From: Burkholderiaceae bacterium
Lineage (GTDB): Bacteria > Pseudomonadota > Gammaproteobacteria > Burkholderiales > Burkholderiaceae_B
Direction of reading: 5' to 3'
Assembly (NCBI GenBank): GCA_030158305.1
Contig: JAOATE010000031.1
Coordinates: forward strand, 30,570 to 94,569
DNA: 64,000 nt
The position numbers were made by a program, and so were the translations under genes. Positions 1 to 64,000 of the stretch are shown here, one piece after another. How positions within the stretch are numbered: the first letter of the stretch is position 1; the number at the start of each line of letters is the position of its first letter. The notes below the pieces were generated by a model. It saw only the letters and a list, made by a program, of their open reading frames with translations. It did no database searches and was not told where the DNA came from.

Positions 1-1038
1 CAGGCTTTGACCGCCTCCGGCTATCTGGGTGCGCTGATCCCCGAAGAGTACGGCGGTAGCGGCATGCCGCTGCGCGCAGCAGCGGTAATTCTGGAGACGA
101 TCCACTCATCGGGCTGTAATGCTGGCGCCTGTCATGCCCAGATGTACACCATGGGTACCGTCTTGCGTCATGGCAGCGAAGCGCAAAAGAAAAAATACCT
201 CCCCGACATCGCCTCCGGCAAGGTGCGTCTGCAAGCGTTTGGCGTGACCGAACCCACCTCAGGCACAGACACCACCAAGCTCAAGACACGGGCCGAGCGT
301 CAAGGCGATCATTACGTCATTAACGGTCAAAAAGTCTGGACCTCGCGTGCTTTGCATTCTGATTTGATGTTGTTGTTGGCGCGGACAACTCCGCTCGATC
401 AGTGCAAGAAAAAGAGCGAAGGCTTGTCTGTGTTCCTGCTCGATATTCGCGATGGTTTGGGCAAAGGTTTGGACATTCGTCCGCTCAAGGCCATGGTCAA
501 TCACCATGCGACTGAAGTGTTTTTCGACAACCTGAAAATCCCCGCAGACAACTTGATCGGCGAGGAAGGCAAAGGCTTTAAGTACATTCTCGACGGCATG
601 AACGCCGAGCGTATTTTAGTGTCGGCCGAGGCGATTGGAGATGCCCGCTGGTTCGCGAAAACAGCGGTGGCCTATGTGAGCGAGCGTCGGGTCTTTGACC
701 GTCCGATCGGTCAAAACCAGGCTGTACAGTTCCCGATCGCGCGTGCACACGCGGAGACCGAGGCCGCTGACTTGGTATTGCGCCGCGCGGCCGCGCTGTT
801 TGATGCAGGCCTGCCTTGCGGAGATGAGGCCAATATGGGCAAGTTACTCGCCTCTGACGCGACCTGGCATGCAGCCGAGGCTTGTCTGCAGAGTCATGGT
901 GGCTTTGGCTATGCCAAGGAATACGACGTCGAGCGCAAGTGGCGCGAAACGCGCCTGTTCCAGATTGCGCCAATTTCGACCAATCTGGTGCTGTCATATA
1001 TCGGCGAACACATGCTCGGCATGCCACGTTCGTTTTAA
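1..1038 (+). CDS. Acyl-CoA dehydrogenase family protein (5'-truncated by window edge)
   Basis: Frame is open from base 1. ACAD motifs GVTEPTSGTD, INGQKVW, GEEGKGF, QSHGGFGYAKEYDVER. Confidence 0.93.
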   Translation, partial: QALTASGYLGALIPEEYGGSGMPLRAAAVILETIHSSGCNAGACHAQMYTMGTVLRHGSEAQKKKYLPDIASGKVRLQAFGVTEPTSGTDTTKLKTRAERQGDHYVINGQKVWTSRALHSDLMLLLARTTPLDQCKKKSEGLSVFLLDIRDGLGKGLDIRPLKAMVNHHATEVFFDNLKIPADNLIGEEGKGFKYILDGMNAERILVSAEAIGDARWFAKTAVAYVSERRVFDRPIGQNQAVQFPIARAHAETEAADLVLRRAAALFDAGLPCGDEANMGKLLASDATWHAAEACLQSHGGFGYAKEYDVERKWRETRLFQIAPISTNLVLSYIGEHMLGMPRSF

Positions 1039-1073
1039 CCACTCAAAATAAAAATATTGTGCAGGAGACAAAT

Positions 1074-2447
1074 ATGACACAAGGATTAACCCACGCTCTC
1101 GCCGCCTTCGTGGCGCAACCGACCTTTGGTGGTCAAGAGCAAGCTGCCTATGCCGTTGCGAAAACAGGCTTTATCGATACGATTGCGACCATGATGGCCG
1201 GGCATCGCGAGCCCGTCGTCGACATCGTGCGACAGTTTTTCGCCCAAGCCACGACGCCAGCCGAGGCGCCAGTTCCCTTTTTAGGCACCATGCACCCCAC
1301 GGCACAAGCAGCCTTCATTAATGCAGTGGCTGGTCACGCTTTAGACTATGACGATGTCGCGATCTCAGGCCACCCCAGCACTGTCCTGGTCCCCGCTATT
1401 TTGGCCGAAGGCCACAGACTCAACAGCTCTGGCCTGGACGCTGTGCGCGCCTATATCGTTGGCTATGAAGTCTGGGGGGAACTCGTGAGCCGCGAACCTG
1501 AGCAATATCACCTCAAGGGCTGGCATCCAACAGGCGTCTTTGGTGCGGTGGGTGCCGCCGCGGCTGTGGCCTATCTCAATAAGCTTTCTGTGGATCAGGC
1601 GCGTCAAGCGCTCGCCATCTCAGCCAGTCTTGCTAGTGGCCTGGTCGCGAACTTTGGCACCATGACCAAGCCTTTCCATGCCGGTCGCGCGGCCTCGCAC
1701 GGCATTGATGCAGTCCGTCTGTCCAAACTCGGCCTGACCTCTGCTCCAGATGTGTTTGAGCATCCTGCTGGCTATTTGTTTGCACTATCTTTGTCAGGTC
1801 GTGCAGACCTCAAACGACCCGCTGACACCCTGGGTAAGACCTTGCGGATTTTGGATAGCGGCTTGTCGATCAAGCGCTACCCTGTTTGCTATTCGAGTCA
1901 CCGAACCATTGATGGCGTGCTGGAGATTGTCGAACGTGAAAACCTCAAGGCAGAGGATATCAGCAAGGTTCATGTGACGATGGGTCCTGCGCAAGCCTCA
2001 ATGTTGCGCAACAAACATCCTGTGACAGGTCTCGAGGCTAAATTCAGTGCCCAGTTTGCAGTAGCCTCCGCTGTGGTGGCGCGCCAAGTCGGTTTATCCC
2101 AATTGACGGACGCATTTGCCACACGTCCTGATGTGTCCGAACTCTACGGCAAGGTCAGTGTGACGACGGTTGATACAGCCTGTCCGTTAGAGCCTGCCTT
2201 TGCATTCACAGACCGCGTGGTGATTGAAACAAAGAATGGAAAAAAGTTTGACTCAGGTGAAATTCGTTTTCCGCTGGGCAATGCAAAAAACCCCATCGAT
2301 GCCGCTGGTTTAAAGGCGAAATTTATGGATTGCGTCGCGACAGGCAAAGCCGAAAATCCGGCTATGCATGGCGCGGACGATGGACTCTATGACCGCATAG
2401 CGGGTCTAGAGAATCTCCCTAGCGTGCAGAGCCTATTTGGCAAATAG
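1074..2447 (+). CDS. MmgE/PrpD family protein (epimerase/decarboxylase-like branch)
   Basis: ATG at 1074 after GCAGGAG RBS; the ORF-track start at 882 overlaps the upstream gene. Motifs HALDYDD, GHPS, KGWHPTG, TKPFHAG, KFSAQF. Confidence 0.9.
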   Translation: MTQGLTHALAAFVAQPTFGGQEQAAYAVAKTGFIDTIATMMAGHREPVVDIVRQFFAQATTPAEAPVPFLGTMHPTAQAAFINAVAGHALDYDDVAISGHPSTVLVPAILAEGHRLNSSGLDAVRAYIVGYEVWGELVSREPEQYHLKGWHPTGVFGAVGAAAAVAYLNKLSVDQARQALAISASLASGLVANFGTMTKPFHAGRAASHGIDAVRLSKLGLTSAPDVFEHPAGYLFALSLSGRADLKRPADTLGKTLRILDSGLSIKRYPVCYSSHRTIDGVLEIVERENLKAEDISKVHVTMGPAQASMLRNKHPVTGLEAKFSAQFAVASAVVARQVGLSQLTDAFATRPDVSELYGKVSVTTVDTACPLEPAFAFTDRVVIETKNGKKFDSGEIRFPLGNAKNPIDAAGLKAKFMDCVATGKAENPAMHGADDGLYDRIAGLENLPSVQSLFGK

Positions 2448-2466
2448 TCCTGCAGGCGCCGATGAT
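2433..2466 (+). promoter_or_regulatory. Candidate operator/promoter of the photolyase operon
   Basis: Palindrome CTATTTG-G-CAAATAG (2433-2447) overlaps TTGGCA-N18-GATGAT, a weak sigma70-like pair ending 17 bp before the ATG at 2484. Confidence 0.25.
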
Positions 2467-2483
2467 GTAGTCAACGGAGTCTA

Positions 2484-4034
2484 ATGAGTCAAAGCGTAGT
2501 GTGGTTTAAAAAGGACTTGCGCGTCCATGATCACGCTGCGTTGACTGCCGCCGTCAAACGCGGGCGCGTCTGTTGTCTGTACATCATCGAGCCAAGCCTC
2601 TGGCGCAGCCCGGATGCCTCGACGCAGCACTATGAGTTCACCATCGAAAGTCTGCGCGATCTCTATGTCGCGATTAAAAGACTTGGTGGACAGTTACACG
2701 TTGTAACCGGGGAGGCGCTTGACGTCTTGCAGAGGTTGCACGCACTCATGCCATTTGACGCTCTGTATTCGCATCAGGAAACCGGCAACGCACCGAGCTA
2801 TACGCGTGACATTGCCGTCGGCAACTGGTGCCGCCAACAAGGCATTCGCTGGCATGAGCCGATACAGTTTGGCGTCGTGCGACGACTGCACAATCGAAAC
2901 CTCTGGCAAGCCGCCTGGGAAGAGCACATGCAGCAAGACTGCCTGCCCGCCCCCGCCCGGATCGACGCGCTCCCCTTACCTTGGACTGAGCCACGGCCAC
3001 CGAGTGCGGCGCAACTTTGCATTGACCCACTGAATCCGCCTCGCCGTCAAAAAGGCGGACGTCAGATTGGTCTGGAAATTCTCAATGATTTTCTGGAGGT
3101 CCGTAGCGAACAATATCGTGGCGGAATATCCTCGCCCTTGTCGGCGCCTACGGCATGCTCGCGGATCTCGCCCTACTTTACCTATGGCTGCCTCAGCATG
3201 CGCGAAGTCGTGCATGCGATGGTGGAGGTCATGGACCGCGAGAGCTCCAGGGAGAGCCGCAAATCGAAAGGGTTACGCGCGCTCATGAGCCGTTTGTACT
3301 GGCACTGTCACTTTATTCAAAAGTTGGAGTCAGAACCTGAGCTTGAGTATCAAAACGTTCACCGCGGCTACGATGGTCTGCGGGAAGAAGACTGGAATGA
3401 GGCGAATTTCGCCGCGCTGAGCGAGGGACGCACAGGTTGGCCACTGGTGGACGCCTGCGTGCTGATGCTCAAAGACACGGGTTGGATTAATTTTCGGATG
3501 CGGGCGATGATTGTCTCGACCGCGGCGTACCCGCTCTGGCTGCACTGGCGAGGGGTGGGGCAATGGCTCGCAAGACATTTTCTCGACTACGAGCCTGGTA
3601 TCCACTGGAGCCAGATGCAAATGCAAGCGGGCACCACAGGCATTAATATTCCGCGCATCTACAATCCCATCAAACAGGCACGTGACCACGATCCAAATGG
3701 CGTCTTTGTCCGACGCTGGATTCCAGCGCTCAAAAAAGTCCCAGATACCTGGTTATTTGAACCCTGGCATTTGACACCTGAGATGCAACAACAGTTTGGC
3801 ATCCACGCCGACAATAGACTCCCTGTCCCTGTTGTGGATCTTGAAGCCGCTACACGCGAGTCTAAGCGTCGCCTGTACGATAGACGTAGTGATGCAGACG
3901 TCAAAGCAGGAAAAAAAGCAATTGTTGAAAAGCACGCCTCGCGCAGGCGTTCGAGTCAGCCCGCCAGCCGCAGACGGTTCAACAGTCCCACACAAACGCC
4001 ACCCCCGACACAGCACGCCTTGGATTTCTCATGA
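2484..4034 (+). CDS. Photolyase/cryptochrome family protein, divergent clade
   Basis: N-terminal [16 protein letters not shown]; FAD-domain motifs [51 protein letters not shown]. Confidence 0.92.
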
Positions 4035-4198
4035 CTACCCCCTCCCCCATGCGTGGCCGCAAAAAAGCTGACCTCCCCAGCAAAGTCTGTCAACGTTGCG
4101 CCCGTCCTTTTACTTGGAGAAAAAAATGGGAGCGTGACTGGGAAAACGTGAAATTTTGCTCCGACCGCTGTAGAACGTCTACGGGAGCATCTAAATGA
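4031..4198 (+). CDS. DUF2256-family small Cys4 protein (55 aa; alternative start 4049), absent from the ORF track
   Basis: Hand translation [55 protein letters not shown]. The CxxC-RPFxWRKKW-...-CSxxC pattern is the DUF2256 signature. ATGA overlaps with both neighbours. Confidence 0.88.
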
Positions 4199-5499
4199 GC
4201 ACCTTGATTTATTGGTTTCGAAACGATCTGAGATTGCAGGACTCTCCTGCGCTGAATCAAGCCTGTCGCGCGGCGACACACCTCGTTCCCGTTTTTGTAC
4301 TCGCGCCAGAGGATGCCACGACACGCTGGGGGTTTCCACGTGAGAGTGTGCCGCGCAAACGATATCTCACGCAGACCCTTGTCGAACTGGATGCACAATG
4401 TCGAGCACTCGGTACTCGACTGCTCGTGTTGCAAGGCGATGCGGTGACCACCCTCGCCTCACTGGTTCAATCCACGCAAGCCGACGGCATCATCTGTGAG
4501 CAAATTGCCGCCCCCGAAGAGCAAGCCGAAATCGAGCAGCTTAGAGAGCAAGGCATCAAGGTTCAATACCTGTGGCAATCCACCATGTTGGATTTGGCTA
4601 CGTTGCCTTTTACGCCTCGGCAAATGCCCGATGTGTTTACGCAGTTTAGGCAAAAGCTCGAATCTACAGGACTGCGCGCCCGGGCAGTCGCCGCACGACC
4701 TGAGCGCATGCCCTCTCTGCCCGAGAACCTTGCGGTTGAAAGCGTATGCTTGAAGCAGCGGCTTGAGCATCTGGGTTCGCGTTCAGAAGCAAACAACCGA
4801 TCAAGCGCAGGCACGACTCAAGGTCTGCAACACCTGGACCACTACTTCTCAGACGAACTGCCTCACACCTACAAGCAAACACGCAATCAGCTCTCTGGCA
4901 CAGACTACGCAACCAGCTTTTCAACTTGGTTAGCGACTGGAGCACTCTCGGCGCCAATGATTGTTGAGCGGCTTACGCAATACGAAACTGCCCGAGGTGC
5001 CAACGATGGCACTTATTGGATCTGGTTTGAACTCGCTTGGCGGGATTACTTTCGTTTTTTACATCTGAAATATGGACGTGCCCTTTACTTGCGTGAAGGT
5101 CTGCGCAAGCCTGACCCAGGCAGTGATGCGCCAAGCCTTGCTGAACCCTTGAGTGGCATCGCGCTCAAACTCTTTGAGCAATGGACTCAAGGCAGAACAA
5201 AAAATGCCCTCGTCAATGCGGGCATGAACGAACTCGCCGCGACAGGCAAGATGTCCAATCGCATGCGCCAGATCGTTGCAAGCTATTTGATTTATGACTT
5301 AAGAATCGATTGGCGAGCGGGTGCGGCTTGGTTTGAGTCACAACTCGTGGATTACGACGTTTATAGCAATCAGGGAAACTGGCTCTATATCGCGGGCTTG
5401 GGCACAGATCCGAGAGGCGGCCGACGGATGAATTTAGAAAAACAAGCGCTAGAGCATGACCCTAAGGGGCTCTATCGCAAACAATGGGCACAGACATGA
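4195..5499 (+). CDS. DASH-family cryptochrome (ssDNA CPD photolyase type)
   Basis: [72 protein letters not shown] are typical of Cry-DASH. Confidence 0.9.
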
Positions 5500-7025
5500 C
5501 AACGCTTCGCTTAGTACTGGGTGACCAACTGAACCCCGCACACAGTTGGTTTTCAAAAGTGGACCCAAACGTTGTTTACACCTTGATGGAGATGCGTCAA
5601 GAAACAGACTATGTGGTGCATCATGCCCAAAAGGTACTGGCGATTTTTGCGGGTCTGCGTGACCTCGCAGCACTGCTTGAGTCTCAAGGTCACCGTGTCC
5701 ACTACCTCGCCATTGATGATCCTACAAACACGCAGTCTCTCACGCTCAATCTTGAAAAGCTTATCCAGCAATACACTTGCTCGCGCTTTGAATATCAACA
5801 GCCTGATGAGTGGCGTCTGGATGCGCAACTTGAAACCTTGAGTCAAGGTTTAAAGATCGCGGTGGAGATGTGCGACAGTGAGCACTTTTACACGACGCGT
5901 CACGAGGCAGGAGAGATCTTTAAAGGTCAAAAAAGCTGGCTGATGGAACGCTTTTACCGTCAGATGCGGACAAAACACAAAGTTCTCATGCTCGATGCCA
6001 AGAAACCCGTCGAAGGGCAATGGAATTTTGATCATGAGAATCGCAAGCGCTGGACCGGCACCCCTCCAGAACCCAAAGATCAGCGCACCAAACACGATCA
6101 TTCTGCCTTGTGGAAGGTCATTGAAACATCAGGTGTCCGCACGATGGGAGCGCCACATGCAGCAGAATTTGCCTGGCCCTTGAACCGCAAGGAGGCTCTG
6201 GCGGATCTGGATCGTTTCATCGAACATATTTTGCCAAACTTTGGTGACTTTCAAGATGCGATGAGTACAGGACACTGGCGAATGTTTCACTCGCTACTCT
6301 CCTTTTCGCTCAACACCAAGATGCTCAACCCACAAGAAGTGGTGAGCCGCGCCGAACAAGCCTGGCATGCAGGCAAGGTGTCAATCGCGACGGCTGAGGG
6401 CTTTATCAGGCAAATACTAGGCTGGCGCGAATACATCCGTGGGATGTATTGGCACCATATGCCTGGCTATGAACAGCACAATACGTTTAACCACACCACG
6501 CCCTTGCCAGAGTGGTTTTGGACCGGCCAGACAAAGATGCGCTGTCTCTCAGACTCCATCGGTCAATCTTTAGAGCATGCTTACGGGCACCATATTCAGC
6601 GTCTGATGGTCATTGGCAACTTTTCTCTGCTGGCTGGATTAGATCCCGCTGCGTTGCATCGCTGGTACCTTGGAATCTATATTGATGCGTTTGAGTGGGT
6701 AGAGTTACCCAATGTCATTGGGATGAGTCAGTTTGCCGATGACGGGCTGCTGGCCACCAAACCCTATGTGTCGAGCGCAGCCTATGTCGATCGAATGAGC
6801 GACTATTGCAAAGGCTGTCATTACGATAAAAAGCTACGCGAAGGTGAGCGCGCATGCCCGTATAACGCTTTGTACTGGGACTTTTTTATCCGGCACGAAG
6901 AGAAACTCTCCAAGAATTTCAGGCTCGGAATGGTGTACAGAAATATTGAAAAAATGAGTGATGCCGCCGTCGAGGGCATCAAAGAAAAAGCTCAGGAAAT
7001 CAAAGCATCACTCAATACGTACTGA
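5496..7025 (+). CDS. FeS-BCP bacterial (6-4) photolyase / cryptochrome (PhrB/CryB type)
   Basis: [43 protein letters not shown], and four [4Fe-4S] cysteines ([18 protein letters not shown]). ATG 5496 overlaps the DASH stop (ATGA). Confidence 0.93.
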
Positions 7026-7311
7026 GGCGGTCAATCGCGCAGGCCATCATGATGTCGCGTGTCGACAGGCCATCCGCATCATGCGTGGTCAACACAATAG
7101 AGACCTTGTTGTAGACGTTGGACCACTCGGGGTGATGGTCCAATTTTTCTGCCAGGATCGCGACACGCGTCATAAAGGCAAACGCCTCGCTAAAGTCTTT
7201 GAAATGCCAACTACGGGACAAGCGCCCTCCCGCGGTCGAGTCATATTGCCAATCCGGGCAGGTTGCGCAGGCGGCATCGAGTTCACTGGACTGTAAGCGT
7301 GCAATGCTCAT
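7012..7311 (-). CDS. phhB: Pterin-4a-carbinolamine dehydratase
   Basis: [31 protein letters not shown]. Start moved to ATG 7311. Confidence 0.92.
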
Positions 7312-7324
7312 AATGGTCGACCTC

Positions 7325-8539
7325 TCAAGATGACTGTGTATTGGAAGGACCGGGCTCACGGGGCAACAGCATCACGACGATGGCCGTACACGCAGCAAAA
7401 CCCGCCATGACTAACAACATGACATCAAAACCGAGACTCTTGACCGATGGGCCAAGCGCCCAGACGGCAATTGAACTCAACCCGAGAGAGACGGCCAAGC
7501 GAATACCCGCCACGCGCGAACGCATCCGGTCGTCCACATAGCGCACCACCATCACATCCACGAAGGGTACCGCGCCGAAAATGAACACCATGACGCCCAA
7601 CAAAGCTGCGAACAACCACCAGCCTTGGGCGTGGGAAGCGAGCAAAAACAACGGGATTTGCAGCAACACAATGCCAAGAAAAATGGGGCGAATGGCAAAG
7701 CGGTCAAGCAACTTTCCGACAATCACTTGCATCAGCGACGCCACCACATAGATGACGGCCAACATGATGCCTAAGGTTGCGGGATCCTCCACAATGCCCT
7801 TAAAACGCTCGAGCAACAGCTGACCATTGCCATTGGTCGTAAAGTTAAACAGCACACTCCCGGTCGCAGCGCTCACCGTCATCACTGCCAACACCCGCGC
7901 AATCAAGGCAGGAGGGAATTTGACCTTGGCTGTTGTTTTACGCTTGGCGGGCGCCTCGGTTTCTGCTGGACACACATAAGCAAACCAGACGCCACAGGCA
8001 ATCGACAATACGGCTGGGATTGCAAAGGCAGCGCGCCATCCGAGCCACTTGATCAAAAAGCCACTGACCACGGCGGCAAGCGCCACACCCAAATTACCCG
8101 CCAAACCATTGATCCCAATCGCATAGCCTGGATTGACCGACTTTTGCACCAAAAAGGGAATGCCGACAGGATGATAAATAGAGGCGAAGGCACCCACCAA
8201 CGTCAGCGCTGCGGCGAGTTGCCAAGCGTTTTGGCTCAAAGCGGCAATCAGCGTGGAGGCACCTATACCGACAAAAAACACCACCATCATGCGACGGCGC
8301 CCCCAGAGATCACCCAGGCGACCCGAGGGAATCGAGCCTAAACCAAACAACACGAAAGCTCCCACACCATAGGGCATCAGATCTTCCCAGCTGTCAAAGC
8401 CAAAATCCATTGCAATCACGCCGACTGAGGCCGCAAAGATCAGCAAGAACATATGGTCTAAACCATGCCCGACATTGAGCAGCAATCGAACGGCCAACGA
8501 GTGGTCCTGAGTGTGCAAGGAGGCGTCAGTTGCGCTCAT
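7325..8539 (-). CDS. MFS transporter, substrate unknown
   Basis: About 12 hydrophobic segments; MFS motif [11 protein letters not shown] and second-repeat GKLLDRF; SIYHPVG. Confidence 0.9.
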
Positions 8540-8560
8540 CTTCTTTGGATTCCTGTGTGT

Positions 8561-8986
8561 TTATGCGCGACCAATAATAGATGCCGTCAACATGAGCTCC
8601 TCCAAGAGCGCAAGTGACACCGCACCAGAAACCGAATAGGGATCCAACTCGGGCTGCTCGGAGTACTTGAGTACGATTGAGGTGTTGAGTTTGGAAAGAT
8701 TGACCTTGCCCATTGTCCAGCCACCAAAACGTCTCTCAGTGATTTCTTCGTAGTGAAGCAACACAACGTCTTTGTGTCGTGTGTCACGAATGATGTGGCC
8801 ATACAACTCATTGACTTGCTTGCGCCCACCTTCGATCGCCTGAAGGTAAATTCCGCCGCCATAACAAAGAATGCCGGTAATTCCATTGGCGATATTGTGC
8901 TGACGCGAGGAATCTAAAATCGAATCCGTCTCCTCGTTCGCGCTTGGGTCTAGTGCACGACTGACATATAACAAACGTACCAACAT
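8561..8986 (-). CDS. Stand-alone BLUF blue-light sensor
   Basis: LLYVSRA (Tyr), NIANGITGIL, YLQAIEG (Gln), DTRH, RFGGWTM (Trp/Met). No output domain. Confidence 0.93.
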   Translation of the reverse strand: MLVRLLYVSRALDPSANEETDSILDSSRQHNIANGITGILCYGGGIYLQAIEGGRKQVNELYGHIIRDTRHKDVVLLHYEEITERRFGGWTMGKVNLSKLNTSIVLKYSEQPELDPYSVSGAVSLALLEELMLTASIIGRA

Positions 8987-8988
8987 GG

Positions 8989-9696
8989 TTATACCTCTCG
9001 AGGAATCAAGGACAGGAACTCACGACGCAAATTGGGGTCTTTTAGAAAGGCTCCCCGCATGACTGAGTTGATCATACGACTATCCATGTCCTTGACACCG
9101 CGCCAGGACATACAAAAGTGTGTCGCGCTCATGACGACAGCCAAACCATCGGGTTGGGTTTTTTCCTGAATCAAGTCTGCGAGCTGCACCACAGCTTCTT
9201 CTTGGATCTGCGGGCGGCTCATGATCCATTCCGCGAGGCGGACGTATTTGGAGAGACCGATCACGTTGGTATGCTCATTGGGCATGATCCCAATCCAAAC
9301 CTTACCGATCACGGGACAAAAGTGATGACTGCACGCGCTGCGGACGGTCATCGGTCCAACAATCATCAATTCGCTCAGATGCTCGACGTTAGGAAACTCT
9401 GTAATCGGGGGCTGGGGACGATAACGACCGCCAAACACCTCTTGAAGATACATTTTGGCAACGCGTCGCGCGGTGTCATTGGTGTTGTGATCGGAAACGG
9501 TGTCAATCACCAAGCTTTCCAACACGCCTTTCATTTTGCCCTCCACCTCATCCAACAGCAGAGCAAGCTCGCCGGGTTCGATAAAGTCGGAGATGTTGTC
9601 ATTGGCATGAAAACGCTTGCGTGCTGATTTCAGGCGATTGCGGATGGATACCGAAATGGGTACGCCTTTGTCTGGGTCTTGATCAGTAGGATTCAT
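8989..9696 (-). CDS. folE: GTP cyclohydrolase I
   Basis: TARRVAKMY, RSACSHHFCP, GLSKYVR, RPQIQE, HFCMSWRGV (Zn ligands C, H, C). Start moved to ATG 9696. Confidence 0.95.
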   Translation of the reverse strand: MNPTDQDPDKGVPISVSIRNRLKSARKRFHANDNISDFIEPGELALLLDEVEGKMKGVLESLVIDTVSDHNTNDTARRVAKMYLQEVFGGRYRPQPPITEFPNVEHLSELMIVGPMTVRSACSHHFCPVIGKVWIGIMPNEHTNVIGLSKYVRLAEWIMSRPQIQEEAVVQLADLIQEKTQPDGLAVVMSATHFCMSWRGVKDMDSRMINSVMRGAFLKDPNLRREFLSLIPREV

Positions 9697-9786
9697 AAGG
9701 TTGAGTTTAATCGTGGTGTGAGTATCTTGTGTTGGGGAAAAGAAGATCAAACTTAAGCATTAACGGAAGCACGACCTGGCTAAGCA

Positions 9787-10167
9787 CTACTTGATCCGAC
9801 GTTGTATCGCTGGACGAATCCGAAGAAACCCAACATAACATTTTTCTAAAAACCATATACCAGGAGGATGCGCAAACAACCGCCCGAACCAGCGCCAATA
9901 TTTCAGGCTCAACCAGAGCTCGACAAAAGCCGCAGCCCCACTTTTGAGGGTGCCATCGGCGCCTCGCACATGAAAGCGCGCCATCGCTTGCTGGCAACTC
10001 AAATCACCAGCGACTTGTCCGTCTGTCGCGCGACTGACATCCTGCCAACTAATCTGGTCCGCGCCTGCACTGTTTTTATAAAAACCAATTTCTCGCCGGC
10101 AAAGCGGACACGAACCATCGAAATACACAGTGATCTGATTATTTGCTTTCACAGAGGCTTTGTCCAT
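9787..10167 (-). CDS. DUF393 / DCC-family thiol-disulfide oxidoreductase
   Basis: VYFDGSCPLC (DxxCxxC), GAAAFVELW. Start moved to ATG 10167. Confidence 0.88.
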   Translation of the reverse strand: MDKASVKANNQITVYFDGSCPLCRREIGFYKNSAGADQISWQDVSRATDGQVAGDLSCQQAMARFHVRGADGTLKSGAAAFVELWLSLKYWRWFGRLFAHPPGIWFLEKCYVGFLRIRPAIQRRIK

Positions 10168-10180
10168 AAAGACCACACAC

Positions 10181-10669
10181 CTACAACCACTTCTGCATGA
10201 AGAGGGCCTGCCCCGTTTCTGGGCTGAGGGAATATTGCTCAAAGCCAAAACGTTGATAAGAGCGCTGCGCTTGGGTATTGCCGCTCAGCACCTCAAGCGT
10301 CACCTTGCAGCACCCTGAAGCGCGCGCATACCCCTCCATCGCTGTCAAAAGCGCCTGACCGACACCTTGACCGCGGTGGGCAGGGTCCACGGCAATGTCG
10401 TGCACATTGAGCAAAGGGCGTGCTTTAAAGGTCGAATATCCGGGCAAGGCATTTAACAACCCGACTGGCTGGCCGTCCTTGAACGCCAGCCAACTGATCG
10501 CTCCGGAAAACTTAGCGAGGTCGTCACACAAACGCAGTCGTGTGTCCGCAGGCAGGGGCTCACCGCCTCCCATTGGGTCTCTGGCATACATATCAAGCAT
10601 GGAAAGGAGAGCCTGGCGGTCACTTGGATCAAGATAATCCACGACTTTGACAACAATGCTGCACTGCAT
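10181..10669 (-). CDS. GNAT family N-acetyltransferase
   Basis: LNVHDIAV, HRGQGVGQALL (acetyl-CoA motif A), YQRFGF. ATG 10669 follows a GGAGAGG RBS; the long ORF-track extension is antisense to the CoA-transferase. Confidence 0.9.
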   Translation of the reverse strand: MQCSIVVKVVDYLDPSDRQALLSMLDMYARDPMGGGEPLPADTRLRLCDDLAKFSGAISWLAFKDGQPVGLLNALPGYSTFKARPLLNVHDIAVDPAHRGQGVGQALLTAMEGYARASGCCKVTLEVLSGNTQAQRSYQRFGFEQYSLSPETGQALFMQKWL

Positions 10670-10766
10670 AAAAACCTCTCCTAGATGCTGACGCGGACCG
10701 ACGAGCCTGCCACCGCTTGTCCGATGGTATAACAACTCGTTTGCAGACCCAAATCGAAGGTACATG

Positions 10767-11972
10767 ATGTCCGACTCTCTGCCCCTTGAAGGCATTCGCG
10801 TTGTTGAATTTACACATATGGTCATGGGTCCCACCTGTGGGATGATTCTTGGCGATCTCGGCGCCGAGGTGATCAAAGTCGAACCGCTCGCAGGTGACAA
10901 CACCCGCAAGCTGCTGGGCTCAGGCTCTGGTTTTTTCCCAATGTTTAACCGCAACAAGAAAAGCATTGCAGTCGATGTCAAACATCCTGCGGGAAAAGAA
11001 ATTGTCCTTAAGCTGCTCGGTTCAGCCGACGTTTTTAGTGAGAACTTCAAAACCGGCACCATGGACAAGCTTGGTTTTGGTTACGAGGCCTTATCCAAGC
11101 TAAACCCCGCCCTCATCTATGTGTCCCACAAAGGCTTTTTGCCAGGACCATATGAACACCGCACCGCACTCGATGAGGTCGTGCAGATGATGGGCGGTCT
11201 GGCCTATATGACGGGTCCGGTTGGACAACCCTTGCGCGCGGGTGCGAGCGTGAACGACATCATGGGTGGCATGTTTGGCGCGATCGGTGTGTTGGCCTCC
11301 CTACAAAAACGGCATCGCACAGGCAAGGGCCAAGAGGTCGCAAGTGCTTTGTTTGAAAACAATGTTTTTCTAGTCGCGCAACACATGATGCAATTTGCCG
11401 TGACAGGTGCTCCGGCCAATCCAATGCCTAACAGGCTAAGCGCCTGGGCTGTATACGATGTCTTTACAGTCAAGGATGGTGAGCAGATATTCTTGTCAGC
11501 CGTCAGCGACACCCAATGGACGATCTTGTGCAAAGAGTTCGGCTTTGATGACCTCAAGTCTGACGATCGACTGGTGACGAACAATGACCGCGTCAAGGCG
11601 CGCAGCTGGCTCATTCCGATTTTGCGTGAAAGGTTTGGCGTGTTGAGTGCAAAAGAACTGAGTAGCCGTTTTGAACAATGCGGCTTGCCTTATGCGCCCA
11701 TTACACGCCCACACGACTTGTTCGACGATCCCCACCTGCTCGCCACGGGCGGCCTGGCACCTGTCACGATCGCTGCCGACAACACGGGCGCCGGACGAGA
11801 AATCGAAACCCGCGTCGCCCTGTTACCAATCGCTCTTGAAGGTGAACGCCTGCAAGTGCGCAAAGCTCCACCAACAATCGGTGCCGATACGATCGAACTT
11901 TTACAAAGCATCGGCTATACCCAAGAAGAAATATCAGCCCTCAAAGACAATGGAGTCGTGACATGGAATTAA
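10767..11972 (+). CDS. CaiB/BaiF class III CoA-transferase
   Basis: GIRVVEFTHMVMGP, LGAEVIKVEP, NRNKKSIAVD, ADVFSENF, ALDEVVQ. Confidence 0.92.
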   Translation: MSDSLPLEGIRVVEFTHMVMGPTCGMILGDLGAEVIKVEPLAGDNTRKLLGSGSGFFPMFNRNKKSIAVDVKHPAGKEIVLKLLGSADVFSENFKTGTMDKLGFGYEALSKLNPALIYVSHKGFLPGPYEHRTALDEVVQMMGGLAYMTGPVGQPLRAGASVNDIMGGMFGAIGVLASLQKRHRTGKGQEVASALFENNVFLVAQHMMQFAVTGAPANPMPNRLSAWAVYDVFTVKDGEQIFLSAVSDTQWTILCKEFGFDDLKSDDRLVTNNDRVKARSWLIPILRERFGVLSAKELSSRFEQCGLPYAPITRPHDLFDDPHLLATGGLAPVTIAADNTGAGREIETRVALLPIALEGERLQVRKAPPTIGADTIELLQSIGYTQEEISALKDNGVVTWN

Positions 11973-12763
11973 ACCTCGCCCACAAGCACGTGCTAATCAC
12001 TGGCGGCAGCAAAGGCATTGGCCTGGCCTGTGCCAAGGTATTTCTCGAAGAAGGCTGTAAAGTCAGTTTGGTCTCGCGCAATCCCGTCACGCTTGAGTCA
12101 GCTAAAAAACAACTCTCCACACAAGTACCGGGCAGCCAGGATCGAATCGCTTTGTTTTCGGCCGATGTGCAAAAAGCGGAGTCGGCCGAGGAAGCGCTCA
12201 ATGCGGCAGAAAAAGCCTTTGGCGCAATCGATGTGCTGGTCAACTCTGCAGGTGCCGCCAAACGCACACCCGCAGAAAGCCTTTCACCGGCGTTCTTTCG
12301 GGAAGCGATGGATGCCAAGTTTTTTACTTACATCAATATGATTGATCCGGTGATCAAGCGTATGGGTACCCGAGGTACTGGTGTCATCGTCAACGTTATA
12401 GGCTCTGGCGGAAAAGTCCCCAGCACACCGCACATCGCAGGTGGCAGTGCGAATGCGGCACTCATGCTGACCACCGCAGGCCTGGCAGCGGCCTATGGCC
12501 CGAAAGGCGTGCGCATCAACGCAGTCAACCCTTCAGGCACCCTGACCGATCGGCTCATCGAGGGTCTCAAAGTGAATGCTGACCATGAAAAAATTAGCCA
12601 AGAGGAGGTTCTCAAACGCATGACTGCTCAGGTACCGATGGGTCGTTTGGCGAGCCCTGAGGAAGTGGCGGATACGGTTGTCTATCTTGCCTCAAACCGT
12701 GCCAGTTATGTCACTGGCGCAATCCTCACGATGGATGGCGCGGCACACCCCTGCGTCGTCTAA
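11963..12763 (+). CDS. Short-chain dehydrogenase/reductase
   Basis: TGGSKGIG, DVLVNSAG, GVRINAVNP, GRLASPEEVA. Confidence 0.92.
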   Translation: MELNLAHKHVLITGGSKGIGLACAKVFLEEGCKVSLVSRNPVTLESAKKQLSTQVPGSQDRIALFSADVQKAESAEEALNAAEKAFGAIDVLVNSAGAAKRTPAESLSPAFFREAMDAKFFTYINMIDPVIKRMGTRGTGVIVNVIGSGGKVPSTPHIAGGSANAALMLTTAGLAAAYGPKGVRINAVNPSGTLTDRLIEGLKVNADHEKISQEEVLKRMTAQVPMGRLASPEEVADTVVYLASNRASYVTGAILTMDGAAHPCVV

Positions 12764-12776
12764 AGCAACCGGCCTT

Positions 12777-13760
12777 TTAGGCACGCGTCATATCAAGGTA
12801 TTGTCTAATGATGTCTTGATAGGATGCATCCCCTTTAAGTCCTAAGCGATGGGTGCGCTGGCAATCAAACGTTGACGGCCAGCCTCCCACGATGCGTGTG
12901 ATCTGCTCATCGGGTTCGACCGTGACGAGAGCGGCTACCTGCTCACCCGCTACCTCGCGTAAAGCCTGCAACATGTCACCGACCGTCACAGTCAGCGCAG
13001 GTAAATTCAGTGCCGTCCGGCCCCCGAACTCTTCGCGCGTCGCCTCCACGACGGCCAACACACCTGTAATGGACGTCAGGGGTGAGGACAAGGCCACACG
13101 CGTATCGAGACTCACTGGGCAGCGCATCGCGACACCCGAAAGCGGCTCTCTCACGATACCTGACAGAAAGCTTGAGGCCGCACCATTTGGGCGACCCGGA
13201 CGAACCGAGACCGTCATCAGTCGCGCGACACGACCGTCGATAAAGCCTTTGCGGCTGTAATCCGCAATCAACTGCTCACAGATGAACTTATGAATCCCGT
13301 AGCTTGACTGAGGCGTCGGCAGAGTTGAGTCTGTCACCACAGAAGGCATGGCAATCGCGGGGTCTGAGCCGAACACCGCCACAGAGCTCGCAAAGAAAAA
13401 CAAGGGTGCTTGACCCGTGCGAGCGTGCTGAGCACGCAGCCCCTCTAGCACGGCCCGGGTTGCCTCAAGATTTGAGCGCAAGCCAAGCTCGAAGTCTGCC
13501 TCGCATTCACCTGACACCGCTGAAGCCAAATGAAAGACCGCGTCGTAATCATTTTTAAATAACTCGGGCAGACGATTGAGCAAATCTCCCTTGTCAATGC
13601 GTACTATGGGATGCTGGACAATTTCCTGTCGCGTGGGTGCCACTAGGTCTGTGAGCGTCAGGCTTGTCAGGGGGCGACCTCGCAAACAGTTGCGTTTCAA
13701 TAACTCGCCCGCAAGCAAGGTCCCCAAAAAGCCCGCACCACCAGTGATAAGAATATTCAT
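12777..13760 (-). CDS. denD: D-erythronate dehydrogenase (extended SDR)
   Basis: TGGAGFLG, HLASAVSGECEADF, SSYGIHK, RPGRPNGAASSF; adjacent to otnK and otnC. Confidence 0.82.
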   Translation of the reverse strand: MNILITGGAGFLGTLLAGELLKRNCLRGRPLTSLTLTDLVAPTRQEIVQHPIVRIDKGDLLNRLPELFKNDYDAVFHLASAVSGECEADFELGLRSNLEATRAVLEGLRAQHARTGQAPLFFFASSVAVFGSDPAIAMPSVVTDSTLPTPQSSYGIHKFICEQLIADYSRKGFIDGRVARLMTVSVRPGRPNGAASSFLSGIVREPLSGVAMRCPVSLDTRVALSSPLTSITGVLAVVEATREEFGGRTALNLPALTVTVGDMLQALREVAGEQVAALVTVEPDEQITRIVGGWPSTFDCQRTHRLGLKGDASYQDIIRQYLDMTRA

Positions 13761-13762
13761 GA

Positions 13763-14446
13763 TTACCAAGACGCCTGAAAGTGTTGTCGACATTCCTCAA
13801 TAGCCGCCTCTGAGAGTGGCTCGGCTTGACGACCACTCCTTAACCAGAGGCGTGCCGTTTCTTCGAGCTCTTCAAGTACAGCCATCGCCGACACTAAGTT
13901 GTTTCCCCAGACCTGCGGCCCTAGGCGATCACACATCACAGCGCGTAAGCTCAGGCCACGCGTACGATAGGCCTCGATCAGGGTTGCAATATGGTCCGCG
14001 ACACGAACATCTCCCGGCCTAAAGTAAGGCACAAGCGGCACATGCCCCACTTTCATGACGAAATAAGGTGTGAGAGGGGGCACGATATCGTCATCGCGCC
14101 ACACCCCTCTCAATGTCAAATCCACCAACCATGAAGAATGTGTGTGGATGACACAATTGGCTTGGGGCGAATGTTGATAAATGCGTCGATGCAAGGCCAG
14201 TGTTTTACTGGCACGATCACCTGAGAGTTGCTCTCCGCTTGCATCCACTTTAGCAAGTTTGTCGGGTTCTAGAAAACCTAGGCAAGCATCGGTCGGTGTA
14301 ATCAAAAAGCCGCCAGCCGGCTCAGGCAGCCTGACGCTGATATTGCCGGTTGTTCCATGCACATAACCGCGTTCAAACAAGCTGCGGCCGACTTGGCACA
14401 GTTGCTCACGGAGCTGTATTTCTGAGGGCTGAGATAAAAGACTCAT
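13763..14446 (-). CDS. otnC: Class II aldolase family, 3-oxo-tetronate 4-phosphate decarboxylase
   Basis: GNISVR, ITPTDACLG, HTHS, PYFVMKVG, EELEETA; ATGA-coupled to otnK. Confidence 0.82.
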   Translation of the reverse strand: MSLLSQPSEIQLREQLCQVGRSLFERGYVHGTTGNISVRLPEPAGGFLITPTDACLGFLEPDKLAKVDASGEQLSGDRASKTLALHRRIYQHSPQANCVIHTHSSWLVDLTLRGVWRDDDIVPPLTPYFVMKVGHVPLVPYFRPGDVRVADHIATLIEAYRTRGLSLRAVMCDRLGPQVWGNNLVSAMAVLEELEETARLWLRSGRQAEPLSEAAIEECRQHFQASW

Positions 14447-15729
14447 GTCGCCTGTATCCGTTCAAATGCTTGGGTGAAAAATTCGACACCACCAAAATTG
14501 CCGGACTTGAGCGTCACATGGATGAGCCTGTCTGCTGGATATGTCCGTCCCGCGCACCACGGCACACCTGGATCAATTTGCGCACCGATTTGAAGTTGCG
14601 TCATTTTCAGCGCTTGCACGACAGCACCTGACGTTTCACCACCTGCGACAATCAGTTGGCCCACGCCAGCCTCCACCAAACCTTGTGCAATCTTGGCGAG
14701 CGTTGCTTCGACGCGTGCACCGGCCTGCTCCACACCTAATCGGCTCTGCACCGCCTGCAAGGCCTCCGGGGCAGCGGTCGAATAGATCAAGACAGGTTGG
14801 TGACCGAGCTTGGGGCGCGCCCAGGTAAGCGCTTGTTGCACGACTGAAGCGACTGACTCATCCCCATCGACTAAAGCCATCGGATCGATCTCAAAACTCG
14901 CCCCGCCCTTTGCGACAAAATCAGCCACTTGCGCATTGGTCGCGCGTGAACAGCTCCCAGACAGAATCGCTTTTGAACCAGCCGCCGGAGGAAGTGCAGC
15001 TGAGTGGGGGTTGGGCTGAATCGAAAAGTTAGCTGGCAAACCAATGGCGACGCCGGAACCCGCCGTCACAAGCGGCATATCGGACAACGCAGGTGCCAGC
15101 CGATAAAGATCCGCGTTGCTGATGGCATCCACAATCGCCACACCAACCCCTTGCTGACGCAACTCAGCGATGCGAGTGCGTACCGCCTCCTGTCCTTGCG
15201 CCACGATCGCATGATCAATCAAACCCACGCGATGCTTGGTCTGCGGAGACAAGACGCGCAATAAGTTAGGATCCTTCATCGGTGTAAGAGGATGGTTTTG
15301 CATGCCACTTTCATTGAGCAACACCTCACCCACAAACAGGTGCCCCTTAAATACAGTCCGCCCCATATCCGGAAAGGCCGGTGTTGCAATCGTGAAGTCC
15401 GTCTTCAACTCGTCCATGAGGGCATCGATGACCGGGCCAATATTGCCCTGTGGCGTCGAGTCGAAGGTTGAGCAGTATTTAAAGTAGATTTGTTGCGCGC
15501 CTTGCGCCCGCAGCCATTTGCATGCCTCAAGGGATTGCGCAATCGCTTCGGCGGGCGCAATCGTTCGACTTTTAAGCGATACGACCACCGCATCCACATC
15601 CGCCTCGACCGGCGTTGCAGGCACTCCGATCGTCTGCAGGACGCGCATGCCGGCTCGCACGAGATTGTTCGCCAGGTCCGTGGCGCCGGTAAAGTCATCT
15701 GCAATGCAACCTAACAACACCTGCTTCAT
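14443..15729 (-). CDS. otnK: 3-oxo-tetronate kinase (DUF1537 / four-carbon acid sugar kinase)
   Basis: IADDFTGATD, FKYCSTFDST, GSCS, AGGETSG, LKSGNFG. Confidence 0.9.
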   Translation of the reverse strand: MKQVLLGCIADDFTGATDLANNLVRAGMRVLQTIGVPATPVEADVDAVVVSLKSRTIAPAEAIAQSLEACKWLRAQGAQQIYFKYCSTFDSTPQGNIGPVIDALMDELKTDFTIATPAFPDMGRTVFKGHLFVGEVLLNESGMQNHPLTPMKDPNLLRVLSPQTKHRVGLIDHAIVAQGQEAVRTRIAELRQQGVGVAIVDAISNADLYRLAPALSDMPLVTAGSGVAIGLPANFSIQPNPHSAALPPAAGSKAILSGSCSRATNAQVADFVAKGGASFEIDPMALVDGDESVASVVQQALTWARPKLGHQPVLIYSTAAPEALQAVQSRLGVEQAGARVEATLAKIAQGLVEAGVGQLIVAGGETSGAVVQALKMTQLQIGAQIDPGVPWCAGRTYPADRLIHVTLKSGNFGGVEFFTQAFERIQAT

Positions 15730-15731
15730 CG

Positions 15732-15760
15732 ATTTCCTGCCTCTAAAGGTTTCAGGAAAT
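15732..15760. promoter_or_regulatory. 8-bp inverted repeat over the otnK ribosome-binding site
   Basis: ATTTCCTG-N13-CAGGAAAT begins 2 bp upstream of the otnK ATG, in the divergent otnK/ogt spacer. Confidence 0.35.
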
Positions 15761-15855
15761 TATATGCCCGGGTCGCCTAGCTTTCGCATGCCATACAGAC
15801 CCATTACACTAATAACTCATGCGCACGCCCACTCTTTTACTATGGGTTCATCACC

Positions 15856-16392
15856 ATGCATACGCTTACGACCGTTCGTTATGGACTAGGGCCAACACCC
15901 TTCGGATTTGGATTGATCGGGTGGACTGACCAGGGAATCGTGATGCTGCACCTGCAGCAAACAGCCCATCCCCAGCCTCAGGATCTATTGGCCTCGGAAT
16001 TTCCGGATTGCACCCTTGCGCGTGATAACAAAGAAGCAAAGGCTTATCTTGAACAAGTATTTCAGATAAGCAAGTCGGGGCATTCGCAGCCGAGGCTCAC
16101 ACTGGCCATGTCAGGTAGCCCGTTTCAACTCAAAGTCTGGCAAGCTTTAAGGGGTATCCCCTTTGGGCAAGTCCGAAGCTACGGTGCACTCGCAGAGAGC
16201 GTGGGCCACCCTGGTGCTGCGCGCGCCGTTGGATCTGCGATTGCCGCCAATCAGCTGGCCTACCTTGTTCCCTGCCACCGTGTCGTTCGCGCCACAGGGG
16301 AAACAGGTCAATTTCGCTGGGGCGCCGCGCTAAAGGTACAAATGCTTGCCTGGGAAGCCCGTCAGCTTGCAGTCTCGAACGCCGACCGTTAG
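15856..16392 (+). CDS. ogt: Methylated-DNA--protein-cysteine methyltransferase
   Basis: GSPFQLKVWQAL, ARAVGSA, and the active-site PCHRV. Confidence 0.92.
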   Translation: MHTLTTVRYGLGPTPFGFGLIGWTDQGIVMLHLQQTAHPQPQDLLASEFPDCTLARDNKEAKAYLEQVFQISKSGHSQPRLTLAMSGSPFQLKVWQALRGIPFGQVRSYGALAESVGHPGAARAVGSAIAANQLAYLVPCHRVVRATGETGQFRWGAALKVQMLAWEARQLAVSNADR

Positions 16393-16465
16393 CATTTGGC
16401 GATTATTGAACACTCAATCTCGACATTACTTCTTTGCAGTCTCACAAAAACAAGGATACAGACAC

Positions 16466-17578
16466 ATGAGTCAGCTGTTTACGCCCATTTCAATCGGACC
16501 GCTTAGTCTTCCCAACCGCATCGTGATCGCTCCGATGTGTCAGTACTCCGCAGAGGAAGGCAAAACAACCGACTGGCACATCATGCATCTTGGCCAAATG
16601 GCCATGTCTGGCGCGGGCTTATTGATTATTGAAGCGACAGCGGTCGAAGACATTGGTCGCATCACACATGGCTGTGTCGGCTTGTATTCGGATGAAACAG
16701 AAGCCGCGCTCAAAAAAACGATTGATATCGTGCGTCAGCAGGCTTCGATGCCAATCATGATCCAACTGGCGCACGCCGGTCGCAAAGGGTCTAGCGCACG
16801 CCCCTGGGAAGGTGGTCAACTCGTCTCGCCACAGCAGGGTGGCTGGCAGCCAGTGGGCCCCTCCGCGATCCCTCACCTGCCGACTGAGGCGCCACCGCTA
16901 GCGCTGGACAAAGCAGGCCTGGCGCGCATCCGCGATGCCTTTGTTGAGTCCGCCAAACGGGCGCTGCGCATTGGGTTTGATGGCATTGAACTGCACGGCG
17001 CGCATGGCTACTTGTTGCATCAATTTCTTTCTCCTATCGCCAATCAGCGGACCGACGAATATGGTGGCTCGCTAGCCAATCGCATGCGTTTTCCTCTTGA
17101 AGTGTTTGATGCCGTCCGCGCAGTGACGCCAAAGACGACAAGCCTGGGCATTCGCATTTCCGCAACAGATTGGGCTGAAGGTGGCTGGACGCCCGAAGAA
17201 AGCGTGGAGTTTTGCAATGTATTGAAAGCACGCGGCTGCGACTTTATTGACGTGTCGAGTGGTGGCGTTTCCTCTCAGCAAAAAATCCCGCTCGGACCCA
17301 AATATCAGGTTCCCTTGGCAACGACCATCAAAAAAGGGACAGGCCTACCCACTATGGCGGTAGGACTGATTACTGAAGCCAAAGAGGCCGAAGGGATCAT
17401 TGCTTCGGGCGAAGCTGACATGGTCGCACTCGCGCGCGGGATGTTGTACGACCCACGCTGGCCTTGGCATGCCGCGGCTGAACTCGGAGCCATTGTGCAA
17501 GCGCCCAAGCAATACTGGCGCTCACAGCCGCGCGGCTTGAACGCGTTGTTTGGCGATGCCAAAACGGGCGGTCGGTAA
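16466..17578 (+). CDS. NADH:flavin oxidoreductase / Old Yellow Enzyme (YqjM/XenA type)
   Basis: APMCQYSA, QLAHAGRK, HGAHGYLLHQFLSP. ATG 16466 follows an AAGGA RBS. Confidence 0.92.
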   Translation: MSQLFTPISIGPLSLPNRIVIAPMCQYSAEEGKTTDWHIMHLGQMAMSGAGLLIIEATAVEDIGRITHGCVGLYSDETEAALKKTIDIVRQQASMPIMIQLAHAGRKGSSARPWEGGQLVSPQQGGWQPVGPSAIPHLPTEAPPLALDKAGLARIRDAFVESAKRALRIGFDGIELHGAHGYLLHQFLSPIANQRTDEYGGSLANRMRFPLEVFDAVRAVTPKTTSLGIRISATDWAEGGWTPEESVEFCNVLKARGCDFIDVSSGGVSSQQKIPLGPKYQVPLATTIKKGTGLPTMAVGLITEAKEAEGIIASGEADMVALARGMLYDPRWPWHAAAELGAIVQAPKQYWRSQPRGLNALFGDAKTGGR

Positions 17579-17593
17579 AGGCTCGTCGATCAA

Positions 17594-17628
17594 GGTTCAA
17601 GCGCTTGTGTTTAACAACCGCTTGAGCC
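17594..17628. terminator. Hairpin between convergent OYE and yajQ genes
   Basis: GGTTCAAGCG-N15-CGCTTGAGCC (one G-U pair); no strong U tract. Confidence 0.45.
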
Positions 17629-17651
17629 ACTCAACGTTTAAGATCCGGGAT

Positions 17652-18134
17652 TTAGTCCCGGAAATTGTTGAACTGCAGTGGTAAAGGTACATCGACCTTT
17701 TTCAATAACGCGATGGCTTCTTGGAGGTCATCGCGTTTTTTACCTGTGACGCGCAGTTTTTCACCGGTAATCTGCGTTTCAACTTTGAGCTTGGCTTCTT
17801 TCATCGCAGCGATCAATTTTTTTGAAATCGGCTGTTCGATTCCCTGTTTGATTGTCACTTTTTGACGGGCGCCACCCAGGTTTTCCAAGGGATCCGCAAC
17901 ATCCATTGACCGCACATCAATCCCGCGCGCACTCAAGCGACTGCGCAGAATATCCAGCATCTGTTTGAGCTGAAAGGCACTCGAGGCCACCTGAGTCACG
18001 ACAAAGTCATCCAGTTCGAACTTAGCATCCGTTCCCTTGAAGTCAAAGCGTGTCGAAAGCTCACGATTGGCCTGATCCACGGCATTGGTCAGCTCATGTT
18101 TATCGACCTCTGAAACCACATCAAATGAAGGCAT
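17652..18134 (-). CDS. yajQ: YajQ family cyclic di-GMP-binding protein
   Basis: MPSFDVVSEVD, RFDFKG, LRVTGKKRDDLQ, LQFNNFRD. Confidence 0.96.
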   Translation of the reverse strand: MPSFDVVSEVDKHELTNAVDQANRELSTRFDFKGTDAKFELDDFVVTQVASSAFQLKQMLDILRSRLSARGIDVRSMDVADPLENLGGARQKVTIKQGIEQPISKKLIAAMKEAKLKVETQITGEKLRVTGKKRDDLQEAIALLKKVDVPLPLQFNNFRD

Positions 18135-18204
18135 AACGAAATCCTGACAGAAGTAAGAGCTTCATTTTAGAATAGAACGACCTTTGACAAATAGGAAGAT
18201 CAGC

Positions 18205-19065
18205 ATGCCAGACTGCACGGGCGTCATCAGCCAGATGTTCATTTACCCGATCAAGTCGTGCGCTGGTATCGAAATTTCGGAGTCGCCACTCCTGCATACG
18301 GGTCTATTGCACGACCGTGAATGGATGATCGTCGACCAAGACGGGCAGTTTCTGACCCAACGTCAGATCCCCCATATGGTCTGGATCACACCGCGGCTCA
18401 CTGGAGAAGCGCTCTACTTGAGCGCGCCCGACCAACAGGAGGTTCGGGTGGCGTTTGACCATGTTGGCACAGCCAAACAAGTCACCGTCTGGCGCGATAC
18501 GCTCCCGGGCGACGATATGGGCGATGAGGTTGCGGCATGGCTCGATGCCTTTTTAGCCGTCCCAGGCAAGCGGTTTCGCCTAATCCGGTTTTCGTCACAG
18601 GCCAGCCGGTTCTCGGCAAAGGAATGGACGGGTGATCTTCATGCCCCCAATATGTTTAGCGATGGTTTTGCACTACTTGTCGTGACACAACGTGCACTAG
18701 AGGTGTTAAACGAGCGCCTGATGGCCGAGGGCTTTGAGGCGGTGGACATGTTGCGCTTTAGACCAAACCTTGTTCTAGAGGGGCTGGATGCGCATATCGA
18801 AGACGAACTTAGCCATCTTTTGTTACATACCGCCGCTGGAATGATCGACCTCCAACTGGTCAAGCCCTGCGGTCGTTGTCCAATCCCTAATATCGACCCT
18901 TACACCGCCACAAGCACCCCCGAAGTCATGGAGACGCTCTCGGCTTACCGTCGACTCGATCGTATGCATGATGCGATCTGCTTTGGCATGAATGCCATTG
19001 TCCGTTCGGGAGTCGGACAAACCTTGCGGGTCGGACAGCCTTTCCAAGCAGATTATGCTGTTTGA
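18205..19065 (+). CDS. MOSC domain molybdoprotein (mARC/YcbX-like, no ferredoxin domain)
   Basis: IYPIKSCAG, DREWMIVD, FSDGF, RFRPNLV, KPCGRC. Confidence 0.9.
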   Translation: MPDCTGVISQMFIYPIKSCAGIEISESPLLHTGLLHDREWMIVDQDGQFLTQRQIPHMVWITPRLTGEALYLSAPDQQEVRVAFDHVGTAKQVTVWRDTLPGDDMGDEVAAWLDAFLAVPGKRFRLIRFSSQASRFSAKEWTGDLHAPNMFSDGFALLVVTQRALEVLNERLMAEGFEAVDMLRFRPNLVLEGLDAHIEDELSHLLLHTAAGMIDLQLVKPCGRCPIPNIDPYTATSTPEVMETLSAYRRLDRMHDAICFGMNAIVRSGVGQTLRVGQPFQADYAV

Positions 19066-19171
19066 CTTTAAATATTCATCCCTCCAAACAGAACAGTCCT
19101 CTCTATCGTACTGCTGAGTGTTAAGCTAATCGAGCGCTACCTGTGCCAGGCCCAACTAGGAAGTCACTCCC

Positions 19172-19330
19172 ATGATTATGATGCTGCCTTTTTTAACTGC
19201 CCTCATCGCGATTGGCTTGACCATGCGTGGCGAAAGGATGCCCACTATCATCGCCTGGGGGATTACCTTTTTGATCTTTCTCGCGTGGCTCCAGTACCAC
19301 ATGACAGACACACTCAATATTTCTCTCTAA
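19172..19330 (+). CDS. Small membrane protein (52 aa), DUF5993-like, absent from the ORF track
   Basis: Hand translation MIMMLPFLTALIAIGLTMRGERMPTIIAWGITFLIFLAWLQYHMTDTLNISL*. Two hydrophobic helices; ends 9 bp before dsbB. The MMLPF...H.TD.L.I.L pattern is recalled for DUF5993. Confidence 0.75.
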   Translation: MIMMLPFLTALIAIGLTMRGERMPTIIAWGITFLIFLAWLQYHMTDTLNISL

Positions 19331-19339
19331 AGGTCGGTC

Positions 19340-19936
19340 ATGGACTATTCAAGTCGTTCACAAAGCACCACTGGCCAAGGCATTTCTTTCTGGCTGAACG
19401 CCTTCGCGTTGGCGGCAGTATGCGGCTCTCTGCTCGAAGCGCTGTACTGGCAGATTTTTTTCAACGAACTCCCTTGCCCGCTGTGCCAGCTGCAACGCGT
19501 CGCGCTGACGCTTGCAGGCATCGGCATGATGCTCAATGTTCGCTTTGGCGCGTCTCCCGTGCACTACGCCATCATTCTGGCCTCTGCGCTAGGAGGCGCT
19601 GCGGCCTCTGGTCGACAAATCCTGCTGCATATCGCGCCGGGCGACACCGGTTACGGCTCGACGCTCTTCGGGCTGCACTTTTATACCTGGGGCTTTATTT
19701 CTTTTGTCGTGATGATGGTGTTTTGTGCAGTGATGCTATGCGTGGATCGCAATCAGCTCTCTGAGCCCCGCGTTCAACTTTCCAGTCCCCCACAACTTAA
19801 CAAACGAATCGCTACAGTTCTGATCGGTCTGTTTTTTCTGATTACCGCGGCAAACCTCATTAGTGCCATCATGGTGTGTCAGTTTGGCTCATGCCCTGAT
19901 AATCCAACAGAGTATCTTTGGAAACTTTGGCCTTGA
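19340..19936 (+). CDS. dsbB: Disulfide bond formation protein B family
   Basis: ELPCPLCQLQR, RQILLHI, LFGLHFYTW, four TM segments, and a C-terminal CQFGSCP pair. Confidence 0.88.
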   Translation: MDYSSRSQSTTGQGISFWLNAFALAAVCGSLLEALYWQIFFNELPCPLCQLQRVALTLAGIGMMLNVRFGASPVHYAIILASALGGAAASGRQILLHIAPGDTGYGSTLFGLHFYTWGFISFVVMMVFCAVMLCVDRNQLSEPRVQLSSPPQLNKRIATVLIGLFFLITAANLISAIMVCQFGSCPDNPTEYLWKLWP

Positions 19937-19950
19937 GTTTCGTTTCCTTC

Positions 19951-20823
19951 ATGAAAATTCGCGCACTCTGGTTACTGGTCGCCTTTGCAGCGGTTATGGC
20001 GCCGATGTTCGCGCGTGCTGAAATATTCTCTGCCGCTCAACTCAAGCTTTTACATCAGCCCGTGCCTGGAGGCGTTGCTGTCGTTGATCTTTCCGGAGAC
20101 AAACAAGGCAACAACTCCGCCCCGCCCACCGCCCGCTATTTGGACAAACCTGTACTCGTTTCACGCACCGACACAGGAAAATGGGTTGCCGTAGTGGGCA
20201 TCCCACTATCCGCCCCCCTAGGATCACAAAATCTTGTGGTCGCACAAGGCGGAAAAAAATCGACACTTTCGTTTACTGTTGGCGACAAAAAATATCGCGA
20301 ACAACGCATTACTCTCAAAACGAACAAGCATGTCGACCTCAGCCCAGAGGACCTCGCCAGATACGAACGTGAGAAAAAACTGCAAGACGATGCGTATCAA
20401 GTGTTTAGTCCACAGCAGCCTAGCAATTTGCTCTTAGATCGCCCAGTCAAAGGTCCCTTATCAAGCCCGTTTGGACTCAAGCGTTTCTTTAATGATCAGC
20501 CCCGTGCGCCGCACTCTGGACTCGATTTTGCAGTGCCAACAGGGACACCTGTTCAGGCACCCGCGGCGGGACGTGTCATATTGGTCGGTGATTATTTTTT
20601 TAATGGCAAAACCGTCTTTGTCGATCACGGTCAAGGCATGATCAGTATGTTTTGTCATTTATCGACCATCGACGTCAAGCCGGGTGAACGCTTAGCGCGC
20701 GGTCAGGTGCTCGGCAAAGTCGGCGCAACAGGTCGTGTGACCGGTGCGCATCTCCACTGGAACGTCAGCCTAAATGATGCACGCGTCGATCCCGCCATTT
20801 TTATCGGTATGTTCACGCCCTAA
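19951..20823 (+). CDS. M23 family peptidoglycan DD-metalloendopeptidase
   Basis: Signal peptide; HSGLDF (HxxxD) and HLHW Zn motifs. Confidence 0.93.
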   Translation: MKIRALWLLVAFAAVMAPMFARAEIFSAAQLKLLHQPVPGGVAVVDLSGDKQGNNSAPPTARYLDKPVLVSRTDTGKWVAVVGIPLSAPLGSQNLVVAQGGKKSTLSFTVGDKKYREQRITLKTNKHVDLSPEDLARYEREKKLQDDAYQVFSPQQPSNLLLDRPVKGPLSSPFGLKRFFNDQPRAPHSGLDFAVPTGTPVQAPAAGRVILVGDYFFNGKTVFVDHGQGMISMFCHLSTIDVKPGERLARGQVLGKVGATGRVTGAHLHWNVSLNDARVDPAIFIGMFTP

Positions 20824-20854
20824 TCCTCGATGAGAAGGGTACAAGGAAGAGGCA

Positions 20855-21469
20855 ATGTCGATTATTTTTATTCGCCACGGTGAAACACTGCTCAATGCAG
20901 CGCGCACGATTCAGCCTGCTGACACACCTCTCGCTCCTCGCGGCCTCGCGCAAGCTGAGCACATGGCTACACGCGTGCGCGCACTCAAGCCAGCCGCTAT
21001 TTTGGCAAGCGATATGCCGCGCGCCTGGCAGACTGCGGAGGCGATTAGTCGCCAGACAGGGCTCCATCCCGTCAGTACAGACTTACTATGGGAACGCAAT
21101 TTTGGCGACCTGCGAGGACGTCCGCACGACACACTGAGTTTTAACGCCATGGAAATGCTTGAAGCACCTGCGAATGGCGAGTCGATGGCTGAATTTCACG
21201 AACGTGTCACCCAAGCGCTCGCCTTTGCAGTTGAATTCAGAGCGTCTCTTGATGGTCCACTGATTGTGGTGAGTCACGGCTTAGTGATCAGAGCATTGCT
21301 AGAAAACAATATCGATCTTGGACAACACAGTATTCCAGAACGCATTGGTAACACGTCACTCACAACGATCTCCGCTGATTCGCCCCATCGCGCCGAGCTC
21401 GTGAACTGCACCGCACATTTAGTGGGCACTGGACTCGCCGAGGGTGAACACAGCCTGTCAGGTGGCTAA
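20855..21469 (+). CDS. Histidine phosphatase family protein
   Basis: RHGET, LIVVSHG, NTSLT. Confidence 0.92.
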   Translation: MSIIFIRHGETLLNAARTIQPADTPLAPRGLAQAEHMATRVRALKPAAILASDMPRAWQTAEAISRQTGLHPVSTDLLWERNFGDLRGRPHDTLSFNAMEMLEAPANGESMAEFHERVTQALAFAVEFRASLDGPLIVVSHGLVIRALLENNIDLGQHSIPERIGNTSLTTISADSPHRAELVNCTAHLVGTGLAEGEHSLSGG

Positions 21470-22275
21470 GGCCGCACCCCTGGCGTTTCAAGCGGCATGC
21501 CACGTGCGCGCCACATCAAAAAGAGTTCGAGTTGCACCAACTCTTTTGCGCCCAGAGCATAGGGCTCCGCACGCACACCCGTCATGCAGTTTCGCAAGCG
21601 TCGCTGTAACGATCCGACCGTCTGCCATTCAAGTCTATAAATCGGGTACCCCGTTGGATGCGCCTCAGGAATCAGATTGCCACCGAGTTTGAGGCCTGCC
21701 CGCTCTGCGTGACATTGCGCACATGATAAGTTGAGTTGCCCGATACGCTGCTCAAATAAACGCTGACCTGCTTCGAGATCAGCGATGTTGTTGGATGTTC
21801 GCTCGACTGTGATTGGCATGCCTTTGGAAGCATGACCAATGTAGCTCGCCAACGACAGCAAGGCCTTGCTTTCCAGAGGCAGTGATGCAGCCTCTTGCTT
21901 ATGTTGACGACACATGTTGATCTGGCCTTCTAGGCTCAGCAACGTGTGATTGACGACTTTTGGAAAGCTCGCAGCAACACCCTTCATTGAGACGGCAGCA
22001 TCACCGTGACACTGGGCACAGGCCATATTTTTTTTACCTGCCGGTGCATTCCAAATTGTTTGGCCATCCAACACCCAAAAGGTCGCAGGATTGAGTGCTT
22101 CATCGTCCTGCATCGCACGCGTCTCAGGAGACATGAGCCAGTAGCTGGATTGACGTTTAAGCTGAGTCGGCTGTGTCAGCTGTGTCGCAGGCTCTTTAGG
22201 CTGGGCATGCGCAAAAGACATGCCCATGCACAAGAGAATCAGGCACACAAACCGAACCATTGCGCCTACCCTCAT
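21466..22275 (-). CDS. soxA: SoxA-like diheme c-type cytochrome (alternative start 22260)
   Basis: Sec signal; two CAQCH heme motifs; GQLNLSCAQCH; GYPIYRLEWQ; RRLRNCMTGVRA with the active-site Arg/Cys; TPGVRP C-terminus. Confidence 0.9.
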   Translation of the reverse strand: MRVGAMVRFVCLILLCMGMSFAHAQPKEPATQLTQPTQLKRQSSYWLMSPETRAMQDDEALNPATFWVLDGQTIWNAPAGKKNMACAQCHGDAAVSMKGVAASFPKVVNHTLLSLEGQINMCRQHKQEAASLPLESKALLSLASYIGHASKGMPITVERTSNNIADLEAGQRLFEQRIGQLNLSCAQCHAERAGLKLGGNLIPEAHPTGYPIYRLEWQTVGSLQRRLRNCMTGVRAEPYALGAKELVQLELFLMWRARGMPLETPGVRP

Positions 22276-22311
22276 TGCGCCCCCTGCTCCACTTGAAAAA
22301 AAAGCCTCACA

Positions 22312-22644
22312 CTAACCCGTCACAGTCAGTTGACTCGTGACACTCGAGGCATAACCGTTATCGCCCGTCCACTTGAATTCGAGCGTGCCCGTCTGCGTGG
22401 CGACGGTATAAAAACTAAAAGTCGGATTGGCACCTACGGCAGGATGCAACTCGGCACGAAACACTTCAACGCCATCATAGGTGCAGATAAAATCACGAAT
22501 GATATCTCTGGGGACCTGCACACCACGATCGGTATGTCTAAAGCCAGACTCCATATCATGCTGAACAATCACGCGGATCGATACCACCTCACCCTTGGTG
22601 GCAGTTTTAGTCATCGACACAACGGTACGCGAGGTCTTGCTCAT
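22312..22644 (-). CDS. soxZ: SoxZ-like carrier complex protein
   Basis: HDMESGFR, VGANPTFSF, FKWTGDNG. No signal peptide. ATG 22644 overlaps the soxY stop. Confidence 0.88.
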   Translation of the reverse strand: MSKTSRTVVSMTKTATKGEVVSIRVIVQHDMESGFRHTDRGVQVPRDIIRDFICTYDGVEVFRAELHPAVGANPTFSFYTVATQTGTLEFKWTGDNGYASSVTSQLTVTG

Positions 22645-23093
22645 ACGAGTACCTCCTCGGTGCAAGCCGCCAAAGTGACGAGAACCTCTGCAGAGCCTTG
22701 CCAGAACGACCCGTCGCTCATCTCTGCGACGGCCCAAAGTCTCTGTGAAGTTTGCAACCTGATACGCGTGGCCACCTGCGCACGACCCGCGCGCGCACCA
22801 AAATAAAAACTGACGATATTTGGCAGAGGATTACCCTCTGCAATCACATGAATCGCCTTCACGAAGTCAGTCGCTGTCATCGGACTGTCTACCGAGACAC
22901 TCATAGGCACCAGATTGCCGTTTTCCACCAATGGCGATATTTCTAAATTGACACGCCCCATCTTTGGCTGAGCGTTGCCAAGAATTTTTTTAATGGCCTG
23001 CGTGGCCTCTGCGGGTGTGGCTTGCGCCTTCAACCAGGGAACGATGCTCGTCGCCCCCATGACTGCAATAAATGCTCTGCGACTTGTACTCAT
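22641..23093 (-). CDS. soxY: SoxY paralog with an AAC-type swinging arm
   Basis: Tat signal SRRAF; ENGNLVP; EGNPLP; TRIRLQ; C-terminus VTLAACTEEVLV instead of the canonical VTIGGCGG. Confidence 0.88.
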   Translation of the reverse strand: MSTSRRAFIAVMGATSIVPWLKAQATPAEATQAIKKILGNAQPKMGRVNLEISPLVENGNLVPMSVSVDSPMTATDFVKAIHVIAEGNPLPNIVSFYFGARAGRAQVATRIRLQTSQRLWAVAEMSDGSFWQGSAEVLVTLAACTEEVLV

Positions 23094-23545
23094 TGTTTTA
23101 AGCTCACTAAAAAAGCCACAACATCTTCGATTTCCTGCGCAGTCAACATCGTCTTGTTTGCGAACTGCGGGGCAATACGCGCGCCGTGATCTCGACTGAA
23201 ATACGGTGGCATGATTGTGTTGGGATTAAAGCGACTCGCATCGACTAGTCTGGCCCGAAGCTGGCCTTCTGAAAGCTTGGCTGCGCTTGCTGCCAAATCA
23301 GGCGCCAGATTCCCCTGAAATCGCTCTTCAGGAAACGGACCGCTGTGACAAAGAATACACAAACCGCTTTGACGACTTAAAACAATCACGCGCCCCCGAG
23401 CAGGATCGCCGGGGGCACCTGACAGGGAGTCCACAATGACCTCCCCGCTTGTGATCTTTTTCTCAAGCTGCTGAGCGAGAGTGATAGATGGTGCCGCCAA
23501 CACAAAACACGCTGCCAAACACCAATTTATCACTCGCTGCGTCAT
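23090..23545 (-). CDS. soxX: SoxX-like monoheme c-type cytochrome
   Basis: Sec signal; GDPARG; CILCH; TIMPPY (Met ligand); LTAQEIEDVVAFL. Confidence 0.88.
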   Translation of the reverse strand: MTQRVINWCLAACFVLAAPSITLAQQLEKKITSGEVIVDSLSGAPGDPARGRVIVLSRQSGLCILCHSGPFPEERFQGNLAPDLAASAAKLSEGQLRARLVDASRFNPNTIMPPYFSRDHGARIAPQFANKTMLTAQEIEDVVAFLVSLKQ

Positions 23546-25731
23546 ACCAAGGTAAAACCACTTTTCTTCAAAGGTACATCACGCAAACGCTTGCCTGTTG
23601 CACTGAAAATAGCATTCAGCACTGCGGGGGCCGCCACGCAAATCGTCGGCTCACCAATGCCACCCCAAGCTTTTCCGCCACCCTGAATAATGATGGTTTC
23701 AACCTTAGGCATCTGGGCCAGGCGAATTGAGTTAAAGGTGTCAAAGTTCTTTTGCTCAACGCGACCGTCTTTGATCGTGCACTCTTCCTCAAACAAGGCG
23801 GACAAGCCATACACGAAGGAGCCTGATACCTGGCGCTCAATCTGTGCAGGGTTGACGGCATAACCACAATCCGTCGCCGCCACGATGCGGTGGATCTTGA
23901 CCTTGTTGCCGTCTGTCACAGAAAGCTCACACGCTGCAGCCACATAGCTACCAAAAGCCATCATCTGCGCAATGCCGCGGTGCACGCCCTTAGGTGCAGG
24001 CTTGCTCCAGCCAATGCCCTCTGCAGCTGCATTCATTGCAGCGAGGTTACGCGGGAATTTGCCCATGTATTGACGACGGAACTCCACTGGATCCATACCG
24101 GCCTCGTGCGCCAGCTCATCCATAAAGCATTCGATGAAGATCGCGTTTTGGTTCACGTTCACACCCCGCCAGAAACCGGGAGGCACGTGCGTGTTACGCA
24201 TCGCATGATCGATCAACTGGTTAGGGAACTCATACCCAATGGAGTGCTCTCCACCTTCCATGACGCCCTGGAACACCAACAGATCACGGCCTTTGTCTTT
24301 TGCCACAATCGCTGGACGCACAGCCGCCAAAATCGACTGGCCAGACAAACGCATGTGCACACCGGTTAGCTTTTTGTTTGCATCAAAAGCGCCCGTCATT
24401 TTGCACATCATGACAGGATGATAGCGACCCTGCGTCATGTCTTCTTCGCGTGTCCAGATCAGTTTGACTGGCACACCAGGCATTTGCTTGGCAATATTGA
24501 CGGCCTGTGTGGTGTAGTCCTGGAAAGCGCCACGACGACCGAAGCCACCACCCAAGTTGATTTTGTAGACATCGCACTTATCCGCTGGCAAACCAGAGGC
24601 CGCGATCACCGCAGCCAATGAGGCCTCGCCGTCCTGAGTCGGAACCCAAGCTTCGCAGCGCTCTGGCGTCCACTTGGCCGTGGCATTCATCACTTCCATT
24701 GGCGCGTGATTGAGGAAGGGATAAAAATAGGTCGACTCAATCTTTTTGGCTGCGCCTGACAAGGCAGCTTTGGTATCGCCACGCTGGTTGCCCACAAAGG
24801 CCTGCTCAGCTGTCAGTCCCTCTTTGAGCATCGCAGCAATCGATGCGCTGGAGACTTTTGCATTTGGACCCTCATCCCAGACGATGGGCAACGCATCCAT
24901 CGCAGTCTTGGCGACCCAAAATGTTTCAGCCACAACCGCAACAGCGGAGTCACCGACTTGCACCACTTTTTTCACGCCTTTCATGCCGGTCACTTTGCTG
25001 GCATCAAAGCTCTTGATCTTGCCACCAAAAACGGGGGACTCTTTAATCGTCGCCACCACCATACCTGGCAAGGTCAAGTCCATACCGTAGATTTGCTTGC
25101 CAGTGACTTTGTCAGCAAACGTATCAATCCGCTGCACCGACTTACCGATAATTTTCCAGTCTTTTGGATCCTTAAGGGGAATGTCTTTGGGCACAGACAA
25201 CTTGGAGGCGGCCTCAGCCACTTTGCCATACGTTGTTTTACGACCCGTCGCCTTGTGTGTAATCACACCCTCGGACACTTGGCACTCTGCGATCGGCACT
25301 TTCCAGCCATCCGCAGCGGCCTGAACCAGCATCATGCGCGCAGCTGCACCGCCCTGACGCACATACTGTTCGGAGGTGCGAATGCCGCGACTACCGCCTG
25401 TGGAAAATGAGCCCCAAGGGTTTTTACGCTTGAGACTTTCACCAGGAGTCGGGTATTCGGTCGTGACATTTTTCCAGTCACATTCGAGTTCTTCGGCCAC
25501 CATTTGTGCCAGACCGGTGATGGTGCCTTGACCCATTTCGGAGCGCACCACGCGCACGATCACTTTTTCATCTGGTTTGATGACGACCCACACACCGATT
25601 TCAGGTGTGGCGCCAGTAGCTTGTGCCAGACTGCTAAAAGGAAACTGCAAGCCCAGGGCCAGACCAGTACTGACGGCAGTCGTGCCGACAATAAAATGTC
25701 TGCGGGAAGGATTCGGGACGCGAGCATTCAT
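23542..25731 (-). CDS. Xanthine dehydrogenase family molybdopterin-binding subunit (IorB / aldehyde oxidoreductase-like), Tat-exported
   Basis: ATG 25731; SRRHFI twin-arginine signal; RSEMGQG, TGGS, GGGFGRR, FWRGV, GGIGEP (catalytic Glu). Confidence 0.93.
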   Translation of the reverse strand: MNARVPNPSRRHFIVGTTAVSTGLALGLQFPFSSLAQATGATPEIGVWVVIKPDEKVIVRVVRSEMGQGTITGLAQMVAEELECDWKNVTTEYPTPGESLKRKNPWGSFSTGGSRGIRTSEQYVRQGGAAARMMLVQAAADGWKVPIAECQVSEGVITHKATGRKTTYGKVAEAASKLSVPKDIPLKDPKDWKIIGKSVQRIDTFADKVTGKQIYGMDLTLPGMVVATIKESPVFGGKIKSFDASKVTGMKGVKKVVQVGDSAVAVVAETFWVAKTAMDALPIVWDEGPNAKVSSASIAAMLKEGLTAEQAFVGNQRGDTKAALSGAAKKIESTYFYPFLNHAPMEVMNATAKWTPERCEAWVPTQDGEASLAAVIAASGLPADKCDVYKINLGGGFGRRGAFQDYTTQAVNIAKQMPGVPVKLIWTREEDMTQGRYHPVMMCKMTGAFDANKKLTGVHMRLSGQSILAAVRPAIVAKDKGRDLLVFQGVMEGGEHSIGYEFPNQLIDHAMRNTHVPPGFWRGVNVNQNAIFIECFMDELAHEAGMDPVEFRRQYMGKFPRNLAAMNAAAEGIGWSKPAPKGVHRGIAQMMAFGSYVAAACELSVTDGNKVKIHRIVAATDCGYAVNPAQIERQVSGSFVYGLSALFEEECTIKDGRVEQKNFDTFNSIRLAQMPKVETIIIQGGGKAWGGIGEPTICVAAPAVLNAIFSATGKRLRDVPLKKSGFTLV

Positions 25732-25741
25732 GTGAGACCCC

Positions 25742-26194
25742 TTAAGCTTTAGCAACTGAGTGAATCGCGGCGCGAACTTCCTGGAAACTTCCGCAACGAC
25801 AAATATTGGTAATCGCCATATCGATGTCCGCATCAGTAGGCTTTGGATTTTTAGCGAGCAAATCTGTCGCAGCCATCAACATGCCTGCCTGACAGAAACC
25901 GCACTGAGGCACCTGATGATCGATCCAGGCCTGTTGCAATTTGGTGAGCTTGCCATCCGTTGCAAGACCTTCGATGGTCTGCACGCTTTTGCCCGCTGCC
26001 GCGCTCACAGGGATGACGCACGAGCGAATGGCTTGTCCATCGAGCATGACGGTACAGGCACCACACTGCGCCACACCACAGCCATATTTCGTACCTGTCA
26101 ATCCGACTTGCTCGCGAATCGCCCATAACAAAGGGGTGCTTGGATCCACATCAATGCTGTGCGATTTGCCATTGACGGTCAGTTTTATAGCCAT
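25742..26194 (-). CDS. (2Fe-2S)-binding small subunit (IorA-like)
   Basis: ATG 26194; [16 protein letters not shown] and QCGFCQ...NICRCG ferredoxin motifs. Confidence 0.94.
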
Positions 26195-26335
26195 TTGGGA
26201 ACTCCCAGTGTGGTGTTTAATTGTCTCGAAACGAGTTGCAGCGAATACTTCATTCTCCATGTATAAAGTTACTACTCCGCGCCCCTCAACACCGCTTGGT
26301 GCATACCCTATATTCCACCGGACATATCGCCCCCT

Positions 26336-27328
26336 ATGCTCAACCAACAGATCGTTCTTGCTAGCCGACCCGATGGATGGGTCACTCCTGCGAACTTCTC
26401 TTTGAGGGAGACGGAAATCCCCACTCCCGGACCCGGTCAGGTCCTGATTCAAAACCATTGGTTGTCGCTTGACCCCTATATGCGTGGCCGAATCTCAGAA
26501 GCTAAATCCTACGCGCGCGGCGTCAATGTGGGCGAACTCATGGTGGGAGCCACTGTTGGCCAAGTCATCGCCTCCAATACGCCTGCTTTCACAGTCGGTG
26601 ACACGGTACTCGCTGCGACGGGCTGGCAATTATTTGCAGCCATGGATGCAAGCGCCGTCACATTGATCCGCACGGATCGTGTCAGTCCCTCCGCTTATTT
26701 GGGTGTGCTCGGCATGCCTGGCATCACAGCCTGGACGGGACTCATCGATATTTGCCAGCCCAAAACAGGCGAAACCGTAGTGGTGGATGCCGCATCCGGG
26801 GCGGTGGGTAGCGTGGTGGGACAGCTGGCCAAACTGTACGGTTGTCGCGTCGTCGGCATCGCAGGCGGACCGGAAAAATGTCGCTATGTGAAGGAAGAAC
26901 TTGGCTTTGATGTCTGCGTCGATCACCGCTCCGCTCACTTTGCTGCTGAACTCGCGGCGGCCCTGCCCTCAGGGATCGACTGCTTGTTTGAAAATGTAGG
27001 CGGAGCGATTTTTGAAACACTGCTGACGCACATGAACGTTGCCTCGCGCATTGCGCTCTGCGGCATGGTGTCAGAGTTCAACCGCGAACCGCATGCATAC
27101 CGTACCCTTCGCTCTATTTTGATCAACCGCATCCGTATCCAAGGCTTTATCGTGTCAGACAAGCTCGAGACATGGCCAGCTATCAGAGAAAACCTTTACC
27201 AGTTAGTCGTCGAAGGAAAACTCAAGTTTCGAGAATCCGTGACAGAAGGACTCGCCAACGCACCAGACGCTTTTGTTGGTCTTCTGAAAGGTGAAAATTT
27301 TGGCAAACAGCTGATCAAGCTAACTTGA
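26336..27328 (+). CDS. NADP-dependent oxidoreductase (MDR, prostaglandin-reductase/CurA-like)
   Basis: [41 protein letters not shown]. Confidence 0.92.
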
Positions 27329-27354
27329 GCAGTGCTTAAAAAGGAAGCCGTGCT

Positions 27355-27819
27355 TTAAAGGAAACGATCCAAAATGCGGCGACTGTGTTTGTCGAGTTGC
27401 TGCATATCCGCCACGTAGAAACGCAGGCCGTGACTATCCGTAATGATGAGTGTGCCACCATTGAGGCGACGGATATCTTCCTCGCCTTTTAGGATAAATT
27501 TAGTCGGACCTCGATCCGTGACGACTTCCCAAGTACTGGGTGTCGAATACGTGGAGACTTTGGTCAGCTGCTGGATCACAGGCATGACTTCGCGCGAAGC
27601 GATTTCTTCGTTGACCAACGCGCGGATGTCTTCGGGCACCTCAGCCAGGCGCTCAATCCAGAGCACTTCCTTACCCTCGGTGCTCATCAACGCGACAAAC
27701 TCTTGTGGCGATTGAACGGGAAACGCACGCACGGGAATGACACCCTCATGCATCGTGCCATCAGAGAGGCTCAGCACCAGTCGTCCGGCTAGGTTGCGCG
27801 TCAGTTGGAAATCATCCAT
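27355..27819 (-). CDS. DUF1854 domain protein (cyanophycin-locus associated)
   Basis: ATG 27819 overlaps the ABC gene end; VRAFP, PSTWEVVTDRG, LKGEEDIRRL, LDRFL. Confidence 0.82.
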   Translation of the reverse strand: MDDFQLTRNLAGRLVLSLSDGTMHEGVIPVRAFPVQSPQEFVALMSTEGKEVLWIERLAEVPEDIRALVNEEIASREVMPVIQQLTKVSTYSTPSTWEVVTDRGPTKFILKGEEDIRRLNGGTLIITDSHGLRFYVADMQQLDKHSRRILDRFL

Positions 27820-30097
27820 TACTGGCCTCGCTTGCAACGGGCAAAGGAGGCTCCGCATCCACCTGTCGCGTCTGTGCTTCATACAGTGCATGATAGGCGC
27901 CACCACGGGCAAGCAGATCCTCGTGATTGCCAATCTCAACCACTTGTCCGCGATCCAGCACCACCAGGCGGTCGGCTTTGCGCAACGTACTGAGTCTATG
28001 CGCAATCGCAATCGTTGTACGACCCTGGATCAAGTTGTCCAATGCTTCCTGAATTTCCATTTCAGTGGTGGTGTCCACCGACGAGGTCGCCTCATCGAGA
28101 ATCAAAATGCGAGGGTCGATTAGCAACGCGCGGGCAATGGAGATCCGTTGACGCTCACCGCCCGACAACGCCTGACCGCGTTCGCCTACTAAAGAGTCGT
28201 AGCCTTGTGGCAGTCTCAGAATAAATTCGTGCGCGCGCGCGGCTCTGGCGGCTGCGATCACTTCTTCGCGCGTCGCACTCGGTTTACCGTAAGCGATGTT
28301 TTCGGCAATCGTGCCGAAAAACAAAAAAGGCTCCTGAAGCACCAGACCAATGTTGCTTCGGAAAGAGTTGAGCGAATATGAACGAATATCCACACCGTCT
28401 ACACGGATGCCACCTTCGGTGACATCATAAAAACGGCAAATCAGATTGACCAGTGAGCTCTTGCCGGAGCCACTATGGCCCACCAAACCAATCATCTCGC
28501 CGGCGCCAATACTCAAATTGACATTGCGCAACACAGTCCGGCTACCGTAGCGAAATCCCACGTTACGGATTTCGATACGACCTTCCATGCGTGTGAGCGG
28601 AACGGGACGCTGCGCATCCGGCACGCTTGAGACATGATCCAAAATATCAAAGATTCGTTTGGCGCCAGCCGCAGCCTGTTGGGTGTAAGTCACAATCCGG
28701 CTCATGGAGTCCAGGCGGGTATAGAAGCGGCCAATGTAAGCGAGGAAAGCCGCCAATACGCCCACGCTGATCGCGCTAGAGGCAACCTGAGTAATACCGA
28801 AAATCCACACCACCAGCAAACCAATCTCAGTCAAAAACGTCACGGTCGGTGCAAACAACGCCCAGACTTTATTGATGCGATCGTTCACGGCCAAATAACG
28901 ATCATTCGCTTCGCGAAAGCGGGCGACTTCACGCTTTTCCTGAGCAAACGCCTTGACCACGCGAATACCGGGAATCGTGTCGGCCAACACGTTGGTCAAC
29001 TCACTCCAAGAACGATCGACTTTTTCAAAACCAAAACGCAAACGGTCTCTCACTAGATGAATCATCCACACGATGATCGGCAAGGGCACCAGAGTCGTCA
29101 CAGCGAGCCAGGGATCAATTGAGATCAGAATCGCAGCCGTCATCAGGATCATCAACACATCGTTGACGAAATCCAAAAAGTGCAAGGATAAAAATAGGTT
29201 GATGCGATCGGTTTCGCTGCCGATTCGGGCCATCAAATCGCCGGTGCGTTTCCCGCCAAAAAACTGTAGGGATAAAGTCTGCAGATGATTGAAGGTTGTC
29301 GTGCGCAAATCGGCACCCATTCGCTCACTGACCCAAGATAACAAATACGTTCGCGCCCAACCCAGCAGCCATGCCAACAAAGCCGCCACCACTAAACCTG
29401 TCAGATATAGGGTCACTAAATCGTAGTCAATTGGCTTGCCATTCTGAAAAGGGATCAGAATGTCGTCCATCAGCGGCATCGTGAGATAAGGCGGGACGAG
29501 GGAAGCGGCAGTCGACATAAGCGTCAACAGCAAACCCACCAACAACGGCACGCGGTAGGGCTTGGCAAACCGGGCAAGACGAAGCAAGGCCCAAGTATCA
29601 CTAGGGCCCGTTGGCGTGGCTTCACACACGGCGCACTCGTCTTGATCTGGTGCAAAAGGCGTTCCGCAGGCAGGGCAGGCGGCTGCGTCAACGACAATTT
29701 CTGCTTGGGGGTCGCGCAGCTTAGTTTGTAAGTTGCTAAATAATTCGACCATTCTTGCGACGGCAGGAACCATACCAAGCGTATGACGCCAAATACCCAG
29801 CCGAGTCGAACCATCAAATAACTCTATTGAACCCACACCCGCATGATCACGATGTTGAAACGACTGAGTAGTGGAGACTGCCCAAACCAGCCAATCCGAG
29901 TCACCGGGGGCGCGTGCAAACAAACGTCGCGACGACAACACGAGCGCACCAGAGGCAAAGTAAAGACGTTCGTCTAAATCAGGCTCCAACCAAGCGATCA
30001 CGAGCTCACCCGGCTCTAGCATCGCCGTCAGTGTGTCTGACCAGCTGCTTGGCATGGATGGGCTGAGTGAGTGCTCAGAGGATGAGAGAAGTGTCAT
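27812..30097 (-). CDS. ABC exporter (TMD + NBD) with an N-terminal extension, cyanophycin-locus associated
   Basis: GHSGSGKS (Walker A), LSGGERQ, LILDEAT, AHRLST; six-TM domain; about 165 extra N-terminal residues with CPAC...CAVC. Confidence 0.92.
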   Translation of the reverse strand: MTLLSSSEHSLSPSMPSSWSDTLTAMLEPGELVIAWLEPDLDERLYFASGALVLSSRRLFARAPGDSDWLVWAVSTTQSFQHRDHAGVGSIELFDGSTRLGIWRHTLGMVPAVARMVELFSNLQTKLRDPQAEIVVDAAACPACGTPFAPDQDECAVCEATPTGPSDTWALLRLARFAKPYRVPLLVGLLLTLMSTAASLVPPYLTMPLMDDILIPFQNGKPIDYDLVTLYLTGLVVAALLAWLLGWARTYLLSWVSERMGADLRTTTFNHLQTLSLQFFGGKRTGDLMARIGSETDRINLFLSLHFLDFVNDVLMILMTAAILISIDPWLAVTTLVPLPIIVWMIHLVRDRLRFGFEKVDRSWSELTNVLADTIPGIRVVKAFAQEKREVARFREANDRYLAVNDRINKVWALFAPTVTFLTEIGLLVVWIFGITQVASSAISVGVLAAFLAYIGRFYTRLDSMSRIVTYTQQAAAGAKRIFDILDHVSSVPDAQRPVPLTRMEGRIEIRNVGFRYGSRTVLRNVNLSIGAGEMIGLVGHSGSGKSSLVNLICRFYDVTEGGIRVDGVDIRSYSLNSFRSNIGLVLQEPFLFFGTIAENIAYGKPSATREEVIAAARAARAHEFILRLPQGYDSLVGERGQALSGGERQRISIARALLIDPRILILDEATSSVDTTTEMEIQEALDNLIQGRTTIAIAHRLSTLRKADRLVVLDRGQVVEIGNHEDLLARGGAYHALYEAQTRQVDAEPPLPVASEASNG

Positions 30098-30193
30098 TGC
30101 TGCGACAGAAGGGGCTCGTCAGTCTGGAACGCCGACTGCAACAGAAAGCTGTTCATTGGGGAAATTTGGCTTGACTCAAAAATGTGTTCACTC

Positions 30194-30223
30194 TGCAAGT
30201 ATAACTAGCATATGCGTCTTGCA
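30194..30223. promoter_or_regulatory. Inverted repeat in the divergent ABC/cphA' spacer
   Basis: TGCAAG-N18-CTTGCA with an internal GCATATGC palindrome. Confidence 0.25.
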
Positions 30224-30338
30224 TTGAACCATCCGTGACTTAGGCTCTGCCAAACCCCCCTTTTTGCTGCGATAATGACACATGCACGGCGTTGTGCAGC
30301 GCAACAAACCATTACTTCTGCAGCCTAAACTGTTTCTT

Positions 30339-32495
30339 ATGAGCACATGTGACATCTCGACTCAGCGCATTATCCATTTGCGCGGGCCGAATATCTGGAC
30401 CTACCGCCCAGTGATCGAGGCTTGGATACAGTTTGACGGCTTTCAGGCCTTACCTGCAGCAACGATGCGTGCCGCCTATGAGCGCTTGTGCCAAGCCCTT
30501 CCCTCACTCACCCAGCCTGGACCCGGCATAGAAGCGTCCAAAGACACGCCTTCATTACTCGCCTCAGGAATGTGGTCTCCCCATCTGCTCGAACACCTCA
30601 CACTCGTCTTGCAGCAACGCGCAGGCATGTCAGGAGGTTTTGGCCAAACGCGCCCTACCTCCAAACCCGGCCTCTTCAAAGTCGTCGTACGCGCGTGGCA
30701 CGAAATCGTGACGCAGCAAGCGCTCAAATTCGCGCGAATCCTGATACTCGATTCTCTCGGTGACCAACCGCTTGACGTCCAACACATGATCGACGCGTTA
30801 CATGAGCTTCGTCTGCTTCATTGCTTGGGTCCCAGCACCGCTTGCATTGTCGATGCTGCAGATGACCGTGATATCCCTGCTATCAGGTTAAGTGCGGGCA
30901 ATCTTTTACAGCTGGGCTACGGTGTCAATCAGCGCCGCATCTGGACCGCTGAAACAGACAACACGGGTGCCATCGCTGAGACCATCTCTCGCGATAAAGA
31001 TCTGACGAAAAGCTTGCTGCAGTCCTGTGGTGTGCCTGTACCGACCGGCCGAGAGGTCTCCAGCGCCGAAGATGCGTGGGACGCCGCACAAGACTTAGGA
31101 CTGCCTGTGGTGGTCAAACCCAGTGATGGCAATCATGGGCGAGGCGTTTTTACAAACTTGTCCACTCACGAGGAAATTAGGCGTGCCTATTGCGTCGCGA
31201 TTGAGGAAGGCTCAGGCGTTCTGGTTGAGCAATTTATTCGCGGCAATGAGCACCGACTCCTCGTGGTGGGTGGCAAACTCGTCGCAGCCGCCAAAGGACA
31301 ACACGCCTGCGTCACAGGTGATGGCAAACAAAGCATCCGAACACTGATTGATACTCAACTCAATGCGGACCAACGCCGTGGACACGAAGAAGATCAGCCC
31401 CTTAATTTTGTCAAACTAGACGCCGCTGCCACACTTGAAATTGAGCGACAAGGCTTTGCACCTGATGACGTGCCTCTAGCAGGACAAGAGATTACGATTC
31501 AACGCAACGGCAACGTTGCGTTTGACTGTACCGAAGAAGTTCATCCAGAGGTGGCAGCCGTTGCCTGCACTGCAGCCCGGATTGTGGGACTCGACATCGC
31601 GGGCATCGACTTGGTCGCTGTTGATATTTCCAAACCTCTCGGTGCGCAACAAGGCGCCATCGTTGAAGTCAATGCCGGTCCGGGCTTACTGATGCACCTC
31701 AAGCCCGCGCAGGGCAAAGCACGTCAAGTCGGCCGTGACATCGTGGGCTACACCTTCCCGCCCGGTGATATGGCAAGGGTCCCTGTCGTTGGCATTACTG
31801 GCACACGCGGTAAAACACTGACAAGCAAACTGCTTTTTAAGCTTCTTTCCCTGTACGGCTGGAAAACTGGACTGGCCTGCAGTGATGGCTTGTTCGTCGA
31901 CCAGCGCCGATTGCACTCTGGCAACTGCGCCGATCATGCAAACGGTCGACGCATACTGTTAAACCGTGAAGTCGAAGCGGTCATTATCGAAAACGGCTGC
32001 AAACAAATTTTGACTGAAGGCCTTGCTTACGAGCGTTGCGAGGTTGGCGTCATAACCAACGTAGATTGGATCGAAGATCTTGCCGCATACGAGATCCGCG
32101 ACGAACTTGATCTGATTAACATTTACCGCACGCAGATGGACGTGGTGCTTCCACATGGCATGGCCATCCTGAATGCCGATGACCAGCGCGTCATGGCCTT
32201 GTCTCAGTTTTGTGATGGTCGAGTCACACTCTTTGGCAGTCAGGCCAATCTGCCCGCCCTTGTCAACCATATTGCCAATGGTCAGCGCGCAGTTTTTATC
32301 GATCACGGCCAGCTGATTTTGGCCGAGGGCTCGGTTCGCCGAAATCTCTGTACGCTGGCCTCTATTCCGGTCACGCAACAAGGTACTCACCGTGAGCACA
32401 TCAGCAGTGTGCTCGCCGCTGCTGCTGCAGCCTGGTCGCTCGGATTAAGTCCCGAGCTCATCGAAGCAGGTTTGATTGCTTTTGAACTGAACTAA
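30339..32495 (+). CDS. cphA: Cyanophycin synthetase paralog CphA' (C-terminally truncated)
   Basis: LRGPNIW, LGPSTACIV, ATP-grasp motifs VVKPSDGNHGRG and VEVNAGPG, GTRGKT. Ends before the DYGHN domain. Confidence 0.9.
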   Translation: MSTCDISTQRIIHLRGPNIWTYRPVIEAWIQFDGFQALPAATMRAAYERLCQALPSLTQPGPGIEASKDTPSLLASGMWSPHLLEHLTLVLQQRAGMSGGFGQTRPTSKPGLFKVVVRAWHEIVTQQALKFARILILDSLGDQPLDVQHMIDALHELRLLHCLGPSTACIVDAADDRDIPAIRLSAGNLLQLGYGVNQRRIWTAETDNTGAIAETISRDKDLTKSLLQSCGVPVPTGREVSSAEDAWDAAQDLGLPVVVKPSDGNHGRGVFTNLSTHEEIRRAYCVAIEEGSGVLVEQFIRGNEHRLLVVGGKLVAAAKGQHACVTGDGKQSIRTLIDTQLNADQRRGHEEDQPLNFVKLDAAATLEIERQGFAPDDVPLAGQEITIQRNGNVAFDCTEEVHPEVAAVACTAARIVGLDIAGIDLVAVDISKPLGAQQGAIVEVNAGPGLLMHLKPAQGKARQVGRDIVGYTFPPGDMARVPVVGITGTRGKTLTSKLLFKLLSLYGWKTGLACSDGLFVDQRRLHSGNCADHANGRRILLNREVEAVIIENGCKQILTEGLAYERCEVGVITNVDWIEDLAAYEIRDELDLINIYRTQMDVVLPHGMAILNADDQRVMALSQFCDGRVTLFGSQANLPALVNHIANGQRAVFIDHGQLILAEGSVRRNLCTLASIPVTQQGTHREHISSVLAAAAAAWSLGLSPELIEAGLIAFELN

Positions 32496-32545
32496 TCTGA
32501 TTCATCCACTACACTCGTCCAACCTCCTCATCCTCAGGAATCTAA

Positions 32546-35116
32546 ATGGAAGTTTCTAGAATTCGCGCGCTACGTGGTCCTAATTTATGGAGTCGCCACA
32601 CTGCCATCGAAGCAGTTGTGACGTGTTCAGGCGACGAAGCTGACCTGGATCAGATGCCCGGTTTCGTCACACGACTGCGAGCACGATTTCCAGAAATCAA
32701 GCCTCTTCGTCCTTTTGGACACAAAGATCCGATTACTTTGGCGCACGCGATTGAAGCGATTGCACTGGGTTTGCAAGCCGCAGCGGGCTGCCCCGTTGCC
32801 TTTGGTCAAACAACGTCGACGCCCGAGCAAAATGTCTTTCAAATTGTCTTTCAATATACCGAAGAGCCTGTCGGTCGACGTGCCCTCGAACTCGCAGAGA
32901 GTTTGTGCCAGGCCGCGTTAGACGACACTGCCTTTGATATCAAACAAGCGCTCTCTGAGTTGCGCGAACTCGACGAAGACGTTCGTCTCGGTCCAAGTAC
33001 TGGATCCATTGTGGATGCCGCGGTTGCACGAGGCGTGCCTTATCGTCGTCTGACTGAGGGTAGCCTAGTCCAGTTTGGTTGGGGTAGCAAACAAAAACGC
33101 ATCCAAGCCGCTGAGACCAGCAGCACCAGCGCAATCGCAGAAGCCATTGCCCAGGACAAAGACCTGACCAAAATGTTGCTGCAAGCCGCTGGCGTGCCAG
33201 TTCCCCAGGGACATGTCGCGACCAATTCAGATGATGCATGGGAAATCGCCAACCACATCGGTTTGCCGGTTGTCGTCAAGCCTCGCGATGGCAATCAGGG
33301 TAAAGGCGTTGCGGTCAACATCGAAACACGCGAACAACTCAACAAAGCCTTTGACGTTGCCTGCACAATCAGTCGCGATGTCATCATTGAGCAATACATT
33401 CCCGGTCACGACTTTAGAATGCTGGTGATCGGCAACCAACTCATCGCCGCCGCCAGACGTGATCCACCCAGCGTCATCGGTGATGGTCAACATACGATTG
33501 CTCAGCTCGTTGAGACGGTTAACTTAGACCCCTTGCGCGGCGATGGCCACGCCACAGCACTGACCAAAATTCGCCTGGATGATATTGCTCTGGCGACGCT
33601 GGCCAATCAAGGCTTAAACGCCCAATCCGTTCCAGAGAATGGTCAGCGTATTTTGTTGCGCAACAATGCCAACCTGAGCACAGGTGGCAGCGCCACGGAT
33701 GTCACGGATGAGGTGCATCCTGAACTAGCCGCCCGCATGGTGACTGCTGCGCAAATGGTCGGACTCGATATTGCGGGCGTCGACCTCGTAGCAGAAACCG
33801 TCGTCAAACCCATGGAAGAGCAGCGCGCCGGCATTGTCGAGATCAATGCCGCCCCCGGCCTGCGCATGCACCTCAGCCCCTCGTTTGGCAAAGCGCGTCC
33901 CGTGGGCGAAGCGATCGTATCGACCATGTTCGCCGATGGAGATAACGCCCGCATACCTGTGGTCGCCGTCGCCGGCACCAATGGTAAAACGACCACCGTC
34001 AGACTGACAGCACATTTACTCGGTGCGAGCGGCAAACGCGTTGGCATGACCAACTCTGACGGTGTCTATATCGAGCATCGCTGCATCGACACTGGAGACT
34101 GTAGCGGACCGCGTAGTGCACGCAATGTACTCATGCACCCTGATGTCGATGCCGCAGTATTTGAAACGGCACGTGGCGGGATTTTGCGAGAGGGATTGGC
34201 ATTTGACAAATGCGACGTGGCCATCGTGACCAATATTGGCATGGGCGATCACCTCGGTATGAATTTCATCACGACGGTCGATACACTTGCATTAGTCAAA
34301 CGCGTCATCGTTCAAAACGTGGCGCCTCATGGCACTGCCGTGCTCAATGCCATGGATCCCATGGTCATCAAAATGGCAGAGGTTTGTCCGGGTTCCGTGA
34401 CGCTTTTCTCCAGTGACCGTCAACAACCCGCTCTCAACACGCATCGCGCCCAAGGCAAGCGGGTGGTGTATCTCGATGGAGACAATATTGTCGCGGCTGA
34501 AGGCAGTACTGAGCACCGACTCGCGCTAAAGGCGATTCCGCTGACGCGCAACGGTAGCATCACCTTCCAAAATGAAAATGCGATGGCCTCAATCGCTGCA
34601 GCATGGGCACTGGGCATCGACTGGCAAACGATTGCCACTGGTCTCTCAACCTTTGTGAATGACGCTCAAACGGCGCCAGGGCGCTTTAACGTGTTTGATT
34701 ATCGGGGCGCCACGGTCATTGCCGACTACGGACATAATCCAGATGCGATTCAGGCACTGATTCAAGCAATTGAGACGATGCCAGCCAAGCGCAGAATGGT
34801 CGTGATTAGTGGTGCAGGCGATCGTCGCGATGAGGATATCGTGCGTCAGACTGAAATTCTTGGCGAAGCGTTTGATCAGGCAATTTTGTATCAGGATCAA
34901 TGCCAGCGCGGACGAGAGGATGGTGAGGTGCTTGCGCTTTTGCAGCAGGGGCTGGTCAATGTCTCACGCACAAAAGACATCGTCGAGATCAGAGGCGAGT
35001 TTTTAGCGATTGATACTGCACTCGCCAAATTAGAACCTGGTGATCTCTGTTTGATTTTGATCGACCAGGTGCAAGAGGCTTTGGATCATATTGCCCTGCG
35101 CGTCAAGCAGGGCTGA
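32546..35116 (+). CDS. cphA: Cyanophycin synthetase (full length)
   Basis: LRGPNLW, LGPSTGSIV, VVKPRDGNQGKG, GTNGKTT, ETARGG, PGRFN, DYGHNP. Confidence 0.95.
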   Translation: MEVSRIRALRGPNLWSRHTAIEAVVTCSGDEADLDQMPGFVTRLRARFPEIKPLRPFGHKDPITLAHAIEAIALGLQAAAGCPVAFGQTTSTPEQNVFQIVFQYTEEPVGRRALELAESLCQAALDDTAFDIKQALSELRELDEDVRLGPSTGSIVDAAVARGVPYRRLTEGSLVQFGWGSKQKRIQAAETSSTSAIAEAIAQDKDLTKMLLQAAGVPVPQGHVATNSDDAWEIANHIGLPVVVKPRDGNQGKGVAVNIETREQLNKAFDVACTISRDVIIEQYIPGHDFRMLVIGNQLIAAARRDPPSVIGDGQHTIAQLVETVNLDPLRGDGHATALTKIRLDDIALATLANQGLNAQSVPENGQRILLRNNANLSTGGSATDVTDEVHPELAARMVTAAQMVGLDIAGVDLVAETVVKPMEEQRAGIVEINAAPGLRMHLSPSFGKARPVGEAIVSTMFADGDNARIPVVAVAGTNGKTTTVRLTAHLLGASGKRVGMTNSDGVYIEHRCIDTGDCSGPRSARNVLMHPDVDAAVFETARGGILREGLAFDKCDVAIVTNIGMGDHLGMNFITTVDTLALVKRVIVQNVAPHGTAVLNAMDPMVIKMAEVCPGSVTLFSSDRQQPALNTHRAQGKRVVYLDGDNIVAAEGSTEHRLALKAIPLTRNGSITFQNENAMASIAAAWALGIDWQTIATGLSTFVNDAQTAPGRFNVFDYRGATVIADYGHNPDAIQALIQAIETMPAKRRMVVISGAGDRRDEDIVRQTEILGEAFDQAILYQDQCQRGREDGEVLALLQQGLVNVSRTKDIVEIRGEFLAIDTALAKLEPGDLCLILIDQVQEALDHIALRVKQG

Positions 35117-35121
35117 GACCT

Positions 35122-35691
35122 TTAGTTTTTTCCTTTCTCGCCCGAGGTTCCGGGTGGGAAAGGAAAGGTCGAAAACATGGCACGTGTCTGATCTTGCATT
35201 TTGTCCTGCATCTGAGAAAACAGGCTTTTGCTCTGCTCCACATAGCTATTCATCATGTTTTGTACCATTGGGGTCTGGGCGGTCATAAATTGTGACCATG
35301 CTTCAGGTGCAAACTGATTGGTGCCGTACAGGCCTTTTGACTGATCGGCCATGCGCTCCTGAATCTCCATAAACCCCTGGATGTTTTTCTCAAGATACGT
35401 TCCCATCATGCCTTGCATGGCGTGACCATAAAAGCGAATCACTTGTGCCAACATCGTTGAAGAGAACATTGGCATACCACCGCTCTCCTCTTCGAGAATG
35501 ATCTGGAGAAGAATGCTGCGCGTCAAATCTTCGGATGACTTCGCGTCCACCACTTTGAACAACTCATTTTCCAACACGAGCTGCTTGACATCCGCAAGCG
35601 TGATGTAGGTGCTGGTCTGCGTGTCGTACAAGCGTCGATTTGGATACTTTTTAATCAGGCGTGCGGGTGCGCCTGCTGCTGCTTCAGTCAT
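35122..35691 (-). CDS. phaR: Polyhydroxyalkanoate synthesis repressor
   Basis: IKKYPNRRLYDTQTSTYITL, DLTRSILLQIILEEE, IRFYG. Confidence 0.95.
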   Translation of the reverse strand: MTEAAAGAPARLIKKYPNRRLYDTQTSTYITLADVKQLVLENELFKVVDAKSSEDLTRSILLQIILEEESGGMPMFSSTMLAQVIRFYGHAMQGMMGTYLEKNIQGFMEIQERMADQSKGLYGTNQFAPEAWSQFMTAQTPMVQNMMNSYVEQSKSLFSQMQDKMQDQTRAMFSTFPFPPGTSGEKGKN

Positions 35692-35764
35692 TACTGTCCC
35701 CAGATCTATTGTCTATTTAACTGCTTTGTTTATTCGTTACTCAACACTCAGACGGTCAAACAGC

Positions 35765-36502
35765 TTAACCCATGTGTAAACCACCGTTTAGAGAAAAGTC
35801 TGCCCCGGTCGAAAAGCCAGATTCTTCGGAGGCGATCCAATTAATAATCGAAGCAATTTCCTCTGGTCTTCCCAAGCGCTTGACAGGAATAGTCGAAACA
35901 ATCTTTTCAAGCACATCCGGGCGAATCGCCCGCACCATGTCAGTCCCGATATAGCCCGGTGAAACAGTATTAACCGTGACACCTTTGCTGGCGACCTCAA
36001 GGGCAAGCGACATCGTAAAGCCATGAATCGCGGCCTTGGCGGTTGCATAGTTGCACTGACCAAACTGTCCCTTTTGACCATTCACAGAACTGATATTAAT
36101 AATACGCCCAAAACCACGATCAGCCATGCCGTCAATGACTTGCTTGGTCACGTTAAATAAGCTGTTGAGGTTGGTGTCCATCACAGCACGCCAATCATCG
36201 GAGGTCATTTTACGAAAAACACCATCTCGTGTGATGCCAGCGTTATTCACCAAAATATCGACTGGACCGTGTTCAGCCACTACTTTTTTAAACGCGGCTT
36301 CGCAGGAGTTCCAGTCAGAGACGTTTCCTACAGAAGCATAAAAGGTATAGCCCAACGCAGCTTGTTCGTCGATCCACTGTTGGTGGTCACGACTGGGCCC
36401 ACAGCCCGCAATCACTGTCATGCCTTCTTTTGCCAGACGCTGGCAAATCGCGGTGCCAATTCCACCCATTCCACCCGTGACATACGCAATCTTTGCACTC
36501 AT
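35765..36502 (-). CDS. phaB: Acetoacetyl-CoA reductase
   Basis: TGGMGGIG, NNAGITRD, NGQKGQFGQCNYATAK, SLNGGLHM. Confidence 0.95.
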   Translation of the reverse strand: MSAKIAYVTGGMGGIGTAICQRLAKEGMTVIAGCGPSRDHQQWIDEQAALGYTFYASVGNVSDWNSCEAAFKKVVAEHGPVDILVNNAGITRDGVFRKMTSDDWRAVMDTNLNSLFNVTKQVIDGMADRGFGRIINISSVNGQKGQFGQCNYATAKAAIHGFTMSLALEVASKGVTVNTVSPGYIGTDMVRAIRPDVLEKIVSTIPVKRLGRPEEIASIINWIASEESGFSTGADFSLNGGLHMG

Positions 36503-36547
36503 ATTGAATCTCCGAAGTTATCCTGCACAACATGCATTGAACTGAAC

Positions 36548-38170
36548 TTAGACTGCCCTGACCTTAACGTAAGAACCTGGTGCTTCCTCAAGTACTTGAT
36601 ACGGCGCTCGACCAGCTTGCTTGGGTGCCCGCACACGCTTACCGCTGTGTGTGCTCAGCCACTCGACCCACGTTGGCCACCAACTACCGGGCTTTTCGAC
36701 AGACTGCTGGTCCCACTTATCCGGATCCTTGAGATCAGCCTTTGAAGTGCCCACCCAATAACTTCGCTTATTTTTAGCAGGTGGATTAATCACGCCTGCA
36801 ATATGTCCGGATGCGCCCAACACAAACGTCTTGTCACCCGAAAATAAAGACAATGTCGCAAAGGCAGAACGCCAAGGCACGATGTGATCCTCACGCGAAG
36901 CATAAATAAACGCAGGGATCTTCACTTTGCGCATATCGATCGGCACGCCGCAGCTGGTCAAGACGTTGGGCTGACAGAGTTTATTTTCTAAATAGGTATG
37001 GCGGAAATACCAAGTAAAAAATGGGCCCGGTAAATTCGTACCGTCGCTGTTCCAAAATAACAAATCGAATGCGACGGGCGTTTCGCCTTTTAAATAATTG
37101 GAAACGACATAATTCCACACGAGCTCATTTGGACGCAGGAATGAAAAGGTCGATCCCAATTCACGGGCGGACATGAAACCACCCTGGCCGATTTGTCCCT
37201 CGCGTAATTTTGCATGTTGTTCATCGACAAACACGCCGAGTGAACCCGTATCATGAAAATCCACCATGGCCGTCAACATCGTGACTGCCGCGACGGGCTC
37301 CTCTCCTCGCGCGGCAGCAACGGCAAGCGCCGTCGCGAGCATTGTCCCGCCAACACAAAAACCGAGCGCGTTGATTTGAGGCTGTTTAGAAATCGTTTGC
37401 GTGACCTCAATGGCTTTGAGAATGCCGTGCTCTAAATAATCATCCCAAGACGCCTGAGCCATCTCATCGGACTCTTCTGGCAAAGGATTGCGCCAAGACA
37501 TTAAAAAAACCGTCAGGCCTTGCTCGACCAAATAGCGGACCAAGGAATTTTCTGGCTGCAGGTCAAGAATGTAAAATTTATTGATACAAGGAGGCACCAG
37601 CAAGATCGGGCGTTGGTACACCGTGGGCGTGCTCGGAGCATATTGAATCAACTGAAAATAGGCATTTTGAAACACCACCGAACCTGGCGTGGTTGCGACA
37701 TTTTCACCAAGCTTAAATTTAGTCTCATCTGTTTGGGTAATACGACCTTTTTGCAGATCTGACAGCAGGTTTTGCATACCTGCCACAAGCGTCTCACCCC
37801 CTGAGTCCACCAAGGCGGCCTGTGCTTCTGGATTCGTGGCTAAAAAATTAGCGGGCGACAACGCGTCCAGCCACTGACTAATCGAAAACTCTAGACGATT
37901 TTTAACGTCTGGCTCTGCCGCAGAGGCAGACACCATGCGACTCATGGCCTCTGCAGACAGCAAATACAAATGCGCCATCATTAGGTGCGGTGGACTGCTC
38001 GCCCATGCTGGTGCCGCAAAGCGTCTGTCCTTGAGTGGGGTCAAATGACCATCAGCAGCATCTTTAGAGATACGCTGCCAACCCTCCAAAAAATCATGTT
38101 GAATCTTTGCGAGCGCTTCGGGAGGGAGACTGGCTGGAGGCACCCAGCCTTCAGGAAATGGGAAATTCAA
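36548..38170 (-). CDS. phaC: Class I poly(R)-hydroxyalkanoate synthase (start TTG 38170 proposed; ORF track gives 38230)
   Basis: PPCINKFYILDL, lipase box GFCVGG, DLLFWNSD, EDHIVPW, SGHIAG, SWW. Confidence 0.93.
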   Translation of the reverse strand: MNFPFPEGWVPPASLPPEALAKIQHDFLEGWQRISKDAADGHLTPLKDRRFAAPAWASSPPHLMMAHLYLLSAEAMSRMVSASAAEPDVKNRLEFSISQWLDALSPANFLATNPEAQAALVDSGGETLVAGMQNLLSDLQKGRITQTDETKFKLGENVATTPGSVVFQNAYFQLIQYAPSTPTVYQRPILLVPPCINKFYILDLQPENSLVRYLVEQGLTVFLMSWRNPLPEESDEMAQASWDDYLEHGILKAIEVTQTISKQPQINALGFCVGGTMLATALAVAAARGEEPVAAVTMLTAMVDFHDTGSLGVFVDEQHAKLREGQIGQGGFMSARELGSTFSFLRPNELVWNYVVSNYLKGETPVAFDLLFWNSDGTNLPGPFFTWYFRHTYLENKLCQPNVLTSCGVPIDMRKVKIPAFIYASREDHIVPWRSAFATLSLFSGDKTFVLGASGHIAGVINPPAKNKRSYWVGTSKADLKDPDKWDQQSVEKPGSWWPTWVEWLSTHSGKRVRAPKQAGRAPYQVLEEAPGSYVKVRAV

Positions 38171-38201
38171 ATCGAGACCTTTATCAGCACGTAGCGACCC
38201 A

Positions 38202-38230
38202 ATCCTGCGCTGCATTAGAAAGATTGTCAA
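38202..38230 (-). promoter_or_regulatory. Putative phaC sigma70 promoter with a TGC-N-GCA box
   Basis: TTGACA-N17-CAGGAT on the minus strand; the spacer contains TGCAGCGCAG, resembling recalled PhaR boxes. Confidence 0.35.
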
Positions 38231-38287
38231 TCAGGGGAAACGGACGCCAATCGGGACTGTTGATCGTTTAACGATTTTTAACAATGC

Positions 38288-39067
38288 TTATGGCTGATGA
38301 GAGACCATCCACGCTAGCGTTGCCATCCGCCCAGTTTGACGATCTCGCCGATAAGAAAAGAATTGCTTAGGGTTGGCAACCGTACAGCAATGACTCTGCT
38401 CAACATCCCTCACACCCATACGGTGAAGACGTAGCTGGGCAAGCCCCGCCAGATCGAGCCTCCAGCGCTCGGCTATCTGGGGATCGGCAAAACAGAGGTC
38501 AGGCTGCAACGCGAGTTCAGCCGCAAAGGCATCCCGAACGTCCGCCCCGACTTGAAAGGCTGCGGCACCAATACCTGGGCCGATCCAAGCTCGCCATCCT
38601 GAGCCTTCAGGCTGTTTGCGCAGCATAAGTGCAAGAGTTTCCTCAAGAACACCTGCAGCAAGGCCTTTCCAGCCAGCGTGAGCGGCTCCCAGCACAGAAC
38701 CACGATCATCCGACAGTACAACAGAGAGACAGTCCGCAGTTAGCACTGCCAGCACTCGCTCTGGGTTAATCGTCACAGACGCATCGGCCTCAGGAGGAGG
38801 CAAATTGGGCGCAAAAATGCTCACATCGTCCGCATCGACGACACGCACGCCATGCACTTGCTTGAGCCAACTAGGCTCGGAAGGGACCTGTTGATTGAGC
38901 AGCTGTCTATTCGCTAAGACGACCTCTGGAGCATCCCCTGCCCCTAGGCCTAGGTTAAAAGTGTCAAAAGGTGCGGTACCCAGCCCCCCCTGCCTCGTTG
39001 TACAAAAAGCTCGGACGCCTGACCAAGCGCGCGCGGGCTGCACAACAGAAAGAGAGCCTTGGGTCAT
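38288..39067 (-). CDS. pgeF: Peptidoglycan editing factor / purine nucleoside phosphorylase YfiH
   Basis: QVHG, TADCL, AHAGWKG, FFSYRRD, GRMA. Confidence 0.93.
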   Translation of the reverse strand: MTQGSLSVVQPARAWSGVRAFCTTRQGGLGTAPFDTFNLGLGAGDAPEVVLANRQLLNQQVPSEPSWLKQVHGVRVVDADDVSIFAPNLPPPEADASVTINPERVLAVLTADCLSVVLSDDRGSVLGAAHAGWKGLAAGVLEETLALMLRKQPEGSGWRAWIGPGIGAAAFQVGADVRDAFAAELALQPDLCFADPQIAERWRLDLAGLAQLRLHRMGVRDVEQSHCCTVANPKQFFSYRRDRQTGRMATLAWMVSHQP

Positions 39068-40023
39068 TATTTCCATTGAATCTGCTCTTGGACGCGCAGC
39101 ATATCTTCAGCGGGCGAAGCGGTAAACGCCACCTCGTCGCCAGTACTCGGATCTTCGAAGCGGAGTTGAAAGGCGTGCAGCATCTGGCGATTGGCGTCTC
39201 CAATGATCCGCCCTCCATACTGCGTGTCACCCAGCAGAGGGTGGCCAAGGCTGGCCAAATGGACTCGAATCTGATGGGTGCGTCCCGTTTCCAGCCGACA
39301 ACTGACCTGAGAAATATTAGAGTCGTGATACTCACCCACACGCATCAGCGAGTAATGGGTGATCGCGGCTTTGGGCGCGCTAGGACGCTCGACAGCCATG
39401 CGCACGGGTACGCGTGGATCTCGACCAATAGGACGATCAACGGTGCCCACACCCAGCATACGCCCATGGGCAAGCGCGAGATACTCGCGTCCCATCGTGC
39501 GGGCCTGGAGTTGACGCACCAAATGTGTCTGAGCGACCTCATTTCTGGCCACCACCAACAAACCGGAGGTGTCCTTGTCCAGACGGTGGACAATACCTGC
39601 GCGGGCCACCTGCGCCAACTCAGGATAGCGATAAAGCAAGCCATTTAATAGCGTGCCACTCCAGTTGCCGGCGCCGGGATGTGTGACTAAGCCGACCGGT
39701 TTGTTGACGACAATCCAATCCGGGCTCTCACCCATCACCTCAAACTCGATGGGCTCTGGCCTGAACGCCCCCTCCTCAGGGGAAGGCTGTTCATACACGG
39801 TGATAATGTCGTCTTCGCGCAGGTTCTGGCGCACACGGGCAACCTTGCCATTGATCAGTACGTGGCCACGCTCAATCCAGGTCTGTATCCGGCTACGGGA
39901 GTGCTGGGGAACTAATTGCGCCAGCACTTTATCCAGACGTTCCAGCGGCATTTCATCGGTGACCCGAAAAATCTGCGGTTCGTCTTCAGGAAGGGTATCT
40001 TCAGAAATAGGGTTATCAGGCAT
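39067..40023 (-). CDS. rluD: 23S rRNA pseudouridine synthase RluD
   Basis: S4 domain; NKPVGLVTHP, HRLDKDTSG, GRTHQIRVH. Confidence 0.95.
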   Translation of the reverse strand: MPDNPISEDTLPEDEPQIFRVTDEMPLERLDKVLAQLVPQHSRSRIQTWIERGHVLINGKVARVRQNLREDDIITVYEQPSPEEGAFRPEPIEFEVMGESPDWIVVNKPVGLVTHPGAGNWSGTLLNGLLYRYPELAQVARAGIVHRLDKDTSGLLVVARNEVAQTHLVRQLQARTMGREYLALAHGRMLGVGTVDRPIGRDPRVPVRMAVERPSAPKAAITHYSLMRVGEYHDSNISQVSCRLETGRTHQIRVHLASLGHPLLGDTQYGGRIIGDANRQMLHAFQLRFEDPSTGDEVAFTASPAEDMLRVQEQIQWK

Positions 40024-40073
40024 TTCGACTCGTCTTATAATCAGTTGAGAATGCTAACACCAAGGATCATCTC

Positions 40074-40925
40074 GTGATGAGTCGTACCGCCATTTCTTTT
40101 CTCCCCGCCCTCTCGCTGAACCAAGTGATCAGCCGGGTTTTATTGATGTTTGCCGCTCTGGCGCTGATTTCTGGTTGCGGGACCAAGGCCCCAGAATACG
40201 ACCCGACAGCCAACTGGAACGCCGAGCGACTGTTTCAAGACGGTAAAACAGAGATGAACTCTGCTAACTGGCGTGTGGCCAAGGAGCGCTTTGCCGCAGT
40301 GGAGGCACGCTTTCCTTTTGGCGTCTACGCTCAGCAAGCCCAGATCAACTTGGCTTATTGCCAATGGAAAGACAAAGAGCCCGAGCTTGCCGTTGGAACA
40401 TTGACACGCTTCCAGCAACAGTATCCCGGCAATCCTTCAATGGATTACGTCTTGTACCTCAAGGGTTTAGTTAATTTCACACCACCTAGCGCCGTTTTTT
40501 CGAGTATTACTCGCCAAAACCCAGGCGAACGTGATACGCGTGCCCTGCGCCAGTCCTTTGCCGCCTTTACTGAGTTGGTACAGCAATATCCAGATAGTCG
40601 TTACACACCTGATGCACGTAAACGCCTGAGCTGGTTGGTGAACACGATGGCAGAAAACGAAATGACGATCGCGCGTTTTTACTATGACCGCTACGCCTAT
40701 GTCGCAGCCATCAATCGCGCGCAAAGCGTCATTACTGACTACCAAGGTGTGCCTGCCGCTGAGCCCGCGCTCTACATCATGATGATGTCGTATGAAAAGC
40801 TGGGTATGACAGAGTTGCGCAACGACACTGAACGGGTGCTCTTGCAAAACTTCCCAAAGACAACACTGATCAGTAACGGCTTTCCCAACAAATACAGCGC
40901 CTGGAATCCTTTGCGCTTGTTCTGA
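40074..40925 (+). CDS. bamD: Outer membrane protein assembly factor BamD
   Basis: Lipobox ISGC; TPR-like helices; YVLYLKGL; YPDSRY; divergent from rluD. Confidence 0.93.
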   Translation: MMSRTAISFLPALSLNQVISRVLLMFAALALISGCGTKAPEYDPTANWNAERLFQDGKTEMNSANWRVAKERFAAVEARFPFGVYAQQAQINLAYCQWKDKEPELAVGTLTRFQQQYPGNPSMDYVLYLKGLVNFTPPSAVFSSITRQNPGERDTRALRQSFAAFTELVQQYPDSRYTPDARKRLSWLVNTMAENEMTIARFYYDRYAYVAAINRAQSVITDYQGVPAAEPALYIMMMSYEKLGMTELRNDTERVLLQNFPKTTLISNGFPNKYSAWNPLRLF

Positions 40926-40932
40926 TAAAGCG

Positions 40933-42921
40933 TCAATCAGTAGGCGCCTCGCTGTGGCGTTGATAGAAAGCAACGGCTTCTTCAACGTCACGCGTTCTGG
41001 CAAAAGGCGGTAAGCCCCGCCAAAGCTGTTTGCCATAGGGCTTATCGACGAGTCGAGTATCTCCGACCATCAACACACCCCAATCAGTTTCTGTGCGAAT
41101 GAGGCGTCCCGCCCCTTGTTTGAGGGCAATCGCAGCCTCAGGTAGCTGATACTCCATAAATGGATTCCCTCCGCGACTACGGCATGCTCTGATCCGGGCC
41201 TCGAGCACCGGATCATCGGGGGGCGCAAAAGGAAGCTTGTCGATCGCTACGAGCGTGAGGCGATCACCCGCCACATCAATCCCCTCCCAAAAGCTAGCGC
41301 TCCCCACCAAAACAGCATGATCCAGTGTTCGGAAACGTTCGAGCAAATCTCTGCGTGTGCCATTACCCTGCCGCATAATGGGCCACGTCAATCCGAGCTG
41401 ATCGTAGGCATCTGCGAGCAAGCTCGCGACCCGCTCAACTGCGCGCAAGGTCGTGCATAACACCAAGGCCCCTCCCTGACTGGCTTGAATGAGAGGCATC
41501 AAGGTCTCAACAAAGGCGGGCAAAAATTCGGGGGATTGTGGTGCGGGAAGCGTCCTGGGCACAAATAATAAGGCTTGATTGGCGTAGTCAAAAGGCGACT
41601 CTAGCCGCATGGTCTCAGCTTTTTCGAGACCCAGACGAGAGGTGAAATGAGAGAAGTCTCCATGCACAGAGAGCGTCGCAGAAGTAAAGACCCACGCTTG
41701 ACCACCTTGCCGGTAGCGTGAAAACGCCTCTGCAACAGAAAGTGGTGCCGCGTGCAGACGAACATGATGCAAGCCTAACTCCACCCATCGTACGACCTGC
41801 TGGACGTCCTCAACAGGCCCCTGGCTGGTGCGTCCGGGCTTGCCCCACGTGGACAAGCGCTCGGCAAGCTCGTGGCCACTACGGGCCGCCGCTGCCAAAT
41901 CTGGATGCTTTTCCTCCACGCTTGAAAGCATGCTTGCGATTTCATCCAGTGCCGTCTGTAACACCTCACGCGCCGCATCGAAACCCTCCGGGGAGGGAAA
42001 CGCCTCAAAGGTCACTCGTCGGGAGGGCATTTTTTCAAGGCCGGCACAATTTAATCTGAGCTCTTTGGTGGCATGTTCAAGCCGGCGCGCTTGCTCGGAC
42101 CAGTTGGTCAATTCACGCGCATGCGCCAGTCCGGCTGTTTCAACGAGCTTGGACAAGTCCAGTAACTGATGGGTCGACACACTAGTGCCAAGAAATCGTG
42201 TCGCCGTGTCGGGAAGCTGATGCGCCTCGTCAAAAATGACGGTATCAGCCGCAGGCAGCAGATCTGTGATGCCCTCATCACGCAACATCAAGTCCGCCAT
42301 AAATAAGGCGTGATTAATCACCACCACATCGGCCTCTTGCGCTTGACGGCGCGCTTTGAGAACAAAGCAATCTCGAACGTTTGGACAGTCTTGTCCTAAA
42401 CAATTTTCACGCGTAGAGGTGACGCGCTGCCAAATTTCAGCGTCTTCGGGTACTGAGGGCAGATCGGCGCGATCACCCGTGCTGCTTTGCTGAGAAAAAG
42501 TTTGAATATGCCGTAGCTGTTGCACCTCGCCGCGCGAATGCAAGGCGCGGTCCTCGCCTTGGAGACGCTCCAAGTGATAGTGGCAGACATAATTGCCGCG
42601 TCCCTTGAGCAGCGCAATTGAGGCGGGTAGACTCAAGGCCTCGCGAACCTTGGGCAGATCTCGCGCGAACAATTGATCTTGCAACGTGCGGGTGCCGGTC
42701 GACACAAGAACCTTGCCGCCACCCAGCAAAGCAGGCACTAAATACGCCCACGTTTTCCCTGTCCCAGTGCCTGCCTCCGCGACAAGTGTTGATCGCTCAG
42801 CAATCGTACGCTCGACCGCTTGCGCAAGTGCGATCTGGGAAGATCGGACACGAAAGCCAGGAGACATGCTGGCCAACGGACCATCAAGGGAAAAAAGCTC
42901 GGAAATTGTAGGTTCTTGCAT
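40933..42921 (-). CDS. ATP-dependent DNA helicase, DinG/YoaA family
   Basis: [18 protein letters not shown] and FeS cysteines, [18 protein letters not shown]. Confidence 0.93.
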
Positions 42922-43027
42922 AAAGGACACCAAAGGGCAAGCCGGATCATACCCCGTTGAAACAGAGCGGATTTCACTGTTGTGGCAAAATCATCCGTTT
43001 GCCGCAATCTATAAAGTTCTGGAAATC

Positions 43028-45523
43028 ATGAGCGATTCAACGACCCCGCAATCCGCACCGCAGTCCGCCCTGTCAGCAAAACCTGCAGAGTCGTCTGCCC
43101 AAACTGCTGCGATCTCGTCTGCGGCCTCTGCGACATTTGCCGCTCCTGTGTCAGCCGCCCAAGCAGAACTCCGCATTACGGCCCAACTTGCCGAAGAGCT
43201 CAGTATCAGGCCTCAGCAGGTTGCCGCGGTCATCGAATTATTAAAAGATGGCGCCACGATTCCGTTTATCGCCCGTTATCGCAAGGAAGCCACTGGAGGT
43301 CTCGACGACACCGTCTTGCGAAATCTGGATACGCGCCTGCTTTACCTGCGCGATCTAGAAGAGCGGCGCGCGGCGATTTTGGCCTCTATTTCCGAACAGC
43401 AAAAACTGACGCCCGAACTGGAAAAATCCATCCAACAAGCAGACACCAAGCAGCGGCTCGAGGACTTGTACGCCCCCTTTAAGGTGAAAAGGAGAACACG
43501 TGCCCAAATCGCAAGAGAGGCGGGTCTTGAGCCTCTGGCAGATGCGATTTTGGCGGACTTGAGCTGCGACCCCATTACGCTGGCTGCACAATATTTAAAT
43601 CCGGATGCAAATATTACGGAAGCCAAGGCAGCTCTTGATGGCGCGCGAGATATTCTGGCTGAACGCTATGCTGAAAATGCCGATTTACTGGCCGATCTGC
43701 GCACCCATTTGTGGTCACACGGCTACCTCTACTCAAAAGTTGCCGAGGGCAAAGAAGCCGAAGGCGCCAATTTCCGCGACTGGTTCGAGTTTAATGAACC
43801 ACTCCGCACGCTCCCCTCGCACCGTGTGCTTGCTATGTTGCGCGGCCGCCAACAAGGTGTGCTGGAGCTACGAATTGGTCTTGAGGCAAGCCAAGATATC
43901 CTGGTTCCGCATCCCTGTATTGAGCGCGTGGCGCAATTCCTCAAGCTAGGCAGAGATCTCTTCGACGCGACCCCCTCGCCCCGTGCCAAATGGCTGGCTG
44001 ATGTGGCTCGCTGGACATGGCGGGTCAAGCTGCTCACCATGTTTGAAACAGAAATGATCACGCGACTGCGCGAAAGCGCCGAAACCGAGGCTATTCGAGT
44101 GTTTGCCGCAAACCTCAAAGACCTGCTGCTCGCCGCACCTGCGGGCCCTAAAGCAGTGTTGGGCTTAGACCCTGGCATTCGGACAGGCGTCAAGGTGGCG
44201 GCGATTGATCACACCGGCAAACTGGTTGAGACCGCAACGGTCTACCCCTTTGAGCCAAGACGCGACCGTGCTGGATCTTTGGCGACACTGGCTGCGATTG
44301 CCCGCCGTCACAAAATTGAACTGGTTGCCATCGGCAATGGCACTGCTTCGCGCGAAACTGAAAAACTGGTTGCTGACTTGATGGCTGAACAGCCTGACCT
44401 CAAGCTCACACGCGTGGTCGTTTCTGAGGCGGGGGCTTCGGTCTATTCCGCCTCGGAGCTGGCTGCCCTTGAGTTTCCTGACCTGGACGTGAGTTTGCGT
44501 GGTGCGGCCTCGATTGCGCGACGCTTGCAAGACCCCTTGGCGGAACTCGTCAAGATCGAGCCTAAAGCCATCGGTGTCGGTCAATATCAACACGACCTTA
44601 ACCAACGCGAGCTGGCGCGCTCTCTGGATGCCGTTGTTGAAGACTGCGTGAATGCCGTCGGTGTGGATGTCAACACGGCCTCTGCAGCGCTGCTGGCCCG
44701 CGTCTCGGGTCTGAACAGCACCTTGGCTAAAAACATCGTAGCCTATCGCGACGACAAGGGTGTATTCCCCAACAGAGCCGCCCTCAAAGAAGTTTCTCGC
44801 TTTGGCGAAAAAGCGTTCGAACAAGCTGCAGGTTTCTTGCGTATCCCCAACGGCAATAACCCACTTGATGCCTCTTCGGTTCACCCCGAAGCCTATCCTG
44901 TCGTTGAGCGTATTTTGAAAAAAATCGCGGCCGACATGAAAGAAGTCATCGGTAATCGGGAAAAACTCAAAGGCCTCTCACCGTCTGAATTTACAGACGA
45001 CCGCTTTGGCGTGCCAACCGTGCGGGATATTTTGCTTGAACTCGAAAAACCCGGGCGCGATCCGCGTCCTGAATTCAAGACGGCGACATTTAAAGAAGGG
45101 GTCGAGACGCTTAATGATCTACTGCCAGGCATGATTCTCGAAGGCGTAGTCACTAACGTCGCCAACTTTGGCGCCTTTGTGGATATCGGCGTCCATCAGG
45201 ATGGTTTGGTCCACATCTCTGCGCTTGCGGAAAAATTTGTCTCCGATCCGCGTGATGTTGTGCGGGTGGGACAAACCGTCAGCGTCCGAGTGCAAGAGGT
45301 CGATATTCCTCGCAAACGCATCGCCTTGACGATGCGCTTGAATGACGAGGCGCCACCTGCTCGTTCCATGAATACTGGTGCGGCTGGCGGTGGTCAAACT
45401 TCAGGCAAGAATCGCTCAGGCGGCTCAGGCAGCTTAGGAGGCGCCAAGCCAAGCCGCAATAGTGCTCCCGAGCCTACAGGCCAAGGGGCGATGGCAGCCG
45501 CATTCGCGAAACTCAAGCGCTGA
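43028..45523 (+). CDS. tex: Tex family RNA-binding transcriptional accessory protein
   Basis: [34 protein letters not shown], and the S1 domain [19 protein letters not shown] at 43028. Confidence 0.95.
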
Positions 45524-45579
45524 AGGCTCAGGCGCTGAAGGCTCAAGCACTTGTATGCAGTTCAAGCGCTTGTATGCGC
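45512..45579. repeat. Nested short tandem repeats at the tex stop
   Basis: CTCA(A/G)GCGCTGAAGG x2 (45512-45541), then (C/T)TCAAGC(A/G)CTTGTATGC x2 (45542-45577). Confidence 0.7.
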
Positions 45580-45614
45580 TGAGTGTCTTCCCTAGAGGTT
45601 GGACGCACTCAGCG
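45577..45614. terminator. Hairpin between convergent tex and trpS
   Basis: CGCTGAGTG...CACTCAGCG, perfect 9-bp arms; no U tract. Confidence 0.45.
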
Positions 45615-45622
45615 AGTGACAC

Positions 45623-46981
45623 TCACTCTGGCGGACGCAAACTCGCACGCAAGGCTTCAATGCGCTCAGCTCGCTGAACGCTGGAGACACTCGTCACACC
45701 CGTCGCGACCACAGCCCCATCAAGCGTGAGAGTAAAGTCCAGCTCGCCAGCGAGTGTCAGCATGACCTCAAGGTCACCGCTTTGCAAGGCACGCATGGCA
45801 GCCCCCGCCAACTTGGGATCTGCAAAAGCAACCGAAGAAAAAAGCTCTGCCCCATCCAAACCGAGGAAGCGGAAACGAAACTGCCCCGCATCGTCACGGA
45901 AACTCACAAAACGAGCGCCTTTGCCGCCACCCTTAGCCTGCTTGGCAGCACCGGATTTTGCTTGGGTCGCAAGCGTACGCAAGCCAACGGCTTGACGCAA
46001 CTCATGAATAAAAGGTGTCGCGATGACACGTGCTTTACGCGCACCTTCTTGCAAGATGTCTTCGATTCGATTGGGATGTGCCATCAAATCTTCGTAGTTG
46101 TCGCGCATCGGCCCAAGCTCTTGCTCGATACGTTCGCACAAATTCTGTTTAGCCTCTCCCCAGCCCATTCCCGTTGCAAGCGCCTGACGAAACGCCGCAG
46201 TCTCTGACTGCTGAGCAAAGGCCTTGTAAATGAGATAGAGATGCGAAGCCTCTGCATCCTTGGGCTCACCCGGACCGCGTGAGTCGGTGACGATCTTGGC
46301 AACCGCAGATTTCAGTGCGCGCGCCCCGCCCTCAAAAAGGGGGACAGTATTGTTGTAGCTCTTGGACATCTTGCGTCCATCGAGACCTGGCAGAGTCGCC
46401 ACATCTTCTGCAATGACTGCCTCGGGAAGTACGAAAAAGTCTTTACCCTGTCCGAATAAATGATTGAATCTCTGAGCAATGTCACGGGCCATTTCAAGGT
46501 GCTGTGTCTGATCACGCCCCACAGGTACCTTGTGAGCATTGAACATCAAAATATCTGCCGCCATCAAAATGGGATAGGAAAACAAACCCATCGTGATACC
46601 GTCATCAGGCTCAACACTCTTGGCGACATTTTGATCAACCGAAGCCTTGTAGGCATGGGCGCGATTCATCAAACCCTTTGCCGTGACGCACGTCAGCATC
46701 CAACACAACTCGGGGATTTCAGGCACATCAGACTGGCGATAAAAAGTCACACGCTCCGGGTCAAGTCCCGAGGCCAACCAAGTCGCCGCGATCTCCAAGC
46801 GAGAACGCGCAATACGGTCTGCATCCTCGCACTTAATCAACGCGTGATAGTCCGCCAAAAAGAAAAATGCATCCACATTTTTTTCAAGGCTCGCTTGAAT
46901 AGCGGGACGAATCGCGCCAACATAGTTACCCAGATGAGGTGTGCCCGACGTCGTGATGCCGGTAAGAACGCGCGTATTCAT
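45623..46981 (-). CDS. trpS: Tryptophan--tRNA ligase with a C-terminal extension
   Basis: HLGN (HIGH), [25 protein letters not shown]. Confidence 0.96.
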
Positions 46982-46991
46982 GATGTTGACC

Positions 46992-48098
46992 TTAGAGACT
47001 GACGGTATCGCGCTGCTCAGAATCCAGATACTCCTTGGACTGCATCTCTAGGATGCGGGAAACAGTTCGATGAAACTCGTTAGACATGGGACCAGAGGTG
47101 TAGATTTCCTCTGGCTCACACTCAGCAGACATGATCAACTTGACCTTGTGGTCATAGAAAACATCGATCAGCCATGTGAATCTCCTGGCCTCAGAGGCGT
47201 GTTTCGGCCCCATTTTTGGGACGTCCGAGAGAATCACTGCGTGAAATCGGCTGGCGATTTCAAGATAATCGTTTTGCGAACGCGGCCCACCGCACAAGGT
47301 GGCGAAATCAAACCAGACAACACTACCCGCACGTTTTTTGGCCGTAATCTCTCGATGTTCGATTAAGAGCACCGGATCCTGCGGGGGCGTATCGGACAGT
47401 TGGGCAAAGGCCTCATGCAAGGCTTGGTCCGCTTGCGCGCCAAGAGGTGTGTGATAGCACTTGACCTGCTCGAGTGTTCGACGACGGTAATCAATCCCGG
47501 CATCCACATTCAAAATATCCATCCGGTCTTTGATCAAGGCGATGGCAGGCAAAATGCGATCGCGATGCAAGCCGTCGGGATAAAGCAGTGAAGGCTCGTA
47601 ATTGGACGTCATGACAAAAGACGTGCCATGCTCGAAAAATTTGAGTAACAGCCGATACAAAATCATGGCATCGGCCACATCCGAGACATGAAACTCGTCG
47701 AAACAGATGAGGCGATAGCGTTTGGAGATGCGCTTGGCAACCTCGTCTAGCGGGTCTTGCATGCCTTTGACTTCGTCAAGCTGGCGATGCACGCTACGCA
47801 TGAATTCATGGAAATGCAGACGGGTTTTACGCTTAACTGGAACAGTCGCATAAAACGCATCCATCAAAAAGCTCTTGCCACGCCCTACTCCACCCCAAAG
47901 GTAAACACCTCTGGGCACATCAGGACGTTTGAACAGGCGTTTGACGGCACTGGAACGATCGCTTTTAAAAGCGATCCAGTCGTCAAAATACTTTTGCAAA
48001 CGCTCGATGGCGGTGCGCTGAGCGGGGTCTGGCTGATAACCGCGCTCAGCCAGACTGCTTTCATAGTGTTGTAGGACGTTCAAGAAAGTTGCACGCAA
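46992..48098 (-). CDS. zapE: Cell division protein ZapE (AFG1-like ATPase)
   Basis: [27 protein letters not shown]. Confidence 0.94.
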
Positions 48099-48103
48099 GT
48101 GCC

Positions 48104-49534
48104 TCAGAAATTGAGTGTGCGCTTGTCAACCGCCAAGGCGGCTTCTTTCATGGACTCCGACAAGGTCGGGTGTGCATGACAGATGCGGGCGATGTCTTCG
48201 GCGGCACCACGGAATTCCATGATGGTGACCGCTTCGGCGATGAGCTCGGAAGCCATCGGACCAATGATATGGACACCCAAGACTTCATCGGTCGCTGCAT
48301 CCGCCAAAATCTTGACGAAACCAGTGGTATCACCTAACGCACGTGCACGACCATTGGCCAAGAAGGGGAAGCTGCCGGCCTTGTAAGCACGACCAGAGGC
48401 CTTGAGCTGCTGCTCGGTCTGACCCACCCATGAAATCTCGGGCGAGGTATAGATGACCCAGGGAATCGTGTCAAAATTGACGTGACCATGCTGTCCGCCG
48501 ATGCGCTCGGCAACTGCAACGCCTTCTTCTTCGGCTTTGTGTGCCAGCATCGGACCGCGTACCACGTCACCAACCGCCCACACATTAGGCAAGTTCGTTT
48601 TGCAATCCGCATCCACCACAATAAAGCCGCGCTCATCGAGTTTGAGACCGACCGTATCCGCATTCAGTCCGCCGGTGTAAGGGACGCGACCGATTGAAAC
48701 AATCAGTTTATCCACCACCAGTTTCTGCTCCGCGCCAGATGCGTCCGTGTAGGGCACAGTCACTTGCTTTGCAGTCGACTTGATCTCGCCGAGCTTGACA
48801 CCCATCTGGATGTTTAAGCCCTGCTTGGTGAAGATCTTTTGTGCTTCTTTGGCCACCTGTGTGTCGACAGCCGCCAGAAACTCAGGCATGGCTTCGAGGA
48901 TAGTCACTTCGGCACCCAAACGACGCCAGACGCTACCCATTTCAAGACCAATCACGCCAGCGCCAATGACACCAAGCTTTTTGGGAACCGCAGCGATATT
49001 TAGGGCGCCATCGTTCGACAACACCTGCTGTTCGTCAAAAGGCAGACCAGGCAATTCGCGCGCCGAAGAGCCTGTGGCGATCACAACGTGTTTACCAACA
49101 ATATCGGCCTCTGTCGTGCCTGAAACCTTGATCGCCCAACCGCCATCGACTTGACCCGCAAAAGCGCCTTTACCGTGGAAGAAAGTGATCTTGTTCTTTT
49201 TGAACAGATACAGAATACCGTCGTTATTTTGTTTCACGACGCTATTTTTGCGACCGATCATTTTGTCGAGCTTGAGCGAAACACCCTTGACCTCGATACC
49301 ATGATCAACCAGATGATGATTGACTTGGTCGTAATGCTCGGAAGACTGCAACAGCGCTTTGGAGGGGATGCAACCCACGTTGGTACAAGTACCGCCTGGT
49401 GCAGGACCGCCCTGGCCATTTTGCCAGGCGTCGATACACGCGACAGTCTTGCCCAACTGGGCCGCGCGAATCGCAGCGATATACCCGCCAGGACCCGCAC
49501 CGATCACCACTACATCAAATTGATTTGAGGACAT
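48104..49534 (-). CDS. lpdA: Dihydrolipoamide dehydrogenase
   Basis: GAGPGG, CTNVGC, HPTLSE. Confidence 0.97.
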   Translation of the reverse strand: MSSNQFDVVVIGAGPGGYIAAIRAAQLGKTVACIDAWQNGQGGPAPGGTCTNVGCIPSKALLQSSEHYDQVNHHLVDHGIEVKGVSLKLDKMIGRKNSVVKQNNDGILYLFKKNKITFFHGKGAFAGQVDGGWAIKVSGTTEADIVGKHVVIATGSSARELPGLPFDEQQVLSNDGALNIAAVPKKLGVIGAGVIGLEMGSVWRRLGAEVTILEAMPEFLAAVDTQVAKEAQKIFTKQGLNIQMGVKLGEIKSTAKQVTVPYTDASGAEQKLVVDKLIVSIGRVPYTGGLNADTVGLKLDERGFIVVDADCKTNLPNVWAVGDVVRGPMLAHKAEEEGVAVAERIGGQHGHVNFDTIPWVIYTSPEISWVGQTEQQLKASGRAYKAGSFPFLANGRARALGDTTGFVKILADAATDEVLGVHIIGPMASELIAEAVTIMEFRGAAEDIARICHAHPTLSESMKEAALAVDKRTLNF

Positions 49535-49546
49535 AAATTTTCCAGC

Positions 49547-50782
49547 TTAGATTTCGAGCAGCATGCGCTGCGGATCTTCGAGCGCCTCTTTCATGGCCAC
49601 TAAGCCCAGAACAGCTTCGCGACCATCAATAATGCGGTGATCGTAAGACATCGCAAGATAGTTAATTGGGCGAATCACGATCTGACCCTTTTCAACCACG
49701 GCACGCTCTTTCGTTGCGTGCACACCCAAGATCGCGGCCTGGGGAGGATTAATAATCGGCGTCGACAGCATCGAACCAAACACACCACCGTTCGATATCG
49801 AGAAAGTACCGCCTGTCATTTCTTCGATGCCGAGCTTGCCTTCAGACGCTCGCTTACCGAAATCAGCAATTGTCTTTTCGATTTCAGCGATCGTGAGCTG
49901 GTCTGCGTTGCGCAAGATTGGCACCACCAAACCGCGTGGGCTGCCGACAGCGATACCGATATCAAAATAGCCGTGATAAATGATGTCTTTGCCATCCACC
50001 GAAGCATTCAAAATCGGGTAGCGCTTGAGGGCGGCTACGGCAGCTTTGACAAAGAAAGACATGAAACCGAGCTTGACGCCATGCTCTTTTTCGAACTTGT
50101 CTTTGTAAAGATTACGCAGGTCAATCACGCCTTGCATGTTGACTTCGTTGAACGTTGTCAGGATGGCGTTGTCCTGTTGCGATTGCAACAAACGCTCAGC
50201 CACACGTGCACGCAAACGGCTCATGGGCACACGCTGCTCAGGACGACCATCCAGCGACTGCGTCATGGGTACGGAGGGGTTTGCCAACGCAACCTTTGGA
50301 GCGGCTGGGGCGGCAGCAGGCGCTGCTGAGGCTCCCAATGCATCGCCTTTAGTGATGCGACCATCACGGCCTGTCCCTGCAACAGAAGCGGCTGAGACGC
50401 CTTTGTCAGCCAGAATTTTGGAGGCGGCTGGAGAAGCAATACCTGCTGAGGCTGCGGAAGCAGCTGGCGCAGGTGCCGAGACTGCAGCAGGCGCAGCGGC
50501 TGGAGCAGAAGCAGCGGCCGCGGGTGCTGCTGCGGCTTTGCCGTCTGTATCGATGCGAGCCAGAATTTCGCCAGAAGTGACTAAACTGCCATCGTCTTTG
50601 ACGATTTCAGCTAGGACACCGGAGGCAGGAGCTGGAACTTCGAGGACCACTTTGTCGGTTTCGACTTCGATCAGGATTTCATCAGCCTGAACTGCTTCGC
50701 CAGGTTTCTTTTTCCAAGTCAAGAGAGTCGCTTCGGACACTGATTCGGATAACTGTGGAACAACAACGTCGGTGAGAGCCAT
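49547..50782 (-). CDS. sucB: 2-oxoglutarate dehydrogenase E2
   Basis: Lipoyl ETDKV, Ala/Pro linker, DHRIIDG. Confidence 0.97.
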   Translation of the reverse strand: MALTDVVVPQLSESVSEATLLTWKKKPGEAVQADEILIEVETDKVVLEVPAPASGVLAEIVKDDGSLVTSGEILARIDTDGKAAAAPAAAASAPAAAPAAVSAPAPAASAASAGIASPAASKILADKGVSAASVAGTGRDGRITKGDALGASAAPAAAPAAPKVALANPSVPMTQSLDGRPEQRVPMSRLRARVAERLLQSQQDNAILTTFNEVNMQGVIDLRNLYKDKFEKEHGVKLGFMSFFVKAAVAALKRYPILNASVDGKDIIYHGYFDIGIAVGSPRGLVVPILRNADQLTIAEIEKTIADFGKRASEGKLGIEEMTGGTFSISNGGVFGSMLSTPIINPPQAAILGVHATKERAVVEKGQIVIRPINYLAMSYDHRIIDGREAVLGLVAMKEALEDPQRMLLEI

Positions 50783-50823
50783 TATGTTTTTTTCCGTAAT
50801 TGGATAAATGCGTTGATCTGGGT

Positions 50824-53688
50824 TTATTTAGTCAGCATGAAGGTCTTGAACTTGCCAAACGCTTGCTCGACCAGCGCTTTTTGCTGCTCAAGGTGTTTGG
50901 CCAGATAGCCAACAGCTGGCGAGGCGGAGGCCGCACGGCCTGCATAACCAAGCTTTTGACCGCTGGACATGTTCTGATACAAGTGATGCTGAACATAGAA
51001 CCAAGAGCCCTGATTCTGTGGCTCATCCTGAACCCAGACCACTTCAGTTGCTTTGGGGTATTTTCGCAATTCGGTTTCAAAGGTCTTGTGCGCAAAGGGA
51101 TACAACTGTTCGGCGCGAATGATCGCAACCGTGTTGTCTTTACGCTCGCGACGACCATTGACCAAATCGTAATAAACCTTGCCTGAACACACCAGCACAC
51201 GCTTCACCGAAGCGGGGTTGATAGACTCATCCACCTCTGCAATGATTGGACGGAAGCGGCCCGTTGCCAGATCAGACAAAGGTGAACCCGCATCTTTGTT
51301 ACGCAGCAAGGACTTGGGCGTCAAAATGACTAAAGGCTTACGGAACTGGCGAATCATCTGACGACGCAACAGATGGAAAATCTGTGCAGCGGTCGTAGGC
51401 TGAACCACCTGGATATTGTTATCTGCGCAAAGCTGCAAGAAACGCTCAATCCGCGCGGATGAGTGCTCTGGGCCCTGACCTTCGTAACCGTGAGGCAACA
51501 TCATAGTCAAACCGGACTGACGACCCCATTTGGCCTCGCCGGAGACGATGAACTGGTCAATCACAACTTGCGCACCGTTGACGAAGTCACCGAACTGGGC
51601 TTCCCAGATGGTGAGGGTCTTGGGATCTGCGCAAGAGTAGCCGTATTCAAAACCTAAAACGGCTTCTTCGGACAGCACAGAGTCGATCACCGTAAAGGGC
51701 GCCTGACCTTCTACGACATGCTGGAGAGGGATATAAGTGCCATCGTCCCAACGCTCACGGTTTTGATCATGCAAGACGGCATGACGGTGAGTAAACGTGC
51801 CACGGCCAGAGTCTTGACCCGTGATGCGAACGGCATAACCTGAAGCAACCAGTGTTGCAAAAGCCAGATGCTCGCCCATGCCCCAATCGAGATTCATCTC
51901 ACCACGCGCCATCGTGCGACGATCGTTCAGCAACTTGGTCACGAGCGAGTGAGGTGCAAAGCCCTCAGGCACCACGGTGAGTTTTTCACCGATTCGCTTG
52001 AGCTCAGAGATCGGCACAGCCGTATCGGCCTGATCCGTCCACTTGGCATTGAGGTAAGACGTCCAGTCAATCGCATACTTGCTCTTGTAGTCCGTCAAGA
52101 CGGGCTCGATCGTACGGCGACCATCTTCCATGTATTGACGATAGTCTTTGACGAGCTGGTCTCCGTCACCGTCTTTCAAAACACCCTGCGCCGTCAACTT
52201 GTCTGCATAGAGCTTGCGTGTGCCAGGATGCGCGCCAATCGTCTTGTACATCAAAGGCTGCGTCAAGGATGGTGTGTCTTGTTCGTTGTGACCGAGTTTG
52301 CGGAAGCAAACAATATCCACCACGACATCTTTACCAAACTGCATGCGGAAATCCAGCGCCATGCGGGTTGCAAAGACAACTGCCTCAGGGTCGTCGCCGT
52401 TCACATGAAACACGGGGGCTTCGATCATTTTGGAGACATCGGTACAGTAGATCGTCGAACGTGTGTCGCGTGGATCAGAGGTCGTGAAACCGATCTGGTT
52501 GTTGATGACCAGATGCAAAGTGCCGCCTGTGCCGTAACCGCGCGTTTCAGCGAGGTTGAGTGTTTCCATGACAACGCCCTGGCCTGCAAAAGCAGCATCG
52601 CCGTGAACGAGTACAGGCAAGACCTGTTTGTAACCGTCAGCACCGCGACGCTCTTGGCGTGCGCGCACGCTGCCTTCGACGACAGGATTGACGATCTCAA
52701 GGTGCGAGGGATTAAAGGCCAATGACAAATGCACTGGACCACCACGTGTGGACAAATCGCTCGAGAATCCGTTGTGATATTTCACATCACCATCGGTCAA
52801 GCCTTCGGCATGATGACCTTCGAACTCTGCGAACAAATCACCAGGCATCTTGCCCATGATATTGACAAGCATATTGAGACGGCCACGGTGAGCCATACCC
52901 ACCACGATTTCTTGGACGCCTGACTCACCCGCGTGGTTGACCACCTCGTCCATTGACGCGATGAAACTATCACCACCTTCGAGGGAGAAACGCTTTTGAC
53001 CTACGTATTTTGTGTGCAGAAAGCGCTCAAGACCTTCGGCCTCGGTTAACTGCTGCAAAATGTGGCGCTTGCGATCGGCCGCAAAAGTGGGGGCGCTGAG
53101 CGTGGACTCGAGGCGCTCCTGCACCCAGCGCTTGACGGCTGGATCTGACGCGTGCATGAACTCGACGCCGATCGAACGGCAGTACGTATCACGCAAGGCT
53201 TTCAGAATCTCGCGCAACGTCATCGTTGTCGCTTTGGTGAAATAGGTATTGGTCGCTGAAAAAACCTGATCCAGATCAGCTTCGGTCAGACCATAAAACG
53301 CAGGGTCGAGCTCAGGAATGGGGGGGCGATCCTGTCGCTTGAGTGGATCGAGCTCCGCCCAACGCGAACCGAGAGTGCGATAAGCAGCAATCAATGACTG
53401 GACGTGCACTTGTTTCATCGCGACCGCAAGATCGGGCTCCTGGCCACGCTGGACAAAAGCATTGGCTTTAGCGCGTTGCGCAAAGGATTCGATGATGGGT
53501 GCGTGGGCCTGGTCGCGCGTGGCTTCTTGACCATCTGTTGCGGGCATATGCTGCAACTGGTCAAAGTAATTACGCCAATTATCTGGGACCGAACCTGGAT
53601 TATCCAGATAGGCTTCGTAGAGTTCTTCTACGTAGGGCGCATTGCCCCCAAAGAGATAAGAGTTCTGTAAAGAATCAAGAAATGACAT
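50824..53688 (-). CDS. sucA: 2-oxoglutarate dehydrogenase E1
   Basis: KRFSLEGG, GMAHRGRLN, HGDAAFAGQG, WEAQFGDF, PHGYEGQGPEHSS. Confidence 0.97.
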   Translation of the reverse strand: MSFLDSLQNSYLFGGNAPYVEELYEAYLDNPGSVPDNWRNYFDQLQHMPATDGQEATRDQAHAPIIESFAQRAKANAFVQRGQEPDLAVAMKQVHVQSLIAAYRTLGSRWAELDPLKRQDRPPIPELDPAFYGLTEADLDQVFSATNTYFTKATTMTLREILKALRDTYCRSIGVEFMHASDPAVKRWVQERLESTLSAPTFAADRKRHILQQLTEAEGLERFLHTKYVGQKRFSLEGGDSFIASMDEVVNHAGESGVQEIVVGMAHRGRLNMLVNIMGKMPGDLFAEFEGHHAEGLTDGDVKYHNGFSSDLSTRGGPVHLSLAFNPSHLEIVNPVVEGSVRARQERRGADGYKQVLPVLVHGDAAFAGQGVVMETLNLAETRGYGTGGTLHLVINNQIGFTTSDPRDTRSTIYCTDVSKMIEAPVFHVNGDDPEAVVFATRMALDFRMQFGKDVVVDIVCFRKLGHNEQDTPSLTQPLMYKTIGAHPGTRKLYADKLTAQGVLKDGDGDQLVKDYRQYMEDGRRTIEPVLTDYKSKYAIDWTSYLNAKWTDQADTAVPISELKRIGEKLTVVPEGFAPHSLVTKLLNDRRTMARGEMNLDWGMGEHLAFATLVASGYAVRITGQDSGRGTFTHRHAVLHDQNRERWDDGTYIPLQHVVEGQAPFTVIDSVLSEEAVLGFEYGYSCADPKTLTIWEAQFGDFVNGAQVVIDQFIVSGEAKWGRQSGLTMMLPHGYEGQGPEHSSARIERFLQLCADNNIQVVQPTTAAQIFHLLRRQMIRQFRKPLVILTPKSLLRNKDAGSPLSDLATGRFRPIIAEVDESINPASVKRVLVCSGKVYYDLVNGRRERKDNTVAIIRAEQLYPFAHKTFETELRKYPKATEVVWVQDEPQNQGSWFYVQHHLYQNMSSGQKLGYAGRAASASPAVGYLAKHLEQQKALVEQAFGKFKTFMLTK

Positions 53689-53691
53689 TTT

Positions 53692-53780
53692 AGCGCTTCA
53701 CCTATTCGGATGTTTCACCCGTTACGATGCAGGAATACCTTCCGTTTTCTCGGCCAAACCGATTTGCGGATAGCGGGGCA
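53692..53780 (-). ncRNA. sucA RNA motif (Burkholderiales cis-regulatory 5'-UTR element)
   Basis: The minus strand reads CCCCGCUAUCCGCAAAUCGGUUUGGCCGAGAAAACGGAAGGUAUUCCUGCAUCGUAACGGGUGAAACAUCCGAAUAGGUGAAGCGC directly before the sucA ATG. UCCGCAAAUCGG and AAACAUCCG match my recollection of this motif; no covariance model was run. Confidence 0.65.
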
Positions 53781-53954
53781 GAAGGCGGTTATTTAATAGC
53801 CTTAAGAGCCGGCACATAAGTATAACCCCAAGCTTTTAATTGTTTTGGCTGATGTTGCGCCGCAAAATCGAAAAAGTTGTGAATTTGATGCTGAAGCCTG
53901 CGCATGCCTGTAAGCTTGGCGTCACCTTTTTCACCTTTCGCATTGATGAGATCC

Positions 53955-56240
53955 ATGGACGAGAACCTTGCCAAGTTGGCCCTTGATTACCACGCCTACC
54001 CGACTCCCGGAAAAATTTCGGTCACACCGACCAAACCGCTCGCGAATCAGGACGACTTATCCCTAGCTTATTCTCCTGGTGTCGCAGCAGCCTGCATGGC
54101 GATTCATGCCCAGGGTGATGAGGCGGCCGCAAAATACACCTCACGCTCAAATTTGGTCGCCGTTATTACGAATGGCACTGCAGTACTGGGGCTTGGCAAT
54201 ATCGGCCCCTTGGCGGCAAAACCTGTCATGGAAGGTAAAGGCTGCCTGTTCAAGAAGTTTGCCGGGATCGATGTGTTTGACATCGAACTTGCAGAGACCG
54301 ATCCAGACAAGCTCGTGGACATCATCGCTGCCCTCGAGCCCACCCTTGGCGGCATTAACCTCGAAGACATCAAAGCGCCAGAGTGCTTTTATATCGAGAA
54401 AAAGCTGCGTGAACGCATGAAGATCCCCGTCTTTCATGATGACCAGCACGGAACAGCCATCATCTCCTCCGCTGCGATCATGAATGGCCTGAAGGTCGTG
54501 GGTAAAAAAATGGAGCAGGTCAAGCTTGTCGTGTCTGGCGCTGGTGCGGCATCGATTGCTTGTTTGGACTTGCTTGTCCACCTCGGCATCAAAAAAGAAC
54601 ATATTTTTGTTTGTGACTCGCGCGGCGTCATCTATGAAGGTCGCGACGCGCAGATGGAAGAAAACAAAAAACGCTATGCGCAAAAGACTGAGCTTCGCAC
54701 CCTTGCGGAGGCAATGGTTGGCGCGGACGTCTTCTTGGGCTGCTCAGCCCCCGGAGTCGTCAACGGAGAAATGGTGAAAAGCATGGGCACAAAGCCCCTG
54801 ATTTTGGCCTTGGCGAATCCTGAGCCTGAAATCCGCCCCGAAATCGCGAAAGCGGCACGTCCAGATTGCATCATCGCGACTGGACGCTCTGACTATCCGA
54901 ACCAAGTCAACAACGTTCTCTGCTTTCCGTTTATTTTCCGCGGAGCCTTGGATGCAGGCGCCAGCAGTATTACAGAAGCCATGAAACTTGCTTGCGTCAA
55001 GGCAATTGCCGAGCTCGCAGAGGCCGAGCAAACTGATGAGGTCGCGCAAGCCTACGCCGGCCAAGACCTGACCTTTGGACCGGATTACATCATTCCCAAG
55101 CCTTTCGATCCGCGCCTCATTGTCCAAATCGCACCCGCAGTGGCGCAAGCCGCAGCCGAGTCCGGTGTCGCGCGCCGCCCCATCCAAGACATGGAGGCCT
55201 ACAAAGCGAAACTCCAGGCCATGGTTTACCACTCTGGCCAGCTGATGAGCCCATTGTTCACTCAAGCCAAACGCGCGCCCAAGCGAGTGATTTACGCGGA
55301 TGGAGAAGACGAGCGTGTCTTGCGCGCAGCCCAAACAGTATCTGACGAAAAGATCGCCTTCCCGATATTGATTGGTCGTCCATCAGTGATCAATATGCGC
55401 ATCCAGAAAATGGGCTTGCGTCTGGAGGCTGGTAAAAACATTGAAATTGTGGATCCCGAGGATGACGCCCGCTTTAACGAGTCATGGCAAGAGTATTACC
55501 GCATCAAGGGTCGCGAAGGTGTGACACCCACTGTCGCCAAGGCGATGGTGCGCAAGCACAACACACTCATTGCCGTCCTGCTCCTCAAGCGCGGCGATGC
55601 CGATGCAGTGCTCTGCGGCATCGGGAGCCGTTTCGATAATCAACTCAAATATGTTGAAGATGTGATCGGCCTGCAAAAAGGTGCCTCTACCTTTGCCGCA
55701 ATGAATGTGCTGATGCTTTCCGATCAGACGCTATTTATTTGCGACACGCACGTGAACGAAGATCCCTCAGCGGAACAAGTTGCGGACATGACCGTTCAGG
55801 CCGCACACAAAATGCGAAATTTTGGCATCGTTCCAAAAATCGCCCTACTCTCACACTCCAATTTTGGTAGTCGCCCGACTGCCTCGTCACGCAAAATGGC
55901 ACAGGCTCGTCAACTCATCAGCGAGCGGGCACCTTCACTTGAGGTAGATGGTGAGATGCATGCGGATTCGGCACTTTCTGAGTCGATCAGAACAGCAAAC
56001 TACCCAGACAGCACGTTGAAAGGCAGCGCTAATCTGCTGATCACGCCTAACTTGGATACAGGGAACGTCACGTACAACCTGTTGAAAATGACAGGCAGTA
56101 ACGGCATCGCAATGGGTCCAGTTTTGCTGGGTGCTGCACGCCCAGTTCATATTTTGACTAATAGCGCCACGGTGCGTCGAGTGATCAACATGACTGCTTT
56201 GGCTGTGATTGATGCGCAGATGGAAGCCGAGCATCGTTAA
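53955..56240 (+). CDS. maeB: NADP-dependent malic enzyme with a phosphotransacetylase-like domain
   Basis: [36 protein letters not shown]; PTA domain DGEMHAD. Confidence 0.96.
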
Positions 56241-56291
56241 CGGCTATGCAGTCATCAATTGAGGGTCGCTCACGAGGCGACATCTCAAAAT

Positions 56292-56321
56292 AAAAAAACG
56301 CCTGAATATTCAGGCGTTTTT
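56292..56321. terminator. Bidirectional rho-independent terminator (maeB/gltA)
   Basis: AAAAAAACGCCTGAA-TA-TTCAGGCGTTTTT. Confidence 0.85.
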
Positions 56322-56341
56322 CATTTGTAGCGAACTGGGAA

Positions 56342-57646
56342 TTACTTACGCTTGGGAACCGAGCGTGATACAGAACCCTGATACAACTGGCGTGGACGGC
56401 CAATTTTGTACTCTGGATCAGAAATCATTTCATTCCACTGCGCAATCCAACCAACCGTTCGAGCTAAAGCGAAAATCGCAGTAAACAATGCAGTTGGCAC
56501 ACCAATCGCACGCTGAACAATACCGGAGTAGAAATCAACGTTCGGATAAAGTTTACGCTCAACGAAGTAAGGATCCTCAAGCGCAATACGCTCGACTTCC
56601 ATCGCGAGTTTGAACAGCGGATCATTTTCCAGACCAAGCGCCGCCAATACTTCCTTGCACGTTTGCTGCATAAGCTTGGCGCGAGGATCGTAGTTTTTGT
56701 AAACCCGGTGACCAAAACCCATCAGACGTACGCCAGAGTTTTTGTCTTTGACCTGCTCCATGAACTCGCCCACCTTGGACATTCCGCCTTTGGCCTGCAA
56801 GTCTTCGAGCATCTGCAAACATGCTTCGTTGGCACCACCGTGAGCGGGGCCCCATAAGCAAGCAACACCTGCAGCGATCGCGGCAAAAGGATTGGTGCCT
56901 GACGAGCCACACAAACGCACTGTTGAAGTCGAAGCATTTTGCTCGTGGTCAGCATGCAAAATAAAGATGCGATCGAGTGCGCGTTCGACAACAGGATTAA
57001 CCACATACTCTTCGCAAGGCGTTGCGAACATCATGCGCAAGAAGTTGCCTGTGTAAGAGAGATTGTTTTGTGGGTAAATGTAGGGCTGACCTTGGGAGTA
57101 CTTGTATGCCATCGCAACAAGCGTTGGCATCTTGGCGATCAAACGAATCGCTGAAACATGGCGATGATGCGGATTGGTGATGTCTGTCGAATCATGATAG
57201 AACGCAGACAACGCACCGACTAAACCTGTCAATACAGCCATTGGATGCGCGTCACGACGGAAACCACGCAAGAAAAAGTGCATTTGTTCGTTAACCATTG
57301 TGTGCTTAGACACAAGGGTATCAAAATCAGTTTTTTGCTTGGGATCAGGCAGCTCACCATTGAGGATCAGATAGCTGATGTCCATAAAGTCACAATTGAC
57401 TGCGAGCTCTTCGATGGGGTAGCCACGATAGAGCAACTCACCCTTATCACCATCAATGTAAGTGATATTGGATGTGCATGAAGCTGTCGACAAAAAACCT
57501 GGGTCGTAAGTAAACAGACCAGTCTGTCCATAAAGCTTACGAATGTCGATCACCTGTGGACCAACGCTGCCGTCGTACATTGGAAAATCAACCGAAGGGC
57601 TACCGTCTGAAAACGATAACGTGGCTTTTTTGTCGGACAGGTTCAT
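56342..57646 (-). CDS. gltA: Citrate synthase (type II)
   Basis: [35 protein letters not shown]. Confidence 0.97.
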
Positions 57647-57691
57647 ACGTAATTCCTTCGTTTATATTTGGTTAGCAAGGCAAAATGCTGT

Positions 57692-57952
57692 CTATGCCGC
57701 GCGTATCTGCGCAAGCACCATCTTGACTGCGGGTCGGTCAAGCGCCCCCTCGGGCTCAACACGACCTAATAATAAGTCTAACAGCTCGTTGTCTGAGAGT
57801 TCAAACAGCTGGGTCAGCGCGCCAACTTCGACGTCTGTCAGCTCTGCTTGATAAGCATCGAGATAACGCGTGAGAATCAGATCATTTTCGAGCAGACCCC
57901 GTCTGGCACGCCAACGTAACCTTATTCGATCCTGATCTGATAATGTTCCCAT
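57692..57952 (-). CDS. sdhE: Succinate dehydrogenase assembly factor
   Basis: RWRARRGLLENDL (RGxxE); Burkholderiales position between sdhB and gltA. Confidence 0.92.
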   Translation of the reverse strand: MGTLSDQDRIRLRWRARRGLLENDLILTRYLDAYQAELTDVEVGALTQLFELSDNELLDLLLGRVEPEGALDRPAVKMVLAQIRAA

Positions 57953-57964
57953 GAGTTCTCTATG

Positions 57965-58681
57965 CTAGACCGTACGACGCACAAGCATTTCTTTGATCTT
58001 ACCAATCGCGCGCGTTGGATTCAGACCCTTTGGACACACGTCCACACAATTCATAATGGTGTGGCAGCGGAACAAGCGGTATGGATCCTCGAGATTATCG
58101 AGGCGCTCAGCCGTTTCATGGTCACGAGTGTCCGCGATGAAACGATAAGCTTGCAACAAGCCAGCGGGACCGACAAACTTGTCAGGATTCCACCAGAACG
58201 ATGGGCAGGAAGTCGAACAACAGGCACACAAAATACACTCATACAGACCGTCAAGCTCTTCACGCGCCTCAGGCGTCTGTAGACGCTCCTTTTCAGGTGG
58301 TGGCGTGTCGTTGATCAAATATGGGCGAATCGAGTGATATTGATTAAAGAAGTGCGTCATGTCGACGATCAGATCGCGAATCACAGGCAAGCCTGGGAGT
58401 GGACGCAACACGACAGGCTCTTTAAGCTCGAGCATGTTGGTTGTGCAAGCCAGTCCGTTTTTGCCATTGATGTTCATCGCATCCGAACCGCAAACGCCTT
58501 CACGGCATGAGCGGCGCAGCGCCAAACTGTCATCAACGTCCATCTTGATGCGAATCAACGCATCCAGCAACATCTTGTCAGTAGGCTGCAACTCAACTTC
58601 GAGTTTCTGCATGTATGGACGCTCATCCTTGTCAGGATCGTAGCGGTAAATTTCAAACTTCACGATGCGTTTTTTGCTCAT
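57965..58681 (-). CDS. sdhB: Succinate dehydrogenase iron-sulfur subunit
   Basis: SCREGVCGSD, CILCACC, CHTIMNCVDVCP. Confidence 0.97.
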   Translation of the reverse strand: MSKKRIVKFEIYRYDPDKDERPYMQKLEVELQPTDKMLLDALIRIKMDVDDSLALRRSCREGVCGSDAMNINGKNGLACTTNMLELKEPVVLRPLPGLPVIRDLIVDMTHFFNQYHSIRPYLINDTPPPEKERLQTPEAREELDGLYECILCACCSTSCPSFWWNPDKFVGPAGLLQAYRFIADTRDHETAERLDNLEDPYRLFRCHTIMNCVDVCPKGLNPTRAIGKIKEMLVRRTV

Positions 58682-58703
58682 GATTTATTCCAGGTATCCT
58701 GAC

Positions 58704-60482
58704 TTAGAATGTGCGGGTCTTGGGCGGGAAGCTTTCGACTGTGAGTGGCTGCATCTGCACAGGCTTGTAATCGAGGCGATTGCCTTTCGAGTACCAGAGC
58801 GTGTGCTTGATCCAGTTGTCATCATCACGTGTCGGGAAATCATCCAGTGCATGCGCACCACGGCTTTCCGTACGTGCTGCAGCTGAGTGAATCGTCGAAC
58901 GCGCCACCTCAATCATGTTGCTCAATTCGAGCGCCTCAATACGGGCAGTATTAAAGACCTTGGACTTGTCTTGGAAAGCGATGTTATCGACTTTCTCGGC
59001 CAGGGCATCAATCTTTGCCACGCCTTCTTTGAGGGAAGCCATCGTACGGAACACGCCGCAATGCTGTTGCATAGCGTTACGGATTTCGTTACCGACAACC
59101 TGTGTCTTTTCACCCGTTTTACGCTGCTCAAGCTTGTTGACGCGCTCAAGTGAAAAGTCCACGGACTCTTGTGGCAATGGCTGATGTGCACGCTGACGCT
59201 CTGGGTGAGCGGCAACGATATGGTTACCGGCTGCACGACCAAACACAATCAGATCCAACAAGGAGTTGGTACCCAGTCGGTTTGCGCCGTGAACAGAAGT
59301 TGCCGAGCACTCACCAATTGCGTATAGACCATTGACGATCTTGGTCTGCTGGCCGTCCCATGTTGTGACTTGACCGTTGTAGTTACAGGGAATGCCGCCC
59401 ATCTGATAGTGGATGGTTGGAACAACGGGGATGGGCTCTTTGGTTGCGTCAACGTTCGCGAATTTGTGTCCGATTTCAAGAATCGAAGGCAAACGCTTGT
59501 TGATCACGTCGGCACCGAGGTGGTCGAGCTTGAGGTGGACGTAAGCGCCGTCCGGTCCGCAACCACGACCTTCCTTGATTTCCTGGTCCATACAACGCGA
59601 GATGAAGTCGCGCGGTGCCAAGTCTTTCAATGTAGGTGCATAACGCTCCATAAAGCGCTCGCCGTCCTTGTTGAGCAAGATACCGCCCTCGCCGCGAACA
59701 CCTTCAGTGATCAGCACGCCCGCACCGGCAACGCCAGTGGGGTGAAATTGCCAAAACTCCATGTCCATCATGGGGATGCCCGCACGAGCGGCCATGCCCA
59801 TTCCGTCGCCGGTATTAATAAAGGCGTTAGTCGACGCTGCCCAAATACGGCCCGCACCACCAGTCGCGATCACGGTTGTTTTGGCTTCGAAAATATAGAT
59901 CTCGCCAGTTTCCATCTCGAGGGCGGTCACGCCTAACACGTCACCTGCATCGTTGCGGATCAGGTCAAGCGCCATCCACTCAACGAAAAACTGGGTACGT
60001 GAAGCGACGTTGCGCTGATAGAGTGTGTGCAACAACGCATGACCGGTACGGTCAGCTGCAGCGCAAGCACGCTGAACGGGCTTTTCACCAAAGTTAGCGG
60101 TATGACCACCGAACGGACGCTGATAGATCGTACCGTCAGGGTTGCGGTCAAAAGGCATACCCATGTGCTCAAGCTCGTACACGGCATTGGGAGCTTCGCG
60201 ACACATGAATTCGATTGCATCTTGGTCGCCCAGCCAATCCGAACCCTTGACGGTATCGTACATGTGCCAGTACCAATTGTCTTCGCTCATGTTGCCTAAA
60301 GAGGCACCAATACCACCCTGCGCTGCCACGGTGTGCGAGCGAGTTGGAAAGACTTTTGAAAGCACTGCAACGGACAAGCCCGCGTTTGCGAGTTGAAGGG
60401 AGCAACGCATGCCGGCTCCACCGGCACCCACGACGACCACGTCAAATTGACGGCGCGGTAAAGTTGATTTGACAGCTGCCAC
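58704..60482 (-). CDS. sdhA: Succinate dehydrogenase flavoprotein
   Basis: GAGGAG, RSHTVAAQGG (covalent FAD His), QFHPTG, HGANRLG. Confidence 0.97.
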   Translation of the reverse strand: MAAVKSTLPRRQFDVVVVGAGGAGMRCSLQLANAGLSVAVLSKVFPTRSHTVAAQGGIGASLGNMSEDNWYWHMYDTVKGSDWLGDQDAIEFMCREAPNAVYELEHMGMPFDRNPDGTIYQRPFGGHTANFGEKPVQRACAAADRTGHALLHTLYQRNVASRTQFFVEWMALDLIRNDAGDVLGVTALEMETGEIYIFEAKTTVIATGGAGRIWAASTNAFINTGDGMGMAARAGIPMMDMEFWQFHPTGVAGAGVLITEGVRGEGGILLNKDGERFMERYAPTLKDLAPRDFISRCMDQEIKEGRGCGPDGAYVHLKLDHLGADVINKRLPSILEIGHKFANVDATKEPIPVVPTIHYQMGGIPCNYNGQVTTWDGQQTKIVNGLYAIGECSATSVHGANRLGTNSLLDLIVFGRAAGNHIVAAHPERQRAHQPLPQESVDFSLERVNKLEQRKTGEKTQVVGNEIRNAMQQHCGVFRTMASLKEGVAKIDALAEKVDNIAFQDKSKVFNTARIEALELSNMIEVARSTIHSAAARTESRGAHALDDFPTRDDDNWIKHTLWYSKGNRLDYKPVQMQPLTVESFPPKTRTF

Positions 60483-60485
60483 GGC

Positions 60486-60869
60486 TTAGTTTCTCCAGAG
60501 GATGTGTACAAAGTACACGACTGATCCGACCAACCAAAGAAGAGTCAGAACCAGTAAAAAAATACGAAGGCCTACGGGCTTGATGTAGTCCATCCAGATA
60601 TCGCGCACGCCAATCCAGGCGTGCCAAGCAAGCGAAAACATCGCGAGCGTGGCGAGGATCTGTCCCAAAGGCATAAAGAGCACGGTGAACGTGAAGAGGT
60701 TTTTCCAACCCTCGTAGTTGAAGCCAGACATCGTCAGGATGCCGACTAGCAACACCAGGGTGTAAACCGCGAGAATGATGGCGGTGACACGCTGGGCAAT
60801 GAACTCGCCCGTGCCGTAGTGCGCGCCGACCACCAAACGCTTAGGACCGATTTTTTCGACGGGAACCAT
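60486..60869 (-). CDS. sdhD: Succinate dehydrogenase membrane anchor
   Basis: QRVTA, HAWIGVRDIWMDY. Confidence 0.93.
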   Translation of the reverse strand: MVPVEKIGPKRLVVGAHYGTGEFIAQRVTAIILAVYTLVLLVGILTMSGFNYEGWKNLFTFTVLFMPLGQILATLAMFSLAWHAWIGVRDIWMDYIKPVGLRIFLLVLTLLWLVGSVVYFVHILWRN

Positions 60870-61279
60870 CACCACACTCCGAATAATTTGAGGCCAAAAA
60901 CCAGAGTGAGCGCCAAGCTCACACCCATGACAAGACTTGCGCTTTTAGCTGCAGATTCTTTATCCAATCCAATATGCAAATCCAGGATCAAGTAACGAAT
61001 GCCAGCACAGAAGTGATGCAAATAGCCCCAAATCAGGACCAAGAGAATCAACTTTACGATTGGGTGACCAATCACCATTGCGAGCGCATTGAACCCGGCT
61101 TGGCTAGCGAAACTCATTGCAAACAATGCAATCAGGAACGGCAAGCACAAAAAGAGCAAAGCGCCACTCACTCGGTGAAGAATGGAAACTTTTCCGGCCA
61201 TCGGCAAGCGATACTTCATCAAATCAGTAACGTTAATGTTACGGAATTGAGGACGCGGCTTGTTAGCTGTGTCAGACAT
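60869..61279 (-). CDS. sdhC: Succinate dehydrogenase cytochrome b556 subunit
   Basis: SILHRVSG, HHFCAGIRYL. Confidence 0.93.
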   Translation of the reverse strand: MSDTANKPRPQFRNINVTDLMKYRLPMAGKVSILHRVSGALLFLCLPFLIALFAMSFASQAGFNALAMVIGHPIVKLILLVLIWGYLHHFCAGIRYLILDLHIGLDKESAAKSASLVMGVSLALTLVFGLKLFGVW

Positions 61280-61369
61280 AACGACCTCGAACATAGAACA
61301 GTTGGATAAGAGAAAACACGTTATTTTCGCTCACGTAAAGAATGCGTGTAAAACGATAAAAAAAACCAA

Positions 61370-62140
61370 TTAATTCAAGCTATTACGATAATAATACTCA
61401 TTAGTCACATAATGACCGATACGTAATTCTACAGGACGGTTTCCATAGGTGAAGGAAATTCGCTCTACACAAAGTAGGGGTATTGAGGCAACCAAACCAA
61501 GGGCCTGAGCAATGTCGTGTGGTGCGGCTACAGCCCGCAGTTTTTCCTCTGCGCGCACCATGTTAATACCGAACTCAGACTCAAATAACCCATACAACGG
61601 ACCCGAATAGTCGTTCAATAAATCTGCGGTCAATCCCTTAAATAAGTTGCCGGGCAAATATATATCGTCAATCACCGTCGGCACACCAGAGAAAGACAAC
61701 ACGCGTCGAATCGCCACCACAGGATCGCCAGACTTGATCTCAAGGGCTCGAGCGATGTCTGCGTTAGCACGGATGCGCCGACAATCCAGCACTCTGCTTA
61801 GGGCTGGCTCAGGCTCACCTTCGGTGGGTGCCAATCTCAAAAATCTGAAGCGAACACGCGGCTCGAGATGCGTGGCAACAAAAGTGCCTTTGCCTTGTCG
61901 TCTCAACAGAATGTTTTGTGAAGCCAGTTCATCAATCGCTTTTCGCACCGTACCCTGGCTCACCTGAAAGCGCGCAGCCAGTTCGATTTCGCTTGGAATA
62001 GACTCACCAGGTTTCCACTCACCCGCATCCAGCGACTTGACCAGCAAAGATTTAATCTGCTGGTAAAGGGGGCTAAATGCAGCCGCCGAGTTCATGCCAG
62101 AGTCGGCTAAAGCGGCGCGGGAGCGAGAACTATCAGACAT
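61370..62140 (-). CDS. sdhR: GntR/HutC-family regulator of TCA genes (SdhR type)
   Basis: wHTH PLYQQI...PSEIELAARFQVSQGTVRKA plus a UTRA domain; conserved position between mdh and sdhC. Confidence 0.85.
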   Translation of the reverse strand: MSDSSRSRAALADSGMNSAAAFSPLYQQIKSLLVKSLDAGEWKPGESIPSEIELAARFQVSQGTVRKAIDELASQNILLRRQGKGTFVATHLEPRVRFRFLRLAPTEGEPEPALSRVLDCRRIRANADIARALEIKSGDPVVAIRRVLSFSGVPTVIDDIYLPGNLFKGLTADLLNDYSGPLYGLFESEFGINMVRAEEKLRAVAAPHDIAQALGLVASIPLLCVERISFTYGNRPVELRIGHYVTNEYYYRNSLN

Positions 62141-62200
62141 CGGAAAGGCTCAAGAAAATCATTCCCCATTGTGACATAAGGCGAAATGAAAGTCCACCAC

Positions 62201-62226
62201 TCTTCTGTCTTATATAAGATATAAGA
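62201..62226. promoter_or_regulatory. SdhR-type operator palindrome
   Basis: TCTTCTGTCTTATATAAGATATAAGA with a perfect core TCTTATATAAGA, in the divergent sdhR/mdh spacer. Two mismatches to the recalled betaproteobacterial consensus TCTTATGTCTTATATAAGACATAAGA. Confidence 0.75.
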
Positions 62227-62367
62227 TCATTGACGAATTGCGTGTATTTGCATTAGCATTTGAGGGTCAATTTTCTTGTGCTGAGCCGTGCGTATAAGAG
62301 GCCCACAAAAAAGCTAAACTCCATCATTACCCTTTTCACAATCCTCTCAGTTCTATCGGAGATCGTT

Positions 62368-63357
62368 ATGTCCAAACCCGCCATGCGTGTTGCGGTTACT
62401 GGTGCAGCAGGCCAGATCGGTTACGCCCTTTTGTTCCGTATCGCTTCAGGCGAAATGCTTGGCAAAGACCAGCCTGTTATTTTGCAACTGCTGGAAATTC
62501 CGGACGAAAAAGCCCAAAAAGCGCTCAAGGGCGTCATGATGGAGCTTGATGATTGCGCGTTTCCTTTGCTGCAATCCATGACTGCGCACAGCGATCCACT
62601 CGAGGCATTCAAAGACGTGGAAGTCGCCTTGCTGGTCGGTTCGCGTCCACGCGGTCCTGGCATGGAGCGCGCAGACCTGTTGGCTGTGAACGCAGCCATT
62701 TTCACCGCACAAGGTAAAGCGCTCGACGCAGTGGCAAACCGCAACGTCAAAGTGCTGGTTGTCGGCAACCCTGCCAACACCAATGCTTATATCGCAATGA
62801 AGTCTGCACCAAGCCTGCCAGCGAAAAACTTTACCGCCATGCTTCGCCTGGATCACAACCGTGCCTTGTCACAGTTGGCTTCAAAAATGGGCAAGCCAGT
62901 TGCAGAGATTCAAAAACTCGCAGTGTGGGGCAACCACTCACCTACTATGTATGCTGACTACCGTTTTGCCACCATTGGCGGACAGAGCGTAGAAAAACTG
63001 ATCAACGACGCAGCCTGGAACCGCGACGTGTTCTTGCCAACAGTCGGCAAGCGCGGCGCTGCCATCATTGAAGCGCGTGGTCTGTCTTCAGCCGCATCAG
63101 CCGCTAATGCCGCAATCGATCACGTGCGTGATTGGGTGTTGGGCACAAACGGCAAGTGGGTCACGATGGGCGTTCCTTCCGATGGGTCCTACGGCATTCC
63201 CGAAGGCATCATGTACGGCGTGCCCGTCACTTGCGAAGGTGGTGAATATCACCGCGTGACAGGTCTCGAAGTAGACGCGTTCTCGCGCGAGCGCATGGAC
63301 CTGACGCTTAAAGAGCTGACCGAAGAGCGCGACGCAGTCGCTCATTTGCTCAAGTAA
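62368..63357 (+). CDS. mdh: Malate dehydrogenase
   Basis: [33 protein letters not shown] 62368 follows GGAGA. Confidence 0.97.
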
Positions 63358-63367
63358 GCACCGAGTT

Positions 63368-63395
63368 AATGGGCCCCATAAGGGCCCATTTTTTT
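63368..63395 (+). terminator. Rho-independent terminator after mdh
   Basis: AATGGGCCC-CATAA-GGGCCCATT followed by a T run. Confidence 0.85.
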
Positions 63396-63440
63396 ATAAG
63401 ATCATTTTTCAAAAGATCAATATTCGTCACGGAGATCATG

Positions 63441-64000
63441 ATGTCCAAACAAGCCCCCGCTGGTCAACGGTTTCGCGAAGCACTCGCAGCCGAAAAGCCT
63501 CTGCAAATTATCGGCGCTATCAACGCCAACCACGCTCTGCTTGCCAAGCGCGCCGGCTTTAAGGCCATCTACCTCTCCGGTGGCGGCGTTGCAGCAGGTT
63601 CGTTGGGTCTGCCCGACTTAGGCATCAATACACTTGATGACGTACTCACAGATGTGCGCCGCATCACGGACGTCTGCGATACACCATTGATCGTCGATAT
63701 CGACACTGGCTTTGGTCCCTCAGCCTTTAACATCGCGCGCACCATTCAGAGCTTGAGCAAATTCGGCGCTGCTGGTTGCCACATCGAAGACCAAGTCGGC
63801 GCCAAGCGCTGTGGTCATCGCCCAGGTAAGGAAATCGTGTCGACCGAAGAAATGCGCGACCGCGTCAAGGCTGCGGCCGATGCACGCACAGATGACAGTT
63901 TCTACCTGATCGCCCGCACCGATGCGATCGCTTCGCATGGCGTGGACGCAGCGATTGAGCGTGCGATTGCCTGCGTTGAGGCGGGTGCGGATGCAATTTT
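63441..64000 (+). CDS. prpB: 2-methylisocitrate lyase (3'-truncated; not in the ORF track)
   Basis: Hand translation [29 protein letters not shown]...[18 protein letters not shown]...VDIDTGFG...HIEDQ...KRCGHRPGK. Confidence 0.93.

Follow-up and report, generated by a model that had tools for sequence, protein, structure and literature searches.

A freshwater betaproteobacterium carries three photolyase/cryptochrome classes and a tiny putative zinc-finger protein in one overlapping gene cluster. The cluster lies in the window, the whole 64-kb stretch of DNA that was analysed, and consists of four open reading frames that follow each other in series, all on the plus strand (2484-4034, 4031-4198, 4195-5499 and 5496-7025). 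We consider it likely that it represents a photoreactivation/light-stress operon of a freshwater Burkholderiales bacterium, in which a NewCRY flavoprotein, a DUF2256 protein, a Cry-DASH and an Fe-S (6-4) photolyase would be made from a single message with coupling. The surface-water habitat suggested in the initial annotation agrees with matches of the stretch in metagenomes from freshwater, aquatic, runoff, wastewater and groundwater samples; the runs that turned up were all of DNA, also when RNA runs were looked for. The features are as follows:

2476..2486, plus strand: start region of gene 1, Shine-Dalgarno GGAG at 2476-2479, then ATG
2484..4034, plus strand: gene 1, NewCRY-type flavoprotein, 516 aa (Pfam PF00875+PF03441)
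4031..4198, plus strand: gene 2, DUF2256, 55 aa (PF10013)
4195..5499, plus strand: gene 3, Cry-DASH, 434 aa (PF00875+PF03441, TIGR02765)
5496..7025, plus strand: gene 4, FeS-BCP/CryPro (6-4) photolyase, 509 aa (PF04244)
7012..10248, minus strand: convergent neighbour run outside the operon, encoding a pterin-4a-carbinolamine dehydratase (PCD), an MFS transporter, a short BLUF protein, a FolE-like GTP cyclohydrolase I and a DCC1-like thiol oxidoreductase

Layout, expression and conservation of the probable operon

The four genes are chained by three ATGA stop/start overlaps, as initially annotated, which can be read directly at 4031-4034, 4195-4198 and 5496-5499. Overlaps of four bases are the commonest type of operon junction and further ones are present among other genes of the window, so they are not remarkable in themselves. 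The cluster as a whole occupies one strand with zero intergenic space, and its gene order is kept in relatives.

Only 36 nt separate the start of gene 1 from the stop codon (2445-2447) of an upstream PrpD-like gene. One message for all four genes appears most likely, with a promoter that would lie in the 3' end of the PrpD-like gene or immediately upstream of that end; given the short spacer, read-through from the unrelated catabolic genes upstream is possible as well. The sole sigma-70-like match is weak (TTGGCA-N18-GATGAT, 2437-2466, 9/12 positions) and occurs at background frequency, and the roughly 20 kb around the operon yielded neither a convincing promoter nor a regulator gene. When the upstream regions of 78 loci were compared by k-mers, only generic GC-rich words were shared. 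The palindrome CTATTTGGCAAATAG (2433-2447) was rejected as an operator, since it falls in the last codons and the stop of the PrpD-like gene and is absent in three relatives. By analogy to the V. cholerae homologues, the operon may be induced by blue light or photo-oxidative stress via an unlinked regulator. In that organism, operons with VcCry2, VcCry1, phr and VCA0809 are blue-light induced via MerR and ChrR (PMC5241685).

Genes 1 and 3 would be translated from ribosome-binding sites of their own, that of gene 3 being GGGAG at 4183-4187. The sites of gene 2, which has an ATGA at both ends, and of gene 4, whose start overlaps the DASH stop, are weak; together with the overlaps, this suggests that translation of both genes probably needs ribosomes finishing the upstream gene. 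Two start candidates were considered for gene 4, 5484 (513 aa) and 5496 (509 aa), the latter corresponding to residue 1 of A. tumefaciens PhrB in the alignment.

All three -4 overlaps are identical in the relatives L001, L170 and L076 (93, 71 and 61% identity, respectively, for gene 1). Compared to L001, dN/dS ranges from 0.015 to 0.09 for the four genes, with 0.037 for gene 1, and all of them are under strong purifying selection. The full four-gene order was found in nine relatives, among them L001 and L076, and in five metagenome loci; one more locus has the same order on a contig that ends inside FeS-BCP, and L002 and L028 have it with gaps. Cultured carriers of the cluster include Zoogloea dura G-4-1-14 (L012, one of the nine) and Ralstonia wenshanensis 56D2 (L168). 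The whole operon neighbourhood recurs in L170. The convergent run from the pterin-4a-carbinolamine dehydratase to the DCC1-like gene is likewise found downstream of the operon in L170 and L045, and PCD, BLUF or DCC genes flank NewCRY clusters in other genera as well. Modular variants of the cluster lack either DASH or both DUF2256 and FeS-BCP. The operon is not unusual but a common modular arrangement in many Burkholderiales, and as the arrangement is widespread among relatives, it illustrates well a type of cluster that is already known. The expectation that these photolyase classes are often dispersed does not hold in this lineage. The NewCRY-DUF2256-DASH-FeS-BCP order with ATGA overlaps is the form of the Burkholderiales and some Gammaproteobacteria, for which we found no prior description.

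Gene 1, a NewCRY-type flavoprotein

Gene 1 has the two-domain photolyase architecture and stands outside the repair and the plant/animal classes. It scores below every NCBIfam class cut-off (DASH: 139 bits vs. 317; class I, NF007955: 137 vs. 506; 8-HDF type: 131 vs. 885; plant cryptochrome: 121 vs. 604; class II: 50 vs. 550), and its best PDB match reaches only an E-value of 2e-39, with PDB matches equidistant from all classes. Alignment to E. coli Phr (EcPhr) revealed the replacements E274R, N341F, M345A, N378H, W382M and W384M, with W277 and W359 retained. R270 and F337, which occupy the E274 and N341 sites, are invariant across 18 family members. Gene 1 is therefore not a class I CPD photolyase, as judged from both the score and the replacement of E274, N341, N378, W382 and W384. 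An assignment as a 'bifunctional' photolyase of the PhrSph98 type was likewise rejected, because this type is class II-like and the class II score of gene 1 is no more than 50 bits.

To our knowledge, no activity has been assigned to the NewCRY/VcCry2 class, which makes up about 8% of the superfamily, and no structure of a member has been solved. This prokaryote-specific class, also termed 'DASH-like' and represented by VcCry2, has been described as lacking the CPD-contacting Glu (EcPhr E274) and Asn (N341) (Emmerich et al., 2020; PMC7736829). The sequence of gene 1 fits this class and no curated repair-type class. Its comparison with VcCry2 (VC1392) was made via a Salinivibrio stand-in and the class description: the Vibrionaceae homologue shares 38% identity over 512 residues with gene 1, and the WHCHF and EPGIH..QMQ motifs are common to both. 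The C-terminal tail of gene 1 is basic and conserved (KHxSRKR). According to the alignments, the protein would retain a photolyase fold and a large part of what is conserved in the FAD-domain sequence, with the CPD contacts and the proximal electron-transfer Trp replaced; the AF2 model has a pLDDT below 50 across most of the FAD domain. The initial annotation had named gene 1 a divergent photolyase. It was right in that the gene belongs to a distinct class of the family, but with the CPD-contact residues lost and a membership of the NewCRY/VcCry2 type, classing it as a repair enzyme would be too simple.

Two predicted photolyases and DUF2256, a putative zinc ribbon

The sequence of gene 3 identifies it as a genuine Cry-DASH. 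It matches TIGR02765 with 425.5 bits (cut-off 317.05) from position 3 to position 429 of the 431 in the model, and its matches to Cry-DASH structures in the PDB range from E 1e-80 to 1e-84. The equivalents of E274, W277, N341, N378 and W382 of E. coli Phr are retained, with a Tyr at W384 (FELAW, SNRMR, SNQGNWLY). A C-terminal truncation was considered, as the protein ends at about E. coli residue 419 and at position 149/203 of FAD_binding_7, and rejected: the DASH model is covered to 429/431 and relatives are equal in length. We predict that gene 3 is a single-stranded-DNA CPD photolyase, which would repair cyclobutane dimers where the DNA is single-stranded or unwound.

Gene 4 has all the sequence marks of a canonical FeS-BCP/CryPro prokaryotic (6-4) photolyase and would contribute the Fe-S (6-4) photolyase activity. 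The DPRP N-terminal domain PF04244 is matched with 241 bits, and the (6-4) photolyase of V. cholerae (7ykn, E 9.5e-149) is the most similar solved structure, followed by PhrB (4dja, E 2e-132). In the alignment to 4dja, the [4Fe-4S] cysteines C350, C438, C441 and C454 of PhrB are all Cys in gene 4, and H365-H366 (H366 being catalytic), W342, W390, Y391 and Y395, which form the Trp/Tyr electron path, and E403 near flavin N5 are all conserved. The residues DYVVHH at 38-43 form the Y-V-V-H 'D loop'; a Y-V-x-H loop marks the lumazine (DMRL) binding subgroups of FeS-BCP (PMC9178010). The conserved catalytic residues of genes 3 and 4 fit the lesions that the initial annotation had assigned to DASH and FeS-BCP. 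Its count of three non-redundant classes is borne out too, as genes 1 and 3 share 22% identity and only gene 3 clears the DASH cut-off.

Gene 2, a putative zinc ribbon akin to YacG and the FCS fingers, matches PF10013 with 73.7 bits (cut-off 25). It has a Cys4 pattern (CxxC...CxxxC), a net charge of about +10 and three invariant Trp; the invariant residues in 16 DUF2256 sequences are C20, C23, C43, C47, W29, W33 and W37. YacG, itself a small zinc ribbon, acts by binding a DNA enzyme (gyrase). DUF2256 belongs to the TRASH clan together with YacG (DUF329) and zf-FCS (PMC4047054) and resembles YacG and the FCS fingers in its C-x2-C ... (F/Y)CS-x-x-C signature. It differs from them in its own WRKKW...W motif, and the top Foldseek matches of its AF2 model (pLDDT 76.7), 2w0t (FCS finger) and 4tma (YacG), are non-significant (E 0.45-0.9).

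The genomic distribution of DUF2256 tracks FeS-BCP (21/23 loci vs. 3/24). The gene is missing from NewCRY-only and NewCRY-DASH loci and adjoins FeS-BCP in places that have no NewCRY at all, namely on Acinetobacter and Rhizobium plasmids and in metagenome loci. Its stop overlaps the start of the next photolyase-family gene at 34 of 48 junctions, in several lineages and with several partner classes; for comparison, NewCRY overlaps its next gene at 8 of 54. Counting against the proposed photoreactivation operon, a photolyase-family neighbour stands beside 13 of 30 DUF2256 genes sampled from metagenomes, and about half have none; the other neighbours are mixed (M17 peptidase, CitMHS, GGDEF, NAD synthase). 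The product of gene 2 probably assists the adjoining flavoproteins as a small protein that binds DNA or the enzymes. A more specific and still tentative idea is that DUF2256 serves as a dedicated partner of non-class-I photolyases, chiefly the Fe-S (6-4) enzymes: it would be made just before the enzyme by termination-reinitiation, bind the enzyme or damaged DNA and be required for repair to be complete in vivo. If this idea is true, photolyases, which textbooks describe as single-polypeptide enzymes, would gain a helper subunit.

Alternative explanations and related systems

The role of gene 1 leaves room for two other explanations. It could be a repair enzyme that completes the kit, either as a double-stranded-DNA CPD photolyase or by acting on a different lesion, for example the Dewar isomer, using a rebuilt pocket in which His274/Cys275/His276 adjoin the conserved Trp273 and His374 takes the flavin N5 position. 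Its constant presence alongside two proven repair classes in the same operon, the low dN/dS and the new invariant His around the substrate pocket are in line with this idea, as is the finding that tblastn detected no further photolyase-family genes and hence no class I enzyme in the 64-kb window, for which the initial statement of its absence holds. In addition, both V. cholerae cryptochromes repair CPDs in single-stranded DNA according to Tardu et al. (PMC5241685). We nevertheless regard a repair function as unlikely, because E274R, N341F, W382M and W384M remove the CPD contacts and the proximal electron-transfer Trp, 95% of the NewCRY species also carry a class I or (6-4) photolyase, and signalling is the only function seen as feasible for NewCRY (Emmerich et al., 2020; PMC7736829). 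This literature view would instead favour a blue-light sensor that forms a regulatory pair with DUF2256 and controls the expression or activity of the two downstream photolyases. The loss of the repair residues, with the fold, many FAD-domain residues and the C-terminal tail kept, points in the same direction, and many loci have DUF2256 immediately before or after NewCRY. However, DUF2256 goes with FeS-BCP and not with NewCRY, as its distribution in both kinds of loci shows, and apart from its charge, nothing in the putative zinc ribbon is recognisable as a DNA-reading domain. Moreover, deletion of cry1, cry2 and phr in V. cholerae changed no light-regulated transcript, leaving the full blue-light response in place (PMC5241685), so that a sensor role for gene 1 is without support, as is a repair role, and the regulatory pair appears improbable.

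Least probable, and in our view very unlikely, is that the four genes are merely adjacent, with internal promoters, independent expression and overlaps devoid of functional coupling. Four-base overlaps are indeed common in compact bacterial genomes, the genes of many relatives lie 10-200 nt apart or are split by inserted genes (L002, L028, L047), and the modules are gained and lost independently. Against this stand the retention of all three overlaps over 61-93% identity, the excess of overlaps downstream of DUF2256 over those downstream of NewCRY and the poor ribosome-binding sites of genes 2 and 4. There is also no intergenic room for terminators, and terminator-like matches stay at background level. 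A coupled photoreactivation/light-stress operon is the preferred explanation.

Several known systems resemble this operon in part. The cluster of marine proteorhodopsin-bearing Flavobacteriia likewise combines adjoining photolyase-family paralogues with small accessory genes in an organism of sunlit water, but belongs to another phylum and differs in gene set and order (Kumagai et al., 2018; PMC5932025). Two photolyase-family classes share one transcription unit in the SPL + FeS-BCP operon (Xu et al., 2021; PMC8476157) and occur together in the UV-B-inducible operon of Synechococcus sp. PCC 7335, for which co-transcription and UV-B induction were demonstrated by RT-qPCR (Fernandez et al., 2022; PMC9649867). 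In contrast to these two-gene operons, the operon described here is known from sequence alone and comprises three classes and a putative zinc ribbon, with neither an SPL nor a class II-like enzyme. The same three classes are united in V. cholerae, as VcCry2 (VC1392), VcCry1 (VC1814) and the FeS-BCP Vc(6-4) (VCA0809); in that species they map to different loci, in contrast to the single operon of this window.

For the most part, the operon is nothing out of the ordinary among the sunlight adaptations of freshwater bacteria. Beyond that, it bears on the roles of the NewCRY/VcCry2 class and of the very common small protein DUF2256. The comparative data narrow the question for the latter: DUF2256 follows the Fe-S (6-4) photolyase and not NewCRY or DASH, and its start/stop overlaps suggest that, whatever photolyase-family gene lies downstream, the translation of the two is usually coupled. 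With three photolyase/cryptochrome classes and DUF2256 together, the operon offers a compact test bed.

Operon layout and photolyase classes

Features of the operon and its convergent neighbours (window positions)
2484-4034, + strand: gene 1, NewCRY candidate, 516 aa
4031-4198, + strand: gene 2, DUF2256, 55 aa
4195-5499, + strand: gene 3, Cry-DASH (DASH), 434 aa
5496-7025, + strand: gene 4, FeS-BCP (6-4) photolyase, 509 aa; alternative ATG at 5484
7012-10248, - strand: run facing the operon: pterin-4a-carbinolamine dehydratase (PCD), MFS transporter, short BLUF protein, FolE-like GTP cyclohydrolase I, DCC1-like oxidoreductase

Direct reading of the sequence revealed ATGA at 4031-4034, 4195-4198 and 5496-5499, so that each start overlaps the TGA stop of the preceding gene, and the three overlaps chaining four genes in the initial annotation were thereby confirmed. 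The gene 4 start at 5496 aligns with residue 1 of Agrobacterium tumefaciens PhrB. GGAG lies four bases 5' of the gene 1 ATG and GGGAG seven bases 5' of that of gene 3; the sequence ahead of genes 2 and 4 holds no good ribosome-binding site, in agreement with termination-reinitiation. The operon is probably co-transcribed and translationally coupled, and may be stoichiometrically expressed; the activities of its products are likewise predicted. Taken together, the observation in the initial annotation is confirmed and its interpretation partly supported.

The three large genes represent three classes, as had been proposed, and no two of them are redundant members of one class. Gene 3 scores 425.5 bits with TIGR02765, the curated model for Cry-DASH (cut-off 317), and its hits to solved structures of this class have E values of 1e-80 to 1e-84. 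It retains E274, W277, N341, N378 and W382 of E. coli photolyase, with the DASH-typical Tyr at the W384 position (alignment A2). Gene 4 contains PF04244; among solved structures it hits 7ykn, the (6-4) photolyase of V. cholerae (E 9.5e-149), and 4dja, PhrB (E 2e-132). Compared with PhrB, it keeps the four Fe-S cysteines together with H365-H366, W342, W390, Y391, Y395 and E403, and it has the Y-V-x-H loop, which Chen et al. tied to lumazine-binding subgroups (PMC9178010).

Gene 1 carries both photolyase domains but stays below every curated class model (bits/cut-off: DASH 139/317, class I 137/506, 8-HDF type 131/885, plant cryptochrome 121/604, class II 50/550), and the solved classes are all about equally distant (best E 2e-39). 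Aligned with E. coli photolyase (literature numbering, i.e. translated position minus one), it shows the replacements E274 to R270, N341 to F337, M345 to A341, N378 to H374, W382 to M378 and W384 to M380; W277 and W359 are retained, W306 is not conserved. These replacements and two motifs of 10 and 14 residues are invariant among 18 homologues. Judged by sequence, gene 1 matches the NewCRY class, which makes up 8% of the superfamily, occurs in bacteria and haloarchaea, lacks E274 and N341 and is represented by VcCry2 (Emmerich et al., 2020); we regard the group that Xu et al. (2021) named 'DASH-like / prokaryote-specific' as the same class. A homologue from Salinivibrio (Vibrionaceae) is 38% identical to gene 1 and shares the motifs. 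With >8000 database clusters at E below 1e-10, the family is very large; among the named clusters, those in Zoogloea, Thauera, Undibacterium and Hydrogenophaga lie nearest. Its members have a conserved basic C-terminal tail absent from repair photolyases (window 3900-4031, residues ~470-516; K477, H484, S486, R487; consensus KHGSRKR, in many members a terminal Q-x-x-LDF), an extension that could serve to bind DNA or a partner. No further photolyase-family gene was found across the 64 kb, and the reported absence of a class I CPD photolyase from the window therefore holds.

Convergent neighbours and light response

The convergent PCD gene (stop 7012-7014) overlaps the 3' end of gene 4 (stop 7023-7025) by 14 nt (7012-7025), with no terminator between them in the window; in L170, a locus with a 71% identical gene 1, the two genes lie 18 nt apart. 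With 144 bits, the FolE-like protein falls short of the NCBIfam cut-offs (162-202); its N terminus is extended by about 70 aa. From PCD to the DCC1-like gene, the run is syntenic in L170 and in the Alcaligenaceae MAG locus L045. In unrelated genera, too, PCD, BLUF, DCC or folE lie beside genes of the photolyase family or DUF2256 (L033, L035, L038, L071, L074, L079, L097, L169).

No regulator gene was found within about 20 kb of the operon, and promoter- and terminator-like matches did not exceed background level. A palindrome at 2433-2447 was discarded as a possible operator, since it falls within the codons for the C terminus of the upstream product and lacks conservation. The sequencing runs containing the stretch are DNA metagenomes, from freshwater and related sources, with no RNA run among the matches. 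In V. cholerae, blue light acts through MerR and ChrR to induce the operons of VcCry2, VcCry1, phr and VCA0809 (PMC5241685). Because these homologue operons respond in this way, we infer that the operon may be light-induced through an unlinked regulator. Deletion of cry1, cry2 and phr left the V. cholerae blue-light response unchanged (PMC5241685), an argument against NewCRY acting as a global sensor.

DUF2256 and its partners

Gene 2 is a DUF2256 protein (PF10013, 73.7 bits): a Cys4 ribbon whose cysteines C20, C23, C43 and C47 are invariant, as are three Trp; its net charge is about +10. In Pfam, DUF2256 belongs to the TRASH clan alongside YacG (DUF329) and zf-FCS (PMC4047054); the top fold matches of its AF2 model (pLDDT 77) were an FCS finger and YacG, at non-significant scores.

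Of the 47 NewCRY loci that extend at least 3.5 kb to either side, 23 have FeS-BCP, and 21 of these also have DUF2256; of the other 24, 3 do (Fisher p 3.7e-8, kinship ignored). DUF2256 showed no association with DASH (p = 1). In metagenome loci centred on DUF2256, a sample skewed to sequences resembling the query, 13 of 30 with full flanks had a photolyase-family neighbour, FeS-BCP being among the neighbours in 11 of the 13 (manual count); the remainder had heterogeneous neighbours. Plasmid-borne DUF2256 comes after FeS-BCP in Acinetobacter and Rhizobium and after NewCRY in Salinivibrio, and stands by itself in Burkholderia and Pantoea. A four-base overlap joins the DUF2256 stop to the start of the next photolyase-family gene at 34 of 48 junctions, irrespective of the class of that gene, compared with 8 of 54 NewCRY-to-next-gene junctions. 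A literature search found no paper naming DUF2256 together with photolyase.

The gene is often missed in annotation: it is uncalled in the ENA contig of L170 (11545-11712), and in Ralstonia wenshanensis CP076412 (L168, 6001-6138) the DASH CDS is extended upstream across it. On a Thioclava plasmid (L163, 4516-5312), a gene for an SOS-response-associated peptidase (SRAP) begins 5 nt after DUF2256, a second, non-photolyase DNA-damage context. An Acinetobacter plasmid (L165) has a TIGR03643-family gene (4647-4901) convergent to FeS-BCP-DUF2256 and, close by, genes for lipocalin, desaturase and FAD-oxidoreductase, the kind of combination typically seen in photo-oxidative stress clusters.

Spread and conservation of the cluster

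A gene 1 profile scan of species-representative genomes yielded 80 loci, mostly from Burkholderiales, whose gene orders were assigned by tblastn with the proteins of the window. In this synteny survey, suggested by the initial annotation, the four-gene order recurred in many Burkholderiales. The full NewCRY-DUF2256-DASH-FeS-BCP order is found in L001, L009, L010, L012, L013, L048, L057, L071 and L076, in L017, where the contig ends inside FeS-BCP, and, with insertions, in L002 and L028. About nine loci have NewCRY-DUF2256-FeS-BCP without DASH and about twelve NewCRY-DASH alone; Limnohabitans-like genomes carry PCD-DUF2256-NewCRY-FeS-BCP. On the R. wenshanensis megaplasmid, FeS-BCP and two genes precede NewCRY-DUF2256-DASH.

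L170 preserves the entire neighbourhood and all three ATGA overlaps, which also occur in L001 (93% gene 1 identity) and L076 (61%). Against L001, dN/dS of genes 1-4 was 0.037, 0.015, 0.093 and 0.045, indicating purifying selection on all four, with DASH evolving fastest. In L045, with a neighbourhood as in the window, only the first ~28% of DASH is left (10697-11059), in a 432-nt gap between DUF2256 and FeS-BCP. This remnant is a deletion scar and marks DASH as the dispensable module.

Two-gene photolyase operons have been reported, as have clusters of photolyase and related genes in marine Flavobacteriia (PMC5932025). The recurrence of full and partial orders indicates that the operon is a tightly packed form of a modular cluster with a wide distribution; what makes it genuinely interesting is the roles that NewCRY and DUF2256 play in it.

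Follow-up and report, generated by a model that had tools for sequence, protein, structure and literature searches.

Gene content and layout of the locus

The window, by which we mean the whole stretch of DNA analysed (64,000 nucleotides), comes from a freshwater bacterium and contains a run of six genes on the minus strand in the order GNAT, DCC1/DUF393, folE, BLUF, MFS and PCD, with gaps, read from the sequence, of 13, 87, 2, 21 and 13 bp (Table 1). An earlier, sequence-only reading of this DNA had placed five of these genes on one strand in the same order, and the Pfam matches, all on the minus strand, bear this out; of the gaps that it gave, those of 2, 21 and 13 bp are correct, whereas the one between DCC and folE is 87 bp and not 90. 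It had overlooked the GNAT acetyltransferase gene, which lies on the same strand upstream of DCC, is divergent from a CoA-transferase gene at 10764 and is the probable first gene of the run. As that reading had it, the run faces photolyases: three photolyase/cryptochrome-family genes converge on it tail-to-tail, and the 3' end of the DPRP gene overlaps PCD by 14 bp. The protein encoded by the first of these genes (2484-4034) falls below every NCBIfam cut-off, its best PDB match being 6kii (E 2e-39).

Table 1. Features of the run and of the convergent photolyase/cryptochrome genes (window coordinates)
Feature	Position	Strand	Assignment
Photolyase/cryptochrome family protein, basic C-terminal tail	2484-4034	+	PF00875 and PF03441
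Cry-DASH cryptochrome/photolyase	4195-5499	+	TIGR02765, 425.5 bits (cut-off 317)
DPRP/FeS-BCP-type photolyase-related protein	5484-7025	+	PF04244, 241 bits
Pterin-4a-carbinolamine dehydratase (PCD), 99 aa	7012-7311	-	PF01329, 107 bits; 13 bp after MFS
MFS transporter, 404 aa	7325-8539	-	PF07690 (MFS_1)
BLUF, PixD-type short blue-light photoreceptor, 141 aa	8561-8986	-	PF04940, 102.6 bits
folE, GTP cyclohydrolase I, 236 aa	8989-9699	-	PF01227
87-bp spacer upstream of folE	9700-9786	-	sequence
DCC1-like/DUF393 thiol-disulfide oxidoreductase, 126 aa	9787-10167	-	PF04134, 74 bits
GNAT acetyltransferase, 162 aa	10181-10669	-	PF00583

Pfam scans covering every large ORF in the 64-kb window gave no second folE or folE2, no pterin enzymes besides those of the run, no LitR/MerR regulator and, in line with the sequence-only reading, no aromatic amino-acid hydroxylase (PF00351, Biopterin_H). 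The spacer upstream of folE is a possible internal promoter: it contains GTGCTTA-like direct repeats that also occur in Zwartia-type loci and are not enriched in the window, a promoter scan of it gave no match at threshold, and the folE start is not preceded by a Shine-Dalgarno sequence. Since the full layout recurs in three related loci (L004, L005 and L007, the last being Zwartia panacis) and the folE-BLUF core in all 79 (of 80) that continue beyond folE, the arrangement is not a product of chance.

The BLUF and FolE proteins

BLUF begins 2 bp past the folE stop, with a Shine-Dalgarno-like GAGAGG inside the 3' end of folE, and appears to be translationally coupled to it. Two metatranscriptome contigs cross the junction of the two genes (X25 at 8586-9026 and X26 at 8874-9047); because folE and BLUF are the more conserved genes, the contrast in RNA-contig depth is confounded, and DNA carry-over is possible. 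BLUF matches TePixD (1X0P) over its full length (E 1.7e-22, 37% identity), and 80 BLUF sequences without exception have Tyr7, Asn31, Gln49, Trp90 and Met92. Its AF2 model (pLDDT 79.6), with C-terminal helices at 102-108 and 121-133, superposes on the TePixD and SyPixD structures 1X0P, 8I98 and 2HFN with TM scores of 0.85-0.88 over 135-139 columns, both C-terminal helices included. Sequence and model together identify it as a full-length PixD-type photoreceptor whose photoactive residues are intact.

FolE passes Pfam PF01227 comfortably (143.9 bits vs a cut-off of 27) and misses all four NCBIfam FolE cut-offs (TIGR00063, NF006824, NF006825 and NF006826; 128-144 bits vs 162-202). Solved FolE structures are about 35-40% identical to it, and the GCH1/GFRP structures 1IS7, 1IS8 and 1WPL are among its matches. 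When 84 clade sequences were aligned to Yersinia FolE (4DU6; E. coli numbering), the zinc ligands Cys110, His113 and Cys181, the catalytic His112 and His179, the guanine-binding Glu152 and the phosphate-binding Arg65, Lys68, Lys136, Arg139 and Arg185 were all invariant; Ser135 and Gln151 are also kept. Equally invariant are three changes, Glu111->Ser, Val115->Cys and Arg153->Glu, so that in place of C-E-H-H one finds C-S-H-H-F/L-C-P in 84 of 84 sequences, as well as in L001, L088 and L090. By these features this FolE is a distinct, very conserved Burkholderiales subfamily.

Conservation of the folE-BLUF pair

A genome scan with FolE returned at least 586 Burkholderiales matches, the relatives being 79-97% identical; Zwartia panacis, Hydrogenophaga pseudoflava and Limnohabitans are examples of carriers in culture. 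We examined the neighbourhoods of the best 80 of these loci, of which 79 extend past folE, and in every one of the 79 BLUF lies directly downstream on the same strand, usually at a spacing of 2-16 bp. The adjacency spans Alcaligenaceae, Comamonadaceae, Tepidimonas and Rubrivivax-type lineages (L001, L088 and L089 among the latter), and it persists in two metagenomic lineages, L090 and L091, in which BLUF identity is just 53% and 46%. The conservation of both genes is unusual: across families FolE retains 79-97% and BLUF 71-96% identity, whereas MFS and GNAT drop to 56-70%.

Only folE and BLUF are constant; the other neighbours of the pair vary: some lineages have MFS there, L001 has a 1-Cys peroxiredoxin, and Comamonadaceae have a conserved gene that we call gene X. 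The Comamonadaceae pair belongs to a housekeeping block (aspS-nudB-...-clsB-folE-BLUF); in 35 loci nudB, whose product acts next after FolE in folate synthesis, is found about 2.5 kb upstream and in the same orientation. The conserved unit is the folE-BLUF pair and not the whole run. The sequence-only reading had treated the genes as one module; that they form a single conserved pathway is not supported, given the Comamonadaceae block and the presence of photolyases, PCD and DCC in subsets of loci only. Alcaligenaceae-type loci (L002-L018 and L087) keep GNAT upstream of folE, DCC is restricted to the Zwartia-type lineage (L004-L009 and L015), and the MFS, PCD and photolyase genes are later, lineage-specific additions to the pair.

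Possible light control of GTP cyclohydrolase I

The same reading had proposed a light-controlled pterin module. Its link between sensor and synthesis is strengthened by the position of BLUF beside folE in 79 of 79 loci; its joining of the whole run into one module is not supported as it stands, the other genes being limited to certain lineages. Since BLUF directly follows an unusual folE in every related locus examined, the data suggest that light directly controls pterin production. The statement that folE occurs in light-induced regulons also has a precedent, in Pseudomonas, where a short LOV photoreceptor gene adjoins a folE-containing operon that is light-induced 2-3-fold together with photolyase and cryB genes (PMC9758184). 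That system (PplR/PmlR2-PmSB-LOV, folM-folE-folX) relies on transcriptional control via a MerR/LitR regulator (PMC9758184). The two cases share a short flavin photoreceptor gene beside folE, but here the sensor is a BLUF rather than a LOV protein, LitR/MerR is missing from the scanned ORFs of the window, and BLUF is co-transcribed with folE, judging by the junction-spanning RNA contigs.

The explanation that we tentatively favour, with a confidence just short of even, is that folE and BLUF constitute a two-gene module in which rings of BLUF bind the FolE decamer and gate its activity by light. Blue-light sensing would then be coupled to the enzyme of the first committed step towards pterins and folate, GTP cyclohydrolase I. 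In PixD two pentameric rings make up a decamer, which comes apart in light; the protein signals via this light-dependent change in oligomeric state and by releasing a partner that it had bound (PMC5899715). The GCH1 decamer has D5 symmetry, and two GFRP pentamers cap its five-fold axes and tune its activity (PMC7750480). The PixD-type BLUF may similarly form five-fold rings, which could dock onto the FolE decamer, of D5 symmetry, at its five-fold faces, as the GFRP pentamer does on GCH1; blue light would rearrange or dissociate the BLUF oligomer (compare PixD10 to dimers) and so alter FolE activity, either up or down. The likely purpose would be to make more H2-neopterin triphosphate in the light, replacing photolabile reduced folates and pterins and loading MTHF-type antennae. 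In the window lineage this core has gained MFS, PCD, DCC1-like and GNAT genes, forming with the three photolyase/cryptochrome genes a local light-response island.

In its most specific form, which we put forward with somewhat more reserve, the proposal is that of a bacterial, light-gated counterpart of GFRP-GCH1, a PixD-type BLUF ring binding directly to the GTP cyclohydrolase I decamer. What is shared with the animal system is a small accessory protein on a D5 GTP cyclohydrolase I decamer, which for BLUF is hypothetical; the input differs, being BH4 or phenylalanine for GFRP and, as proposed, light for BLUF. BLUF resembles GFRP neither in sequence nor in fold, with only BLUF proteins among the sequence and fold matches listed, so the analogy is purely one of symmetry. 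With PixD (Slr1694/Tll0078) of the PixD-PixE system it shares the form of a short BLUF of about 140 aa, two C-terminal helices and the photoactive Tyr, Gln, Met and Trp. In contrast to that system, no PixE or other response-regulator gene occurs in the run or beside the pair in related loci, the neighbour that never varies is FolE, an enzyme of metabolism, and the hosts are heterotrophic Burkholderiales instead of cyanobacteria. A literature search found no paper that connects BLUF with folE. If the proposal is correct, control of a cofactor-biosynthesis enzyme through direct binding by a photoreceptor would be without known precedent, and hundreds of Burkholderiales species would have it, among them dominant freshwater plankton such as Limnohabitans, Rhodoferax and Polaromonas.

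Alternative explanations

One may also consider that the two genes are merely co-expressed, a stand-alone BLUF signalling to a partner encoded elsewhere, for instance a transcription factor, a motility protein or a c-di-GMP enzyme, and sharing an operon with folE either because cells in the light require both or through old, stable synteny. To our knowledge, every short BLUF protein so far characterised targets a regulator or a signalling enzyme, and none a biosynthetic enzyme. The known examples PixD-PixE, BlsA, PapB and BluF-BluR act through regulators (PMC5899715; PMC9758184). Plain co-expression would give tight folE-BLUF adjacency just as well as direct gating would. We found no evidence of interaction between BLUF and FolE and no genuine fusion of the two; one candidate fusion, P0389, was rejected as a frameshifted artefact. 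Gene X, which follows BLUF in 55 Comamonadaceae loci, could be the true partner, but it is absent from the Alcaligenaceae loci, the Rubrivivax-type loci and the window. Moreover, none of the lineages examined has a conserved regulator beside the pair, folE is the sole invariant neighbour down to 46% BLUF identity, and the FolE of the pair is itself special in belonging to a hyper-conserved subfamily. We regard co-expression without direct contact as unlikely, though it deserves serious consideration.

A second alternative, which seems improbable, is that the window lineage possesses a complete pathway in which FolE makes pterin, BLUF controls it, PCD recycles oxidised tetrahydropterin, DCC keeps thiols reduced and MFS moves pterins, all serving the Cry-DASH protein and photolyases. 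The arrangement GNAT-(DCC)-folE-BLUF-MFS-PCD, tail-to-tail with the DPRP, Cry-DASH and photolyase genes, does recur, but only in some Alcaligenaceae-type loci (L004, L005, L007-L009, L012, L013, L015 and L087), and in L087 it is kept although MFS is only 65% identical. PCD follows MFS in 13 Alcaligenaceae-type loci. From its sequence it looks like a canonical, active enzyme: it passes the equivalog model NF002018 (125.9 bits vs a cut-off of 108), has DCoH/PCD structures among its PDB matches and shows E-x3-H-H-P-x5-Y-x9-H-x8-D, the PCD motif being reportedly given by Naponelli et al. in 2008 as [EDKH]-x3-H-[HN]-[PCS]-x5,6-[YWF]-x9-[HW]-x8,15-D. These properties it has in common with PhhB (phhAB, COG2154 family), but there the partner is phenylalanine hydroxylase, whereas the window PCD is coupled to MFS, and in Alcaligenaceae-type lineages only.

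MFS itself adjoins the pair in Alcaligenaceae-type and Rubrivivax-type loci only (L001-L018, L084 and L087-L089) and is absent from 62 Comamonadaceae-type loci; in the Rubrivivax-type lineage (L001, L088 and L089), a distant one, its orientation is reversed, so that it converges on the pair. No relation to a characterised transporter emerges from Pfam, NCBIfam or the PDB: PF07690 is its only Pfam match at E<=0.01, with none to the folate/biopterin transporter family (BT1/FBT, PF03092), all NCBIfam matches lie far below cut-off and no specific model exceeds it, and the only PDB match is a weak one to YajR (E 0.0015). Because the assignment is to generic MFS_1 only, and because L085 and L086 have this MFS clade but lack folE-BLUF, export or import of pterins by this protein is unsupported. 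Also against a complete pathway, none of the Comamonadaceae loci has PCD, DCC or photolyases, nor do Sheuella (L002), L018 and L084, and the antenna of FeS-BCP proteins is lumazine, not folate.

Finally, it is very improbable that the FolE of the pair has been neofunctionalised, to yield a different product or to act as a redox- or light-responsive sensor while a separate FolE/FolE2 does the housekeeping: its scores below every NCBIfam FolE equivalog/subfamily cut-off, the invariant changes near the zinc site (Ser for Glu111, Glu for Arg153 and an additional Cys five positions beyond Cys110) and the thiol-redox genes that recur beside the pair (DCC in the window, 1-Cys Prx in L001) would fit such a change, but there is no second folE or folE2 within the 64-kb window, all zinc, GTP-binding and catalytic residues of E. 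coli FolE are kept, and in Comamonadaceae the gene sits with nudB in the housekeeping block.

The folE-BLUF pair and its conservation

The gene content that the sequence-only reading gave for positions 7012-10167 was confirmed, all five genes being identified by Pfam and NCBIfam, with gaps of 87, 2, 21 and 13 bp from the DCC1-like gene through folE, BLUF and the MFS gene to that for pterin-4a-carbinolamine dehydratase (PCD). Overlooked at the time was a GNAT acetyltransferase gene, which lies ahead of the DCC1-like gene and points away from a CoA-transferase gene at 10764. A Pfam scan of all large ORFs in the 64 kb found no aromatic amino-acid hydroxylase, as had been said, and also no second folE or folE2, no further pterin enzymes and no LitR/MerR regulator; a literature search on another folE or folE2 in this genome brought up nothing specific. 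The remaining genes are housekeeping ones (TCA cycle, PHB, cyanophycin, Sox and others), including two tandem cyanophycin-synthetase-like genes with ATP-grasp and Mur-ligase domains (30282-32495 and 32546-35116, plus strand). The source is a freshwater Alcaligenaceae-like betaproteobacterium, and the region is found in freshwater metagenome runs.

Genes of the run and of the adjoining photolyase/cryptochrome family (window positions)
Feature	Position	Strand	Assignment or remark
Photolyase/cryptochrome family	2484-4034		no NCBIfam class above cut-off
Cry-DASH	4195-5499		TIGR02765, 425 bits vs cut-off 317
DPRP/FeS-BCP type	5484-7025		14-bp overlap with PCD 3' end
PCD	7012-7311	minus	Pfam + NCBIfam
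MFS_1 transporter	7325-8539	minus	Pfam + NCBIfam
BLUF protein	8561-8986	minus	Pfam + NCBIfam
GTP cyclohydrolase I (folE)	8989-9699	minus	Pfam + NCBIfam
DCC1-like/DUF393 thiol-disulfide oxidoreductase	9787-10167	minus	Pfam + NCBIfam
GNAT acetyltransferase	10181-10669		13 bp before DCC1-like gene

A genome scan with the window FolE as query, using one genome per species, matched close relatives in at least 586 cases. The 80 best of these (79-97% identity) were taken with 10-kb flanks, and the window proteins were mapped on to them. Among these best 80, BLUF lies immediately 3' of folE on the same strand in 79 of the 79 loci that extend past folE, the 80th stopping 29 nt beyond it; spacing across related loci is mostly 5-16 nt. 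The pair occurs in Alcaligenaceae (Zwartia, Orrella and Sheuella), in Comamonadaceae (Limnohabitans, Rhodoferax, Polaromonas, Hydrogenophaga, Variovorax, Hylemonella and Macromonas) and in Tepidimonas. Strains in culture that carry it include Zwartia panacis KCTC 42751, Hydrogenophaga pseudoflava NBRC 102511, a Limnohabitans sp. and Tepidimonas ignava. It is also carried by three Rubrivivax-type contigs (loci L001, L088 and L089; FolE about 66% and BLUF 56% identity) and kept in two metagenomic lineages (L090 and L091, BLUF 53% and 46% identity), in the second of which a truncated ORF upstream of BLUF is a FolE C-terminus bearing the clade signature. At a further locus, L092 (BLUF 42% identity), there is no FolE within 200 nt upstream, and we therefore set the limit of the folE-linked BLUF clade at about 45% identity. 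No natural FolE-BLUF fusion was found among 1.84 billion representative proteins: the sole candidate, the 268-aa library ORF P0389, has frameshift-like stretches and was rejected as an assembly or sequencing artefact, the remaining long matches being multi-BLUF proteins.

The real finding is a conserved folE-BLUF module in Burkholderiales, which is narrower and stronger than the light-controlled pathway of pterin synthesis, repair and transport proposed earlier. Such a module is apparently new to the literature; full-text searches found no paper pairing BLUF with folE, GTP cyclohydrolase, pterin or folate biosynthesis.

A possible action of BLUF on FolE

The BLUF protein aligns along its whole length with TePixD (37% identity, E 1.7e-22), and five residues are invariant: Tyr7, Asn31, Gln49, Trp90 and Met92. 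When the AlphaFold model (pLDDT 79.6) is laid over TePixD and SyPixD, TM scores are 0.85-0.88, both C-terminal helices included. The protein looks functional, and sequence and predicted fold place it among the PixD-type short BLUF proteins, but without a PixE partner. The C-terminal segment EELMxTASIIGRA is near-invariant within the clade.

PixD decamers consist of two pentameric rings, bind a partner in the dark and come apart in blue light (PMC5899715), and GTP cyclohydrolase I is a D5 homodecamer, both five-fold faces of which are capped in animals by GFRP pentamers (PMC7750480). Because of these two architectures we propose that BLUF may assemble five-fold rings that dock onto the FolE decamer, and that blue light would alter this association and hence FolE activity. 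BLUF would then be a light-gated analogue of GFRP, a reading by structural analogy to which we give slightly less than an even chance; the action would resemble that of GFRP on GTP cyclohydrolase I in animals, but BLUF is not a GFRP homologue. In Pseudomonas, a short LOV photoreceptor and LitR adjoin a folM-folE-folX operon that light induces 2-3-fold (PMC9758184); control there is transcriptional, whereas the window's folE is without LitR and the sensor is itself part of the folE operon. A plausible purpose would be to make more H2-neopterin triphosphate in the light, both for replacing photolabile reduced folates and pterins and for supplying MTHF-type antennae.

To our knowledge, no effector is known for most short BLUF photoreceptors. 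Comparative genomics here offers GTP cyclohydrolase I, whose five-fold symmetry matches, as one concrete candidate. If the proposal is true, abundant heterotrophs of sunlit waters would control their folate and pterin supply by light post-translationally, photoreception would be linked with photodamage to reduced folates and with the loading of photolyase antennae, and optogenetics would gain a small regulator through which light could switch a central GTP-consuming enzyme.

One may also consider that BLUF merely shares an operon with folE and signals to an unlinked partner or, in Comamonadaceae, to the product of the gene that follows it, here called X. We regard this explanation as rather unlikely, though it is the best placed of the alternatives. 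X, about 280 aa long, is conserved and has the N-terminus M..LGCDFSS.PS.RKPIV; 55 loci encode it after BLUF and on the same strand (e.g. L022:11129-11968), at a distance of 8-100 nt, or of about 0.9-1 kb where one gene seems inserted. No match to X was found in Pfam, NCBIfam or PDB, and the window lacks it; X may be a third component or the partner of BLUF.

Genes that accompany the pair

Genes other than folE and BLUF vary between loci. The full window layout, in which PrpD and three photolyase-family genes are followed by PCD, MFS, BLUF, FolE, DCC1-like and GNAT genes and then by CoA-transferase and SDR genes, is found only in L004, L005 and L007 (Zwartia panacis), and in part in L006, L008, L009, L012, L013 and L015. 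The order GNAT-folE-BLUF-MFS-PCD also occurs on L087, an independent contig, with a DPRP-type gene and two more photolyase-family genes (assigned from Pfam domains only), although its MFS is only 65% identical; a Zwartia sp. MFS is 87% identical to that of the window. MFS is followed by PCD in 13 Alcaligenaceae-type loci; in Sheuella (L002) and L084 folE-BLUF-MFS is present, but PCD and photolyases are missing; in Rubrivivax-type loci MFS adjoins the pair convergently, and in L085 and L086 the same MFS clade stands alone. In 62 Comamonadaceae-type loci MFS, PCD, DCC1-like and photolyase genes are all absent within 10 kb, and the pair is embedded among housekeeping genes in the order aspS - nudB - endonuclease/phosphatase - clsB - folE - BLUF - X. 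Upstream of the pair, 35 loci have nudB at about 2.5 kb (NudB passing its NCBIfam equivalog, 218 bits vs 103) and 56 have clsB at about 1.3 kb.

The earlier proposal thus survives in part: its blue-light sensor is tied to folE at all 79 informative loci among the best 80, whereas the accessory genes are lineage-specific and missing from most carriers, so the gene set as a whole does not stay together. The three photolyase/cryptochrome-family genes converge on the run. The wider pathway, in which the MFS would carry pterins, PCD repair them and the whole serve the photolyases, might still be a lineage-specific elaboration, but this we consider improbable, given the accessory genes' distribution and an MFS that resembles no pterin or folate transporter, a role for which Pfam, NCBIfam and PDB gave no support.

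Insertion points in relatives are variable and fall in the GNAT-folE and PCD-photolyase spaces (L010:8217-9833, L015:6398-9444, L013:12873-14592 and L087:7611-8379), the inserted genes including gamma-glutamyltranspeptidase, beta-lactamase-family, 3-hydroxyisobutyrate-dehydrogenase-like, 2OG-Fe dioxygenase, glyoxalase and DUF2237 genes. The photolyase-family gene without a class starts 36 bp past an MmgE/PrpD-family gene on the same strand, and its product has a basic C-terminal tail of about 50 aa, including [32 protein letters not shown]. Six freshwater MAG contigs (L005, L006, L008, L009, L014 and L052) bear the public title 'Bordetella parapertussis', a taxonomic mislabel, since their content is a Zwartia/Orrella-like light island.

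A distinct FolE subfamily

The window FolE is only about 35-40% identical to FolE of solved structure and, at 144 bits, falls below all four NCBIfam FolE cut-offs (162-202). When 84 clade sequences were aligned to Yersinia FolE, the zinc ligands, catalytic histidines and guanine- and phosphate-binding residues were all invariant; every sequence had Ser for Glu111 and Glu for Arg153, and always a second Cys five residues past the zinc Cys (C-S-H-H-F/L-C-P, residues 123-129 of the window FolE). From these sequence features, this FolE belongs to a distinct, hyper-conserved subfamily, apparently with catalytic competence. Genes for thiol-redox proteins are repeatedly found next to the pair, namely the DCC1-like gene of the window and a 1-Cys peroxiredoxin gene (L001:11280-11939), which together with the second Cys hints that this FolE may be redox-sensitive. 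These neighbours, the Glu111Ser change and the extra Cys would also suit a neofunctionalised FolE, but the active site is intact and folE is linked to nudB, and we think this explanation very improbable.

Transcription and regulatory signals

A Shine-Dalgarno-like GAGAGG for BLUF sits within the 3' end of folE, the intergenic space being 2 bp, and two metatranscriptome contigs cross the junction, X25 (8586-9026) and X26 (8874-9047, one mismatch), which indicates that folE and BLUF are co-transcribed, although contigs from RNA libraries can include DNA. Metatranscriptome depth is higher over folE-BLUF than over its neighbours, a contrast confounded by stronger conservation and by contig use, and therefore only the junction-spanning contigs were counted. 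No riboswitch or other RNA element was found upstream of folE by Rfam at gathering thresholds, the only match in the whole window being a SucA RNA motif (RF01070, 53694-53776, minus strand; 40 bits, at the gathering score) immediately upstream of the 2-oxoglutarate dehydrogenase E1 gene (50824-53688). In a sigma-70 promoter and terminator scan of 2300-11000, matches were no commoner than in shuffles, and there was none in the DCC-folE spacer. In Zwartia-type loci that spacer holds two to five direct copies of (A)GTGCTTA(A) (9752-9786 in the window; also L004, L005 and L007), rejected as a shared operator, the repeats being without enrichment elsewhere in the window.

The Comamonadaceae loci in L021-L083 have in common an extended -10-like CTG(G/T)TAnnAT, some 40 nt ahead of the folE ATG as annotated (L029, L034 and L053 are examples). 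A conserved in-frame ATG(T/C)T(A/G)ATGAA follows it at 5-8 nt. This pattern suggests that the true start of Comamonadaceae FolE may be MLMK..., on a transcript that would be leaderless or nearly so.

Follow-up and report, generated by a model that had tools for sequence, protein, structure and literature searches.

The window, a stretch of 64,000 nucleotides, carries genes for SoxX-, SoxY-, SoxZ- and SoxA-like proteins next to those of a molybdenum (Mo) enzyme, which raises the question of what such a set may do without SoxB or SoxCD. The preliminary description had seen no soxB, soxC or soxD in the window. Our survey of 52 non-overlapping window ORFs, part of which were covered by the HMM scan, gave no candidate for SoxB or SoxCD either (10 non-operon ORFs were assessed by Pfam and the remainder read as housekeeping genes). 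Among the 52 ORFs, only SoxA and SoxX are c-type cytochromes. A photolyase-related ORF (5484-7025) also contains a CxxCH motif, by chance.

Layout of the operon and its predicted products

The genes for a 2Fe-2S subunit, a Mo subunit, soxX, a soxY paralogue (hereafter SoxY*), soxZ and soxA form one run on the minus strand (Table 1). Their order, the ATGA overlaps at Mo/soxX (23545-23542), soxX/soxY* (23093-23090) and soxY*/soxZ (22644-22641), and the 10-bp gap (25741-25732) between the 2Fe-2S gene and the Mo subunit ATG at 25731 all agreed with the preliminary description. By this layout of overlaps and short gap, the run is shown to be a single, tightly coupled operon. The intergenic region upstream, on the far side of which lies a divergent NADP-dependent oxidoreductase gene, is presumed to be the promoter region of the operon. 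No consensus sigma-70 site was found in a minus-strand search upstream of the operon, and conservation of the upstream sequences does not reach beyond single lineages. In metatranscriptome data, one contig crosses the Mo/soxX junction, a weak signal.

Table 1. Features of the operon and its upstream region
Feature	Position	Strand	Basis
2Fe-2S subunit, 150 aa	25742..26194	-	PF00111 (Fer2) + PF01799 (Fer2_2)
Mo-cofactor-binding large subunit, 729 aa	23542..25731	-	PF02738 (MoCoBD_1) + PF20256 (MoCoBD_2)
SoxX paralogue, 151 aa, mono-haem cytochrome c, Sec signal	23090..23545	-	TIGR04485
SoxY* (SoxY paralogue), 150 aa, TAT signal	22641..23093	-	TIGR04487
SoxZ paralogue, 110 aa, partner of SoxY*, no signal peptide	22312..22644	-	PF08770
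SoxA paralogue, 269 aa, di-haem cytochrome, Sec signal	21466..22275	-	TIGR04484
Divergent intergenic region, 141 bp	26195..26335	.	ORF layout

By its sequence, the Mo subunit falls within the IorB/membrane-ALDH type of xanthine-oxidase-family hydroxylases, with a twin-arginine signal (SRRHFIVG), the motif GGGFGRR and a catalytic-type Glu694 within GIGEPT; R10, R11, F13, GGGFGRR and GEP are invariant among the orthologues aligned. Its nearest solved structure is the large subunit of the Gluconobacter oxydans aldehyde dehydrogenase (8gy3_C), with a full-length alignment (E 8.6e-69) in which identical residues make up a minority of the aligned positions. Two cysteines, C359 and C386, are invariant and specific to this Mo clade, the corresponding residues in 8gy3 being W and V. 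The eight Fe-S cysteines of the 2Fe-2S subunit, which would hold two [2Fe-2S] clusters, are invariant across 67 orthologues. Mean identity was 0.77-0.79 for the Mo and Fe-S subunits (0.79 pairwise for Mo) against 0.61-0.65 for the Sox parts.

Among the Sox-like proteins, SoxX scored 75.7 bits on TIGR04485 (cutoff 61), and its CxxCH motif (C63, C66) shows no variation across 80 sequences. SoxA reached 208 bits on TIGR04484 (cutoff 110) and aligned with Rhodovulum SoxA (1h31; E 2.4e-34), with both haem Cys ligands (C122, C230) aligned and retained. These two cysteines and the four of its CxxCH motifs are invariant in 76 sequences; the Arg beside the active-site Cys ligand is likewise invariant. 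SoxZ matched PF08770 (81.9 bits) and Paracoccus SoxZ (2ox5_Z; E 1.1e-15) and fell slightly below the cutoff of TIGR04490 (72.6 bits; cutoff 76).

SoxY* stands apart, with 192.7 bits on TIGR04487 (cutoff 172), the curated but uncharacterised NCBIfam family "SoxY-related AACIE arm protein", against 93.1 bits on the true SoxY model TIGR04488, under its cutoff of 125. It has a TAT signal (SRRAFI) and a C-terminal arm, TLAACTEEVLV, whose single cysteine, Cys144, is kept in all 81 sequences compared within the tail pattern [AS]-A-C-[TAS]-E followed by 1-4 residues. The last 10 residues are unstructured in the AF2 model (pLDDT < 50), and the arm is predicted to be flexible. The replacement of GGCGG by an invariant [AS]AC[TA]E in an arm still predicted to be flexible is consistent with partner enzymes other than those of canonical Sox.

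For all six products the predicted location is the periplasm. TAT signals were recognised on the Mo subunit and SoxY*, and Sec signals on SoxX and SoxA; the signal-less 2Fe-2S subunit and SoxZ are presumably exported as passengers, the former bound to the Mo subunit and the latter with its own TAT-exported partner. Residue by residue, the alignments show that the cofactor and catalytic positions are all retained in the operon products, and the catalytic residues do not vary among about 70-80 orthologues.

Conservation and linkage of the Mo and sox genes

When SoxY* was used as an anchor, the Mo gene was found upstream in 75 of the 77 evaluable genome loci, a recurrence that speaks against a chance arrangement, and all six genes were present in 64. 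With the Mo gene as an anchor, Sox paralogues (Sox/FCSD genes) lay downstream in 42 of 49 metagenome loci; the other seven had no Sox genes nearby and were scattered in the tree among Sox-linked sequences, forming no separate clade. Two Polynucleobacter loci contained X-Y*-Z-A without adjacent Mo genes. The hosts belong to two proteobacterial classes and include Alcaligenaceae, Polaromonas, Polynucleobacter and Bradyrhizobium. The preliminary description had coupled the non-canonical Sox genes to a xanthine-oxidase-family enzyme and had proposed to look for their co-occurrence elsewhere; the translational overlap of the genes and their linkage in other genomes, seen from both sides and in both classes, bear this coupling out.

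Gene order is FeS-Mo-X-Y-Z-A(-FCSD) in Betaproteobacteria, FeS-Mo-FCSD-X-Y-Z-A in Bradyrhizobium, and X-Y-Z-A-F followed by Mo in Starkeya (PMC3797975). On the evidence of these orders, the Mo-Sox linkage is one that survives rearrangement. An FCSD/SoxF flavoprotein (sulfide dehydrogenase; PF21706, PF09242) is encoded inside the operon in 25 of 68 genome loci, and likewise in many loci from soil, which ties the module to sulfur. Some genomes have 2-3 tandem FeS/Mo pairs ahead of the Sox genes. In Bradyrhizobium, soxA is followed by genes for a PQQ alcohol dehydrogenase and a cytochrome c.

Relation to known Sox systems

The six-gene Mo-hydroxylase/Sox operon is real and widely conserved, and its cluster type was noted in one bacterium in 2013. 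To call it undescribed, as the preliminary description did, was too strong: in Starkeya novella, a second sox cluster (soxX2Y2Z2A2F2, Snov_1982-1977), together with a xanthine-oxidase-family Mo enzyme (Snov_1975/1976), was drawn and discussed that year (Kappler et al. 2013, PMC3797975), and the SoxY paralogue has a curated NCBIfam model. That cluster shares SoxX, SoxY, SoxZ, SoxA and the two-gene Mo enzyme with the window and likewise lacks SoxB and SoxCD; it differs in having a SoxF-like flavoprotein, absent from the window, and in placing the Mo genes after soxF and not before soxX. The two clusters almost certainly represent one system, orthology being drawn from the published description and from alphaproteobacterial loci (L065, L067, L081-83).

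In S. novella, expression of the second cluster was very low, SoxAX2/YZ2 protein was undetected under three growth conditions, and a functionless remnant was raised as a possibility (PMC3797975). For the operon type as a whole we give this explanation practically no chance, since reading frames are intact and catalytic residues invariant in more than 100 loci and conservation is strong (mean pairwise identity of 0.79 for Mo).

The canonical Sox system of Paracoccus pantotrophus and Rhodovulum sulfidophilum shares with the window operon the SoxXA haem motifs and Cys ligands, the fold signature of SoxYZ, a flexible arm with one C-terminal Cys, and the X-Y-Z-A order. In contrast, its arm ends in GGCGG and not in AACTE with 3-4 further residues, it includes SoxB and the sulfite-oxidase-family SoxCD where the window operon encodes a xanthine-oxidase-family enzyme, and it oxidises thiosulfate. 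The SoxAX/YZ set is thus non-canonical, as the preliminary description had held, in both its arm and the absence of SoxB and SoxCD from the window. The studied relatives of the window operon are apparently neither induced by thiosulfate nor needed for its oxidation: on thiosulfate, S. novella hardly expresses its second cluster (PMC3797975), and soxY1 alone is essential for thiosulfate oxidation in B. diazoefficiens. These observations argue against simple redundancy in that pathway.

The Sox paralogues could still be spare isoenzymes that feed canonical thiosulfate oxidation through a distal SoxB/SoxCD, with the Mo enzyme a mere neighbour. SoxA and SoxX do pass NCBIfam equivalog cutoffs, Zwartia genomes (Alcaligenaceae; the genus of the window) have been reported with a SOX complex, and S. 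novella and B. diazoefficiens each also possess a full canonical sox cluster. Nevertheless, we consider this highly improbable in view of the Mo/soxX translational overlap, the two-sided linkage in two classes that outlasts rearrangement, the failure of the SoxY* arm on the GGCGG model, and the thiosulfate data above.

Possible roles of the module

Tentatively, and as a reading that we find possible though short of probable, SoxXA would charge SoxY* with a sulfur species, one that is probably other than thiosulfate, and the Mo enzyme would process this load in place of SoxB/SoxCD. The module would then be a self-contained periplasmic oxidation unit centred on a carrier protein. As in canonical Sox, SoxXA would oxidatively couple Cys144, in the flexible arm of SoxY*Z, to a sulfur nucleophile; this would most likely be sulfide, a persulfide/polysulfide or an organic thiol, thiosulfate being improbable given the S. 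novella and B. diazoefficiens data. The Mo/2Fe-2S enzyme would then act on the group bound to the carrier, in a water-dependent step of oxygen transfer or release, filling the slot of SoxCD and SoxB. Its counterpart would be SoxCD, also a periplasmic Mo enzyme with carrier-bound sulfur as substrate, although the two belong to unrelated Mo-enzyme families (sulfite oxidase fold and haem subunit versus xanthine oxidase fold and 2Fe-2S clusters). Electrons would leave by way of the two [2Fe-2S] clusters for the c-type haems of SoxX/SoxA or of a soluble cytochrome c, because the Mo clade lacks a cytochrome subunit. Where encoded in the operon, FCSD/SoxF may supply the carrier with sulfane sulfur derived from sulfide, or else maintain it in an active state.

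Several points count against carrier processing. To our knowledge, no xanthine-oxidase-family enzyme oxidises sulfur or a protein-bound substrate, the established chemistry being hydroxylation of activated carbon. The modules are separable, as the Polynucleobacter loci and the seven Sox-free Mo loci indicate; the tandem FeS/Mo pairs are rather suggestive of diversification towards free small molecules as substrates; and the Mo and Fe-S subunits are better conserved than the Sox parts.

A rival reading is an ordinary periplasmic dehydrogenase of a free small molecule (aldehyde, N-heterocycle or organosulfur), for which SoxX and SoxA would mainly be dedicated cytochrome c acceptors and SoxY*Z secondary, for example in trapping a reactive sulfur or thiol by-product. 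The nearest solved relative is an aldehyde dehydrogenase, and the tandem paralogues and very high Mo/FeS conservation fit a substrate-specific enzyme; the PQQ alcohol dehydrogenase and cytochrome c genes downstream of soxA in Bradyrhizobium also speak for this reading. Like the window enzyme, the G. oxydans and IorAB-type enzymes combine a TAT-signal Mo large subunit with a small 2x[2Fe-2S] subunit and have no FAD subunit. The third subunit of the G. oxydans complex is a dedicated multi-haem cytochrome c; the window operon encodes no such subunit, and soxX and soxA were the only cytochrome genes found to accompany this Mo clade. We nonetheless judge a free substrate unlikely, for it leaves unexplained the invariant carrier Cys of SoxY*, the active-site Cys ligand of SoxA with its neighbouring Arg, and the repeated recruitment of a sulfide-dehydrogenase flavoprotein; moreover, SoxXA is an oxidoreductase that itself needs an acceptor. 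Of the options listed in the preliminary description, carrier processing with SoxAX as the electron path ranks, as a hypothesis, ahead of the electron-sink role alone and of sulfur supply to the Mo=S ligand.

In this last option, SoxXA and SoxY*Z (with FCSD where present) would be a periplasmic sulfur relay serving the exported enzyme, whose labile Mo=S (terminal sulfido) ligand it would install or repair. Sulfide could be turned into sulfane sulfur by FCSD, this Mo clade is linked almost exclusively to these Sox paralogues, and the conserved neighbours showed no sulfurase chaperone of the XdhC/PaoD type. However, PaoD/XdhC normally provide for the Mo=S ligand while the enzyme is still in the cytoplasm, ahead of TAT export; other exported IorB/ALDH-type enzymes function without any such system; X-Y*-Z-A exists without adjacent Mo genes; and for cofactor upkeep, a set of four or five proteins with a catalytic SoxXA among them is heavy machinery. 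On balance, such a relay appears improbable. It has a precedent in SoxYZ-like carriers beside non-sulfur periplasmic dehydrogenases, namely the quinoprotein relay (rhodanese, SoxYZ-like and SoxH-like proteins beside PQQ dehydrogenases; TIGR04557, ped cluster), where an uncharacterised SoxYZ-derived carrier is likewise tied genetically to a dehydrogenase from outside sulfur metabolism. There, SoxY and SoxZ are fused in a single protein, accompanied by rhodanese and a SoxH-like hydrolase, without SoxXA, and the partner is PQQ-dependent and not Mo-dependent; SoxY* of the window scored 57.8 bits on the model of that fused carrier (cutoff 140).

Layout of the operon and its surroundings

The window derives from a Zwartia species (Alcaligenaceae, Betaproteobacteria), and its closest genome locus, that of a Zwartia sp. 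MAG (L012), shows 94–99% protein identity over the region. The ORF coordinates reproduced exactly the gene order, the ATGA overlaps and the 10-bp gap of the preliminary description, and HMM searches agreed with it on the identities of all six products. The reported absence of soxB, soxC and soxD was also borne out, as no SoxB or SoxCD candidate was found in the 64-kb window.

Coordinates and model matches of the operon and other window features (SoxY*, SoxY paralogue with an AACTE-type arm)
Feature	Position	Strand	Matches and remarks
2Fe-2S protein (FeS subunit), 150 aa	26194–25742	minus	Fer2-type PF00111, PF01799
Mo subunit (molybdopterin-binding), 729 aa	25731–23542	minus	PF02738, PF20256; 10-bp gap after FeS gene
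soxX	23545–23090	minus	TIGR04485 75.7 (cutoff 61); ATGA overlap with preceding gene
SoxY*	23093–22641	minus	TIGR04487 192.7 (cutoff 172); ATGA overlap with preceding gene
soxZ	22644–22312	minus	PF08770 81.9 (passes); TIGR04490 72.6 vs cutoff 76; ATGA overlap with preceding gene
soxA	22275–21466	minus	TIGR04484 208 (cutoff 110); 36 bp after soxZ
Histidine-phosphatase-family gene	20855–21469		convergent with soxA
MOSC-domain (MOSC_N + MOSC) and DsbB-like proteins	18184–19936		~1.5–3.3 kb from soxA, opposite strand
Photolyase/cryptochrome-family ORFs	2484–4034, 4195–5499, 5484–7025		last is PF04244 photolyase-related protein
BLUF blue-light sensor	8561–8986		PF04940, 102.6 bits
DUF1854 protein	27355–27822
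ABC exporter	27812–30097
Cyanophycin-synthetase-like genes	30282–32495, 32546–35116		tandem

TAT signals are carried by the Mo subunit (SRRHFIVG) and SoxY* (SRRAFIAV) and Sec-type signals by SoxX and SoxA, while the FeS subunit and SoxZ have none. In SoxYZ and in TAT-exported Mo enzymes, signal-less partners travel as passengers. All six proteins are thus predicted to be periplasmic, either by their own signals or by passenger export.

A promoter/terminator scan of the window operon returned nothing useful. Upstream regions of the relatives share motifs within lineages only, so that no regulator site could be called. Metatranscriptome matches consisted of seven short contigs from two metatranscriptomes, one of them crossing the Mo/soxX junction, and exact matches to the window SoxY* were short contigs only. 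The 3' ends of soxA and the histidine-phosphatase-family gene overlap by 4 bp (21466–21469), with no terminator-like hairpin detected between them.

The MOSC fold is that of the Moco-sulfurase C-terminal domain, and the MOSC and DsbB-like neighbours are suggestive of a Mo=S or disulfide theme, in a neighbourhood kept in the Zwartia lineage only. The remaining window genes are housekeeping genes, including photolyases, the BLUF sensor, PHB genes, two cyanophycin-synthetase-like genes and those for citrate synthase and for the dehydrogenases of 2-oxoglutarate, succinate and malate. The three consecutive photolyase/cryptochrome-family ORFs, followed by the BLUF sensor, form a light-response island (2484–8986). 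The cyanophycin-synthetase-like genes are divergent from the ABC exporter and DUF1854 genes, a layout also seen at the Zwartia MAG locus L086.

Linkage of the Sox paralogues to the molybdoenzyme

An alignment of AACIE-arm proteins was compared with one genome per species, and the best 80 of 275 relatives were kept. Among these 80, the Mo gene lies directly upstream of soxX in 75 of the 77 loci with enough upstream sequence, and all six genes occur in the same order in 64 SoxY*-anchored loci. The hosts are Alcaligenaceae (Zwartia, Sheuella, Jezberella), Polaromonas/Comamonadaceae, many Polynucleobacter and two Alphaproteobacteria. Both exceptions are Polynucleobacter loci (L069 and L080, 9490–11560) where soxX-Y*-Z-A stands alone, with no FeS or Mo genes in the 10 kb upstream; as read from the ORFs, divergently oriented LrgA/LrgB-like membrane-protein genes precede it.

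From the Mo side, a scan of metagenomes gave 80 loci at 62–74% identity to the window enzyme. Genes for Sox paralogues or for an FCSD-type flavoprotein follow the Mo gene in 42 of the 49 loci with at least 1.5 kb of downstream sequence. The other seven are dispersed among Sox-linked sequences in a neighbour-joining tree, and a separate Sox-less Mo clade is ruled out by this scatter. Moreover, the six proteins have correlated matrices of pairwise identity (Spearman 0.63–0.86). The co-occurrence of the AAC-arm SoxY with this Mo clade, a point raised by the preliminary description, thus holds from both sides; judged from gene neighbourhoods, the linkage is near-obligate, and chance co-location was rejected. 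Of the best 80 matches, at least 75 species-level genomes carry the operon, as do at least ~600 metagenome stretches, and no SoxB candidate was found among the conserved neighbours of the 80 loci.

Across ~70–80 orthologues, the invariant residues comprise Cys144 of SoxY*, C86, C89, C122, C185, C188 and C230 of SoxA, C63 and C66 of SoxX, the eight cysteines of the FeS subunit, and GGGFGRR, GEP, R10, R11 and F13 of the Mo subunit. These residues, together with an arm that reads [AS]AC[TAS]E plus one to four residues in all 80 relatives, indicate that the SoxY* system is not a decaying duplicate, and pseudogenisation was likewise rejected.

The FCSD-type (flavocytochrome c sulfide dehydrogenase-type) flavoprotein (PF21706 FCSD_central, PF09242), which is TAT-exported, recurs in the relatives. 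Its gene directly follows soxA in 25 of 68 evaluable genome loci; Bradyrhizobium and many soil metagenome loci have it inserted after the Mo gene and ahead of soxX. The betaproteobacterial loci lack an FccA-type cytochrome beside it. The FeS/Mo pair is duplicated in tandem in several lineages and triplicated in two soil contigs (47–55% identity). The second pair, upstream of the Sox-linked one, is 53–55% identical to it and the third 47–51%; all pairs precede (FCSD-)soxX-Y*-Z-A and share one strand. Tandem pairs were seen at L013, L014, L019, L026, L033–L038 and L042 (about 3900–6850) and at L134 and L135. No gene for a regulator, a transporter or an XdhC-type chaperone occurs consistently beside the operon across lineages.

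Carrier, cytochromes and molybdoenzyme

SoxY* ends in TLAACTEEVLV. It lacks the canonical GGCGG swinging arm (TIGR04488 93.1, below the cutoff of 125) and passes the exception-level NCBIfam model TIGR04487, "SoxY-related AACIE arm protein", with an AAC[IT]E-type arm; NCBI also assigns its close relatives to the AACIE arm family. Both SoxY* and SoxZ can be aligned to SoxYZ of Paracoccus (2ox5), with the carrier Cys in the equivalent position. In an AlphaFold2 model, SoxY* adopts the expected beta-sandwich and its last ten residues are unstructured (pLDDT < 50), which suggests that the arm is still flexible. Cys54 of SoxZ was discarded as a special feature, since it is invariant but also present in Paracoccus SoxZ. 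SoxXA carries c-type haems and a Cys-ligated active-site haem (TIGR04484 and TIGR04485 above cutoffs), and SoxA matches Rhodovulum SoxA (1h31; E 2.4e-34), retaining the two CxxCH motifs and the two Cys ligands of the haems. The window therefore differs from canonical Sox by its AACTE-type arm and by the lack of SoxB in the window and among the neighbours, whereas the SoxXA haem features are kept.

The Mo subunit matched XO-family (xanthine-oxidase-family) models only. It shows the hallmarks of two-subunit IorAB/ALDH-type enzymes: MoCo-binding domains, GGGFG, a catalytic-type Glu and a small subunit with two [2Fe-2S] clusters. From the alignment and established knowledge, we take the Glu of GIGEPT to be the catalytic base. 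SoxCD, in contrast, pairs a sulfite-oxidase-family SoxC with the haem protein SoxD. Among solved structures, the closest relative, matched over the full length, is 8gy3_C (E 8.6e-69), the large subunit of the membrane aldehyde dehydrogenase from Gluconobacter oxydans; that enzyme has its own cytochrome subunit, whereas the Mo clade here has none. A cytochrome c subunit or domain is the electron acceptor in the ALDH and NicB types. No dedicated multi-haem subunit or domain of this kind was found: SoxX and SoxA are the only haem proteins of the operon and the only c-type cytochromes of the window, where a chance CxxCH also occurs in the photolyase-related ORF. No FAD-binding subunit gene is present in the operon, and no cytochrome gene adjoins the Mo genes in the Sox-less loci.

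Among representatives clustered at 50% identity, the Mo subunit's next full-length relatives share only 44–52% identity with it, and the bulk of this very large family (3,910 representatives, E <= 1e-30) lies at 36–42%. The distance of the nearest outsiders indicates that the Sox-linked enzymes form one small, discrete branch. Two Mo-subunit cysteines, C359 and C386, are invariant in all 72 orthologues and correspond to W and V in the G. oxydans structure sequence. Motif positions place them on strands toward the active-site Gln and toward the GGGFG loop, and they could form a periplasmic disulfide pair.

Candidate reaction and alternative explanations

The cluster had been presented as undescribed, which does not hold, since its gene content was published in 2013 for Starkeya novella (PMC3797975) and the SoxY paralogue is curated in NCBIfam. 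The part of that interpretation which stands is a real coupling of non-canonical SoxAX/YZ to an XO-family Mo enzyme. The system is a widespread, tightly linked Sox carrier variant with an XO-family partner, and the cluster itself is not a new discovery. In S. novella, this second cluster was expressed at very low levels on glucose, methanol and thiosulfate, its SoxAX2 and SoxYZ2 proteins were not seen in the proteome, and the authors allowed for either a functionless cluster or one used under conditions that they had not tried (Kappler et al., PMC3797975). The first of these possibilities, a functionless remnant, is contradicted by the conservation and is hardly credible. Our literature search on the AACIE-arm SoxY family yielded nothing beyond PMC3797975, and no paper assigning a function was found.

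Of the two soxY homologues of Bradyrhizobium diazoefficiens, thiosulfate oxidation requires only soxY1 (Masuda et al. 2017, PMC5748708). Given that the AACIE-arm SoxY in this operon is widespread in Bradyrhizobium, soxY2 is probably of this type; B. diazoefficiens is not named among the cluster members of the Bradyrhizobium AACIE proteins. These Starkeya and Bradyrhizobium data make thiosulfate an unlikely substrate. It is also very improbable that the Sox paralogues are spare isoenzymes for canonical thiosulfate oxidation beside an unrelated Mo gene: the genes overlap, the linkage holds from both sides, SoxY* fails the GGCGG model, and published results on expression and mutants speak against it.

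We tentatively propose that SoxXA loads sulfur on SoxY* and that the Mo enzyme processes it in the SoxB/SoxCD slot, a reading that is quite possible, if short of probable. SoxXA would oxidatively couple a sulfur nucleophile to Cys144 of SoxY*, and the Mo enzyme would perform a water-dependent oxygen transfer or release on the tethered group. Electrons would pass via the 2Fe-2S clusters to SoxX/SoxA or to a different cytochrome c. FCSD would supply sulfide-derived sulfane sulfur or keep the carrier active, the role discussed for SoxF in canonical systems. The main objection is a chemical one, namely that no XO-family enzyme is known to act on sulfur or on a protein-bound substrate, and action of such an enzyme on sulfur or a thiol-linked group on a protein carrier arm is, in itself, rather unlikely.

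If true, XO-family chemistry would extend to sulfur or protein-tethered substrates, a reaction class new for the family, and the oxidative sulfur cycle would gain a new branch. Periplasmic sulfur oxidation would then proceed independently of SoxB/SoxCD (e.g., from sulfide by way of a carrier persulfide to sulfite or sulfate) in abundant heterotrophs of freshwater (Polynucleobacter, GKS98/Zwartia, Polaromonas) and soil (Bradyrhizobium).

Alternatively, the enzyme may be a dehydrogenase of free aldehydes or heterocycles with SoxXA as its cytochrome partner. This would account for the absent cytochrome subunit and would sit better with Mo paralogues in tandem and with two modules that occasionally occur apart, but it does not explain why the carrier Cys and the active-site Cys of SoxA are invariant or why FCSD is recruited, and we consider it a plausible but unlikely explanation. 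A periplasmic relay in which the Sox paralogues install or repair the Mo=S ligand is more doubtful still. It may be likened to the quinoprotein relay, in which a fused SoxYZ-like carrier is encoded beside PQQ dehydrogenases in the ped cluster (PMC12997753). That carrier is a SoxY-SoxZ fusion, whereas the window genes are separate and score 57.8 and 36.7 against a cutoff of 140 (model TIGR04557); such a relay would moreover be a heavy apparatus, and other exported relatives do without one. Were the ligand maintained in this way, it would be the first periplasmic cofactor-sulfuration system.

The operon is common in dominant freshwater plankton and soil bacteria. Its parts are named "SoxX/Y/Z/A" by automatic annotation, so surveys of metagenomes probably count them as thiosulfate-oxidation potential, and such counts may be wrong. 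The operon is a good experimental target rather than a newly found cluster, and culturable hosts (B. diazoefficiens, S. novella, Polynucleobacter and Zwartia) make the question directly testable either way.

Further genes accompany the operon in single lineages. In Bradyrhizobium (L081–L083, 11864–14243), soxA is followed on the same strand by genes for a PQQ-dependent methanol/ethanol-family dehydrogenase (TIGR03075 477 bits, narrowly below the 480 cutoff) and for a small cytochrome c. In a subset of L014–L046, the stretch ~3 to 9 kb after SoxY*, downstream of the operon, holds genes for MarR, a PreA-like dihydropyrimidine dehydrogenase, both subunits (alpha and beta) of a caprolactamase/hydantoinase-like enzyme and a TRAP solute-binding protein. 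They are restricted to some Alcaligenaceae (~12–20 loci) and probably constitute a separate lactam/N-heterocycle catabolic operon.
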